52,779 nt of DNA from Marinilabiliales bacterium (GTDB lineage Bacteria; Bacteroidota; Bacteroidia; Bacteroidales; DTU049): positions 1-52,779 of the forward strand of contig PKSX01000017.1 of the NCBI GenBank assembly GCA_002869435.1. Direction: 5' to 3'. The notes beneath the pieces were generated by a model that saw only the letters and a program-made list of their open reading frames with translations, was not told the origin of the DNA and did no database searches. Below are positions 1 through 52,779 of the stretch, one piece after another (position 1 is the stretch's first letter; every line of letters begins with the position of its first letter). The translations under genes and the position numbers were made by a program.

Positions 1-1
1 G

Positions 2-712
2 GACGGTTCAGCCGATGTTACGGTATCAGGAGCCACCAGTCCCCTAACCTATACATGGTCCCATGACCCCGGTCTAAACAGTCCGGGTGCAACAGGGCTT
101 AGTGCAGGTACTTATACCGTAACCGTTGATGACGGCACGTGTCAGGAGATAATTGACATTACTGTATATGCAATTCCCGGTCCGATAGCAGGATTTATGG
201 TTAATCCAACTCAGGCAGATATCGAAAATGCCTTTTTTATGGTAACTGATTTAAGCATCGGCGCCACAAGCTGGTTGTATTATTTTGATGATGGTTGCTC
301 AAGTACCATGCAAAACCCAACTCATGAATACACATCTGAAGGAGACTATACTATCACACAATATGTTTACGATGATTATGGTTGTGTCGACAGTACGACA
401 ATGACGGTTTCTGTTGAAGGCTTATTTGCATTTTATATTCCCAATGCATTCAGTCCCAACGGAGATAACATAAATGACTATTTTCTTCCAAAAGGAATTG
501 GTATAGATGCAGATACCTGGCAAATGAGAATTTATGACCGCTGGGGAAGCACTGTATTTGTTAGTACCGACATTAATCAACCATGGGATGGCATGTATGT
601 ACTCGAAGATATAGATAAAACACCTACAGCAGTATTCGGATATTTCATTACATTCAGGACTGAATCAGGTCTAATTATGGAGTATTACGGACATGTAACT
701 ACACTCCCTTAG
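2..712 (+). CDS. 5'-truncated T9SS type-B (gliding motility-associated C-terminal domain) protein with SprB-like repeat and PKD domain; array paralog 1
   Basis: Frame is open from position 2 (DGSADVTVSGATSPLTYTWSHDPGLN...) into the listed ORF. C-terminus [15 protein letters not shown]...[10 protein letters not shown]...WDG is a CHU_C/type-B CTD. Confidence 0.9.
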   Translation, partial: DGSADVTVSGATSPLTYTWSHDPGLNSPGATGLSAGTYTVTVDDGTCQEIIDITVYAIPGPIAGFMVNPTQADIENAFFMVTDLSIGATSWLYYFDDGCSSTMQNPTHEYTSEGDYTITQYVYDDYGCVDSTTMTVSVEGLFAFYIPNAFSPNGDNINDYFLPKGIGIDADTWQMRIYDRWGSTVFVSTDINQPWDGMYVLEDIDKTPTAVFGYFITFRTESGLIMEYYGHVTTLP

Positions 713-747
713 ATTACGAAATATTTATACAATATCCCATTTAACTT

Positions 748-780
748 TTTGGTTTTTAAGCCATCAAAGTAATATATTTG
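748..780 (+). promoter_or_regulatory. Bacteroidota primary-sigma promoter (-33 TTTG / -7 TAnnTTTG)
   Basis: TTTG at 748-751, 21-nt spacer, TATATTTG at 773-780; same layout before the next two paralogs. Confidence 0.75.
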
Positions 781-899
781 GGTATTAATTCCTTGAAAAG
801 GTTCTTTAAATTAATTAGTTTTGGAAACTTTATCCACAGAATCCATTATTAATAAATGAAGTCATAATAAGAAATTAGCACCCACCTAAAGCTGTTTTT

Positions 900-3728
900 A
901 TGTTGAAAAATGCTGTATTCTTTGTATCGTTTCTTATAATAAGCGGGTTATCAATGGCTCAAACTCAGATAGCTGTGTGTCCTCAGATAAACACTTTCTC
1001 ATCGATGACCAGAGGGTATTATTTTACTGCTCCATGTGATTTCGTTATTTGCGGATTGTATATTCCTACTGATGCTTCAACAGGACTGCAGTCTGTGGAG
1101 GTTGTTAGGTTTACTGCGGGAGCACCACCGGCATATTCTGCTACAACGAATAGTTTTGTATCTCTTTTTTATCAGTCTAACTGGCCTACAAACACAATGA
1201 TACCCTGTAATGTACAAGTAAATACAGGTGATATTATTGGTGTTTATGGTTCCAGAGGCGCAGCAGTTAATTCATACGGTGCTGCTAATTGCGCAACAAC
1301 AATAATGGGAAATGCTGTTACATTGTATCGTAGCGGAATGCAATTTGATCTTGCAACACAACAGATGCATGACATTTGGTATGAGGATTATAACATTGGC
1401 AGAGTGTTTATGTACATAAACTGCTGCCCTACTGCTGATTTCACAATTGACTCTGTAATCTGCCTGGGTGACACTGCAACAGCGGTCTATACGGGCAGCG
1501 GAGTACCTCCGGCAACAACTTTTGACTGGGATTTTAATGGTGGAACTCCTGCCACAGCCAATACAATAGGACCTCATGATGTAACATGGGCAACACCGGG
1601 TGTAAAAACAGTTACACTTGATGTTTTTCAGGCTTCATGTGCCACGGCGAGTGAAAGTCATACCGTAAATGTATTAGCACCCCCAACAATAAGTGCAAGT
1701 GCAAGTCCTGCTTCTATATGTGACGGTGAGAATACAACACTCACTGCTAGTGGTGGCGATACTTATTTATGGAGTACCGGTGGAACCGGATCAAGTATTA
1801 ATGTTAATCCTGCTTCATCAACCACATACACTGTTACAGGTACAACAACAGCCGGCTGTACTGGTACGGCTTCGGTGTATGTGACGGTTAGTCCACTTCC
1901 GGTTATAACTGTTGCCAACCAAACCATTTGCGATGGTGAAACAGCAACACTTTCCGCAAATGGTGCAGCCACCTACAGCTGGAGCAATGGTGGAAATACA
2001 GCTGCAATTTCAGTATCACCTTCATCCACAACAGTGTATACAGTTACAGGAACCAGTGCTGCAGGATGTACAGGAACGGCATCAGCTACAGTTACGGTTA
2101 ATCCCCTGCCCAATATTACTATATCAGCAAATCCGGCTTCTGTGTGTGCGGGAAACAGTTCAACGCTAACAGCTAGTGGAGGAACTAATTATTCCTGGAG
2201 TACGAGTTCAACAGGAAGCAGTATTACAGTAAACCCTACATCCACTACAACTTATGGAGTTACCGGAACTGATGCCAACGGCTGTTCAAACACTGCTGAC
2301 ATTAATGTTACAGTTCTTCCCGGACCGGTTGTTACTGCAACAGGTGCTACAATTTGTGAAGGTGCAACGGCAAATATTACTGCTTCCGGAGCTGCAAACT
2401 ACACATGGGATAATAGTATGACGGGGTCCAGCATTAATGTTAATCCAACATCGACTACTACATATACTGTTTCAGGAACGGATGGCAGCGGTTGCACAGG
2501 AACTGCTACTGCAGTTGTAACAGTAAATCCATTACCTGTAATAACTACAACCAATGATGAAATTTGTGAAGGAGAAACAGCTACCATTACTGCATCAGGT
2601 GGAACAACATATACGTGGAGTTCTGGTGGCAATGGTAGTACAGAAAATGTTACACCTTCAACGACTACCACATATAGCGTAACAGGAACAGATGCAAATG
2701 GATGCTCAAATACCAACTCTGCTGTGGTTACTGTAAATCAAAATCCTTCTATTGCTATATCGACAACACCGGATGCATGTAACAGTTCAAATGGTACTGC
2801 CACTGCAACTCCCACGGGTGGTCTTTCGCCATATCTGTATGAATGGAGTACTTCTCCGGCTCAAACTACAAACCCTGCTACAAACTTATCTGCCAATACT
2901 TACACTGTTACTGTAACAGATGATAATGGATGTACAGCTACAGCATCTGCCGTTGTTGACCCACTGGCAGGCTTTACACTTAGTTCTGCCACCACTGATG
3001 AACACTGTGACATGGAAGATGGAACTGCTACGGTTGTAGTTACAGGAGCCCTCGGCCCCCTTACCTATGTATGGTCTCATGATCCGGGGCTTAACAGCCC
3101 TAATGCCAACGGCATAAGCGCTGGAACGTATACCGTTTCTGTTGATGATGGTACGTGTCAGGATGTAATTACTATTACTGTATATGCACAACCAGGGCCG
3201 GTAGCGGGGTTTATGGTTAATCCCACTCAGGCAGATCTTGAAAATGCGCTATTCACAATAACTGATTTAAGCATTGGTGGTACCAGCTGGATGTATTATT
3301 TTGATGATGGCGGTTTTAGCAATATGCAAAACCCGACTCATACATACACATCGGAAGGAGAATACACCATAACACAATATGTTTACGATGATTACAGCTG
3401 CGAAGACAGTGCATCAATGAGTGTTACTGTTGAAGGTTTATTTGCATTCTATATACCTAATGCATTTAGTCCGAATGGAGATAACAGAAATGATTATTTC
3501 CTTCCAAAAGGGATCGGTATAGACCCCGACACCTGGATCATGAGAATATACGATCGGTGGGGTCATACTGTTTTTGTCAGTACTGATATTAACCAACCTT
3601 GGGATGGTGAGTATACTCTGGAGGATATAAATAAAACTCCTACTGCAGTATTTGGATATTTTATTTCATTTAAAACTGAATCAGGAATACTGAAAAAGTA
3701 TTATGGACATGTGACTACATTACCGTAA
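900..3728 (+). CDS. T9SS type-B surface protein: signal peptide, Cys-containing head, PKD, 5 Ig-like ~70-aa repeats, 2 SprB-like repeats, PKD, CHU_C; paralog 2
   Basis: Signal peptide ending SMA-Q; repeats of the form ICxGxxxTLTASG..Y.WS...V.P..TTTY.VTGT...GC; [11 protein letters not shown]; [13 protein letters not shown]. Confidence 0.9.
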   Translation: MLKNAVFFVSFLIISGLSMAQTQIAVCPQINTFSSMTRGYYFTAPCDFVICGLYIPTDASTGLQSVEVVRFTAGAPPAYSATTNSFVSLFYQSNWPTNTMIPCNVQVNTGDIIGVYGSRGAAVNSYGAANCATTIMGNAVTLYRSGMQFDLATQQMHDIWYEDYNIGRVFMYINCCPTADFTIDSVICLGDTATAVYTGSGVPPATTFDWDFNGGTPATANTIGPHDVTWATPGVKTVTLDVFQASCATASESHTVNVLAPPTISASASPASICDGENTTLTASGGDTYLWSTGGTGSSINVNPASSTTYTVTGTTTAGCTGTASVYVTVSPLPVITVANQTICDGETATLSANGAATYSWSNGGNTAAISVSPSSTTVYTVTGTSAAGCTGTASATVTVNPLPNITISANPASVCAGNSSTLTASGGTNYSWSTSSTGSSITVNPTSTTTYGVTGTDANGCSNTADINVTVLPGPVVTATGATICEGATANITASGAANYTWDNSMTGSSINVNPTSTTTYTVSGTDGSGCTGTATAVVTVNPLPVITTTNDEICEGETATITASGGTTYTWSSGGNGSTENVTPSTTTTYSVTGTDANGCSNTNSAVVTVNQNPSIAISTTPDACNSSNGTATATPTGGLSPYLYEWSTSPAQTTNPATNLSANTYTVTVTDDNGCTATASAVVDPLAGFTLSSATTDEHCDMEDGTATVVVTGALGPLTYVWSHDPGLNSPNANGISAGTYTVSVDDGTCQDVITITVYAQPGPVAGFMVNPTQADLENALFTITDLSIGGTSWMYYFDDGGFSNMQNPTHTYTSEGEYTITQYVYDDYSCEDSASMSVTVEGLFAFYIPNAFSPNGDNRNDYFLPKGIGIDPDTWIMRIYDRWGHTVFVSTDINQPWDGEYTLEDINKTPTAVFGYFISFKTESGILKKYYGHVTTLP

Positions 3729-3768
3729 TTCAACATTTCATTGTGACAAATTTCTTTTAACTTTTTGG
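3717..3768 (+). repeat. 52-bp exact direct repeat, copy 1 (gene end, intergenic region and -33 element)
   Basis: ACATTACCGTAATTCAACATTTCATTGTGACAAATTTCTTTTAACTTTTTGG is identical to 6060-6111. Confidence 0.9.
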
Positions 3769-3796
3769 TTTCAATACTATCAAAGTAGTATATTTG
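3764..3796 (+). promoter_or_regulatory. Bacteroidota promoter for paralog 3
   Basis: TTTG at 3764-3767, 21-nt spacer, TATATTTG at 3789-3796. Confidence 0.75.
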
Positions 3797-3875
3797 GATG
3801 ATAATTCCATTTATGGGTTCTTCGATGAATATTCCGGAACCGAAAAATGAAATTACACTCACTAATGCTATTTTT

Positions 3876-6071
3876 ATGTTTAAAAAAGCTTTTTTCTTAG
3901 TATCTTCCCTATTAATTAGCGTGTTATCAATCGCTCAGACTCAGATTCCTCTTTGCCCGATGCAAACAACATTTAGCTCTATGTCAAGAGGCTATCATTT
4001 TACTGCCCCATGCGATTTCACTATTTGTGGATTATTTGTGGCTGACGATGCTTCAACTGGATTACAATCGGTTGAGGTTGTGAGATTCACAGCAGGAGCA
4101 CCACCTGCCTATTCTGCTACAACAAATAGTTTTGTTTATTTGTTTTATCAGGCTTTGTATCCTACCAACACCATGATTCCCTGTGATATACAAGTGAATA
4201 CTGGTGATATTATCGGCGTATACGGGTGCAGACAACCCAGTTCAATAAATTCTTATGGTCAGGCACAATGTCCTACGACGATTATGGGATTTCCTGTAAC
4301 CCTTGAAAGAAGTGGTATGCAGTTCGATCTCTCCACGCAACAAATGCATGATATCTGGTCAGAAGTAAATTATTATGTTGGAAGAATTTTCATGTATATC
4401 AACTGCTGCCCAACTCCCGATTTTACAATTGATTCTGTAATTTGTCTTGGTGACACTGCCACAGCCAATTACATTGGTAGTGGCGTTCCTCCGGCAGCTA
4501 GTTTTAGCTGGGATTTCGGTGGTGGAATTCCTGCTACAGCAAATACAATAGGACCTCATGATGTGACCTGGGCAACAACAGGTATTAAAACTGTTACACT
4601 CGATGTTTCGCAGGTTCAATGCCCTACTGTAAGCGATACTCAAACTGTATCAGTAATTGCTTTACCGGTTGCAAATGCAGGAACTAATGACACTATCTGT
4701 AATGGTGAGTCCACTACTCTTATAGCAAGCGGAGGAACAAATTATATATGGAGTAATGGTACAACTACTGCCTCTAATACTGTGAGTCCGACTACTACTA
4801 CAACGTATACAGTAACAGTGGATAATGGTGGTGGCTGTAGCAATACAGCTTCTGTAGATGTAATTGTAAACCCGCTTCCAACCATTACTGTTACCGATCC
4901 AATAATATGTGATGGTGAAACTGCAACCATAACTGCATCGGGAGGAGTAAACTATTTATGGGATAATAGTATGACCGGCTCAAACATTAATGTTACTCCT
5001 TCAAGCACAACAACATACACCGTTACCGGTACTGATGTAAATGGTTGTACAGGAACGGCAACTGCTACGGTTACGGTTAACCCAAATCCCACTGTTACAA
5101 TTACAAGTATTCCTGACACATGTAATGCAAACGTGGGAACAGCTACTGCTTCGCCTTCCGGTGGATTGGCACCATATTTTTATGAATGGAGTACTGCTCC
5201 GCCTCAAACCACTAACCCTGCTGTTAATCTGGCTGCAAATACATACACTGTAACTGTTACTGATGATAACGGTTGTACTGGTACGGCAGATATTACAATA
5301 AGCAATGAAACCGGTTTCACTTTAAGTTCTACATCAAATGATGAACATTGTGAACAGATGGACGGGTCAGCAAATGTTATTGCTTCAGGGGCAAATCTTC
5401 CTTTAACCTATACATGGTCTCACGATCCGGGTTTAAATAGTCCTACTGCAACCGGTTTGAGTGCAGGAACCTATACCGTTACTGTTGAAGACGGTTATTG
5501 TCTGCAAACTATTGATATCACCGTTAATGCAATACCTGGTCCTACAGCCGGATTTACAGTAAATCCTACTCAGGCTGATATTGAAAATGCACTCTTCACA
5601 ATTAGTGATATGAGTGTTGGTGCTACTTCATGGTTATATTATTTTGGCGATGGAAATTCAAGTACAATGCAAAATCCCATAAATGAATATACTTCTGAGG
5701 GTCAGTACACAATTATTCAGTATGTATTTGATAATGAAGGATGCGAAGACAGTGCAAGTGTAGAGGTTATCGTTGAGGGATTATTTACATTTTATATTCC
5801 AAATGCCTTCAGCCCGAACGGTGATAATAGAAATGACTATTTTCTACCCAAAGGTATCGGTATAGATGCCAATACATGGAATATGAGGATCTACGACCGC
5901 TGGGGTCGCACAGTATTCGTAAGTACTGATATTAACCAACCCTGGGATGGTGAGTATTTTTTGGAAGATGTAGACAAAACTCCTACTACGGTATTCGGTT
6001 ATTACATATCCTTTAAAACTGAAACAGGATTACTGAAAGAGTATTACGGACATGTTACAACATTACCGTAA
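3876..6071 (+). CDS. T9SS type-B surface protein; same head as paralog 2 but only 2 Ig-like repeats; paralog 3
   Basis: Start moved to ATG 3876 (MFKKAFFLVSS..., aligns with MLKNAVFFVS of paralog 2); CHU_C CTD. Confidence 0.88.
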   Translation: MFKKAFFLVSSLLISVLSIAQTQIPLCPMQTTFSSMSRGYHFTAPCDFTICGLFVADDASTGLQSVEVVRFTAGAPPAYSATTNSFVYLFYQALYPTNTMIPCDIQVNTGDIIGVYGCRQPSSINSYGQAQCPTTIMGFPVTLERSGMQFDLSTQQMHDIWSEVNYYVGRIFMYINCCPTPDFTIDSVICLGDTATANYIGSGVPPAASFSWDFGGGIPATANTIGPHDVTWATTGIKTVTLDVSQVQCPTVSDTQTVSVIALPVANAGTNDTICNGESTTLIASGGTNYIWSNGTTTASNTVSPTTTTTYTVTVDNGGGCSNTASVDVIVNPLPTITVTDPIICDGETATITASGGVNYLWDNSMTGSNINVTPSSTTTYTVTGTDVNGCTGTATATVTVNPNPTVTITSIPDTCNANVGTATASPSGGLAPYFYEWSTAPPQTTNPAVNLAANTYTVTVTDDNGCTGTADITISNETGFTLSSTSNDEHCEQMDGSANVIASGANLPLTYTWSHDPGLNSPTATGLSAGTYTVTVEDGYCLQTIDITVNAIPGPTAGFTVNPTQADIENALFTISDMSVGATSWLYYFGDGNSSTMQNPINEYTSEGQYTIIQYVFDNEGCEDSASVEVIVEGLFTFYIPNAFSPNGDNRNDYFLPKGIGIDANTWNMRIYDRWGRTVFVSTDINQPWDGEYFLEDVDKTPTTVFGYYISFKTETGLLKEYYGHVTTLP

Positions 6072-6111
6072 TTCAACATTTCATTGTGACAAATTTCTTT
6101 TAACTTTTTGG
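6060..6111 (+). repeat. 52-bp exact direct repeat, copy 2
   Basis: Identical to 3717-3768. Confidence 0.9.
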
Positions 6112-6139
6112 GTTCTACACCATCAAAGTATTATATTTG
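6107..6139 (+). promoter_or_regulatory. Bacteroidota promoter for paralog 4
   Basis: TTTG at 6107-6110, 21-nt spacer, TATATTTG at 6132-6139. Confidence 0.75.
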
Positions 6140-6156
6140 GGTAATATTTGCGCCTT

Positions 6157-9100
6157 ATGATACGAAATACCGGTATTTTCATTGTACTGGTAAGTTTTAT
6201 ACTTACCGGTAGTCCATTATTTACATTTTCTCAGACTTCAGTAATAGTCGATTCGTGTTTTTCCACTACATCACCGGGTCATCCCTTTCCGGGTTCAACG
6301 GATATTTATAACACAAGTTCTGCTGATGTTGCTGAATGGACCGGAAGTGCCTGGACAGGCCAATGGTCTCATGCAAACGTAACACTCGCCCCACCTTGTA
6401 CGCCAACAGGAAACTGCAGGGCATTCTGGATTGGTGCCAGCTCGGGGTGGACTACCGTAGGAGAAGGTTTTGGACTTAGACTCAATAATCCCCTTGTAAC
6501 CGGTGTAAGCTATTCATTTACTTTCACATATGTTAGTCACGGAACTGCCAGTACCGGTAGTTTTGCCCCAAATGTATATACCAATACAAGTGGTGCTTTA
6601 GGGGGGGCTAATTCACTTGGAGCATTACCTGCAGCCGGGACTGCATGGACTACAAATACGTTAACGTTTACAGCATCTGCTGCACAAAATGGTGATAATT
6701 GGATTATACTGCATACAGGCACTTCAACAGGGTCGGGAATGGTATTGTCACAATGTTGCTGTACGGTTGTCAACCCCAACTCAGTTACTGCAACAGCCAC
6801 TCCATCCACTATCTGTGAGGGTGAATCAAGTACATTGAATGCTACTGCCGGATTAGCTGGATCAACTTATACATGGAGTACAGGAGCAACAGGATCTAGT
6901 ACTACTGTTAGCCCTACAACCACAACAACTTATACAGTAACAGTTGATGACGGTGGACAGACTGCAAGTACATCTGTTACCGTAACGGTAAATCCTCTAC
7001 CTACAGTTACTGCCACTGCGTCGCCATCAAGTATTTGCACAGGGAATAGTTCAACACTTACAGCCAGTGGTGCAAGCACATACAGCTGGAGCACAGGAGC
7101 AACAGGGTCTAGTATCTCAGTTAGTCCGGCTTCTACCACAACCTATACTGTTACAGGTACATCTGCTGCAGGATGTTCAAATACTGCATCAGTAACGGTA
7201 ACTGTTTCCGCAGTTCCCAATGTCACAGCTACTGCTTCACCGGGAAGTATTTGCCCTGGTGGTAGTTCTACTCTCACTGCAGGAGGCGCCACGACCTACA
7301 CATGGAGTACCGGTGCCACAGGATCACCTATCAGTGTCAGCCCCGGAACAACAACTACGTATACAGTTACAGGGTCATCAGGTCCTGGCTGCTCAAACAC
7401 TGCTTCAGTTGATGTTATAGTAAATCCCGCCCCGACTATTACAGTTGCAGATCAAATCATTTGCGATGGCGAGACAGCCACATTAACTGCAAGTGGAGCT
7501 GCCATATACAGCTGGAGTACAGGAGGATCAAACAGTTCGATATCTGTTTCTCCGTCTAGTACAACAACATACACAGTAACAGGTACAAATGCTGTGGGAT
7601 GTACCGGAACAACAAGTGCAACAGTTACCGTAAACCCATTGCCAAATATCGCCATCTCGGCAAACCCTGCATCTGTATGTCCAGGGAATAATTCAATATT
7701 AACAGCTAGTGGTGGCACAAATTACACGTGGAGTACATCGGGTACAGGTACGAGCATAACAGTAAATCCAACCAGTACTACAACATATAGTGTAACCGGC
7801 ACAGATGCCAATGGCTGTTCAAACACAGCCGACATTAATGTTACAGTATTGCCCGGTCCTGTGGTAACAACAACAGGAGCCACCATTTGCGAAGGTGAAA
7901 CAGCAAATATAACAGCATCCGGAGCGACGAATTATGTATGGGATAACAGTATGACCGGCTCAAGTATTAATGTTAGTCCGACATCAACAACAACATATAC
8001 TGTTTCCGGTACTGACGGGAGCGGATGCACAGGAATTGCAACAGCAATTGTTACTGTAAATCCTCTGCCCACAATTACTTCTACTGATGATGAAATATGC
8101 GAAGGAGAGACTGCAACAATTTCAGCGGCAGGAGGAAATACATATAGTTGGAGCTCAGGCGGCACAAATGCAACAGAAAATGTTTCTCCAACCACAACCA
8201 CAACATATTATGTAACCGGTACAGATGCAAACGGGTGTTCAAACACCTCATCCTCAGTGGTTACAGTAAATGATGCACCATTTATTGGTTCTACAAACAC
8301 AACAGCCGATTATTGTGATTCAGGGAACGGCACAGCCTCTGTCTCCCCAACGGGCGGAACTACTCCATATTTATACAACTGGAGTACCAACCCGGCACAA
8401 ACATCCAATCCGGCTATTGATCTTACAGCAGGAACATATACCGTTACAGTAACTGATGATAACGGGTGCTCTTCTACTGCTTCTGTAACGGTAAGTGCAC
8501 AGGCTGGATTCACACTTAGTTCCAGCAGCGAAGCCGAACATTGTGAACAAATGGACGGAATAGCTCAGGTCATTGTTACCGGAGCAGTTAATCCGGTGAA
8601 TTACTCTTGGTCTCACGACCCTGGGGTAACAACAGATATGGCAACCGGTCTAAGTTCTGGGGTCTACACCGTTACAGTTGATGACGGCCAATGTGTTAGG
8701 ACTATTGATATAACAGTTGGTTCTATGGCGGGGCCGACAGCCGGATTCTTCATCAATCCAACTCAATTAACAATGGATGATCCTACCATTTCAGTTATTG
8801 ACCAATCTGTAGGAGCTACAACATATTATTATGAAACCGGAGATGGGAATTCATACACATCACCAAGCTATCAACACAGCTATGGTATTGACGGCGAATA
8901 TGTGGTAATGCAAATTGTATATGATGATTTTGGTTGTACCGATACCATGTATCAAACAGTAATTGTAAACGAAAGTTTTGCCATATATATTCCTAATGCT
9001 TTCAGCCCGAACGGAGATGGTCGAAACGATTACTGGCATCCTTCAGGTATTGGAATTGATCCAGATACATGGCATATGCGCATATACGATCGCTGGGGGC

Positions 9101-9261
9101 ATACCGTATTTGTGACAACAGATATCAATAAAGCGTGGAATGGTAATTTTAATGGAGACGTAAACGAATGTTCACAGGGAGTATACAGCTACCACATCAT
9201 TTTTAAAACCACAACAGGAAAAGATAAAGAGTATTTTGGCCGTGTAACTAAACTGCCTTAG
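6157..9261 (+). CDS. T9SS type-B surface protein with a different head domain and 7 Ig-like repeats; paralog 4
   Basis: ATG 6157 preferred over TTG 6148; signal peptide; repeats; SprB-like and PKD domains; [13 protein letters not shown]. Confidence 0.88.
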
Positions 9262-10504
9262 CAGGTTTTCTTTCCGCAAGAATTCTCAATCCTTTTTGTA
9301 AGGACAATTCTCTTAATTTGGTCATAACAAAAAATGCTACCAGAGAAAAGAGGAATGTAAATGAATACCCAAAAGTTGAGACCCATGCTGCCATCATAAT
9401 TGTTGAACCTTGTATAAGAAGATACCCTGCTACTGCAACACTTATGAATCCTAATAATGAAGACCATAAGTTAATTATGACTCTACCTATTCCACTGAAA
9501 AAATGACTCAGAATATTATTCATAGATGCAAGCACAATACCTAGTGCTAATGCAATAATTACCGATTTCACTCCAACGAACTCGTCCCCAAAAATAAATG
9601 TATAAACTGTTTCTGGCAGCAATACCAGAATTGCAACTGCCAGGGAAGTAAAAAACAAAATAAACACTACCAAGAATGCAGTTAATGAAGCAGCATCTTC
9701 CCTGCCCTTAAGATTTGATATTTTTGAGTACTGCACAGTAGCGATACTTTTGGGGAGCAACCACACCGCTTCACTTATCTGCACACCAACAGAGAGTATT
9801 CCTAAAGCTGCAAGACCTATAAATGCCTCGCTATAGTAAAATGTTAACCGGTATGTTAGCAGTGCAAAAACAGCAGCCAGCTGAACCCATACCCCGTAGC
9901 TAAATAGTGTTTTCAGAGATCTGCCTTGTGTAAACGCGCTTTTATGTGCTCTTTCTGTTGAATGTAAAACGAGCCATGAAACTACAAGAACTATTATGTA
10001 TGCTAGTATAACAGCATAAAGATATGCTTCAATTTCTTTCATCGCCAAAAGAAAGCAGGTTGTGGCCATGCCGCCAAAAAGCAATATGGCCTGCAGAAGG
10101 GAGAATAAATTGTGCATTTTTATATTTTCCCTTGCAAGAAATACATTTAATATGTTCTGGACTAAAGATCCGATTACGCCGGCAATCAACACATATGCAA
10201 CCAGTTCACGCGGAAAAGCATCTAGCAGGAATAATAATGCAACTGTTGCAGCTGATGTAAATAAGGCCCATACATTTGCCGTTTTTAAAAGCGGTTTTCC
10301 GGGATTTCTGGGAATCAGATACACCAATGCCGAGCCTCCCGCAAAGCCGGCAACAAGATTCGTAAGTGTCACTGCCAGAATAAACAAACTAATTTTTCCA
10401 ATATTTTCCGCACCCAACTGCTGTCCTGCAATTACAATAACACCCAGATTAAGTAATGCTGCAAGAATTCTGACACCCGCTGTGCGAAGAATATTGATTA
10501 TCAT
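9248..10504 (-). CDS. Polysaccharide/oligosaccharide flippase (Wzx/MOP family)
   Basis: About 12 hydrophobic segments; LGAENIG, LFSYG and GILSVGVQISEAVWLLP motifs; lies in a glycosyltransferase cluster. Confidence 0.8.
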   Translation of the reverse strand: MIINILRTAGVRILAALLNLGVIVIAGQQLGAENIGKISLFILAVTLTNLVAGFAGGSALVYLIPRNPGKPLLKTANVWALFTSAATVALLFLLDAFPRELVAYVLIAGVIGSLVQNILNVFLARENIKMHNLFSLLQAILLFGGMATTCFLLAMKEIEAYLYAVILAYIIVLVVSWLVLHSTERAHKSAFTQGRSLKTLFSYGVWVQLAAVFALLTYRLTFYYSEAFIGLAALGILSVGVQISEAVWLLPKSIATVQYSKISNLKGREDAASLTAFLVVFILFFTSLAVAILVLLPETVYTFIFGDEFVGVKSVIIALALGIVLASMNNILSHFFSGIGRVIINLWSSLLGFISVAVAGYLLIQGSTIMMAAWVSTFGYSFTFLFSLVAFFVMTKLRELSLQKGLRILAERKPAKAV

Positions 10505-10720
10505 CCCCTTATAGTTTCAATTAAAGGTTGTTGCTTACCATATAGCGTTAGCAAATATAGCTAAATTATCCTCTGTCGTTTTCTTGATTTATTGTTGAAA
10601 TAACAGCGTTTCAGTAAATATATTTTACTGAATCAACTGGATTATTGCATAAAGCTTTATCAAATCAAAGGAATTATTCCTGAAAATTCATAAGTTTGCG
10701 AATGAAAAACGCAAACGCTA

Positions 10721-11464
10721 ATGTTAGGCATAATTGAAAAATATTTGAATATCATTCAATTCTTCATTAATATCAAAATAATGAAGAAAAAACTAAAGCG
10801 TTATCAACATCTATTAAAAGGCAAACTTATTGATATTGGTGCAGGTGAAGCTCCATACAAAAGCATTTTCACTGCGTGCAATTCATATACTACAACAAAT
10901 ACAAAAAGACATTACATACAGGAGGGATTAGCAGATGTAGAGAACTCAACCGATATATGGATAGAAGACGGCACTGCGATTCCTGTTGATAATGAATCGT
11001 TTGACTCCGTAATTTGCCTGCAGGTTTTATCGGTGATTAAAGATCCGGAAGCTTTTTTTAATGAAGTATACAGGATTCTACATAAGGAAGGTGTTTTTCT
11101 GCTTACTACAGATTTTCTTTATCCAAAATGGAGCAAAGAAGACGTTATGAGGCATACCGATACACATTTGCGTAATCTTGCCGAAAAAAGCGGTCTTGAA
11201 ATTATTGCAATTGAGAGTTTCGGAGGCTTCTGGACAATGCTGCACAGCAATATTAATCGATATATCAGGAGTTATCCAAAAGAAATAAAAAAATCAAAAA
11301 CCTACTTACAGGCTTTTTTCAGAGTTCTGTTTTTTCTGATATCATTAATAATATTGCCATTTTTTCAAATATATGGCTGGTTTATTTATCTTTTTGAAAA
11401 AAACAAAACAAATGAATTTCAGTATTCTATGAATACTATTTTGGTTGCAAAGAAGACCTCGTAA
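10721..11464 (+). CDS. Class I SAM-dependent methyltransferase (Methyltransf_11-like)
   Basis: LIDIGAG motif I; IPVDNESFDSVICLQVL; EVYRILHKEG. TAAGTTTG -7 element at 10691-10698. Confidence 0.85.
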   Translation: MLGIIEKYLNIIQFFINIKIMKKKLKRYQHLLKGKLIDIGAGEAPYKSIFTACNSYTTTNTKRHYIQEGLADVENSTDIWIEDGTAIPVDNESFDSVICLQVLSVIKDPEAFFNEVYRILHKEGVFLLTTDFLYPKWSKEDVMRHTDTHLRNLAEKSGLEIIAIESFGGFWTMLHSNINRYIRSYPKEIKKSKTYLQAFFRVLFFLISLIILPFFQIYGWFIYLFEKNKTNEFQYSMNTILVAKKTS

Positions 11465-13154
11465 AAAGCGCTTTGAACTTTCTTTTCAATTGATATTTAA
11501 ATGATTGAAATATAAATGTATGTTTCTTCTGGTCAATTACAGTATAATTCCCTGCTGAACAAATAGTATGAATCCCCCTGTTAAATGTTCTGCTATAACT
11601 TGGCTCAATTATTTGAGTTCTTTCTTCTTCAAATATGATTGAATCCAATTTTGAAATCTTATTAAACTCAATTCTCGAACCATAGTATTTTGCAGAATTT
11701 TGAGATGGCCTGATTAAATCACTTTCAACATAAAACAAACTGCCTGCCGGTCTTGCAGATCTGATATCTGTTTTAACCGGATTATTCTTATGAGGCTCAT
11801 AAGGGCCCCAAATGTCTTTAGAATAATAAGCGTGCAATTCACTGTTTGAATTGTGCTTTCTTGTAAAAAAGAGCCACCATATATCATTGTATTGAAACAG
11901 GCTCGTGTCAATAGCATCAATTTTGAGGAGCTCCTTATAAAAGCTCAAGGATCCGTCCTTTTCAATCCTATATACACTAAGCTCTTTGTTTTCAGACGAT
12001 TCTGGCATTAAATACCAGTTCCCTTCATGATTAAATATATAAGGAAATGATAAATGATGTGGTTTTTCAAGGACTTCTACAACCGGAGAAAACTCCTGAG
12101 TTGTTTTATTATAAAATGAGCTTGAAATTATCCCCTTTCTTGTCTTATAATTATAGTCCTCAAAAAAGAGTAATAACCTGGTTTCGTCAAAATCAATGGT
12201 AAAAGGATCAGCAAAATAGCGATATCTCTTCCCGGCTTCAAGCCAAGTAACATTAGCCAGATTTCCATTTTCATATATGCTCTCAATCTTTTCATCAGAA
12301 ACACCTACAATCCATCTTTCCGTAAAAAACAATTCTTTATAATGAAATTTTAATTTGTTGAAAAACAATTTGCAAAGTAATCTGAATGTATTAAAATTCC
12401 CCTCAGTTTTCTTGATGGGAGCAGCAGACGTACTGGGTTCATCTTCAATATAACCGGCAACACCATTCTGAATATCTATACAAACCTGTAAAGGCCAGGA
12501 TACCGTATTATAAAGCACGTTGTCAAAACTACCTTTCAGCGAGTGCTTCACCGTTTGAAAATATCCTTTTTTCAAAATAACACCGGCATCTATTCTGTTG
12601 GTTAATCGCTGAAGAATAGCACCATTGACAGGGTCGTTATAGAGTATCTCTTTATAAACCGAGCCGGTTCCCCTGTATTTTTGTTCATCATCATGATGAA
12701 ATGACCATATGCCGTATCTGGCACTCTCTAATATATCTCCCCTGATTATATTGAAACCAAATCTTAAAACAAAATCCAGTTCTTTTGCCTTGATTTTCTC
12801 TATATCATCATTCTCAAAATATTGAGAATACCCATGATTATTAGTTTTACAGCTGATTGCCTCAATTTCCTGAATTTCTGCAGAAATATCAATTGCCCTT
12901 TTCGACTTTGGTCTTAGAATAAACCGATTGTATAGATTAAACAGCAGATACCTGTATTTGTATCGCAAAATTTTGCGAAAAAACGGCGTACGGGGTTCAT
13001 CATTGTCATTAAGAATTACCAATGTAAGCTCTATTCCATGCTTTTGCAGAGATCTGATAATTTCATATTGCCAGTGTTGCAGGGAATACCCGTCGCACAT
13101 AATGGCAAATTTTAAGTCAACCCCTTTGGTAATATGTTCTTTATCCGCCTTCAA
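11436..13154 (-). CDS. Formyltransferase-like N-terminal domain fused to a 5-bladed propeller (GINT1-N/GH43-like) domain
   Basis: LDFVLRFGFNIIRGDIL...GIWSFHH...YRG...LQRLTNRIDAGVIL in the N-half; YFADPF, LFFEDY and HLSFPYIF...YLMPES in the C-half. Confidence 0.7.
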   Translation of the reverse strand: MKADKEHITKGVDLKFAIMCDGYSLQHWQYEIIRSLQKHGIELTLVILNDNDEPRTPFFRKILRYKYRYLLFNLYNRFILRPKSKRAIDISAEIQEIEAISCKTNNHGYSQYFENDDIEKIKAKELDFVLRFGFNIIRGDILESARYGIWSFHHDDEQKYRGTGSVYKEILYNDPVNGAILQRLTNRIDAGVILKKGYFQTVKHSLKGSFDNVLYNTVSWPLQVCIDIQNGVAGYIEDEPSTSAAPIKKTEGNFNTFRLLCKLFFNKLKFHYKELFFTERWIVGVSDEKIESIYENGNLANVTWLEAGKRYRYFADPFTIDFDETRLLLFFEDYNYKTRKGIISSSFYNKTTQEFSPVVEVLEKPHHLSFPYIFNHEGNWYLMPESSENKELSVYRIEKDGSLSFYKELLKIDAIDTSLFQYNDIWWLFFTRKHNSNSELHAYYSKDIWGPYEPHKNNPVKTDIRSARPAGSLFYVESDLIRPSQNSAKYYGSRIEFNKISKLDSIIFEEERTQIIEPSYSRTFNRGIHTICSAGNYTVIDQKKHTFIFQSFKYQLKRKFKALFTRSSLQPK

Positions 13155-13170
13155 AACTAATTCATATATA

Positions 13171-14331
13171 TTAACTCAAACCTTGTTCATAGAGTTCATT
13201 AAATCGTTTCCTGATAGCACTTGCAGAAAACAGATTTACAGCACTTTTACTTATATCATCTGAACTAAATTCACTACACTGATCAAGCATTAAATCCATA
13301 GCTGAAACCAATTCTGATTCATTATTATCAGGTACCAGCATTCCATTGTTTTTATTAACAATCTCTGGTATAGCCCCCACTTCAGTGCTTACTACTGGTA
13401 GTCCACAACAAAGCGCTTCACAGATTACTACTGAAAGTGTTTCATAGTGCGAAGTTTGCAGGTAGAAGTCGCTTTTATGCATTAACTCTGCCACTTGATG
13501 TGCAGAAATCAAACCCGGAAATTCAATATAATCAAGCATGTTTTTTGATTTTGCATATGCTACTATCATATCAAAATCATCACCTGTACCGGCTAAAACA
13601 CATTTAAAATCAGTTCGTTTTGAACGCAGCGCTGCCAATGCATCCAGCATCCCGGTTAAGTTTTTCGACTTATCCTCAAAGCAACTTACATGCAGAATCT
13701 GTTTCACTTCCCTGCCCGATGTATTGTTTTTCAACTTAAAAAGATCGGTATCAACAACATTGTACAGAATATGATATGGATTTCTATGCTTTAGACCTGC
13801 ATTTAGCATTGCATCAGCCAGATACTGACTTACTGCCGACAATCCTTTCGACTTTCTGCATAGTCTTTTGGTTAGTCTTTTGCGCATCACACCTTTGTAT
13901 GTATTATGCTCCGGCAGATAGCGCGACCAGTGCTCGGTAATTACATACGGGATACCAAATCTTAACTGAATAATGCGTGCAAAAACAGCCATACGAGTGA
14001 GTATCTGAACATTAATAAGATCAGGTTTTCCGAAGCGCTTCTTTATAATCCTGAAAGCCTTGTGCATACCGGTAAACATGCCAATCCACCGGGCTATTCT
14101 ATTATTAGAGTAATAATGTACACCCACCTCCGTAAAACCATTACGGGATTGAACACTAATGCTTTTTTCTCTTCCTTTTGCAGCTTTAACATTATAAAAC
14201 AATACAGTAACCGTGTACTCAGGCACCAGCATTTCTGCATAATTTTGCACAAAAAGTCCAAACATGGGATCTTCTTCAGTTGGATACCATGCCGGCAATA
14301 ATAGTATGTGTTTCTTTGGTTTATTCACCAT
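13171..14331 (-). CDS. GT4 family glycosyltransferase
   Basis: PYVITEH; E-x7-E motif ETLSVVICEALCCGLPVVST. Start at ATG 14331, because the upstream TTG lies inside a TACCTTTG -7 element. Confidence 0.9.
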   Translation of the reverse strand: MVNKPKKHILLLPAWYPTEEDPMFGLFVQNYAEMLVPEYTVTVLFYNVKAAKGREKSISVQSRNGFTEVGVHYYSNNRIARWIGMFTGMHKAFRIIKKRFGKPDLINVQILTRMAVFARIIQLRFGIPYVITEHWSRYLPEHNTYKGVMRKRLTKRLCRKSKGLSAVSQYLADAMLNAGLKHRNPYHILYNVVDTDLFKLKNNTSGREVKQILHVSCFEDKSKNLTGMLDALAALRSKRTDFKCVLAGTGDDFDMIVAYAKSKNMLDYIEFPGLISAHQVAELMHKSDFYLQTSHYETLSVVICEALCCGLPVVSTEVGAIPEIVNKNNGMLVPDNNESELVSAMDLMLDQCSEFSSDDISKSAVNLFSASAIRKRFNELYEQGLS

Positions 14332-14505
14332 TGGCAAAGGTAAAAAAAAGCGATTAAGCCACTTGATAACGGGTAGAATACTTTTTTATTGAATTGATGA
14401 AGCGAAAATGGTTTATTGGGTATTGGTAATTTATCTAAACCTATTCCCAATCTTCAATTTCCAAACAAAAGGCATTATATTTGCGTATTCCAATTTAAAA
14501 AAACC

Positions 14506-14937
14506 ATGAAAAACCTAATTTCTATTTCAGCAGTATTGGTAATTCTTATTACAATAGTCTCTTGTAAGTCTACATCCACAGTGCTAAAAATACAAGAACA
14601 ATCAGATATTGAAGTTATTAAGAGTTTTGGTGAACCGGTAATGGACAGTACACTCGAATTTACAATTGATTCAGCATCATTAAACGACAATATTCTCTTT
14701 GTACAGATTATGTATACCGGCGAAGAAAGTGACATTTCATTTAAATTAAAATGGAATGGCATGTTACTGAAAACATATCCTCCAAAAGCAATAATCTATC
14801 TGGAGCCCGTAATAGGAGAAATCAAAGGAAAAAGTCCGGTTATTCACCAGCTCTATTTCGATATGAGCCCAATGCTTCCAATGGAAGGATATGATGAAGT
14901 GATTATTATGCTCAAAGACTACGATGGCGTATTATAA
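14506..14937 (+). CDS. Hypothetical lipoprotein
   Basis: MKNLISISAVLVILITIVSC lipobox; start moved to ATG 14506. Confidence 0.75.
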   Translation: MKNLISISAVLVILITIVSCKSTSTVLKIQEQSDIEVIKSFGEPVMDSTLEFTIDSASLNDNILFVQIMYTGEESDISFKLKWNGMLLKTYPPKAIIYLEPVIGEIKGKSPVIHQLYFDMSPMLPMEGYDEVIIMLKDYDGVL

Positions 14938-14940
14938 AAA

Positions 14941-14962
14941 AAGCAGCCCTTCAAAGCTGCTT
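14941..14962. terminator. Hairpin between convergent genes; likely intrinsic terminator
   Basis: AAGCAGC-N8-GCTGCTT with an A-run on the left, giving a U-tail on the - strand. Confidence 0.7.
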
Positions 14963-14987
14963 AAATCTTTATTATCATAATTACTCA

Positions 14988-15650
14988 CTAATCCATAGTG
15001 ATTTCAAAAGAATCCAGAAATGAACTGACCATTTCTGCAGCAGGATACTCAGCTTCTTTTGCCATCATAATCTGAAATAACCGATTGTTTACAAGCGCCG
15101 TTTCATATACAATATACATATTGTCGGTTTGCCCGATAGCATAGGTTCTTAAAGCAGGATATCCATTAATCTGAATCTGGTTCTCTCTTTCGTATATCGG
15201 ATCCATGTCTTCAAATGCGCCATCGCGTGCCGACATCAGAAGTGTATACGGGTCATCTTCATCAACAAATTCATCGGGATAATCTCCAAAAGCTACCATA
15301 TATGCCTCCGCACGACTGATTTCATAGAGATAAGAATAGAGTTCAATATCACCAACTTCTGTTGCAACCATATCCATAGTTACCTCGGGTGTTCCCGGAA
15401 ATTGTATATTAAAACCACCTTTTTCAGTTATATATACATCACCTTCAAAATCACCGGTCATATCGGCAACCTTCTCTGCAATAATATCTTCTTCATCTAC
15501 TTCATCCTCAGCATCCTCACGATCATCATTGTCTGCAACTTCGCTATCGCTGCCAACTCCATTAGTAGATGAATTTCCGCATCCTGTCCAGGTGCTTACC
15601 CCAAAGGCAATAAAAAGGAGAAAAAATACCTTTAAATAATTCTTTTTCAT
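14988..15650 (-). CDS. Hypothetical lipoprotein with acidic linker and a possibly PsbP/Mog1-like C-terminal domain
   Basis: MKKNYLKVFFLLFIAFGVSTWTGC lipobox; GGFNIQFPGTP ... FLDSFEI. Confidence 0.7.
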   Translation of the reverse strand: MKKNYLKVFFLLFIAFGVSTWTGCGNSSTNGVGSDSEVADNDDREDAEDEVDEEDIIAEKVADMTGDFEGDVYITEKGGFNIQFPGTPEVTMDMVATEVGDIELYSYLYEISRAEAYMVAFGDYPDEFVDEDDPYTLLMSARDGAFEDMDPIYERENQIQINGYPALRTYAIGQTDNMYIVYETALVNNRLFQIMMAKEAEYPAAEMVSSFLDSFEITMD

Positions 15651-15815
15651 TTCATTTAAATTTTTGGTTTTGTACAAATATAGACATTCTCAGAACAGGA
15701 AATAAGGAATATCTACATTTCAATAGGGGTAAAAATACTTTCACGTGTAATAGATACAGAGAAGCAAAAAAACTTCCTTTTTTCATATTGATTTGGTTTT
15801 ACAATCCCTTCCTCC

Positions 15816-15848
15816 GGCGCCCGTGTTGTTTCAGCGGGTGCCTTTTTT
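15816..15848 (+). terminator. Orphan intrinsic terminator inside a divergent intergenic region
   Basis: GGCGCCCG...CGGGTGCC followed by TTTTTT; no + strand CDS lies immediately upstream. Confidence 0.7.
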
Positions 15849-15916
15849 ATATCAAATAATTGAATACGCATAAAATTCCACAAACAAAATACTTACATTA
15901 GCAAAAAATATAGATC

Positions 15917-16915
15917 ATGAGAAAACTTGTTTTGCTCCTCCCTGTTCTGTTTTTATTTGCATGCAATAACGGAAGTAAAAACACACAAATAGACAATGAC
16001 ATAGATCAGAGTCTCAGAGATGAGATTGCAGTACTGGATCAGCAAATTGTGGACGCACTTGCCAATAATGATGTGAGTAAAATCAAAAACATGATGGCCG
16101 ATGAGCTGCTCGCAAAAAGCGGTGATAGCATAGAAATCATTTTAGAACAGGTTAGTTCATATGTTACAGATAATCAGTATGATATCATCAACCAGTTTCA
16201 TACAACAGGAAACGACCTGGCCGAAAAAATAGTACTTAAATCAGGTGCCGATTCTACAAAAGACTATTCTCTGGTTTTTACCATAAATAATGAAGAGGCA
16301 TTTGTCAGTTTGCTTAAGCTGAGTATTGGCTATAATGAGATTCTCGTTAGTACGGTTTATGGCAAGCAAAGCGATGGCTGGAAAATAAACATTATTCATT
16401 TCGGACTTTTTACTATTCATGGTAAAACAGCCAATGATTATTATGCATCAGCACAGCAAAAATATGAAGAAGGTTTCCTTATGGATGCTTTTATGGAAAT
16501 GATGGTGTGTATGGATATTATATATCCCGCAGGCGAAATTTTTCTATATCACAATGAGCGCAAAATGAACAAGTTAATATTTCAGATCATGGATGATATT
16601 GAAGAGCAAATGTCCTTTCCATTGCCTATAAATGAAATTCAAGGAAAACCACAGATTGTGAGTGTTTACCCTCAAACCATTGATGAAGGCATTTTCCCGA
16701 TGATTGATTATTATACGACAACCAGTATTGATGATACATTAAGCCTGATGACAGAAAACGATGCGATACATGCGGCTATGGAGAAATATATTCCGGGAAT
16801 TACTCTGGATAAGAAATATGTGTTTTACAGAGCTTATAATGATATGCCTGATGGTGTTACCGATTTGCCATTTTACGGGTTAGTGCAGGAGGCTAAAGAA
16901 ACAGAGGCTCCATAA
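15917..16915 (+). CDS. Hypothetical lipoprotein
   Basis: MRKLVLLLPVLFLFAC lipobox; 332 aa. Confidence 0.8.
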   Translation: MRKLVLLLPVLFLFACNNGSKNTQIDNDIDQSLRDEIAVLDQQIVDALANNDVSKIKNMMADELLAKSGDSIEIILEQVSSYVTDNQYDIINQFHTTGNDLAEKIVLKSGADSTKDYSLVFTINNEEAFVSLLKLSIGYNEILVSTVYGKQSDGWKINIIHFGLFTIHGKTANDYYASAQQKYEEGFLMDAFMEMMVCMDIIYPAGEIFLYHNERKMNKLIFQIMDDIEEQMSFPLPINEIQGKPQIVSVYPQTIDEGIFPMIDYYTTTSIDDTLSLMTENDAIHAAMEKYIPGITLDKKYVFYRAYNDMPDGVTDLPFYGLVQEAKETEAP

Positions 16916-17001
16916 TTCTTGAAGTAATTTCCTCAACAGCTCGTTTACTCTATGAATTCGGCCCGGTTTTTTCATCTCTTTTCTAAAGAATACCTAAGAT
17001 C

Positions 17002-17748
17002 ATGCGCCTAAGACTAGTTTTTATAGTTATTATACTGTTTTTTGCAGCATCTGTTTACCCGCAAAAAAGATCTAATCCGCGTAATCTTGAAAAAGCAGTC
17101 GAAATACTTCTGAAAGAAACACCTGACAGCATAGCCGAGCTTGTAAAGTCAACAACCGACGATAGTTTATTTGCGCTTTGCTACCCAACCGGTAAACATT
17201 TTAAAAACATATATAGCTGGATTGGTTTTGACCGTAAAAAAGCCAGACTCAAAAGATATTTCAAGAGAAAAGACATTGATTATTACGACTATAGAAGTTC
17301 TGTGGTGCTTATTGCATATAAACACACCCTGCTCAATGGTTCTTTTGATGAGGGAAAAATACTGAAACCATATCAGGAAAAACAAACCTGGAAAGATTAT
17401 CAGCATGAGAACCGCTTCACTCTTGATACATTATACGGAGTGTATATCCCATATGATCTTGAGGATTGTTTCCGTGTGCTTGATGAAATATTCAATGATT
17501 CCATTCAGGACGAACTCAAAATAATGAGAGAAAACGATTTTGCCGTACGTGCCCATTTCGGGCTGGGTATGTGGATGCGAAATAACTGGCAATTGTGGGG
17601 CGGATCGCGTCTTTCGGTATATTTTCAGGAATTGGGCGTCATTCATCCCGATAATATTTCGGGCATCATTCTGATCAGTTATCACCGACATATTTGCGGA
17701 AAAGAGATTAAGCTGGAAGAACAGATTAAAGACTATAAAACTGAATAA
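17002..17748 (+). CDS. Secreted DUF6794-like protein
   Basis: IPYDLEDCF...AHFGLGMWMRNNWQLWGGSRL..YF..LG..HPD..SGIIL.SYHR recognised as DUF6794-type. Confidence 0.7.
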   Translation: MRLRLVFIVIILFFAASVYPQKRSNPRNLEKAVEILLKETPDSIAELVKSTTDDSLFALCYPTGKHFKNIYSWIGFDRKKARLKRYFKRKDIDYYDYRSSVVLIAYKHTLLNGSFDEGKILKPYQEKQTWKDYQHENRFTLDTLYGVYIPYDLEDCFRVLDEIFNDSIQDELKIMRENDFAVRAHFGLGMWMRNNWQLWGGSRLSVYFQELGVIHPDNISGIILISYHRHICGKEIKLEEQIKDYKTE

Positions 17749-17756
17749 AACACCGT

Positions 17757-17794
17757 ACTTTCCACTTTCCACTTTTTACTTTTCACTTTCCACT
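17757..17794. repeat. Heptamer tandem repeat (ACTTTCC)n, about 5.4 units
   Basis: ACTTTCC ACTTTCC ACTTTTT ACTTTTC ACTTTCC ACT. Confidence 0.85.
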
Positions 17795-17825
17795 AAATTT
17801 CGTAAATTGCAGAAAATCCCATATT

Positions 17826-18086
17826 ATGAAAAGCGGACAATGCATAAAATGCGGTGCCATGCAGGTATACACCACCAAATCGGGTGCACGCATTAAGATA
17901 GAAATAAACGGTGGTTGGCTGGCTGATACGAATATTGAAACATATATGTGCATGCAATGCGGATATATGGAAACATATTTCCCGATGAGTCCACCTGAGG
18001 TAAAAAATCGGAAGCATTGGGAACTGGCTCAAAAAACCCATGCTGAACAAATTGAAGGATTAAAAGATAACTGGAGAAAACTATAA
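17826..18086 (+). CDS. Small zinc-ribbon protein
   Basis: CIKC ... CMQCGYMETY, two CxxC pairs. Confidence 0.7.
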   Translation: MKSGQCIKCGAMQVYTTKSGARIKIEINGGWLADTNIETYMCMQCGYMETYFPMSPPEVKNRKHWELAQKTHAEQIEGLKDNWRKL

Positions 18087-18087
18087 T

Positions 18088-18456
18088 ATGAAAAAAATAC
18101 TCTTTCTCGTAGTTCTAAGCATAAGTATATCTCTTAGCGCTCAGAACCTCACTACTACCGGGACATTTAGTAATGCCGGCTGTTATGAGTTTGAATGTAA
18201 TTTCACTTTCATCGACATTGATGGAAACAATGAAACATTTTTTTATGCCTACCTAATGGATAGCCCCTACATGCCAATATACATGTTGAATGGAGATACA
18301 TTATGGGAACTTACCGATCCTGAAGATAATCTAAGTCCCAACCCCGATATCATAGGTAAGAATTTCGAAATTACCTATCAATTAACAGACTGGACCGATG
18401 CCGGCGACAATACTATTGAAGTAAAATGGGTATTATGGATGATTGAGCTGGAATAA
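18088..18456 (+). CDS. Hypothetical secreted protein
   Basis: MKKILFLVVLSISISLSA-Q signal peptide; starts just after the zinc-ribbon gene. Confidence 0.7.
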   Translation: MKKILFLVVLSISISLSAQNLTTTGTFSNAGCYEFECNFTFIDIDGNNETFFYAYLMDSPYMPIYMLNGDTLWELTDPEDNLSPNPDIIGKNFEITYQLTDWTDAGDNTIEVKWVLWMIELE

Positions 18457-18471
18457 ATCCTGCTCTCTGCA

Positions 18472-20757
18472 TCAGTGCTTTTCATTTTTCTCCGCCTGAT
18501 AAATGGCATTGGCATACTGGTTCATTTGCGCCACAATTTCTGAAAGTTCCTTATCCATTGCATCCGGAAAGAGTTCTTTTAATTGTTCTATTGCCCGCTC
18601 ATGGGTTTGATGTACCAGATCGTAATCTCCCAAAGCATACCCTTCAAGCATAACTTTAATACTCTGATTCAGAATAGCAACAGCATACAAGCGTTTCATG
18701 TGATTCTCCACAATCAGCTGATACTTACCTGTTTCTTCTTCCCATTTCAGATATGCTTCCTGTTTTACTTCAATACGTTTTCCATTATCAGGCAGAGTAT
18801 ATGACAGAACCATAGTGATGGGTTCTTTTTCGATCTTTGCGGTAGGATGATCGAGCTTAAAATGAAGCAATGTAAATTTCTGGTAACCTGCATACAAATC
18901 ACCGATTTCCACTTTGGCCACCGAATTATTATTACTCGCAATAGGATAACCGTAAAGTGATTGCAGTTTCACCATATCATTATAATAAACCTCAAGTGTG
19001 GCGTCATAGGCCACAGGAGAGATTACTGCCAAAAGCTGCTTTTCAAACAACTCATAAATATCCTTAGATTCACCCGCATGGTGCATTTGTGCTCCGCATT
19101 CCTCGCTTAATAATGATAATAGAGCTGAATTGTAATAGTCTCCTACTCCAACCGTAACCAGATCAATACCTTCAGATGTATATTCTCTTGACATCTCTAC
19201 TACTTTTTTGGGTTCTTCGCTTCCATATCCATCGGTAAGCAGAATAAGAACATTGCTGCGTTCGCTGCTGTAATTAGCCTGTAATTCATCAAAGCCCATT
19301 ACCAGTCCTTTATAAATATTTGTTCCGCCCCCGGGTTCAATCAAAGCAATTTTCTCTCTGAAAGTGCTGCCATTTCCAAATTTTTTCAGCCTCATATCCA
19401 TGGTTGGCTCACTTTCAAAAGTTATCAGAGAAACCATATCCTCTCTGCTCAGTTTCTTACTGAATTTATCGATGGATTCTTTCAAGGCTTCTATTCGGTC
19501 GTATCCGGCCATAGAGCCACTGCGGTCTATTACAAACGCAAGGTTAACCGGCGGTCGTTCGTGCCCGGCAACATTACTTCCCACAGCAAATGCCACCTGA
19601 AGAACAGCTTCTTTCGAATTCGCATTTACAGTACCACTGCCCCACTCAGCATAGACCTCAACCAGATCTTCAGTAGGATCAGGCAATTGTTTTTCTATAA
19701 AATTCTCAAAAGATATCATGAAGTATTCATCTGGTTCGGGAATGAACTCTTCGGGATGTTCAAGCATAGGATCAGGCATATAAGTAAACTCTGCCTGTCC
19801 GTTTCCAATTCCACGCGAATGCATCAGGCTTATCACATCCAGATCCCGGCGAAATTCAAAGTGAATCATGTATTTATAGTCATTAGGAAGCAGAAAACTC
19901 ACCATTCCATTATTATCGGTTTCGCCCATAAACACATACTGCCCGTGTATCTGATCCAGATATACATATTCGTTTGCCGCAGGACTGCCATCACTTCGCT
20001 TAATGGTTAAATCGTACATGGTTCTGGAAGATGAAGACTTTGTAGCATGAGTAATCTTCTGCCTCACAGTATCATTCTTAATTTCTTCAGTGATAACAGT
20101 TGGCTCATATCTCACTTTTAGAGTGTAAATCCCAACCCTGACTATATCACCGGTATTCGTGAGGTCTTTTGCTTCGCCGGCATCAATCGAATAGAAATCA
20201 TCTATTGGAACAAGAAAGACCGCCGTACCCGAACGATTGGTCTTTGCCTTGAATATTTTCTTCTGCTTTAAACTTACCAAAGCTACGTCCACATCGGGCA
20301 AATATTTGTTGTCGGTATTTCGTACTTGCACATCTACCCGTGCATAACCTTCAATAAGTTTAGGGTTTGGGTTGGTTTGCATTTCTTCTTGCAGAGATAT
20401 GTTTTTCCTGCCATCTATAATGGCCTGATGCTTTTTAATCTCTTCAACATTATAAGTTAAACCAAAACTCGCTCTTCCTGATGAACCTTCACCCACACTT
20501 ACCTCTTCATAATTCAGCATTCCGGTAAGATTCACACTCCATTCTCCCGGAGGAACATCAAAACTTACATCTCCTGATGCATTTGTTTTCTTTGTAATGA
20601 CCTCACCACTTTGCTTTTCCTGAAGCCAAACCTTAATACCATTAAGTGCTTTACCATGATTATCATGAACATTAATAGTTAATGTATATGATGACTGCGC
20701 CATTGCAGACATCAAACCCAATACCAATAAAATGGAAAAGATAATTTGCTTTCTCAT
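18472..20757 (-). CDS. Secreted VWA-domain protein (YfbK-like) with three N-terminal carboxypeptidase-regulatory/prealbumin-like Ig domains
   Basis: PVNLAFVIDRSGSM, GGGTNI and LILLTDG MIDAS residues; three ...T(N/D)xxG.V.F repeats at the N-terminus. Confidence 0.85.
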   Translation of the reverse strand: MRKQIIFSILLVLGLMSAMAQSSYTLTINVHDNHGKALNGIKVWLQEKQSGEVITKKTNASGDVSFDVPPGEWSVNLTGMLNYEEVSVGEGSSGRASFGLTYNVEEIKKHQAIIDGRKNISLQEEMQTNPNPKLIEGYARVDVQVRNTDNKYLPDVDVALVSLKQKKIFKAKTNRSGTAVFLVPIDDFYSIDAGEAKDLTNTGDIVRVGIYTLKVRYEPTVITEEIKNDTVRQKITHATKSSSSRTMYDLTIKRSDGSPAANEYVYLDQIHGQYVFMGETDNNGMVSFLLPNDYKYMIHFEFRRDLDVISLMHSRGIGNGQAEFTYMPDPMLEHPEEFIPEPDEYFMISFENFIEKQLPDPTEDLVEVYAEWGSGTVNANSKEAVLQVAFAVGSNVAGHERPPVNLAFVIDRSGSMAGYDRIEALKESIDKFSKKLSREDMVSLITFESEPTMDMRLKKFGNGSTFREKIALIEPGGGTNIYKGLVMGFDELQANYSSERSNVLILLTDGYGSEEPKKVVEMSREYTSEGIDLVTVGVGDYYNSALLSLLSEECGAQMHHAGESKDIYELFEKQLLAVISPVAYDATLEVYYNDMVKLQSLYGYPIASNNNSVAKVEIGDLYAGYQKFTLLHFKLDHPTAKIEKEPITMVLSYTLPDNGKRIEVKQEAYLKWEEETGKYQLIVENHMKRLYAVAILNQSIKVMLEGYALGDYDLVHQTHERAIEQLKELFPDAMDKELSEIVAQMNQYANAIYQAEKNEKH

Positions 20758-20897
20758 ATCCTGTTGTTTTTTAATAAGTGTTTTTTACTCCTGTAACTAT
20801 ATTTAAACGATTAGAAATTATCAATTATTATGTTATTATCTACATCTTGTTATTCAAATATTTACTATTTTTAAACAAAACTATTAGAATCATACAA

Positions 20898-21659
20898 ATG
20901 GAAAAATCAAAAAAGTATTTATGGGTCCTCGTTTTAGCTGCACTAAGCGTTGTGGCATTATATTTAATATTTTCAGATGAGCCGAATGAAAATGAAGTCG
21001 ATAATGAACAAGTCTCAGAAACATCAGATAATGAAGAAGAGAACGACTCCCCTTCAAAAACAAGAAAATCCTTAAATAAATCATCCGATGATATTATCCG
21101 TACCGACGGCTCAAATGTTTTATATATTGGTATTGACAATATAGTTTACATCTCTGTTCCCGAAATAGACAATAATGATCTTCGAGTAAGTATAAATCGT
21201 GGATCAATAAGTCCCTCCGACAGTGGAAAATATATTATAAGGGTCCTCAGCGAAGGGACAGTAACTGTGGAAGTGCTGGCTACCCTTGAAAACGGTACAG
21301 AAAAACTTGCTTCTAAAGATTTCATGGTAAAAGACTTACCGCTTCCCAATCTATACCTGGCAAACCAACATGGTGGCGTTTATAGCATAAATCAAATTGT
21401 ATCGTCACCAGTTCTAACAGCAGAGTACGAAAACATCGATTATGATGTGATATACTCTGTAATTAAATACAAATTCACTTATAAAAACAATCTTGGAGAG
21501 AAAACATCAATTCAAGGCCATGGAAACAGATTAAACCCGCAAATAATATCCATAATACAAAGTTCCTCCCCCGGCTCTCAATTTTGGATAGAGAATGTAG
21601 AAGTCAGAGGTCCGACTGGCAATATCTTTGTTAATAATATTGAGATCCAGATACAGTAA
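20898..21659 (+). CDS. Membrane-anchored protein containing only GldM/PorM C-terminal-like domains
   Basis: TM helix, acidic linker, then NVLYIGIDN.V.ISVP, VKDLPLP, FDY-like NIDYDV, GNRL and IENVEVRGP. Start moved to ATG 20898. Confidence 0.7.
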   Translation: MEKSKKYLWVLVLAALSVVALYLIFSDEPNENEVDNEQVSETSDNEEENDSPSKTRKSLNKSSDDIIRTDGSNVLYIGIDNIVYISVPEIDNNDLRVSINRGSISPSDSGKYIIRVLSEGTVTVEVLATLENGTEKLASKDFMVKDLPLPNLYLANQHGGVYSINQIVSSPVLTAEYENIDYDVIYSVIKYKFTYKNNLGEKTSIQGHGNRLNPQIISIIQSSSPGSQFWIENVEVRGPTGNIFVNNIEIQIQ

Positions 21660-21702
21660 AAGCATAAGTATTATTGATAGTATTTAAACTCTAAATATTG
21701 CT

Positions 21703-22194
21703 ATGAGAATAATCTTATTCTCCTTTTTGACACTCTTCATTATTGCAATATCTTTTGCACAGGTAAACATGTCAGAACCATCTTGCAAAGTCAGAGTCAT
21801 GCAAAAATGGGAACTACTTTCGCAGGAAGGCAAATTCGATGAAGCCATAATTGAACTTAACAGACATATAGACTCAACGGGAAATAAGTCGAAACATCAA
21901 AACTACTGGCATTTAGGTCAATTATATGCCTTTAATAATGATTATGATACTGCAGTGCAATACATGAAGAAGTCTACAAGTATTTTTGACCTGATGTTTG
22001 ATAAGTACTGGCGACTCTATTACAAAGGAACTATTGCATTCCTACAAAGAGATAAAGAAAAATTACAGAAGTATTATTTGAAATTACTGCAACATAACTC
22101 GGCTTATTACGAGAGAAATACTAAAACGCTTGAATCACTGTACCTGAATTTTGATGAGCAGTATTTTGATGCTTATTTTTTCAAAAGCCATTAG
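21703..22194 (+). CDS. Secreted TPR-like protein
   Basis: Signal peptide; EGKFDEAI, YWHLGQLYAFNNDYDTAVQY and YYKGTIAFL helices. Confidence 0.7.
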   Translation: MRIILFSFLTLFIIAISFAQVNMSEPSCKVRVMQKWELLSQEGKFDEAIIELNRHIDSTGNKSKHQNYWHLGQLYAFNNDYDTAVQYMKKSTSIFDLMFDKYWRLYYKGTIAFLQRDKEKLQKYYLKLLQHNSAYYERNTKTLESLYLNFDEQYFDAYFFKSH

Positions 22195-22221
22195 ATATTA
22201 CTATGAAAATCATACCTCAAA

Positions 22222-22283
22222 GGGATTACTCACTTGCTTCGCTCGCTCGTTATACCTTGAGGGGGAGGTTCAACCGACTGATA
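22222..22283. repeat. 62-bp GC-rich direct repeat, copy 1
   Basis: GGGATTACTCACTTGCTTCGCTCGCTCGTTATACCTTGAGGGGGAGGTTCAACCGACTGATA; 2 mismatches to copy 2. Confidence 0.9.
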
Positions 22284-22362
22284 CTTTTTCGCAAGCTTAT
22301 TGCTATTTTAAGCACGTTGACACGAAATACTCGTTCACATTTCTCAATCGTAACCTTAATTC

Positions 22363-22424
22363 GGGATTACTCGCTTGCTTCGCTCGCTCGTTATCCCTTG
22401 AGGGGGAGGTTCAACCGACTGATA
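22363..22424. repeat. 62-bp GC-rich direct repeat, copy 2 (period 141 bp)
   Basis: GGGATTACTCGCTTGCTTCGCTCGCTCGTTATCCCTTGAGGGGGAGGTTCAACCGACTGATA. Confidence 0.9.
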
Positions 22425-22545
22425 TATTTGCGCAATGCGCAAATATATTTGTTTTCCACCCTGTTCGCTCTATCAATCAAGCTTGATCACGAACAGGGTG
22501 GAAAACAAAAAACCACGCTTTCGCGTGGTTTTTATCAGTCGGTTG
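22412..22545. repeat. Nested inverted-repeat block abutting the tRNA 3' end
   Basis: Outer 13-bp IR CAACCGACTGATA/TATCAGTCGGTTG; 13-bp IR at 22422-22448; 20-bp IR at 22448-22467/22490-22509; hairpin at 22508-22533. Confidence 0.85.
22508..22533 (-). terminator. Intrinsic terminator of tRNA-Ser, potentially bidirectional
   Basis: AAAAACCACGC-TTTC-GCGTGGTTTTT, a GAAA tetraloop on the - strand. Confidence 0.8.
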
Positions 22546-22630
22546 CGGAGAAAGAGGGATTCGAACCCCCGGACCCGTGAAGGTCAACGGTTTTCAAGAC
22601 CGCCGCATTCGACCACTCTGCCATTTCTCC
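22546..22630 (-). tRNA. tRNA-Ser(UGA), CCA not encoded
   Basis: GGAGAAATGGCAGAGTGGTCGAATGCGGCGGTC-T-TGA-AA-ACCGT, long variable arm, GGTTCGAATCC, acceptor stem GGAGAAA/TTTCTCC, discriminator G. Confidence 0.97.
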
Positions 22631-22843
22631 GCTGCAAAAGTACAAAACATTTTTAATTTGCAAATCCTTATTGTAAATTTTATCGCAATTTGGCTTCTGA
22701 CTCCCCTTAGACCAGCACAAGCTTATAGACTGTTTGAAAAAATGGCCTGATCAATACATCAGTAAATCAACTCATCAGCATATTAAAATTACTTATATTT
22801 GCCCAAAATCAAGAATATACAAACAAAAAAAGGAGATATCATT

Positions 22844-24067
22844 ATGTCAGAAAAATTGAATTCTGCTCAGTTAATGGAGCTTGAAGACAAGCACGGTGCA
22901 CATAATTATCATCCGCTGCCGGTAGTACTCGAGCGCGGAGAAGGTGCCTACGTATGGGATGTTGAAGGAAAAAAGTATTTTGATTTTCTTTCTGCCTATT
23001 CAGCAGTTAATCAGGGTCACTGCCACCCACGTATTGTTGGAGCTATGGTTGACCAGGCCCGTAAACTTACTCTTACATCACGTGCTTTCTATAACGATTC
23101 ACTGGGTGTATTTGAAAAATATGCCACTGAATTTTTCGGTTTCGACAAGGTTTTACCAATGAACACCGGAGCAGAAGCTGTTGAAACAGCCATAAAGCTC
23201 ACCCGTAAATGGGGATACCAGAAGAAAGGCATTGCTGAAAATCAGGCCAAGATCATCGTTTGTGACGAGAACTTCCACGGACGTACAACCACCATCGTTA
23301 GCTTCTCATCAGATCCTGATGCGTATGCCGAGTATGGTCCGTTTACCCCGGGTTTCCAGCGTATTCCTTACAATAATATTCCGGCACTGGAAGAAGCATT
23401 GGCCGATCCTAACGTAGCCGGATTCCTGGTAGAACCTATCCAGGGTGAAGCCGGTGTTATGGTTCCGGACGAAGGTTATCTGAAAAAAGCATACGATCTG
23501 TGTAAGTCTAAAAACGTTCTTTTCATTGCCGACGAAGTTCAAACCGGTATTGCACGTACAGGTAAACTTCTTGCTGTTGATCACGAAGAAGTAAAACCAG
23601 ACATTCTTATCCTTGGAAAAGCACTCGGTGGAGGTGTATTCCCCGTTTCTGCAGTTTTGGCCAACGACGATATTATGCTTACCATTAAGCCCGGACAGCA
23701 CGGATCTACTTTTGGCGGAAACCCCATTGCAGCCCGCGTTGCAATCGCTGCTCTCGATGTAGTAAAAGACGAAAACCTTTGTGAAAGAGCCGAGCATCTT
23801 GGTAAAATCTTCCGTGATGCTATGGAAGCTATCGACAGCCCCATGATTGAAAAAGTTCGTGGTAAAGGTCTTCTCAATGCTGTTATCATTAAGCCTACCA
23901 ATGGAAAAGAAGCGTGGGATGTTTGTGTAAAAATGGCTGAAAACGGACTTATTGCAAAACCTACACACCAGCATATCATTCGTTTTGCTCCTCCATTGAT
24001 CATCACTGAAGGTCAATTGCAGGATGCCATTGAAATTATCAAAGAATCAATTCTTTCTTTTCAGTAG
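22844..24067 (+). CDS. rocD: Ornithine--oxo-acid aminotransferase
   Basis: [44 protein letters not shown]. Start at ATG 22844; TATATTTG at 22794-22801. Confidence 0.95.
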
Positions 24068-24087
24068 GAATTAGATAAATACTATTC

Positions 24088-24123
24088 AGATGCGTATCTT
24101 CATTTTGGAGATGCGCATTTTTT
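24088..24123 (+). terminator. rocD terminator
   Basis: ATGCGTATCTTC-ATTTT-GGAGATGCGCAT followed by a T-run. Confidence 0.7.
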
Positions 24124-24145
24124 ATTTCCCAAACTACCCAATATT

Positions 24146-24622
24146 CTATGTAAACAATTCCTTTACAGAGCTTTTATTCAAATAATACAAGACCACAATT
24201 GCCGGTGATGCATTAGACAATGCGCCAAATAACATAAAAACACCAAAGATTACCGGTAATCCTTCCATTTCAGGAACCTTATTCATTTCATCAAATGGAA
24301 AAAGAGTCATCATAAAAACTGAAAAGCCAAGGACTATAATAAAAGACAAAACTGCAGTAAACATCGCAAATATTCTGGAGATTTCTTTTCTGTTCTTCAA
24401 CATCAGACTTGCAATAATACTCAAAACACCAGACACAAAAAACACCAGGCAAATCAGCGCAAAATTGTCCAGAATAAAATCAAGAAACTCAATCCCCTGT
24501 GAGGGTAGATCTCTTATTATCACGATATTGATAAGTAAGCCAAGTGTATTACTGAATGCCAGGATTATGCCCATAACAAGCATAATCATTCTTACAGTTT
24601 TAATTTCTTTTTCCATTGCCAT
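24146..24622 (-). CDS. Hypothetical membrane protein, about 4 TM helices
   Basis: Four hydrophobic segments; likely start MAMEKEIK. Confidence 0.7.
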   Translation of the reverse strand: MAMEKEIKTVRMIMLVMGIILAFSNTLGLLINIVIIRDLPSQGIEFLDFILDNFALICLVFFVSGVLSIIASLMLKNRKEISRIFAMFTAVLSFIIVLGFSVFMMTLFPFDEMNKVPEMEGLPVIFGVFMLFGALSNASPAIVVLYYLNKSSVKELFT

Positions 24623-24728
24623 AATAAATAAATGAGTACTACTATTTACATTCCAAAGATATGAATTGCGGTGCATAAAAAAAAACAAACGTTTTATTTA
24701 TTACTTTTGCACACGTAAAGCAGAGGCG

Positions 24729-25955
24729 ATGAAACGGAAACTGAATACTATTGAAGAGGTACTCCCCGATCTGAAAGCAGGGAAAGTGATTATTGTGGTA
24801 GATGATGAGGATCGTGAAAACGAGGGCGATTTTGTAACTGCTGCCGAAACCATTACACCGGATACGGTAAATTTTATGGCACGTTACGGCCGTGGACTCA
24901 TTTGTGCCCCGCTCACAACAAGAAGAGCACAGGAACTTGATCTGGAGCTTATGGTGCAAGATAATACATCACTGCATGAAACGCCTTTTACCGTCTCTAT
25001 CGACCTTCTTCGTGATGGCTGTACAACCGGAATCTCAGCTTCCGACCGTGCCAAGACTATTAAGGCCATGTCTGATGATAATTACAAACCAGCTGATTTT
25101 GGTCGACCCGGTCATATTTTCCCATTGCGCGCCCGTGACGGAGGTGTTCTGGAACGTGCAGGTCACACAGAAGCATGTGTTGATATGTGTAAAATTGCAG
25201 GCATGAAACCTGTTGCAGCCCTGGTTGAAATTATGAATGAGGATGGGACTATGGCTCGTCTACCTCAGCTTTTTGAGATTGCCGATAAATTTGACCTCAA
25301 GATAACCTCTGTTAAAGCATTAATTGAATATCGTTTACAAACTGAAACTTTAATCAAAAAAGAAGAAGTTGTGACCATGCCTACTGAGTTTGGAGATTTT
25401 CAATTGCATGCATTTACACAATTAACCAATAACCTTGTTCACCTTGCATTGGTTAAAGGTGATCTTACAGGTAACGAACCTGTTCTGGTACGCGTTCATT
25501 CAAGTTGTGTTACCGGCGATATTTTCGGATCGCATCGTTGCGATTGTGGCCCGCAGTTGCACAGATCTATGCAAATGGTGGAAAATGAAGGACGTGGTGT
25601 GGTTTTGTATATGAATCAGGAAGGTCGTGGTATTGGATTGCTTAATAAACTAAAGACATATCACCTTCAGGAAAACGGACGCGACACCGTTGAAGCAAAT
25701 ATTGAACTGGGGTTTAAAGACGATGAGCGCGACTATGGTGTAGGAGCACAAATTCTTCGTGCACTTGGCATTACAAAAATGCAGCTTATTACAAATAATC
25801 CTGTTAAACGTGTGGGTCTAACCGGCTATGGAATTGAAGTAGTTGAAACTGTTCCACTGATAATTGAACCAAATCCACATAACCAGTTTTATTTGGAAAC
25901 CAAGCGCCTTAAAATGGGTCACCAGATGGACTTTGGGAAGACGGAGGAGGAATAA
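24729..25955 (+). CDS. ribBA: Bifunctional DHBP synthase / GTP cyclohydrolase II
   Basis: [23 protein letters not shown]; [26 protein letters not shown]. Start at ATG 24729. Confidence 0.96.
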
Positions 25956-26046
25956 TTGATCTACCGCAGATTCGGCTGATAAATAGTAATTTTATTTTGC
26001 CAACGACTTCATGACAACTCGTACCTCGTTGACGATGGAGTGATGG

Positions 26047-26088
26047 CATACAAAAAACGGAACATCTTACGACATTCCGTTTTCGTAT
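26047..26088. terminator. Hairpin between convergent ribBA and pepD
   Basis: CATACAAAAAACGGAA...TTCCGTTTTCGTATG imperfect inverted repeat. Confidence 0.55.
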
Positions 26089-26104
26089 GTATATAAGTTT
26101 CAGG

Positions 26105-27565
26105 TTACTTAGCCGGCGCATTTTCAAGGACTTTCACTGTAAAATCCCAGAATTTCTTAACGGTTTCAATATTCACTTTCTCATCCGGGCTATGCGGATA
26201 ACGAATAGTAGGGCCAAATGAAATCATATCCCAGTTTGGATATACTGCACCAAGAAGTCCACATTCGAGTCCTGCATGAATGGCTTTGATCTCTGGAATT
26301 ACACCATACATACTTTGATATGTTTCGCGACAAGATTTCAGAATTGCACTTTCAGGATTTGGTTTCCATCCCGGATACTCACCATCGAGCACAACATTAG
26401 CACCAGCCAATTCAAATGCACTCTTAATGGCCTCACCAACAGCATACTTTGCAGAATCTACAGAGCTACGCATCAAACAATTAACGATCAACTCGCCGTT
26501 GTCAGTCTTCATAATGGCCAAATTACTTGATGTTTCAACCAATCCTTCCATTTCATTACTCATACGAAGAACTCCGTTAGGACATGTATAAACTGAACGT
26601 GAGAAATTAAGCATCGTTTGAGGCTCAATTACATTAGCCGGCATATCGGTTTCCTTAGCAATGAAGCTCAGATCAGGCTCGGTTGCAGCGAGCTCGCTTT
26701 TAAATGTTTTTTCATACTCAGCAATACACTCCATGAATTTTACTTTATTCTCAGCAGGGATAGTTACAACAGCAAAAGCTTCACGAGGAATTGCATTTCT
26801 GAGGCTTCCGCCATTAAGACTGGCCACCATAAGACCGTGCTTATCCATAGCATGTTTTATATAGCGATTCATCAGTTTATTTGCATTGCCGCGTCCCAAA
26901 GGAATATCCATACCTGAGTGTCCGCCTTTCAGTCCTGTAAGCTCCAGACTAAATGCAATATGTCCCGCAGGAACTTCAACTGTGTTGTACTTCAGTGATA
27001 CATTGGCATCCATTCCACCGGCACAACCAATATACATTTCGCCTTCGTCTTCGCTATCCATATTTACTAGAATGTCACCTTTGAGAATTCCCGCTTCGAG
27101 TCCGAAAGCACCTGTCATTCCGGTTTCTTCGTCGATGGTAAAAAGTGCTTCAACCAAACCGTGTTTCAGGTCTTTACTGGCTAGCACAGCCATTGCAGCA
27201 GCAACACCCATTCCATTATCAGCACCAAGTGTAGTACCATCGGCAGTAACCCACTCACCATCTATAATAGCATCGATAGGATCTTTGGTAAAATCGAAAT
27301 CTTTATCGCTGTTTTTCTGCGGAACCATATCGAGGTGGCCCTGCAGAACCATACCTTTTCTATTCTCCATACCCGGAGTGGCCGGCTTACGAATAATCAC
27401 GTTTCCAACTTTATCCACAATGGTTTCGAGTCCTAAGGACTCGCCAAAGTTCTTCATATATTCAATAACAGCGCCTTCGTGTTTTGACGGGCGCGGAATC
27501 TGGGTCAACTCATAGAAATAATTCCACAATGCCTTCGGTTCCAGGTTTTTAATGTCAGTACTCAT
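26105..27565 (-). CDS. pepD: Aminoacyl-histidine dipeptidase (M20C)
   Basis: IPRPSKHE, LQGHLDMV, TTLGADNG, DEETG, GGHSG, IHAGLECG, PHSPDE. Confidence 0.95.
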   Translation of the reverse strand: MSTDIKNLEPKALWNYFYELTQIPRPSKHEGAVIEYMKNFGESLGLETIVDKVGNVIIRKPATPGMENRKGMVLQGHLDMVPQKNSDKDFDFTKDPIDAIIDGEWVTADGTTLGADNGMGVAAAMAVLASKDLKHGLVEALFTIDEETGMTGAFGLEAGILKGDILVNMDSEDEGEMYIGCAGGMDANVSLKYNTVEVPAGHIAFSLELTGLKGGHSGMDIPLGRGNANKLMNRYIKHAMDKHGLMVASLNGGSLRNAIPREAFAVVTIPAENKVKFMECIAEYEKTFKSELAATEPDLSFIAKETDMPANVIEPQTMLNFSRSVYTCPNGVLRMSNEMEGLVETSSNLAIMKTDNGELIVNCLMRSSVDSAKYAVGEAIKSAFELAGANVVLDGEYPGWKPNPESAILKSCRETYQSMYGVIPEIKAIHAGLECGLLGAVYPNWDMISFGPTIRYPHSPDEKVNIETVKKFWDFTVKVLENAPAK

Positions 27566-27643
27566 GTTTTTACTTTAGTTTTTAGTTTTTTCAAAGGTAA
27601 TAATTTTGGCTGGAAAATGAAGCTGAATTTACTGAAATAAAGA

Positions 27644-27670
27644 AAAGGCAGCCTGGGGAGGACTGCCTTT
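27644..27670 (-). terminator. Intrinsic terminator downstream of the large T9SS gene
   Basis: - strand AAAGGCAGTC-CTCCCCA-GGCTGCCTTTT. Confidence 0.7.
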
Positions 27671-27824
27671 GATTCTTGGGGGTTTGTTTTGTAGGTTTAA
27701 TTGTATTAAATAAAGCGGTTCAAGTTTTTGTATCGAGTGGAATACTTCTTCCTTTCCGCTTCTGTAATAATATTAATGTATAGAATATTCTTGAATTTGC
27801 ATTCGGGGTTTATTTCTGTCTGTT

Positions 27825-30800
27825 TTATTTGCTCACTTTTACTATCTTACTCAAATATGAATCCGTTTCATTATATATCTGAATAAAATACACACCTTCA
27901 GATAAATCACTCATATCCAACTCAATACGATTTAGTCCTGAAGGAATTATTTCTGCAGCAACAATTTTTCCCAGATAATCGGAAATCAGGATATTATATC
28001 CTGACACATTCTCACTATTGATATTCACAAAAAATGAAGAATTGAAAGGATTGGGAAACACATCGCAGTTAATGGAATTATTCACACTACAGTTTGCAAC
28101 AGAAACCGGTGAATATGAATATTTCCCATTGAAATCGGTTTGCTTAATGCGATAATATGCTGGAATTGATGAAAGTTGAGGGTTAAGATCACGAAAAGAA
28201 TAGAATTGAGTAGTATTACTGTTACCTGCTCCATCAATTCTTGCAATGGCAGTAAAATCAGTTCCATTGTAGCTTCTTTCGACTGTAAAATAATCATTAT
28301 TGGTTTCAGAAGATGTACTCCAAATCAGTTCAGCGTTTCCTTCAGTACAAACAACATAAAAACTATTGAGTTCAATTGGCAGCAATAAAGGGGTTTCGCA
28401 TTCCATGTTGAAGGTTGGATTATCAGAATACACTGTTAATGAAGGCTGTGACAAAGTGTTGGTAATTGATCCTATATTAAATGAAAATCCAAAAGCAGCC
28501 TGATATGATTGCAATGTTGGAATGGCCAAATTGGTTTGTGTACCACCAGATCCTGTTGTACAGCAATGATATCCGTTATCTTCGTCTATTTTCAAAAAAT
28601 ACTGATTGGTTCCGCTGTTATTGGTAAGACCTGTTACAACCACACCGCCGGTACTCGGACGTGCAATAGCATATCCTTCATCATCCCATGTACCTGTGCC
28701 AACTACATTTCCCCATTGCATGTCTCCACTGGAGTTAATTTTGATGGTGTATACTTCGTCACCACCACCACCTAAGCTGCTGGTAATTCCTGTCATATAA
28801 TAGCTTGTTCCGTCATATGTGGCATCATAGCATTGCTCTCCATTCGCTCCACCATATGCTCTTGCCCATTGCACGCCACCTGCTTCTGTAACACGCATGG
28901 CATAAAAGTCTGAGCTTCCGGCTCCACCTGTACCCAAAATACCAAATACAGTATAATCGCCAACTCCATTCTCAACAACAGAATAGAGATAATCTGATGA
29001 GCCACTTCCCCATTGTCTGTCCCAAACAGCAGTTGATAAATTTGAAGGATCAAGTTTTACCATCTCAAACTGATTATTGCTACCCGATTCATTATGTGTA
29101 CCAACAACCAGATAATACCCATCTGAAGTTTCAATTGCATCTTCAAACTCCTGTGTTTGTGGAAAATATTTATCATCGTAAATTGTGCCATCAGGATTTA
29201 ATATCCAAATTGCACCATCACCATTATTCTGCCCGGCAATAAGGAATCCATTGGCCGGAGTTGCTGATGAGCTTAGTTCAACAATTGAATTCCCTTCCTG
29301 ATCATCACCAAAGTTTTCTACTATTATTGATGACCAAACTTCTGCACCTGATGTATCAACCTTAATAACAAGCAAGTCACGCCAATCGGTGTATCCGACC
29401 ATTACATATCCAGATCCGTCGGCACATTCTACAATATCGTTTACATTATCGGTATTGGCTGTTCCAATTCTTTTAGTCCATCGTGGATTGCCTTCAATAT
29501 CCGTTTTAATTACCGTGAAATCACGACCACCATTCGTAGGTGCATCGCTGCTGTAGGAAGCCATTACATAGCTGTCGCTGCTGGCTTCATGAATTACACT
29601 TCTGCCCCAATACGTATTTGTGCCTTCAATAACAATGGCAAATACATGTGGTAATTCTGCTATGGTACGGCCTGTTCCAGGATTGATCACAGATGGAGTT
29701 TGCGTTCCTCCTACACCATCCATAACAATAGACAGACCACTTGCATCTACCTGATCGCCTAGTGTTGCCGCGACATCAATATCATAAGTGAGCCAAAAAT
29801 AATTAGTACCGGTAGTCAATTGCTGGGTTCCTGTAATATTAATATCGACACCTGTTGTAGCAGGGTTTGCTGAACCAAATATATTGGATGTCAGGAAATT
29901 AGGGTCAGTTCCTGTATAATAAATATTAACAGTTCCGGTTGGAATATCAGCTAATGGAGCTGTTGAACCATCAGTTCTGACCACAAACTGAGTTACGTTA
30001 AATGGAGTTGAAGACCCGCTGGTAACAATTTCGATTCCAATAATTTGCTGATCAACCATACCCAATGAGACATCTGAAGTAACTGCTTGCGTAGTTGTAC
30101 TCGAAACAAATGCCATTGGAGCTAAGCTCCCTACAATAATGGTATAGTCTTCATATGATCCATACGACCCTGTGTAGCAAGGATCTCCTCCAGCGTCATT
30201 ATCAGTTCCACCAATTCTCATCCGATGAGCTCCTACATTAGTACCAACTGTAAAAGAAGCATTCAGTGTAGTTGGATTTGAACTTGTTGATAACCCATAA
30301 TATACCTGTTCACCGGAATCATTAAAATCACCATCATCATTATAATCAATCCATATTTTTGTACCATACGTCCACCCTGTTGAATACGTTATATCCACAT
30401 TGGCAGTAGCTCCAGGTGCAATCTGATTGCTCATTGCTGTGTAATCACCGTAATGATTGGGTTCATCACCTGTTGAATTATCAATTGTTCCGAAAACTAC
30501 TCTTGTTATACCGGTTCCATCAACACTGGTAGGAGCAGGAGTGCAATAAGAAACATTTATGATCTCTCTGTTGCCGGCAGGAGCTGTAGTTGATGGAATT
30601 TGATTTCCCACCCCACCACTCATTTGTATAACATTACATGTAGCATCGACAAGATTTCCCAATGTTGCACCAGCATCGATATCGAAAGCAATCCAGAAAT
30701 AATTGGTCCCGGCATTTAATGTCTGTGTTCCGGCAATATCAATATTTGCACCGGCGGCTGCTGGGTTTGCAAAACCAAATTCGTTGGTCGCTGCAAAGGT

Positions 30801-31529
30801 TGAGCTTGTTCCAGTGTAATATATATGTACACCACCTGAAGAAATATCATTTAGCGGGTCATCGGATCCATTTGTTCTGATTCGGAATCCCGTAACATCA
30901 AAAGGAGACGCAGTACCTGATGTAACAACTTCTATTCGAGCTATTTCTGCATCGCTCGTAACTTTTACAACATCACTTGTATTGGGTTGAGATGCTGTGC
31001 AAGAAACAAATGACATAGCTACCGGGGCAGTTACAGTTAGTGTATAATCTTCAAAACTTGCCCATGTACCAACATAGCAAGGAATTCCTGCGCCACTGGA
31101 ATACCAGCCGCCAATTCTCATTCGATGAGCACCAAGCGTCGCTCCGGCAGGCACAGTAAATGGCACAGCTGTTAGCGTCCCTGTTGATACAGCCTGATTT
31201 GTTACAACCTGTTCTCCTGCATCATAGAAATCTCCATCGTTATTCCAGTCGACCCATATATATGTATAATACGTGTATCCTGTTGTGTATCGAACCTGAA
31301 CATTTGCTGTCGCACCCTGGGCTACTGAATTTGACATTGCAGAGTAGTTGCCGTAATGGCCAGCTTCATCACCTGTTACATTATCAATGGTTCCAAATAC
31401 CACTCTAGTTATTCCTGATCCATCAACACTGCTTGGGGCAGGAGTACAATACTGAGCAAGTAAGTTCTTGTGTGGTAGTAAACCAAATAAGAGAAACAAA
31501 ATGAAAAGCAGTATAATTCTGGAACTCAT
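27825..31529 (-). CDS. T9SS type-A substrate: 2 x (GEVED + BNR-sialidase-N-like Ig domain), beta-propeller, CTD
   Basis: YC.P....GITRV.FG.I.N; IWVDWNNDGDF.D.GE; RMRI...EDY twice; L..GTNYFW..YDI twice; propeller repeats (K.D..G...W); LPIEL...WST.SETNNDYF; VFPNPF...GVYFI. Start at ATG 31529. Confidence 0.88.
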   Translation of the reverse strand: MSSRIILLFILFLLFGLLPHKNLLAQYCTPAPSSVDGSGITRVVFGTIDNVTGDEAGHYGNYSAMSNSVAQGATANVQVRYTTGYTYYTYIWVDWNNDGDFYDAGEQVVTNQAVSTGTLTAVPFTVPAGATLGAHRMRIGGWYSSGAGIPCYVGTWASFEDYTLTVTAPVAMSFVSCTASQPNTSDVVKVTSDAEIARIEVVTSGTASPFDVTGFRIRTNGSDDPLNDISSGGVHIYYTGTSSTFAATNEFGFANPAAAGANIDIAGTQTLNAGTNYFWIAFDIDAGATLGNLVDATCNVIQMSGGVGNQIPSTTAPAGNREIINVSYCTPAPTSVDGTGITRVVFGTIDNSTGDEPNHYGDYTAMSNQIAPGATANVDITYSTGWTYGTKIWIDYNDDGDFNDSGEQVYYGLSTSSNPTTLNASFTVGTNVGAHRMRIGGTDNDAGGDPCYTGSYGSYEDYTIIVGSLAPMAFVSSTTTQAVTSDVSLGMVDQQIIGIEIVTSGSSTPFNVTQFVVRTDGSTAPLADIPTGTVNIYYTGTDPNFLTSNIFGSANPATTGVDINITGTQQLTTGTNYFWLTYDIDVAATLGDQVDASGLSIVMDGVGGTQTPSVINPGTGRTIAELPHVFAIVIEGTNTYWGRSVIHEASSDSYVMASYSSDAPTNGGRDFTVIKTDIEGNPRWTKRIGTANTDNVNDIVECADGSGYVMVGYTDWRDLLVIKVDTSGAEVWSSIIVENFGDDQEGNSIVELSSSATPANGFLIAGQNNGDGAIWILNPDGTIYDDKYFPQTQEFEDAIETSDGYYLVVGTHNESGSNNQFEMVKLDPSNLSTAVWDRQWGSGSSDYLYSVVENGVGDYTVFGILGTGGAGSSDFYAMRVTEAGGVQWARAYGGANGEQCYDATYDGTSYYMTGITSSLGGGGDEVYTIKINSSGDMQWGNVVGTGTWDDEGYAIARPSTGGVVVTGLTNNSGTNQYFLKIDEDNGYHCCTTGSGGTQTNLAIPTLQSYQAAFGFSFNIGSITNTLSQPSLTVYSDNPTFNMECETPLLLPIELNSFYVVCTEGNAELIWSTSSETNNDYFTVERSYNGTDFTAIARIDGAGNSNTTQFYSFRDLNPQLSSIPAYYRIKQTDFNGKYSYSPVSVANCSVNNSINCDVFPNPFNSSFFVNINSENVSGYNILISDYLGKIVAAEIIPSGLNRIELDMSDLSEGVYFIQIYNETDSYLSKIVKVSK

Positions 31530-31539
31530 TTTAACACTA

Positions 31540-31840
31540 TTACTCCTGCATTTGTACATACTCTCTTTCATACTCAACTTGTTTTATGTCAACTTCAACC
31601 AAATAACTTTCAATAGAAAACCACATTCTCAAAAACACCATCTGTAATAACTTCGTTTTTTGCTTTTGTGTGATTTTCAGATATTGGTACTTCAACATAA
31701 TAGGATACCAATGAACTGAAAGATCCATTCTCAAAAGATTCTGATACTTGATCAGAGTCCTGAGAAGATGAAAATCCAAAAGACATTAAAACAAGCACAA
31801 GTGCTGGTAGTAAGAATTTCAACGACACTACATTCTTCAT
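31540..31840 (-). pseudogene. Small secreted ORF (31610-31840), possibly a frameshifted DUF4783-like remnant
   Basis: Signal peptide plus SDQVSESFENGSFSSLVSYY..VEV, reminiscent of DUF4783. An alternative frame runs on to a stop at 31540, 10 nt before the next ATG. Confidence 0.35.
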
Positions 31841-31867
31841 AAATGGTTGTTGCTAACTTTGTTTAAG

Positions 31868-31927
31868 CAAATGTACATTCACGTAAATGCAATTTCCAAG
31901 AAAAAGGGGTGGACAATGGGTGGACAA
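31868..31927 (-). promoter_or_regulatory. Promoter with an upstream tandem direct-repeat operator
   Basis: -7 TACATTTG (31868-31875); weak -33 CTTG 21 nt upstream; TTGTCCACCC twice at 31907-31916 and 31918-31927 (11-bp period). Confidence 0.65.
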
Positions 31928-31966
31928 AATTATATAAAAGAATTTAAATAATTATTATTCAGAATT

Positions 31967-33556
31967 TTACATATTTTGAAAATAATCAATAAAAGAATCT
32001 TCCGAATCTATTTTCAACTTCTTCCTAAGTCTGTATCTCGACTTTTTTACTCCGTCGATACTAATATTCATAAGACTTGCTATCTCTTTATTAGTAAGCT
32101 CCATAACAATATAAGATGCAACTTTTCTTTCTGTTTTGCTCAAGTCGGGGTGTTTCTGATCAAGCCTGAAAAGAAAATGAGAATGTAATTCATCAATTCT
32201 TTTATTTAACTCATTGATATCATTACTTATATATAAATTTTCGCGGATTTTCTTTGTAATTTCACGTAAACGCTGATGGTCGTCTTCTGTACCTTCGATT
32301 TTATCAATTTCCTGATAGAGCACATCAAGAAAATCGTTTTTCTCAACAACCCTTAAGGCTATATTCTCCAGCTCTTTTCCTTTATATTTAATTTCGGCTG
32401 TCATGCTTTTTTTATCTGCCTGAAGCAGTTCATTCTTTAATTCGGTATTTTTAAGTGAGAAGCGCATATTGCGAATAACCAGAAAACCCAGCACAGAAAT
32501 AATAAGTATTCCGGCAATAAGGATAAACTGCATTAATCTGCGAATTCGACTCTGTTGCTCAATGATTTTCATCTCAGCTTCATACAATTGAAGTGACTTC
32601 TCTTTCTGATCCAGTTTGTATTGTATTTGCTGTATTTGCACAGTGCGCTCCAGTGCGTTAGCATTCATATCATTTTTCAGATCTGTATACAATCGAAAAT
32701 ATTTCAACTCATTTGCGGCATCATTAATAGCTGCATAGGCATCGCTTAAATTGGCATACACATTTTGCAAGTATGCATTGTCATTATTTCGGATAAATAC
32801 ATCAATGGTTTGAATGAACAGGTTAATTGCCTCGGTATATTTTTCCTGTTTCATTTTCAAATAAGCAATATTACTCATGCATAAAGCAATACCTCTTTCA
32901 TAGTCAAGTTGACTAAATAAATGAAGAGCCTTTTCGTATTGTTCAAACGATTCTACAAGTTTGTTTTCCTTTGAATATATAGCACCAATATTATTATAAA
33001 CGCCCGCCCGCATAATTGTATCAGCAGTTAATTGAGTGTATTCTAGTACCTCTTCAAAATATTTCATGGCACTATCATTTTGCTCAATATACCCGAATGA
33101 AATTCCCATAAGCATATTGCTATGCATTTTTACAGGATCATCATAAGGTCTCACATAAACAATCTTTTGAACCTGACGTGTATACTCAATTGCAAGATCC
33201 ATATTTCCATATGCTATATGTAACTCGACAATACTGAGTACTGTTTCTAATACCTGATCTCGGTTTCCTGCCTTTTCAAATAACCGTATTGCTTTGGAGT
33301 AATATTCAATAGCTTTATCAAAATTATTGATACCGCTATAATCGTCTGCAAGCTCTAAACAAATGTAACCGGCGTTTTCGAAATCATTAATCTGAGTATA
33401 ATATTGAAGCAGTTGATTCTCTTTTTCTATTTCAGTTAAAAAAACCGTTTCAAGGCTATCATCTTTGCTAATCCTCAAAGAATCATCAACAGAAAAAACC
33501 AACAAAGAATTCAGTAGTATTATAAAAACAAGTAAAGCTCTGCGAATAAAATACAT
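31967..33556 (-). CDS. Membrane-spanning TPR sensor / LuxR-type HTH regulator
   Basis: Signal peptide, TPRs (YNNIGAIY), one TM helix, coiled coil, HPDLSKTE...LTNKEIASLMNISIDGVKKSRYRLRKKL. Confidence 0.88.
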   Translation of the reverse strand: MYFIRRALLVFIILLNSLLVFSVDDSLRISKDDSLETVFLTEIEKENQLLQYYTQINDFENAGYICLELADDYSGINNFDKAIEYYSKAIRLFEKAGNRDQVLETVLSIVELHIAYGNMDLAIEYTRQVQKIVYVRPYDDPVKMHSNMLMGISFGYIEQNDSAMKYFEEVLEYTQLTADTIMRAGVYNNIGAIYSKENKLVESFEQYEKALHLFSQLDYERGIALCMSNIAYLKMKQEKYTEAINLFIQTIDVFIRNNDNAYLQNVYANLSDAYAAINDAANELKYFRLYTDLKNDMNANALERTVQIQQIQYKLDQKEKSLQLYEAEMKIIEQQSRIRRLMQFILIAGILIISVLGFLVIRNMRFSLKNTELKNELLQADKKSMTAEIKYKGKELENIALRVVEKNDFLDVLYQEIDKIEGTEDDHQRLREITKKIRENLYISNDINELNKRIDELHSHFLFRLDQKHPDLSKTERKVASYIVMELTNKEIASLMNISIDGVKKSRYRLRKKLKIDSEDSFIDYFQNM

Positions 33557-33564
33557 TGCTACAA

Positions 33565-34467
33565 CTAGTCAAAAACCTCTATAACCTCTATATCAAAGAT
33601 TAATGTGGCATATGGAGGAATAGGTGAATTAATATCTGATTGTCCAAATCCAATATCACTCGGAATAATTACACGGGCTTTACCACCTTTACTCATAAGG
33701 CGCAGCGCTTCGTCGAAACCATCAATCACATCCCCGCTACCTATTTCAACCTGAAGAGGCTCAAGTCCATCACTGGTATCAAATACAGTTCCATCGACAA
33801 AAGTCCCGGTATAGTGACAAATTACTTTTTTCCCCTCCGTGATCGGAATTCCATTTCCATTCTGAATTGGTATAAAAATTAATCCACTCTCCAACGGTTG
33901 CTGTGTGATATTATTGATTTTCAGATACTCATCAAGGTCTTCCAGCTCCTTCACCCTGAGTTCTTCCAGTTGTACCCTGGTCTGCTGATCAAGAAACTCC
34001 CGCTCCATCTCAAAATCTTCTCTGGATTTACTGTCAATAACCCGCATATTTACATACATCATGCTATCGGATCCGAAATCGGGCACACGTGCTGCACCTA
34101 TAGTCATCATAAAAAATGTGTCGATACGCACAATAAATGAGGCACTGTCACCAACAGAAAGCATTGCAATCCCCTCCATAATATCGCCACGAAAATCGGG
34201 CTTAATAATCGGAACCCAAACAGGAAGAACCTCATCTTTACTGTCGAAAAACACAGAGTCATTCATGGTAACATACTGAATATTAACTTTCAGAAAATCA
34301 CCTTCACTTGGTTTTTCGGTGTCGCTGTCTTCAACAATCTTATAATATAATCCATTATCACTGTACTCATAACCAGGGTAAGGACCTGAGTTACAGGATA
34401 ACAAGAATAAGACGGCTATCATCATCAACGATGTACCTACCCAATTTAACTGGATTGTTTTTATCAT
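33565..34467 (-). CDS. FKBP-type peptidyl-prolyl isomerase lipoprotein with two FKBP domains
   Basis: LLSC lipobox; HYTGTFVDGTVFDTS; VIDGFDEAL; IPPYATLIFDIE. Confidence 0.9.
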   Translation of the reverse strand: MIKTIQLNWVGTSLMMIAVLFLLSCNSGPYPGYEYSDNGLYYKIVEDSDTEKPSEGDFLKVNIQYVTMNDSVFFDSKDEVLPVWVPIIKPDFRGDIMEGIAMLSVGDSASFIVRIDTFFMMTIGAARVPDFGSDSMMYVNMRVIDSKSREDFEMEREFLDQQTRVQLEELRVKELEDLDEYLKINNITQQPLESGLIFIPIQNGNGIPITEGKKVICHYTGTFVDGTVFDTSDGLEPLQVEIGSGDVIDGFDEALRLMSKGGKARVIIPSDIGFGQSDINSPIPPYATLIFDIEVIEVFD

Positions 34468-34476
34468 GGTATTTTC

Positions 34477-35022
34477 TTAATAGATTTCCGGTGAATAATC
34501 ACGTACTTCCAAAACATGAACGTCATAAATAAGCACTGCCCTTGTTGGAATTTGCTCAGAATCTCCCAACCATCCAAATGCGAGATGAGATGGAAGAATA
34601 AATTTTGCATGGTCGCCCTCACGCAACAACTGTAATCCCTCCTCAAGACCACTTTCAACATCAGCATGACCAATCCATACTTCTTTAGGACCTTGTTTAT
34701 CAGAATCGTAGCACACCGCACCGTTTAACAGATTCACTTTAAACTCAAAACGTACAACAAGTTTATTTTCAACCATACGACCTGTACCATTCTCATAGAT
34801 AAGATAGCGAAGACCTGTACCGGTCTTTATCATATCCCATCCCATGCGTTCGGCATAATCATCAATTTGATCACTTTCACTAACCGTGTAGTACTGGTTT
34901 GCATCCTCCATTTCATCCATATAATTATCAGGATTAATATCGGGTTGATCCTTCTGCTTGTTTTTGTCAGAGCCACAGGAGGCCAAAAATAGTATAGCAA
35001 GAATTAAAACCGGCAATCTCAT
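34477..35022 (-). CDS. FKBP-type PPIase lipoprotein (GldI-like position)
   Basis: LASC lipobox; TGLRY; GLEEGLQLL.EGD.A.FILPSHLAFG.LGD...IP; lies downstream of nrnA. Confidence 0.85.
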   Translation of the reverse strand: MRLPVLILAILFLASCGSDKNKQKDQPDINPDNYMDEMEDANQYYTVSESDQIDDYAERMGWDMIKTGTGLRYLIYENGTGRMVENKLVVRFEFKVNLLNGAVCYDSDKQGPKEVWIGHADVESGLEEGLQLLREGDHAKFILPSHLAFGWLGDSEQIPTRAVLIYDVHVLEVRDYSPEIY

Positions 35023-36020
35023 AATTCAATCTCGTTTAGAGCTTGTTTAAATCTTAAAATGGCATCTTCAATGCTTCCATAAAAATATGCACCAGATGCA
35101 TTTTTATGTCCGCCGCCATCATAATAGTTTACAGCAATCTGATTAACATTTACGTCCCCTTCAGAACGAAAACTGATCTTAATATATTGCGCACGCTCTA
35201 TAAACAATGCACTGATTTTTATACCCTTAATAGTAAGACCATAGTTTACGATTCCTTCAGTATCCCCTTCCTGATCATTGAACTTCTTCAAATCATCTTT
35301 AGTTAGATACATTACAACAGTTTCCTTGTCGTGTAATACCTCCATCCGGTTTATCAAACTATGACCTAACATACGAATGCGACTCTCGGAAAAAGTATTA
35401 TATACTTTCTGATTGATCTCGAGAACATCAATACCCAAATCAATTAAATCTGCAGTGATGCGGAAAGTACCTGCAGTGATATTTCCATGAAAATAATTTC
35501 CGGTGTCAGTAACAATGCCTGTATATAAACAATCAGCAATATCTTTGTCTAACAACGACTTATCAAATTCTGAAATAAATTCATATACCAACTCGCATGT
35601 TGAAGAAACATCAGTTCTGGCAAATTGAAGCTTAAAAACCTCATCCGGACCCACATGGTGATCAAATAAAATTTTCGGTGCATCAGAAGCTAAAAGAAAC
35701 TCGTCAAGACCTTCCACTCTACGCACCTTATTTAAATCCATAAAAAGAAGAATATCAGCCTCCTCGATACAATCGACAGCTTTGTCCCGTTGCTCATCGC
35801 CAATAATTATCTTGTCGGCATCTTTAAGCCAGGCATAATAATCGGGATAAATATTTGGTACAAGTACTTCTGCTTCATGTCCAAGTTTTTTTAACAGTAA
35901 TTTCATCGCCAGGGCAGAACCCATAGCATCGCCATCAGGATTGGTGTGGGAAATAACACAAAACGATTTTTTATCGCTCGTGAATAAATCCCATATCTGG
36001 TTTTTGTCTGAGTTGTTCAA
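35019..36020 (-). CDS. nrnA: DHH/DHHA1 phosphoesterase (oligoribonuclease/pAp phosphatase)
   Basis: HTNPDGDAMGS, FDHH, LYTGIVTDTG, SFRS, GGGHKNASG. Confidence 0.9.
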   Translation of the reverse strand: MNNSDKNQIWDLFTSDKKSFCVISHTNPDGDAMGSALAMKLLLKKLGHEAEVLVPNIYPDYYAWLKDADKIIIGDEQRDKAVDCIEEADILLFMDLNKVRRVEGLDEFLLASDAPKILFDHHVGPDEVFKLQFARTDVSSTCELVYEFISEFDKSLLDKDIADCLYTGIVTDTGNYFHGNITAGTFRITADLIDLGIDVLEINQKVYNTFSESRIRMLGHSLINRMEVLHDKETVVMYLTKDDLKKFNDQEGDTEGIVNYGLTIKGIKISALFIERAQYIKISFRSEGDVNVNQIAVNYYDGGGHKNASGAYFYGSIEDAILRFKQALNEIEL

Positions 36021-36095
36021 AATTTTGTACTTTTATAATTCGATCTGCAAAAATAATAAAAGCAAAACACTTGTTTCATATAAACCACCTTTAAT

Positions 36096-36515
36096 ATGGC
36101 TGGAAAAATAACTTTCACAATGATAAAACCCAATGCCGTTAAAAACGGACATTGCGGTTCAATTCTGCATATGATCAATGCTGCTGGGTTTTGTTATAAG
36201 GGTCTCAAAATGATAAAAATGACTCCTGGTTTGGCTAAAAAATTCTATGCTGTTCACAAAGACAGGCCATTTTTCAACGATTTAGTAGATTATATGTGCA
36301 CCAGCCCAGTGGTTGTGGCTGCTATCAGTGGAGATAATGCTGTTGAAAGTTTTAGAAACCTCATTGGAGCCACTGATCCCAAAACAGCAGCTCCTGACAC
36401 CATCCGTGGAAAATACGGTGAGTCTATTCAGATGAATGCCATTCACGGGTCAGACAGCGATGAAAATGCAGCCAAAGAAATTGCACTGATTTTTAAAGAC
36501 GAGGAATTGTTCTAA
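36096..36515 (+). CDS. ndk: Nucleoside-diphosphate kinase
   Basis: TFTMIKP, FYAVHKDRPFF, GATDP, NAIHGSDS. Confidence 0.96.
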   Translation: MAGKITFTMIKPNAVKNGHCGSILHMINAAGFCYKGLKMIKMTPGLAKKFYAVHKDRPFFNDLVDYMCTSPVVVAAISGDNAVESFRNLIGATDPKTAAPDTIRGKYGESIQMNAIHGSDSDENAAKEIALIFKDEELF

Positions 36516-36982
36516 CGGCTTTTATATTCAATAAAAGTCTTGTCTTTATAAAACATCACGATTTTATCAAGTTCTTTCGAATTTCCGTAAGAAATTTGTT
36601 CTTCTGAACGAACTACAGAGGGTTCAGGATCTTGATTTCTATCATAAAACTCTTCATTATCAGTTAATTGACTCATATTTGACTCTGATTCCTTTTGTAC
36701 ACTTTCTTCCATCTCCTGAAACAAATCTTTAACAACTGTTTTCTTTTCTTCCGGCTCCTGATTCACATAATCACCCCTTATCATTGCCCCTTTATCAAAT
36801 AGTAACCAGTCAGGACTAAGCTCAGGGTAATGCTCAAGAAGCTTTGTGATAAATGACAAACTCGGATTATTCCGCCCACTTAATAAATGCGATATACCAG
36901 ATCGCTGTACATCTATTTCATCTGCCAGATCTGCTGCAGATAAGTTGTATGAATCCATAAATAGTTTTAAACGATCAATCAT
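36512..36982 (-). CDS. Xre-family HTH protein with acidic linker and a short C-terminal motif
   Basis: LADEIDVQRSGISHLLSGRNNPSL...WLLFDKG.M; C-terminal KIVMFYKDKTFIEY. Confidence 0.88.
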   Translation of the reverse strand: MIDRLKLFMDSYNLSAADLADEIDVQRSGISHLLSGRNNPSLSFITKLLEHYPELSPDWLLFDKGAMIRGDYVNQEPEEKKTVVKDLFQEMEESVQKESESNMSQLTDNEEFYDRNQDPEPSVVRSEEQISYGNSKELDKIVMFYKDKTFIEYKSR

Positions 36983-36989
36983 TTTTTGT

Positions 36990-37358
36990 TTACAAAAGTA
37001 ACAAATAATCCGTTTACTGCTGTAACTTTGTAAACATTACATTTGTAACTCATACTATACTGCTGTGCATACTCAACCATTTCAGTATGAAAAATTACCA
37101 TATATCTGTATATTAGTATCTTATAAGTATCGTAGTAATATTTCAGCAGTTGATTTGAAATCCATACATATTACCTAGAATACACTTTATATAAACATTA
37201 TATCTATCTGAATATATGTTTCATAAATAATATTTCTAGTTGATATCTCTAAGTTTTTATAGAGATAACATAATTCACATAATATAATGCTAGTAATTTA
37301 CATATGTAACCAATATTTTCATTATTCTATCGATTTACAACTGTAATCACAACTGTAA
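36990..37358. promoter_or_regulatory. Array of palindromic TTAC-N4-GTAA sites; the first overlaps the -7 element of the HTH gene
   Basis: Perfect sites at 36990, 37014, 37037, 37298 and 37335; one-mismatch site at 37347. TACTTTTG on the - strand at 36993-37000. Confidence 0.75.
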
Positions 37359-37583
37359 ATTATTGGATTAATCTCAATAGTCGATAAATTTTGCGTTGAA
37401 CTGAACTGATTGGCGGTTAATGGAAAATATTAGAATCTCAGTGAGATAAAATTTACCGAGAAGTTCTGATTCTGGCTCCCCTACTCTAAAATATCTCATA
37501 ATGCAAATTATGAGTTCATAGTTAGATCATGTTTTTCACAACAAACTAAAGTATTTCCAAATCTAATATCAGAGCCGTGTACA

Positions 37584-39512
37584 CTAGAATTCGTTAAGTG
37601 CTTCCCCGATACCTTTATGTACTTCGTACCAGTAATCTATAGCAGCAGTACGTCTGTCTCTTTTAAAATAATCGATCCATCCCAATAAATCCGGATGATT
37701 ATTTCCTTCCACTTCGTGCTTGCGTATGAGAAATGTTTCAATCAGTTCAACATTCTTATATGATTCCCATAGCGAGGAATTATTTCTTGAGTTGATATTG
37801 TATGCGATCTGACTTAAGCTCTTTATAAATTTTTCTTTAATCTCATTTCCCCACAACTCACCAATAACCTCTGGCATCATTTCCTCTGCCCAGTTTCTGT
37901 GAAAGCGACATATTCCGGTATTATCAAGAATCAGTTCCTGTTGAAAACGTTCAGCATTTAGATGTCCCAACTCTCGAGGATGCACGAAATCATTACCGTA
38001 ATACATATAGTATTTGCCCATTATCGGCATGGGTGATAAAACTCCGGGTGTCCAGTACTGATTGGGAACCATATAACCCCTTCGCCCAAAAGATGTATAT
38101 AAAAATGCATCGAGTACTGCGCGTCCTCTGTGTCTGGCAAGCTTCCTGCCCCAACGACGTGCACCCTGGCTGAAATCGAGTATACCTTTTCTCTCTACTA
38201 TTGCATCAAGTATTTCTATTCCCAGTCTGGCATTATGCATGCTATCAGTTTCCACACTGAAGCCTTCACGCCTGAAAATCGGGAACTGGGTTACACCCAA
38301 TTCTTCTTTAGTAATAAGTCCTTTATACAACAAATCCATAAGCCAGGCTAAAACCCCGCCTATACTGATTGCATCGAAGCCCAGAGTATCCGCATGATGA
38401 TTTATTATTTCTGCAGCTCTTTGATCAAAGACTCCAATTAAAGGACCCATTGTTTGATAAGGTTCATAGTCCTTTTTAAACTCATTATTCATCTTTTTAC
38501 ACACTGCTACACAAGGTTCTCCGCATGTCCAGTTTTGCTTTTTCTTTATGGTTTCTTCGTTAAACTGCTTGAGATAGTGTTTCTTAATAAATGTATCATG
38601 CAGCTCAAGTCTTTCATCCTCACTCCAGTGCATGGTGTCATAATTGAAAGCCATAACACGGCCACCCATTGTTGCAAAATTTACTCCAAACGTGCCACCT
38701 GTATCCACTTTAGGATCAAAACGATATTTGGTTGTACTTTCCAGATCCTTTGCTGCAAGTTTTTTCTGGTAACGGTCTTCGAACCATTTGTCGGCAACAC
38801 TTCTGTCGCGAAAATCAACATCCAGAAATGTTCCACCATATATCACAGCTACGATACCATGTTCCTGTACCATCTTTGAACCAAAACCACCACGACCGGC
38901 CCATGTATCGACATAGGTAAGCTCTCCTTTTCGAACCGGAACAGATACAATTCCGGCACAATCAGTACTCGCTGCTGCCGGCCCGGTAGCAAGAATTCTG
39001 AATTCATCTAAATACTCATCTCTGTATTGCTCAGCAACATAATCCATCAAAGAGTAAACACCCATACGCCCTTCTTTCCAGATTGTTTTAATATCGCAGG
39101 GTTCAACCCTAATCTGAATTTCCTCACCATGAACACGATTTAAAATAAGAATCGATGGTTCAGGAGCTTTTCCTGAAATACTCAGCATATCAATACCAAG
39201 ATTATCGAAAACTAATCCCGCACCCCCCATTGATGAAATATAGAAACCTGTCCATGTTGGGCTAAACCCGGTAAAGATCAACCTGTTACTCCCCGGAAAA
39301 ATAGATCCGGCCATTAAACCGGTTCCAATATTTAAACTATTGTAAACAGTACTGTGATACAATCCAAGATCTACCGGCCCGAAATACTCTCCAACCGGAT
39401 ATCTTACTGTTTTATACATTGCCGATGATGAATCTACTACCAGCGCTTTTATATGCGAGTCCAATACTTTCCTGGGTTCCTTTTCTTCCTGTGTCTTCTC
39501 TGTCATATTCAC
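37584..39512 (-). CDS. AOR-family W/Mo-pterin oxidoreductase, GAPOR (glyceraldehyde-3-phosphate:ferredoxin oxidoreductase)-like
   Basis: AGSIFPGSNRL, SSMGGAG, WAGRGGFGS, STTKYRFDPK.DTGGTFG.N, TCGEPC.AVCKK, YEPY, GFDAI..GG, DN.GICRFHR.W. Start may be ATG 39506. Confidence 0.85.
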   Translation of the reverse strand: MNMTEKTQEEKEPRKVLDSHIKALVVDSSSAMYKTVRYPVGEYFGPVDLGLYHSTVYNSLNIGTGLMAGSIFPGSNRLIFTGFSPTWTGFYISSMGGAGLVFDNLGIDMLSISGKAPEPSILILNRVHGEEIQIRVEPCDIKTIWKEGRMGVYSLMDYVAEQYRDEYLDEFRILATGPAAASTDCAGIVSVPVRKGELTYVDTWAGRGGFGSKMVQEHGIVAVIYGGTFLDVDFRDRSVADKWFEDRYQKKLAAKDLESTTKYRFDPKVDTGGTFGVNFATMGGRVMAFNYDTMHWSEDERLELHDTFIKKHYLKQFNEETIKKKQNWTCGEPCVAVCKKMNNEFKKDYEPYQTMGPLIGVFDQRAAEIINHHADTLGFDAISIGGVLAWLMDLLYKGLITKEELGVTQFPIFRREGFSVETDSMHNARLGIEILDAIVERKGILDFSQGARRWGRKLARHRGRAVLDAFLYTSFGRRGYMVPNQYWTPGVLSPMPIMGKYYMYYGNDFVHPRELGHLNAERFQQELILDNTGICRFHRNWAEEMMPEVIGELWGNEIKEKFIKSLSQIAYNINSRNNSSLWESYKNVELIETFLIRKHEVEGNNHPDLLGWIDYFKRDRRTAAIDYWYEVHKGIGEALNEF

Positions 39513-39649
39513 TCATTTGAATCTACAAAGATAATTCAATTTTCATCTATCATCTTTTTTTTAAGATCAATTTTATGTGATATGTATCTAAGTTTCTTTG
39601 TGTAATATAACTTTTTGACGATTTGATATAATACCAGTTGAAAAAAATA

Positions 39650-39681
39650 TTTGCATAATGAGAATATTCTCATTATATTTG
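39650..39681 (+). promoter_or_regulatory. Promoter with a perfect 22-bp palindromic operator in its spacer
   Basis: TTTG at 39650-39653 and TATATTTG at 39674-39681; ATAATGAGAATATTCTCATTAT at 39655-39676. Confidence 0.75.
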
Positions 39682-39706
39682 TAGAGAATTTAAATATCAA
39701 TAGAAT

Positions 39707-39943
39707 ATGCCTCAATTTGATCAAACAGGTCCGAACAGTCAGGGTGCTATGACAGGACGAAAAATGGGCCGATGTACAAATTTCGGACAAGGAAAAAACA
39801 AGGAAGATACTCCACAAAACATGCAGGAAAATGAAATCCGTGTCGAAAACAGGTTTGGTTTGGGACAAGGTATGCGAAGAGGAAATGGCTATGACAGAGG
39901 TCGTGGCCGCGGACGCGGATTCAGAAACCGTGGAGGGTTTTAG
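39707..39943 (+). CDS. DUF5320-family small Gly/Arg-rich protein
   Basis: MPQFDQTGP..QG.MTGR.MGRC; C-terminal GRGRGRGFR. Confidence 0.8.
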   Translation: MPQFDQTGPNSQGAMTGRKMGRCTNFGQGKNKEDTPQNMQENEIRVENRFGLGQGMRRGNGYDRGRGRGRGFRNRGGF

Positions 39944-39951
39944 ATGTGTTG

Positions 39952-39984
39952 AGCCGGATTTCAGAGATGAGTCCGGCTTTTTTT
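39952..39984 (+). terminator. Terminator after the DUF5320 gene
   Basis: AGCCGGATTT...GAGTCCGGCT followed by TTTTTT. Confidence 0.75.
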
Positions 39985-40009
39985 ATACTTTTATTGCATA
40001 TTCTGGTAT

Positions 40010-40525
40010 ATGAATAGCGGCTTAATACATATTTACTCCGGAAACGGCAAAGGTAAAACCACTGCTGCGTTAGGTCTGGCCTTACGTGCTGCCGGAGCAG
40101 GAAAGAAAGTATTGTTCTCGCAGTTTGTAAAAGGACTACCCTACTCTGAGCATAATATCCTTAAACAAATTCCCGGCATTGATCTTAGGATCTTCGGGCG
40201 CGATTGTTTCATTGAGAAAGACCCTGAACCAGAAGACATAGAAGCTGCAAAAAATGGATTTGAGCATATTTCGGAGCATTTGCAACACGATAAATACGAT
40301 ATCATTATATTGGATGAAATCAATATAGCTTTGTATTTTAATTTGCTTTCTGCAAACAAGGTTATTAACGCTCTACAAAGCAGAAAAACTATGGCTGAAA
40401 TTATAATTACCGGTCGTTATCCCCCTGATTCACTCGTAGAAATAGCTGATCTTCATACCGAAATGCTGGAGCATAAACACTATTATAATTTAGGCGTGAA
40501 AGCACGTAAAGGAATAGAATTCTAG
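40010..40525 (+). CDS. cobO: Cob(I)yrinic acid a,c-diamide adenosyltransferase (CobA/CobO/BtuR type)
   Basis: IYSGNGKGKTTAALGLALRAAG, QFVKG, LDEIN, TGR, ARKGIEF. Confidence 0.9.
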   Translation: MNSGLIHIYSGNGKGKTTAALGLALRAAGAGKKVLFSQFVKGLPYSEHNILKQIPGIDLRIFGRDCFIEKDPEPEDIEAAKNGFEHISEHLQHDKYDIIILDEINIALYFNLLSANKVINALQSRKTMAEIIITGRYPPDSLVEIADLHTEMLEHKHYYNLGVKARKGIEF

Positions 40526-40710
40526 GCCAGAAACTTCTAAATGCTTATTTGGCATAAAGCAATTGTATTTGGGAAAGAAAATCAACCAATACTCAATTCA
40601 TATTATCCAATACATCACATCAAAATTTAATGTATTTTTGTAGAAATCTTTTTTTAAAATTCGGTTTTGAGTTATAAAAAGCATACTCAAAATCTATAAA
40701 AAGTTAAAAC

Positions 40711-41241
40711 ATGAAAGATCATCCAGTTTTTAAGAGTCTGATTAAAAACGGACTTTATGCAGGTGCAATTCTTGCTGCATATTTTGTTTTATTGTATTTA
40801 ATCAATCTGAATTTTCTAAAGTACAATCTGATTACTTTCTTGGTTGAAGGTATAGTACTTTTAATTTTTGCTTTTCTCAGTATATCTGAAGCAAGAAAGA
40901 AACTTCCTGACAATCGTATCAAATTCCTGCCGGCATGGCTGGCAGCAGGTGCGGTATTCTTTATGGGACTCTGGATTTTTGGAATTGCCAAGCTTCTAGT
41001 ATTTTTTGTTATCGATCCTGAGTATCTCAGTCGCACAATTGACGAGATTGTTTTGCAGATCATGGAAGTTGCCGATCAGGTTCCCAATGTCGAAGAGTCG
41101 ATAGAAGGTCTTGAGAAGCTTAAAGATCCGATGACCTGGATTCAGCAAATACTTGTATACTACACATTGAAATCAGCTGCTCTGGGAGCATTTATTGCAG
41201 CAGTGGCCAAAAAGAAAAACCGCCTCGAAGAAACGCTCTAA
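40711..41241 (+). CDS. DUF4199-like membrane protein
   Basis: Four TM helices, FFVIDPEY motif, directly upstream of GT2. Confidence 0.65.
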   Translation: MKDHPVFKSLIKNGLYAGAILAAYFVLLYLINLNFLKYNLITFLVEGIVLLIFAFLSISEARKKLPDNRIKFLPAWLAAGAVFFMGLWIFGIAKLLVFFVIDPEYLSRTIDEIVLQIMEVADQVPNVEESIEGLEKLKDPMTWIQQILVYYTLKSAALGAFIAAVAKKKNRLEETL

Positions 41242-41250
41242 TCTGAATTA

Positions 41251-42201
41251 ATGGATATTACTGTTCTTATACCACTACTCAACGAAGAAGAAAGCATTGG
41301 CGAACTGGCTGCATGGATTAAAAAAGTCATGAAGGAAAATAATTTCTCTTATGAAATTCTCTTCATTGATGACGGCAGTACAGATAATTCGTGGAAAGTT
41401 ATTGAAGAAATGTCGGCTGAAACACCTGAAATCAAAGGCATACGTTTCAGCAGGAATTACGGTAAATCTGGTGCTTTACACATTGGGTTTGAAAAAGCGC
41501 AGGGTGATGTAGTGATTACAATGGATGCTGATTTACAAGATAGCCCCGATGAAATTCCAGAGCTGTATCGCATGTGTATGGAAGATGGCTACGATTTAGT
41601 ATCGGGATGGAAGAAAAAAAGATACGATCCTATCAGTAAAACAATTCCAACCAAGTTTTACAACTGGACCACGCGAAGAATGTCGGGCATCAAACTTCAC
41701 GATTTTAATTGCGGTCTTAAAGCTTACAAAAACGATGTAATTAAGAACATTGAGGTATATGGTGAGATGCATAGGTATATACCCGTAATAGCCAAGTGGT
41801 CTGGTTTTACAAATATCGGAGAAAAAGTGGTTCAGCACCGTAAGCGTAAGTACGGAAAAAGTAAATTCGGTATCAGTCGTTTTATTCGTGGGCCACTTGA
41901 TTTACTTACAATTATGTTCGTGGGAAAGTTCTCCAAACGCCCTATGCACTTCTTTGGTTCATTGGGAACATTACTTTTCCTTTCAGGATTTGTTATGGCC
42001 GGCTGGCTGGCGTACGAAAAGATCTTTCACGATGTTTTCAAAATTACAGAACGGCCACTGTTTTATATGGCTATTTTATTCATGATTATTGGCTCACAAT
42101 TATTTATCGGTGGGTTTCTTGCTGAAATGATTGGTAGAAATAATCCCGACCGCAACAAATATGTCGTGAAGGATTACACAAACATTAAAAACAATGAGTA
42201 A
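41251..42201 (+). CDS. GT2 polyprenyl-phosphate glycosyltransferase (ArnC/GtrB/DPM1-like)
   Basis: PLLNEEESI, IDDGSTD, RNYGKS, MDADLQD, HDFNCGLKAY, YGEMHRYIP; 2 C-terminal TM helices. Confidence 0.9.
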   Translation: MDITVLIPLLNEEESIGELAAWIKKVMKENNFSYEILFIDDGSTDNSWKVIEEMSAETPEIKGIRFSRNYGKSGALHIGFEKAQGDVVITMDADLQDSPDEIPELYRMCMEDGYDLVSGWKKKRYDPISKTIPTKFYNWTTRRMSGIKLHDFNCGLKAYKNDVIKNIEVYGEMHRYIPVIAKWSGFTNIGEKVVQHRKRKYGKSKFGISRFIRGPLDLLTIMFVGKFSKRPMHFFGSLGTLLFLSGFVMAGWLAYEKIFHDVFKITERPLFYMAILFMIIGSQLFIGGFLAEMIGRNNPDRNKYVVKDYTNIKNNE

Positions 42202-42781
42202 ATTGATTAAGAACAGAATAGAAGAATCCATCGCCACCAAAAACCGCATTCTGGATGATGAAGGTTTGATATCGCGTATTGATGAAGCTGCAAATATTAT
42301 TGTTGATGCTTACAAGCGTGGTAATCGCTTTCTGCTTTGCGGAAACGGTGGAAGCGCCGGTGATGCCCAGCATATTGCGGCAGAACTAAGTGGTAGGTAT
42401 TTAATTGACCTTCCCCCGTTAGATGCTGAAGCATTGTCGGTTAACACATCATATCTTACAGCAGTATCAAACGATTATAGTTATGATGAGATTTTTGCCC
42501 GTATGCTTAGAGCACAAGGGCACAAAGGTGATGTTCTTCTTGCTATTTCCACATCCGGCAACTCTAAAAACATTTTAAAAGCCATGGATGTAGCCAGAGA
42601 AAAAAAGATGATTTCTATAGCACTTACAGGCGAATCTGGTGGAAAAATGAAGGAGAAAGCCGACCTGCTTCTAAATGTACCAAGTACAGAAACACCAAGA
42701 ATACAGGAGTCCCATATTTTAATCGGGCACATTATTTGTGAAGTCATAGAAAACAGCTTATTCAATTCTGGAAATAATTAA
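42194..42781 (+). CDS. gmhA: Phosphoheptose (sedoheptulose-7-phosphate) isomerase
   Basis: CGNGGSAGDAQHIAAEL, NDY, STSGNS, RIQESH. Confidence 0.93.
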   Translation: MSKLIKNRIEESIATKNRILDDEGLISRIDEAANIIVDAYKRGNRFLLCGNGGSAGDAQHIAAELSGRYLIDLPPLDAEALSVNTSYLTAVSNDYSYDEIFARMLRAQGHKGDVLLAISTSGNSKNILKAMDVAREKKMISIALTGESGGKMKEKADLLLNVPSTETPRIQESHILIGHIICEVIENSLFNSGNN

Positions 42782-42785
42782 AAGC

Positions 42786-43382
42786 ATGGAGGAAGAAACC
42801 AACTATAGCAAAATTATTCAGGACTGGAATGTAAATCAGTCGTGGACATTGTTTCTCGACCGCGATGGTGTAATAAACCGAAGAAAAATTGGGGGATACA
42901 TCAGCATGGTTGATGAGTTTGAGTTCCTTCCGGATGTTTTAAATGCATTCAGTTTAATCAATAACTTTTTCCGCAGAACCATTGTTGTAACAAATCAGCA
43001 AGGTGTTGGTAAAGGATTAATGACTGAACAAACTGTAGTACAAATACACGAATATATGATTGATGCGATTCAGAAAAACAAAGGTCGCATATATAAGGTA
43101 TATTTTAGTCCATATTTGGCATCCGACAACCATTCCTCACGTAAACCAAATACCGGAATGGCGATATTGGCTGCCAATGAGTTTTCAGACATTTCTTTCA
43201 AAAAATCAATAATGGTTGGAGACACATTAAGCGATATGCAATTTGCCAGAACACTGAATATGAAAGCAGTTTTTATTGGTAATCCTGAGGAAGACAATAT
43301 CGATGAACATGAATTTGATGTTTGTTTTCCCAGCTTTTATGAATTTGCAAAAGAAATTTACAATAATTTCGTTATTCAATGA
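42786..43382 (+). CDS. gmhB: Heptose-1,7-bisphosphate phosphatase (HAD-IIIA)
   Basis: LFLDRDGVIN, VTNQ.G, RKP.TGM, MVGD..SD. Confidence 0.85.
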   Translation: MEEETNYSKIIQDWNVNQSWTLFLDRDGVINRRKIGGYISMVDEFEFLPDVLNAFSLINNFFRRTIVVTNQQGVGKGLMTEQTVVQIHEYMIDAIQKNKGRIYKVYFSPYLASDNHSSRKPNTGMAILAANEFSDISFKKSIMVGDTLSDMQFARTLNMKAVFIGNPEEDNIDEHEFDVCFPSFYEFAKEIYNNFVIQ

Positions 43383-43392
43383 AAGCAGCACT

Positions 43393-44205
43393 ATGAACAG
43401 AATATTTTTGATTTTACCGGTTTTATTTATTTCACTGAGTCTTTTTGCCCAAACAAGCAACGACACTATTAATCAAGTTGATAATAATGGCAAGAAACAT
43501 GGCTTCTGGAAAAAACAAAATGGCGATACTCTGAAATACGAGGGCCGCTTTGTTCACGGCATCCCGGAAGGTGATTTTGTGTATTATTACGATGATGGGA
43601 AAGTAAAAACGGAAATGAATTACACTAATAATGGGCAAAATGCCTATGCTATTATGTATTTCAATAACGGAAAAAAGATGGCCGAAGGCAAATTTGTAAA
43701 TAAAAAGCGTGAAGGAGAGTGGATTACTTACGATGGTCATGATAATATTATTGCCAAGGTTCCTTATTCCAACGGAAAAAAATCCGGTCTTGCCATATAC
43801 TTTTTCCCTGAAGGCGGAACACTTGAAGAAGTACATTACGAAGAAGGCATTGAGCAAGGTAATTTCAAACAGTATTTCCCAAACGGTTCAGTAAAGATGA
43901 AAGGATGCTATGAAAACGGAAAATACCACGGACCCTTCACATATTATTATCCGAACAACATGGTTTATAATACAGGGCTGTTTGAAAACGGACTGAAGAA
44001 CGGTGTATGGTCTATGTACGACGAAGAAGGCAAAATTATTCTGAAATACACTTACAATAAAGGCGAAATTGTTAACAAAGAAGTATTCCAGAAAGACAAG
44101 GATCCGGAAGAAATTAATAAAAAACTCGGTGATGATGAGCACGAAAAAAAAGGCAGCACTTCAACCGATAACGGAATAAACGATCCAAGATATGACGGAT
44201 ACTAG
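43393..44205 (+). CDS. Secreted MORN-variant repeat (YwqK-like) protein
   Basis: Signal peptide from ATG 43393; repeated YY.NG...G.Y.NG...G.W units. Confidence 0.85.
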   Translation: MNRIFLILPVLFISLSLFAQTSNDTINQVDNNGKKHGFWKKQNGDTLKYEGRFVHGIPEGDFVYYYDDGKVKTEMNYTNNGQNAYAIMYFNNGKKMAEGKFVNKKREGEWITYDGHDNIIAKVPYSNGKKSGLAIYFFPEGGTLEEVHYEEGIEQGNFKQYFPNGSVKMKGCYENGKYHGPFTYYYPNNMVYNTGLFENGLKNGVWSMYDEEGKIILKYTYNKGEIVNKEVFQKDKDPEEINKKLGDDEHEKKGSTSTDNGINDPRYDGY

Positions 44206-44223
44206 AAATTTGATTTTTTAATA

Positions 44224-44919
44224 TTGAGTATTTTGAGAAGTGTTTCAACCATATTAATAATTACTGCAGCAATTCTCATTGCTGTTTCAGGCTGTAAAAA
44301 AAGTTCAGATCTGCCTTCTGAAGATATGGGGTACAGTTATTTCCCATACGAACCTGGTGACTACTTAATTTACGATGTGGATTCAACGTATTACGATGAC
44401 TTTTATGATACTGTTTTCAACTTAAAGTTCAAAATTAAGGAGTATTATGAGTCCTATTTTTATGATTCTCAGGGGCGGCTATCTATACGTATTGAACGCT
44501 GGTACAAATGGAATGATACAACAGACTGGTTTTTAAGGGATGTATGGTACAGTACCCTTACCCCTTCACTGGCTGACAGGACTGAAGAGAACGTGAGACT
44601 TACAAAACTTGTCTTCCCTGTACGTAATCACACTGAATGGGACGGAAATGCTTTCAATATTTATGACAGAGAGTATTATGAGTATGAAGATCCTGATGAA
44701 AGCATGAGTATTGGAACTTTCACATTTGATTCTACAGTGATAGTAGCACATGCACCAACACCTAACCTGGTTGAATCTGTTAATAAAACTGAAATTTATG
44801 CCCGGAATGTGGGTCTGGTTTACAAGTATTTTCTTGATATTTCAAAAGATATCTTTACCGGAGACACCTTGAACGGCACACAATATACCTGGACTCTGAT
44901 AGAATACGGAGAAGAATAA
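44224..44919 (+). CDS. Hypothetical lipoprotein
   Basis: AVSGC lipobox; YFP...G.Y.IY; YARNVGLVYK. Confidence 0.75.
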   Translation: MSILRSVSTILIITAAILIAVSGCKKSSDLPSEDMGYSYFPYEPGDYLIYDVDSTYYDDFYDTVFNLKFKIKEYYESYFYDSQGRLSIRIERWYKWNDTTDWFLRDVWYSTLTPSLADRTEENVRLTKLVFPVRNHTEWDGNAFNIYDREYYEYEDPDESMSIGTFTFDSTVIVAHAPTPNLVESVNKTEIYARNVGLVYKYFLDISKDIFTGDTLNGTQYTWTLIEYGEE

Positions 44920-44944
44920 AATTAGTAACTAACGACACAGAAAT

Positions 44945-46648
44945 ATGAAAAAATTACTCACTATTATCATGATATTGGCATTCGCATCTTCAGCAATGCC
45001 TCAAACATGGGGTGCAAAATATCGCGTACAGTTTACCGATAAGAATAACTCACCATATAGCATAAGTAACCCCTCGGCTTTTCTTACACAAAGGGCTATT
45101 GATCGCAGAACCAATCAGGGTATTGCTATTGATGAAACCGATATTCCTGTAAATCAGGCATATGTTGACAGTCTTATTGACCTTGGTGCACAGATATTTA
45201 ATGTTTCCCGATGGTTCAATACAGCTACAATATTTCTTAGCGACACTAATCTCGTTGACGATATTGAAGCTTTAAGTTTTGTAAGTAGCGTTTCCACGAC
45301 TCGGCCATATTTTCAATTGAGAATTAAAAGACCCAGAGATGGTGGCGGAAACTCTTATAATGGCGACATTACACCTGTTAGCTCAGGCATCAAGAAAGTT
45401 AACAGTTATAACCAAAGCGAAAAACGCACGCTATACAGCTACGGTGATGGCTTTAATCAGGCAAACATGATTGGTGTTGATTATCTGCATGGCCTTGGAT
45501 ATAACGGCAGTGGAATGGTGATAGCTGTTTTAGATGCAGGCTTTTACCATGTGAATACACTCCAAATGTTCGACAGTCTGAGAACAAGCGGGCGTTTGTT
45601 GGGTGTGAAAGACTTCGTTACACCTGGCAATGATGTATATCAGGAAAGCACACATGGAATGTCTGTACTTTCTACCATGGCTGGAAATGTTCCCGGGCTT
45701 CTTGTTGGAACTGCACCCGGTGCATCATACTGGTTGCTTAGAAGCGAAGATGCCGGAAGCGAGTATATTGTGGAAGAAGACAATTGGATTGCTGCCGCGG
45801 AATATGCCGACAGCGTTGGAGCGGACGTAATCAATTCTTCACTCGGATATACAGATTACGATGATCCATCACAAAGTTATACTTATGCAGACATGGATGG
45901 AAACACTACTCGTGTAACCCGTGGTGCAGATATGGCAGCAGCAAAAGGAATTCTGGTAGTTAATTCTGCCGGAAACAGTGGAAACAGCTGGTGGAGATAT
46001 ATAGGTGCTCCGGCAGATGCTGACAGCATTTTAACAATTGGTGCAGTTAACTCAATGGGTATTATTGCTTCCTTCTCATCACTTGGACCTTCATACGATG
46101 GAAGAGTTAAACCTACTGTTTGTGCTCAGGGAGAAGGAACCTATGTTGTTAGTTCTGCTGATGGCGTTTATCCCGGCAACGGTACTTCATTCAGCTCTCC
46201 AGTTATGGCCGGTGCAGTTACATGTTTGTGGCAGGCCAATCCAACTTTCTCAAATATGGAAGTGATTGATGCAATTAAACGCAGTGCTAGTCATTACACA
46301 ATACCCGATAGTTTGTATGGTTATGGCATTCCCAACATGGCTGTTGCTCATATGGTATTAAGCGGACAAGAACTACCCGGGTCAGAAGAAGAATATTTCC
46401 TTATGGCAAACCCAAACCCGTTTACTGAGGAGATTGATATCATTCTTTATGCCAATACCCGTGGTACGGCTGTGCTGCAATTACTGGATCAAAACGGCAA
46501 AAAGGTATGGCAGAAAAAAGACTTTGAGTTCATACCGGGATACAACTACTATTTAATGAACGAAGTGAGCTCCTTTAGCAATGGGGTGTATGTACTAAAT
46601 TGTTTTAGTGATAATTTCAAACTCACTCAAAAGCTTATTAAACAGTAA
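44945..46648 (+). CDS. S8 subtilisin-family serine protease with a T9SS type-A CTD
   Basis: IAVLDAGF, HGMSVLS, NSAGN, GTSFSSP catalytic motifs; PNPF...GVY..KLIK C-terminus. Confidence 0.92.
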   Translation: MKKLLTIIMILAFASSAMPQTWGAKYRVQFTDKNNSPYSISNPSAFLTQRAIDRRTNQGIAIDETDIPVNQAYVDSLIDLGAQIFNVSRWFNTATIFLSDTNLVDDIEALSFVSSVSTTRPYFQLRIKRPRDGGGNSYNGDITPVSSGIKKVNSYNQSEKRTLYSYGDGFNQANMIGVDYLHGLGYNGSGMVIAVLDAGFYHVNTLQMFDSLRTSGRLLGVKDFVTPGNDVYQESTHGMSVLSTMAGNVPGLLVGTAPGASYWLLRSEDAGSEYIVEEDNWIAAAEYADSVGADVINSSLGYTDYDDPSQSYTYADMDGNTTRVTRGADMAAAKGILVVNSAGNSGNSWWRYIGAPADADSILTIGAVNSMGIIASFSSLGPSYDGRVKPTVCAQGEGTYVVSSADGVYPGNGTSFSSPVMAGAVTCLWQANPTFSNMEVIDAIKRSASHYTIPDSLYGYGIPNMAVAHMVLSGQELPGSEEEYFLMANPNPFTEEIDIILYANTRGTAVLQLLDQNGKKVWQKKDFEFIPGYNYYLMNEVSSFSNGVYVLNCFSDNFKLTQKLIKQ

Positions 46649-46714
46649 ACTATTATCAGAAGCTCAGCAAAAAGAGCTATTAATCATTTCAATACATCAA
46701 AAGACACCTCAATT

Positions 46715-47578
46715 ATGAGTGCAACAATTATTGTAGACAGCGGATCAACCTCAGCTGATTGGAGGGCATTTGCCGGCAGTGAAATTATATTCGAAACACA
46801 AAGCAGCGGTTTAAATCCTTTATATCTCTCGGAAGATGAATTAAGAAATGAAATCGATAAAAACCTGAAACCATATCTGGGTTTTCAGGAGATTAAAAGG
46901 GTATATTTTTTTGGGGCGGGTTGCAACACTACAGAGAACCAGATGCGCATTCAAAATGTACTCAGTCTGTTTTTTCCTGAAAGTATATTTCATATTGCCA
47001 GTGATCTGGATGGAGCTGCAATGGGCCTATTCGGGAAAGATGAAGGCATAGCCTGTATTATGGGCACCGGGAGCAATGCATGTCATTGGGATGGAAAAAC
47101 CATCCTACAAAAAGTGCCATCTTTAGGTTTCATAATTGGTGATGAAGGCAGTGGTGCCTGGATTGGAAAACAGGTAGCTGCCGATTATATCAGAGGTATG
47201 GCTCCGGAGGAGATACAAAGTCTAATTGCTGAAGAATACCCTAAAGACATTGAGTTCTTTCAAAAAAAAGTATATCAAAGTAATTATGCCAGTCGATTTC
47301 TTGCACATATTGGCGGGCTAATTGGATTATTACCCAACCACCCTTATACTCAAACAATTTACCGCTCAGCATTTCATGCTTTTCATAACAGATTCATATC
47401 ATCATACAAAAACATGGATCTGGAATATGGTTTTATTGGTGGTATTGCTATTACCATGAAAAATATAATTGAAGAGGAATCTGCTAAACTGGGGTTAAAA
47501 ATCAGAACAGTTTCTCATAAACCGGTTGACGGCATTCAGGATTATCTAAAAAAAGAGCTGTATCCGGAAGGCCGCTAA
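46715..47578 (+). CDS. BadF/BcrA-type ASKHA kinase (N-acetylglucosamine kinase-like)
   Basis: IVDSGST..DW, G.NP, FFGAGC, SD, I.GTGSN, GDEGSGAWIG. Confidence 0.85.
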   Translation: MSATIIVDSGSTSADWRAFAGSEIIFETQSSGLNPLYLSEDELRNEIDKNLKPYLGFQEIKRVYFFGAGCNTTENQMRIQNVLSLFFPESIFHIASDLDGAAMGLFGKDEGIACIMGTGSNACHWDGKTILQKVPSLGFIIGDEGSGAWIGKQVAADYIRGMAPEEIQSLIAEEYPKDIEFFQKKVYQSNYASRFLAHIGGLIGLLPNHPYTQTIYRSAFHAFHNRFISSYKNMDLEYGFIGGIAITMKNIIEEESAKLGLKIRTVSHKPVDGIQDYLKKELYPEGR

Positions 47579-47614
47579 TAGAAAAATACTAATTTTGCCA
47601 AAAATTACTAAGAA

Positions 47615-48937
47615 ATGAAAGTTGTTATTGTGGGCTCAGGTTATGTGGGTCTGGTTACAGGAACCTGTTTTGCAGAAGTGGGAATAGAAACGGTCTGCGT
47701 AGATATTGACAAAGAAAAAATTGAAAAGCTTAAAAACGGTATCTCACCAATATACGAACCCGGTCTCGATGAAATGATGCTAAGAAACATCGATAAAAAC
47801 AGACTGACTTTTACAGATAATCTCGCATCAGTTGTTAATAGTGCTGATGTGATATTTAGTGCTGTTGGGACCCCTCCTGATGAAGATGGAAGTGCTGATC
47901 TAAAATACGTACTCGATGTTGCCAAGACCATTGGCCAGAACATGAACAAGCATTTGGTTATTGTTACTAAAAGTACTGTTCCGGTAGGCACAGCTAAAAG
48001 AGTTCGTGAAGCGATACAAAAAGAACTAACCGCAAGAAATATTGACATTGAATTTGATGTAGCTTCGAATCCTGAATTTCTTAAAGAAGGTGATGCCATT
48101 AACGATTTCATGCGCCCTGATCGTATAGTAGTTGGTGTAGAAACCAAAAAGGCCGAAGAAATAATGGCTAAACTGTATAAACCATTCACGCTCAACGGAC
48201 ATCCAATAATCTTCATGGATGTACCCAGTGCTGAAATGACAAAATACGCAGCAAACGCCATGTTAGCTACCAGAATCAGTTTCATGAATGATATAGCAAA
48301 CCTGTGCGAAATTGTGGGAGCAGATGTAAACAAGGTTCGTAAAGGTATAGGTTCAGATCCCAGGATTGGAAGTAAATTTATTTACTCCGGCATCGGATAT
48401 GGAGGAAGTTGCTTCCCAAAAGATGTTAAGGCACTGATAAAAACTGCTGATGAACACGGGCATTCTTTGCGAATTCTTAAATCAGTTGAAGATGTAAATG
48501 ATGATCAGAAGTCAGTGCTATTCAACAAATTAATGGCATATTATAACAATAACATTGAAGGTAAAAGAATTGCCATGTGGGGACTTTCTTTCAAACCAAA
48601 CACCGACGATATGAGGGAAGCCCCTGCTCTTGTATTGATAGAAAAACTAAAGGCTGCCGGAGCAGAAGTTGTTGCATACGATCCTGTTGCCATGGAAGAA
48701 AGCAAAAGAAGAATAGGTGACACCATTACTTATGTTAACGAAATGTATGAAGCACTCAACAACGCTGATGCGCTTTTATTGGTTACGGAATGGACAGAAT
48801 TCAGATTCCCGGATAAAGAAGACATGAAAAAACGTATGAAAACTCATGTAATTTTTGACGGAAGAAATATTTACGACCGTTATGAAATGGCCAAGGCTGG
48901 CTTTGATTATTATTGCATCGGTGTAAAAACAAAGTAA
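47615..48937 (+). CDS. ugd: UDP-glucose 6-dehydrogenase
   Basis: GSGYVGL, PIYEPGL, KSTVPVGT, SNPEFLKEG, GYGGSCFPKD, FKPNTDDMRE. Confidence 0.95.
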   Translation: MKVVIVGSGYVGLVTGTCFAEVGIETVCVDIDKEKIEKLKNGISPIYEPGLDEMMLRNIDKNRLTFTDNLASVVNSADVIFSAVGTPPDEDGSADLKYVLDVAKTIGQNMNKHLVIVTKSTVPVGTAKRVREAIQKELTARNIDIEFDVASNPEFLKEGDAINDFMRPDRIVVGVETKKAEEIMAKLYKPFTLNGHPIIFMDVPSAEMTKYAANAMLATRISFMNDIANLCEIVGADVNKVRKGIGSDPRIGSKFIYSGIGYGGSCFPKDVKALIKTADEHGHSLRILKSVEDVNDDQKSVLFNKLMAYYNNNIEGKRIAMWGLSFKPNTDDMREAPALVLIEKLKAAGAEVVAYDPVAMEESKRRIGDTITYVNEMYEALNNADALLLVTEWTEFRFPDKEDMKKRMKTHVIFDGRNIYDRYEMAKAGFDYYCIGVKTK

Positions 48938-48977
48938 ACTTCTTCTCAGCCAGACAATAATCAGCAATATTTAGAAA

Positions 48978-50783
48978 ATGGAAATCAGAAATATTGCCAT
49001 TATCGCTCATGTCGATCATGGCAAAACCACTTTAGTGGATCGCATATTACATCAGGTTCGTTTATTTCGCGACAACCAGGATGTACAGGATCTTATTCTC
49101 GATTCAAACGATCTGGAGCGTGAAAGAGGAATAACGATTTTATCGAAAAATGTATCGGTACGATATAAAAACACTAAAATCAACATCATTGATACACCCG
49201 GACACTCCGATTTCGGAGGTGAAGTAGAGCGTGTTTTAAATATGGCCAACGGTGTTTTGCTTCTGGTTGATGCTTTTGAAGGACCAATGCCACAAACACG
49301 TTTTGTATTGCAGAAAGCCATACAAATGGGGTTAAAGCCGGTTGTAGTGATAAATAAGGTTGACAAGCCAAACTGCAAACCCGATGAGGTAAATGAAGAC
49401 GTATTTGAGCTCATGTTTTCCCTCGATGCCACCGACGAGCAACTAAATTTTCCAACGGTTTACGGATCCTCCAAAAAAGGCTGGATGAATGATCACTGGG
49501 AAAATGAAACAAGCGATATCAGCCATCTTCTTGATGTCATTCTGGATTATTTCGAACCCGTAGCTGAGAATCCGGGTTCATTACAATTACAAATCAGTTC
49601 ACTTGACTATTCGTCATTTACAGGGCGAATTGCCGTTGGCAAGATTCACCGAGGCTCAATTAAAATGGGACAACAGGTTTCGATCATGCAAAGAAATGGC
49701 ACCATTCATAAATCTCTTGTGAAAGAGCTTTTTACCTTTGAGGGACTTGGTAAAGAAAAAATCAAAACACCGGTCAGCTCAGGTGAAATCGTAGCAATTA
49801 TTGGTCTCGAAAACTTCGATATTGGCGACACCGTTGCAGATTTTGAAAATCCGGAAGCCATGAATCCTATCGATATTGACAAACCTACAATGAGCATGCT
49901 TTTCACTATCAATAATTCTCCGTTTTTTGGGAAAGAAGGTAAATATGTAACTTCTCGTCACCTGCGCGACAGATTGTTTAAGGAAACTGAGAAAAACCTT
50001 GCTTTGAGGGTAGAAGAAACAGACTCCCCGGATCGGCTCAATGTATATGGCAGGGGAATCCTGCATCTCTCTATATTAGTGGAAACTATGCGAAGAGAAG
50101 GATACGAATTTCAACTCGGGCAGCCTAAGGTTGTTACAAAAGAGATCGACGGTTTTCTGCATGAACCCGTTGAACTGCTATATGTAGATGTTGACGAGAA
50201 ATTCTCGGGTAAAGTGATCGAGGTTGTAACAAAAAGGAAAGGCGATATTTTAAATATCGGAAGTAAAAACGATCGCATAAACCTGGAATTCAAAATCAGT
50301 GCGCGGGGACTAATCGGGCTCAGCAACCAGGTTCTAACGGTTAGCGAAGGTGAAGCGGTGATCTCCCACCGTTTTAAAGGCTATGAACCGTGGAAAGGTG
50401 ATCTTGGCCAAAAAAGAAACGGAGCCCTTATTGCAATGGAAACCGGAACTGCTATTCCCTACTCCATTGATAAATTGCAGGATCGAGGTAAATTCTTCAT
50501 TGATCCGGGCGAAAACGTATATGCCGGGCAAGTTATTGGGGAAGGCACCCGCAGTGATGATCTTGTTATAAATGTTATTAAAACAAAAAAGCTGACAAAT
50601 ATGCGGGCAGCAGGCTCAGACGACAAAATGTTAATCGCCCCGGCCACCAAATTCTCACTTGAAGAGGCCATGGAGTATATTTCAGAGGATGAATATGTTG
50701 AAGTAACACCAAAGAACATCCGGCTTAGAAAAATTTTACTTGATGAACACGATCGAAAAAGGGAAATGAAAGCTAAACAATGA
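48978..50783 (+). CDS. typA: Translational GTPase TypA/BipA
   Basis: IAHVDHGKTTLVD, ERGITIL.KN, DTPGH.DFGGEVER, GRG.LHL, MRREGYE, KKLTNMRA.G.D. Confidence 0.97.
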   Translation: MEIRNIAIIAHVDHGKTTLVDRILHQVRLFRDNQDVQDLILDSNDLERERGITILSKNVSVRYKNTKINIIDTPGHSDFGGEVERVLNMANGVLLLVDAFEGPMPQTRFVLQKAIQMGLKPVVVINKVDKPNCKPDEVNEDVFELMFSLDATDEQLNFPTVYGSSKKGWMNDHWENETSDISHLLDVILDYFEPVAENPGSLQLQISSLDYSSFTGRIAVGKIHRGSIKMGQQVSIMQRNGTIHKSLVKELFTFEGLGKEKIKTPVSSGEIVAIIGLENFDIGDTVADFENPEAMNPIDIDKPTMSMLFTINNSPFFGKEGKYVTSRHLRDRLFKETEKNLALRVEETDSPDRLNVYGRGILHLSILVETMRREGYEFQLGQPKVVTKEIDGFLHEPVELLYVDVDEKFSGKVIEVVTKRKGDILNIGSKNDRINLEFKISARGLIGLSNQVLTVSEGEAVISHRFKGYEPWKGDLGQKRNGALIAMETGTAIPYSIDKLQDRGKFFIDPGENVYAGQVIGEGTRSDDLVINVIKTKKLTNMRAAGSDDKMLIAPATKFSLEEAMEYISEDEYVEVTPKNIRLRKILLDEHDRKREMKAKQ

Positions 50784-50851
50784 GCATTAAATAACAACTA
50801 AAGAATTAATTGGTTTGTTTTTAAAACTACCTTTGCCTGATAATTCTTACT

Positions 50852-52492
50852 ATGGATAGATTTAATAAATTGAGTTTTCAAGCAATATTACCAGAAATTG
50901 CTTCAAAATATGCCTCAAACTCAGCCTTAGCTTTTGTTGATGCTACACCGCTTACTTATACAGAAATGTATAAACAGATACAGGTATTACATGTTTATTT
51001 TAAGAAACTCGGTCTTAAAAAAAATGATAAAATAATGATTCTTGGTCAGAATATGCCTAACTGGGCCATATCCTTTCTGGCCATACAATACAGTGCGCTC
51101 ATTGCAGTGCCGGTACTTCCTGACTTCAATGAGACCGAAATCACTAATATTTTAATCCACTCAGAATCAGCTGCAATTATTGTCTCTGAAAGCCTGGAGT
51201 ATAAACTTAAAGATGTTGATTATACAAAGTTCAAGGCGATAATTAGAATGAATGACTATAGCTTAATCTTTGCTCCGGTAAATATTGAGCTCCCGTCTAT
51301 TGAATTAGCAGAACCTCCTGAAGAAAAAGATGAAAACGAATTATCAGTTCTTCTGTACACTTCAGGAACCACAGGTATGTCAAAAGGAGTTATGCTTTCA
51401 CAGAGAAATATTATTATCAATGCTATTCAAGGTGATTATGTACAGAAAATACATGAGAAAGGCAGGTTTTTATCGGTACTGCCATTATCGCATACCTACG
51501 AAAACACCCTGGGTTTAATTTTACCTCTAATAAATGGTGCGAGTGTAACTTATCTTAATAAAGCTCCAACACCAAAAATCCTTTCTGAGGCTTTGCAAAT
51601 AGTGAAACCGGATTTAATGCTTACAGTTCCAATGATTATTGAAAAAGTATATAAACAACGAATACTGCCTGAAATCAATTCGCGCTTTCTTACACGCACA
51701 CTTTTCAAAACCGGTATCGGAAGGCGCATTATTCACAGAAGTGCCGGTAAGAAGCTCTATAAAAGCTTTGGTGGCCGGCTTAAGTTCTTTGGAATTGGCG
51801 GGTCAAAACTTGATGGATCAACTGAACAGTTTTTAAGAGAAGGGAGGTTCCCTTATGCTATTGGATACGGATTAACGGAATCAGCTCCCCTTCTGGCAGG
51901 TTCAAACCCTGTCCAAACTCGCTTTCAGGCAATTGGCCCTGTAGTGAAATATGGTGAAATTAAGATCATAAACCCCAACCCCGAAACAGGTGAAGGAGAA
52001 ATAGCTGCAAAGGGTCCAAATATAATGCTGGGTTACTACAAAAATGAAGCTGAGACAAGCAAAGTTCTATCTTCCGACGGCTGGTTCCGAACCGGAGACC
52101 TGGGTGTATTCGACAAAGATGGATGGCTGAGTCATAAAGGGCGTATTAAAAATATTATTGTGGGCGCAAATGGAGAGAATATATATCCTGAAGAAGTAGA
52201 ATCAATTATCAATACTCACAAGCACGTGGTTGAAAGCCTGGTAGTTCAACAGAAAGGTAAGCTGGTTGCAATGGTTCATTTTAATATTGATGAATTAAAC
52301 GAACGAATTGTTGAAATGAAAAGCGATATAAGGCAAAAAATAGAAGATGTACTTGATGAACTGGCTAAAGACCTGCACATGCACATTAATTCAAGGTTAA
52401 ATAGATTCTCACAAATTCACTCTGTCATTATTCAACAGGATCCTTTTCAGAAAACAGCTACCCAAAAGATTAAGAGATATCTCTATACATAA
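50852..52492 (+). CDS. Long-chain fatty acid--CoA ligase (AMP-binding)
   Basis: YTSGTTG.SKGV, LPLSH.YE, GYGLTE, WFRTGDLG, GENIYPEE. Confidence 0.9.
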   Translation: MDRFNKLSFQAILPEIASKYASNSALAFVDATPLTYTEMYKQIQVLHVYFKKLGLKKNDKIMILGQNMPNWAISFLAIQYSALIAVPVLPDFNETEITNILIHSESAAIIVSESLEYKLKDVDYTKFKAIIRMNDYSLIFAPVNIELPSIELAEPPEEKDENELSVLLYTSGTTGMSKGVMLSQRNIIINAIQGDYVQKIHEKGRFLSVLPLSHTYENTLGLILPLINGASVTYLNKAPTPKILSEALQIVKPDLMLTVPMIIEKVYKQRILPEINSRFLTRTLFKTGIGRRIIHRSAGKKLYKSFGGRLKFFGIGGSKLDGSTEQFLREGRFPYAIGYGLTESAPLLAGSNPVQTRFQAIGPVVKYGEIKIINPNPETGEGEIAAKGPNIMLGYYKNEAETSKVLSSDGWFRTGDLGVFDKDGWLSHKGRIKNIIVGANGENIYPEEVESIINTHKHVVESLVVQQKGKLVAMVHFNIDELNERIVEMKSDIRQKIEDVLDELAKDLHMHINSRLNRFSQIHSVIIQQDPFQKTATQKIKRYLYT

Positions 52493-52559
52493 GAAGATGC
52501 TTGTAATAACTGCATATAATATGCAAAAGAGTAGTTGGTGAGAAATAACTTAAAAGTAA

Positions 52560-52779
52560 TTACAGAACAAGAAACTTTTGTCCGAATAAACCTTTTTCAG
52601 TATTTATTCTTATAAAATAGACACCATTTGCAAGGTCCCTAACAGTAATACGTCTGTTATCATTCAGACTTCTTATATCAGAATAATATACTAAAGTGCC
52701 ATTCAGGTTATAAATATCCACAGAATTAATCATAACCTTGTCCGGATTACTAATAAACAAATATTCTGATACCGGATTA
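52560..52779 (-). CDS. 3' end of a T9SS type-A CTD protein, truncated by the window edge
   Basis: ...NPVSE..., IYNLNGTLV, LANGVYFIRI...QKFLVL. Confidence 0.8.
   Translation of the reverse strand, partial: NPVSEYLFISNPDKVMINSVDIYNLNGTLVYYSDIRSLNDNRRITVRDLANGVYFIRINTEKGLFGQKFLVL

Follow-up and report, generated by a model that had tools for sequence, protein, structure and literature searches.

The 52,779-nucleotide stretch of Marinilabiliales bacterium DNA analysed here (hereafter the window) carries a gene resembling that of GAPOR, an enzyme that the preliminary description called mainly archaeal and that two reviews also regard in this way. The locus raises the question of what a GAPOR-like protein is, and what it does, in a bacterium. 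The open reading frame (ORF) lies on the minus strand (37584–39512), begins with GTG at 39512, ends with the stop codon at 37584–37586 and encodes a GAPOR-like AOR-family oxidoreductase of 642 residues, as supported by the ORF list of the window, a profile match over residues 58–634 and an AlphaFold2 model. The real start may be the ATG at 39506, two codons downstream of the GTG, because a public protein (P0001) that is 100% identical to the window protein has 640 residues. The ten motifs listed in the preliminary description each occur once, in the order claimed: PGSNRL (residues 73–78), SSMGGAG (93–99), GPAA (177–180), WAGRGGFGS (204–212), STTKYRFDPKVDTGGTFGVN (259–278), TCGEPCVAVCKK (329–340), YEPY (349–352), GFDAISIGG (378–386), YW..Y (486–501), and DNTGICRFHRNW (530–541).

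Two Pfam domains were recognised in the protein: (i) AFOR_N (PF02730; E 8.6e-19) at residues 58–227 (38832–39341, minus strand), which includes R77 of PGSNRL and the WAGRGG motif, was returned with the same coordinates by the genome search and aligns with residues 8–227 of 1aor_A; and (ii) AFOR_C (PF01314; E 2e-19), whose recognisable part (residues 276–460; 38133–38687, minus strand) covers only profile positions 28–196 of 385. The remainder of the C-terminal half was matched by the GAPOR model alone. This model, GAPOR_Arch (NF040818), was the sole NCBIfam match (351.7 bits, E 7.3e-105) and is collinear with the protein, residues 58–634 running against model positions 52–643 of 654; at the sequence level, the likeness is far beyond chance. 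By contrast, the solved AOR, FOR, and WOR5 chains matched the window protein only as fragments with E 3e-8 or worse; set beside the full-length GAPOR match (E 7e-105), this bears out the earlier statement that the protein resembles GAPOR far more than generic AOR/FOR. Sequence alignment with the solved AOR-family chains is confined to the N-terminal domain and the Glu313 region, spanning profile residues about 6–250 and 320–476, and the AOR region with Tyr427 and His448 is not alignable. The C-terminal half of archaeal GAPOR likewise has no detectable similarity to other AORs, and a 2025 review describes this loss as a trait of the GAPOR clade in contrast with GOR.

The AlphaFold2 model of the window protein (mean pLDDT 93.1, pTM 0.92) retrieved nine chains in a structure search, all of them AOR-family entries with TM scores of about 0.6 and E values from about 1e-18 (at most 2e-18) to 1e-21, and nothing else below E 0.01; among the solved structures searched, there is none of a GAPOR. 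Compared with P. furiosus AOR, FOR, and WOR5 (1aor, 1b25, and 6x6u), the fold is shared (Foldseek E 1e-19 to 1e-21), but the identity in the structural alignments is 15–18%.

The window protein has cysteine residues at positions 139, 185, 330, 334, 338, and 535. Because four of these are C330, C334, C338, and C535, the C-x3-C-x3-C plus distal Cys spacing proposed earlier is real. C330-x3-C334-x3-C338 within TCGEPCVAVCKK (38499–38525, minus strand) provides three putative [4Fe-4S] ligands, a role that is suggested by the family. E350 of YEPY (38463–38465, minus strand) is the equivalent of the second-shell residue Glu313 of P. furiosus AOR in the HMMER alignments, in which residues 345–351 pair with residues 308–314 of 1aor_A, and it is invariant in alignment A1. 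The first pterin-binding-type motif, D375-x2-G378-F-D380 (DTLGFDAI; 38367–38390, minus strand), aligns with DELGLDTI of 1aor_A and shows little or no variation at D375, G378, and D380. The second, D530-x2-G533-x-C535, is present and conserved within DNTGICRFHRNW (37890–37925, minus strand), a signature of the GAPOR-type lineage, and its C535 is the putative fourth [4Fe-4S] ligand. Here, D-x-x-G-x-(D/C) is what we take to be the pterin motif of the AOR literature. The invariant T274 is a candidate for the equivalent of Thr243. The gene encodes an intact AOR/WOR-family protein of the GAPOR-type lineage in the broad sense, and its sequence combines AFOR_N, AFOR_C, and a predicted AOR fold with the four putative cluster ligands, the second-shell Glu, and the two pterin-type motifs of this superfamily.

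Comparison with archaeal GAPOR (NF040818; WOR clade 23, Class I) revealed that (i) the domain pair and the length are the same, and the two are collinear over the whole model; (ii) the ten motifs all align with almost identical segments in P. furiosus GAPOR (P0328) and in the M. maripaludis homologue (P0377); (iii) the only four cysteine residues of P. furiosus GAPOR (333, 337, 341, and 549) align with C330, C334, C338, and C535; and (iv) the overall identity is nevertheless 33.1% to the P. furiosus protein and 32.3% to the M. maripaludis protein. When 120 bacterial sequences of the query clade were compared with 117 canonical GAPOR sequences at a threshold of at least 95%, 92 positions were conserved in both sets. 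The same residue occupies 85 of these, including the four cysteine residues (at least 95% conserved across all 237 sequences), E350, K262/Y263, R301, K339/K340, R452, and R536/H538/R539, and most of the common residues are also kept in 20 representatives of intermediate clades. The remaining seven differ between the clades (in query numbering, L100/Y, T203/D, G206/A, K213/V, Y291/W, G516/A, and R597/E).

The window protein departs from archaeal GAPOR in its score and in its place in the tree. The equivalog cut-off of NF040818 is 1300 bits, far above the score of the window protein, and 57 full-length proteins representing the wider radiation all fall short of it too (best 858 and 841 bits). 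In the tree, the query clade is separate and well supported (29 rows, SH-aLRT 97), the P. furiosus and M. maripaludis proteins belong to a 10-row clade (SH-aLRT 98) inside a 16-row clade (96), and the two are separated by no fewer than eight nested forks made up of unassayed groups; broad hints from the ESM Atlas describe the intermediate groups as a mix of Chloroflexota, Acidobacteriota, Thermodesulfobacteriota, and Hadarchaeota. The tree is a quick search built without GOR and P. furiosus AOR, FOR, WOR4, and WOR5, and its root is weak because the sole outgroup is the genome's own second AOR, on a long branch; the split between the query clade and the characterised clade is a bipartition independent of the root and therefore stands. 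Judged by its sequence, the protein is not a GAPOR in the strict sense (EC 1.2.7.6), scoring below the cut-off and branching outside the clade of assayed GAPORs. The preliminary description had named placement outside the GAPOR clade as refuting its proposal, and this is the placement obtained; the uncharacterised bacterial sister clade, which it had offered as an alternative, is what the tree returned. The Aquificota (Thermovibrio and Balnearium) are further bacterial carriers of the lineage; two of their three proteins (P0163, P0276, and P0284) are named GAPOR by NCBI. Unlike the window protein, they branch within the canonical clade as the sister group of Thermococcales, with 50–54% identity to P0163. 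P0163 scores 858 bits on GAPOR_Arch, and the window protein is far more remote.

Of the 600 stretches that matched the pattern [DE]NxGxCRFHR, 568 were confirmed. Relatives are encoded by at least 568 species genomes, spread over about 14 bacterial phyla, and the gene is carried by 25 of the 301 genomes sampled from the same order. The best 80 loci kept, from about 14 phyla, are 58–87% identical to the query. The broad GAPOR-type interpretation of the preliminary description, with its bacterial sister clade, stands, but the gene is not unusual in a Bacteroidota chromosome: it belongs to a large bacterial branch, never assayed, that spans hundreds of anaerobic species, which makes it an ordinary representative of an enzyme lineage already known. 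Its hosts are bioreactor- and sediment-type bacteria, whereas archaeal GAPOR belongs to hyperthermophiles and methanogens. A single holder in the branch, Perlabentimonas gracilis M08_MB (L068, 61% identical), is in culture. Horizontal import from archaea was considered and dropped because the nearest relatives are all bacterial and the GC content around the gene (0.34–0.40) is ordinary, lying inside the range of the window. JGI labels members of the branch "glyceraldehyde-3-phosphate dehydrogenase (ferredoxin)", the KEGG/JGI term for the lineage in its broad sense. The pipeline label "GAPOR", which is spreading, rests on about 33% identity to assayed enzymes and is best treated as unverified. 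AOR and FOR are about 40% identical and have different substrates.

The gene stands alone. Its neighbours in the window, an HTH gene and cobA, are unrelated, and no WorS, ferredoxin, glycolysis, or other Fe–S protein gene lies beside it; as stated earlier, pterin-cofactor and tungstate-uptake genes are absent from the window (none among its 41 ORFs by Pfam). The ORFs of the 80 loci and the window were clustered, and Pfam was run on 18 recurrent neighbours. Across 73 sources, comprising the window and the 72 loci at which ORF calling retained the gene, every neighbour family is limited to seven sources at most, and an ORF with a ferredoxin motif lies within 3 kb of the gene in two. The recurrent neighbours included no glycolysis, ferredoxin, or cofactor gene across the 80 loci and the window; those annotated are aminotransferases (4 loci), radical-SAM, Hsp33, and nitrilase-type proteins, and sensor kinases. 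The aminotransferases are of class I/II and come from three phyla, in one case 69 bp upstream on the same strand. The predicted organisation is single-subunit, that is, Class I without a WorS polyferredoxin gene, as in archaeal GAPOR.

The upstream intergenic region (39513–40009), which is common to the divergent cobA/btuR gene (40010–40525, plus strand), presumably contains the promoter, although promoter-like sites in a consensus scan were not clearly above shuffles (20 versus 12.4 ± 3.9). Rfam gave no match in 36000–41000 at E ≤ 0.1, and hence no Moco riboswitch. Two 151-base contigs of an RNA-library run (X5) match 37507–37657 and 37742–37892 with 1 and 0 differences, possibly through DNA carry-over, and leave the rest of the gene uncovered; run X1, a bioreactor metagenome, may be the source sample itself and lends no independent support.

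On balance, we lean slightly towards reading the protein as a cytoplasmic single-subunit GAPOR-type AOR/WOR that most plausibly provides a GAP-oxidising, ferredoxin-reducing bypass. In this prediction of metal, substrate, reaction direction, and electron carrier, the enzyme, which would belong to Class I of the 2026 WOR scheme (without a WorS partner), would bind one bis-pyranopterin metal cofactor, with W likelier than Mo, and one [4Fe-4S] cluster held by C330, C334, C338, and C535. An aldehyde would be oxidised to the acid, and the two electrons would pass singly via the cluster to soluble ferredoxin. The likeliest substrate would be D-glyceraldehyde-3-phosphate (GAP), converted to 3-phosphoglycerate with 1,3-bisphosphoglycerate bypassed, so that a non-phosphorylating, ferredoxin-reducing route would run beside the cell's own GAPDH and PGK, and the ferredoxin would be re-oxidised by Rnf and an [FeFe]-hydrogenase. 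GAPDH and PGK, for which a genome search had been proposed, are both encoded, as are RnfC (562 bits) and a 599-residue [FeFe]-hydrogenase. GAP is the predicted rather than the proven substrate. Because the 80 best loci remain so similar across phyla, a fixed central substrate fits better than a broad detoxifying role. With the protein outside the assayed clade and below the equivalog cut-off, the glycolytic bypass is a prediction based on about 33% identity, to which the gene neighbourhood adds nothing. That the bacterial branch as a whole represents true GAPOR of moderate-temperature bacteria is a tentative proposal, which we would sooner question than assert.

The same physiological role is described for Caldicellulosiruptor bescii GOR (WOR clade 20, Class II), which oxidises GAP with ferredoxin beside GAPDH in a fermentative bacterium, pairs with a polyferredoxin small subunit, and retains the full set of four AOR second-shell residues; in the 2025 review, the clades of GOR and GAPOR are described as unrelated. 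By contrast, the window gene has no polyferredoxin partner or adjacent Fe–S protein gene, its Tyr/His region is unalignable to AORs, and it follows the GAPOR pattern, as judged against the published description of GOR.

A less likely reading, although a serious one, is that the same chemistry and cofactors serve a physiological substrate other than GAP, such as non-phosphorylated glyceraldehyde, an aldehyde derived from an amino acid or a 2-oxoacid, a semialdehyde, or another phospho-sugar aldehyde, which would make the protein a functionally distinct sister of GAPOR. The position outside the characterised clade, far under the equivalog cut-off, and the seven positions fixed differently between the clades would suit such a sister, but the identity of 85 of the 92 jointly constrained positions to canonical GAPOR and the ten motifs common to the P. 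furiosus and M. maripaludis proteins argue against it. The absence of glycolytic neighbours and the presence of the aminotransferase near four loci of three phyla also favour it, but this link is found in only 4 of the 73 sources. Thermodesulfobacteriota, Methylomirabilota, Acidobacteriota, and Planctomycetota, which are not known as classical sugar fermenters, account for many of the holders; this spread in non-saccharolytic lineages points away from GAP, but the cross-phylum identity argues for one conserved central substrate. According to the abstract of PMC13328260, a physiological role has been defined for only 5 of the 92 WOR clades, which is in keeping with a substrate of another kind.

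It is improbable that the enzyme works mainly in reverse, with low-potential ferredoxin reducing 3-phosphoglycerate or another acid to the aldehyde and saving gluconeogenic ATP in autotrophic or acetate-using anaerobes. Many holders do belong to lineages without known sugar fermentation, and Aromatoleum aromaticum AOR reduces non-activated acids with low-potential donors (PMC9295118). However, a 2025 review puts the oxidative GAPOR reaction at about −26 kJ/mol and treats it as unidirectional in vivo, the genome keeps GAPDH and PGK for gluconeogenesis, and its ferredoxin sinks suit a fermenter.

The preferred reading, an active GAP-oxidising enzyme, would depend on a supply of pterin cofactor and metal. 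The genome contains a MoeA-MoaA-MoaC-MOSC/MoaB cluster on contig C214; of the pterin and tungstate genes named in the preliminary description, MoaA, MoaC, and MoeA were found, together with MOSC/MoaB, whereas the draft showed neither MoaE nor a tungstate-binding protein. MoaE was absent from the genome in the Pfam search and in a search with an HMM built from 10 same-order MoaE proteins (best E 0.087), and it occurs in 1 of the 25 holders of the order. MoaC is present in all 25 holders versus 115 of the 276 non-holders. The 95.8%-complete, 259-contig draft yielded no ModA- or WtpA-type protein, and its single PBP_like_2 protein is PstS-like. An SBP_bac_11 protein is found in 21 of the 25 holders, and in two holders wtpA-wtpB-wtpC lies downstream of the second AOR gene, the WtpA scoring above its cut-off; WtpABC of the present genome is probably in an assembly gap, the one between contigs C11 and C214, where it would lie between the AOR gene and moeA. 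The MoaE-less MoeA-MoaA-MoaC-MOSC/MoaB cluster also occurs in a one-contig genome, and because that genome is a single contig, the cluster there is no assembly artefact. A cofactor-less or inactive relic, or a protein with a non-redox role, to which the missing MoaE and tungstate-binding protein might point, is scarcely credible against the intact and conserved four cysteine residues, E350, and both pterin-type motifs, the retention of MoaC in every holder, and the recurrence of the cluster in the one-contig genome.

If the branch is true GAPOR, a tungsten-dependent, ferredoxin-reducing, and ATP-forgoing step of glycolysis would be no speciality of archaea or thermophiles but common equipment of anaerobic bacteria, on the scale of the at least 568 species genomes and about 14 phyla found here. 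If GAP is oxidised, models of metabolism would need revising for many anaerobes of sediments, bioreactors, and the gut: one ATP per triose would be exchanged for low-potential electrons, and predicted H2 yields, Rnf-driven energy conservation, and tungsten dependence would be altered. Because one holder, Perlabentimonas gracilis, is in culture, the question of the enzyme is directly testable. On the true-GAPOR reading, the cofactor of the enzyme would come, in this order, from a pterin pathway with no recognisable MoaD/MoaE molybdopterin synthase and with a MOSC–MoaB fusion in its place. In the sample of the order, 104 of 301 genomes combine an AOR-family gene and MoaC with no detectable MoaE, and these MoaE-less genomes bear on how the pterin cofactor is made.

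The GAPOR-like gene (37584..39512, minus strand) is a single long ORF encoding 642 aa from a GTG start; its true start may be the ATG at 39506, because P0001, a public protein of identical sequence, has 640 aa. The ten motifs listed in the preliminary description each occur once and in the order stated there, and cysteines lie at positions 139, 185, 330, 334, 338, and 535. Pfam assigns an AFOR_N domain (PF02730; residues 58–227, E 8.6e-19) and an AFOR_C domain (PF01314; residues 276–460, E 2e-19). The sole NCBIfam match is the archaeal GAPOR equivalog NF040818 (GAPOR_Arch; E 7.3e-105), in which residues 58–634 are collinear with model positions 52–643 of 654, and the score of 351.7 bits lies below the curated cut-off of 1300. 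The AlphaFold2 model was confident (mean pLDDT 93.1, pTM 0.92). Foldseek matched it to nine chains, all AOR-family entries (E 1e-18 to 1e-21, TM about 0.6), with no further match below E 0.01; no GAPOR structure was present in the PDB copy searched.

The protein matched the solved AOR, WOR5, and FOR chains only weakly and in fragments (E 3e-8 or worse), and a 39-sequence profile aligned with them solely in the N-terminal domain and in a central region around Glu313 of P. furiosus AOR. This partial alignment is exactly the trait of the GAPOR clade set out in the relevant section of a 2025 review, namely that Thr and Glu are retained in the second shell and the Tyr/His region has no detectable similarity. 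By contrast, the bacterial GOR (the C. bescii GAP:ferredoxin oxidoreductase) is described in that section as keeping all 4 second-shell residues and having extra subunits.

The named references for comparison were the matches of a search with P0163, an Aquificota protein: P0328 (GAPOR of P. furiosus DSM 3638), P0377 (the M. maripaludis homologue), other Methanococcales, Thermoprotei, and Aquificota (Thermovibrio and Balnearium). The likeness to archaeal GAPOR, as originally proposed, was borne out, as each of the 10 motifs aligns with a nearly identical segment in the proteins of P. furiosus and M. maripaludis. P. furiosus GAPOR has only 4 cysteines (333, 337, 341, and 549), which align with C330, C334, C338, and C535 of our protein. 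Overall identity is 33.1% to P. furiosus GAPOR and 32.3% to the M. maripaludis homologue, whereas these two share 45.5% with each other.

Searched exhaustively with phmmer, 1.84 billion cluster representatives yielded 575 proteins at E <= 1e-3, 160 of them at E <= 1e-30. All 57 full-length representatives scanned match GAPOR_Arch, and none reaches 1300 bits (highest, P0163 with 858 and P0152 with 841). A 50-row tree was built (IQ-TREE quick search, LG+C20, SH-aLRT as the only support), with the second AOR of this genome, a long branch, as its sole outgroup and hence a weak root. In it, the proteins of P. furiosus and M. maripaludis belong to a 10-row clade (support 98) within a 16-row clade (96). 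Our protein groups with close bacterial relatives in a 6-row clade (support 100) that belongs to a different, 29-row clade (97), beyond at least 8 nested forks. The split between its clade and the assayed one is independent of the root, and an earlier 58-row tree gave an unchanged picture. Membership of the GAPOR clade in the strict sense was therefore not upheld: the protein is a member of the GAPOR-type radiation, outside the clade that holds the assayed members. Within the canonical clade, the Aquificota GAPORs (P0163, P0276, and P0284) form the sister group of Thermococcales, and P0163 is 50–54% identical to Thermococcales proteins; thus, the strict GAPOR clade is not purely archaeal.

Relatives are numerous in bacteria. 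Among 8000 candidates scored, 2889 proteins matched at E <= 0.001; the 120 of these listed are 61–100% identical to our protein, and many bear the JGI name "glyceraldehyde-3-phosphate dehydrogenase (ferredoxin)". With one genome per species, the motif [DE]NxGxCRFHR occurred in at least 600 stretches, at least 568 of which were confirmed by tblastn. Every one of the best 80 loci is bacterial (20 Bacteroidota, 14 Spirochaetota, 11 Thermodesulfobacteriota, 7 Planctomycetota, 5 Campylobacterota, 5 Acidobacteriota, and other phyla in smaller numbers), and the sole cultured organism among them is Perlabentimonas gracilis M08_MB. In a 301-genome sample spread evenly over the order, 25 genomes from 22 of 209 genera carry the gene (E <= 1e-50); its occurrence there is patchy but ordinary. 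Among the papers searched, judged by titles and the beginnings of abstracts, none dealt with such an enzyme from Bacteroidota or spirochaetes. In MAG studies of bacteria, genes of this type are called GAPOR through KEGG orthology, as in a figure legend on Margulisbacteria, and a 2026 WOR classification gives a defined role for only 5 of 92 clades (PMC13328260).

We compared constraint between 120 sequences of the bacterial clade and 117 of the canonical set. At 92 positions both were at least 95% conserved, with the same residue at 85 and a different one at 7, although sequences within each group are closely similar and Thermococcales make up most of the canonical set. Most of the 85 shared residues also occur in 20 intermediate representatives. 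They include the basic residues K262, R301, K339/K340, R452, and R536/H538/R539, which could bind the pterin phosphate or a substrate phosphate. From its sequence, the protein is predicted to be an intact pterin/[4Fe-4S] oxidoreductase of the GAPOR-type lineage. Because these constrained residues are shared and conservation is high across phyla, oxidation of GAP is the best single guess for its reaction and somewhat better than an even one, extrapolated, at 33% identity, over many intermediate clades with no assayed member; gene context lends it no support.

On either side of the gene lie an HTH gene (36512–36982, minus strand) and a divergent cobA/btuR (40010–40525, plus strand). Its 600-base downstream spacer holds just ORFs of 37–41 aa with at most one Cys each, and no Rfam element was found nearby. 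Across 73 sources in which ORF calling retained the GAPOR-like gene, no neighbour family recurred in more than 7, and a ferredoxin-motif ORF lay within 3 kb in 2. Recurrent lineage-specific neighbours were aminotransferase, radical-SAM, Hsp33, and nitrilase-type proteins and sensor kinases, with no glycolytic enzymes among them. This neighbourhood is compatible with a stand-alone Class I enzyme and uninformative on the substrate. A class I/II aminotransferase recurs at 4 loci in 3 phyla (L015:4745–5914, L040:10672–11904, L037, and L044), in one case 69 bp upstream on the same strand, and its recurrence weakly hints at an amino-acid-derived aldehyde as substrate in some lineages.

GAP oxidation would take place in a host that is an anaerobic fermenter with ferredoxin sinks. 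As to the glycolytic steps that such an enzyme was proposed to bypass, both GAPDH and PGK are present in the genome, which also encodes RnfC (562 bits) and a 599-aa [FeFe]-hydrogenase. Beside the full PGK on contig C174, two partial PGK-like matches lie at contig edges (C78:1–993, minus strand; C248:19–315, plus strand) and might represent another copy of the gene, variation between strains, or slight contamination (estimated at 1.41%).

The draft genome (3.35 Mb, 259 contigs, 95.8% complete) has a second, AOR-type gene at the edge of contig C11. Of the pterin genes, MoeA (5' end cut), MoaA, MoaC, and a MOSC/MoaB fusion are present on contig C214; MoaE was found neither by Pfam nor by a six-frame search with an HMM for which ten MoaE sequences from this order were used (best E 0.087), and there was one ThiS-family match. 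The same MoeA-MoaA-MoaC-MOSC/MoCF cluster occurs in the one-contig holder G074 (L092:8481–11861), where MoaE was likewise not found; since G074 is a single contig, this make-up is not an assembly artefact there. Both clusters examined contain the MOSC-MoaB/MogA fusion. Clusters with MOSC proteins and without MoaD/E were known before, and the Dehalobacter authors suggest that MOSC replaces the synthase; in Geobacter the molybdopterin synthase is described as incomplete. Among the 301 genomes, MoaC was detected in 140, AFOR_N in 126, MoaE in 25, and SBP_bac_11 in 179. AFOR_N and MoaC occurred together in 118, AFOR_N alone in 8, MoaC alone in 22, and neither in 153; 104 had AFOR_N and MoaC without detectable MoaE. 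All 25 holders of the GAPOR-like gene have MoaC, compared with 115 of 276 non-holders (Fisher p 1e-9, overstated because related genomes are not independent), and MoaE was detected in 1 holder and not in the other 24.

The search for tungstate uptake came back empty in the draft: no SBP_bac_11 (ModA/WtpA) protein was found, and the single PBP_like_2 protein is PstS-like and adjoins three ORFs. An SBP_bac_11 protein is present in 21 of the 25 holders, on a manual reading of the matches. In holders G237 (L108, C51:92500–103000) and G298 (L107, C1:164500–173500), an AOR gene of roughly 720 aa is followed directly by wtpA-wtpB-wtpC (WtpA, 275.9 and 296.3 bits, respectively; cut-off 242.75) and, in G237, by a 196-aa ORF and MoeA-MoaA-MoaC, a "tungsten island" conserved in the order. 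In our genome, C11 ends within the 3' part of the AOR gene (C11:1–1662, minus strand) and C214 starts within moeA (C214:2–3333, plus strand). Going by the G237 and G298 layout, the gap separating these contigs is the most likely place for wtpABC.

Elsewhere in the window, T9SS cargo domains and GldM-like genes mark a stretch of Bacteroidota chromosome. The T9SS- and Gld-type ORFs lie at 2–9261, 20778–21659, 27825–31577, and 44945–46648. Four consecutive large ORFs have CHU_C, PKD, or SprB domains, which are typical of T9SS cargo; there are also a GldM-like ORF, a 1250-aa protein with GEVED, BNR_assoc_N, and Por_Secre_tail domains, and an S8 protease bearing Por_Secre_tail. These ORFs are consistent with a Bacteroidota origin. 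A terminator-like hairpin with an 11-bp stem, followed by a T-run, lies at 39951–39979 (plus strand), some 30 bases upstream of where cobA/btuR starts, and Rfam found no cobalamin riboswitch upstream of that gene. In X5, an oligo-dT RNA-seq run on a sediment metagenome, two 151-base contigs correspond to the 3' end of the GAPOR-like gene at 37507–37657 and 37742–37892 with 1 and 0 differences, respectively, and may reflect transcription or DNA carry-over.
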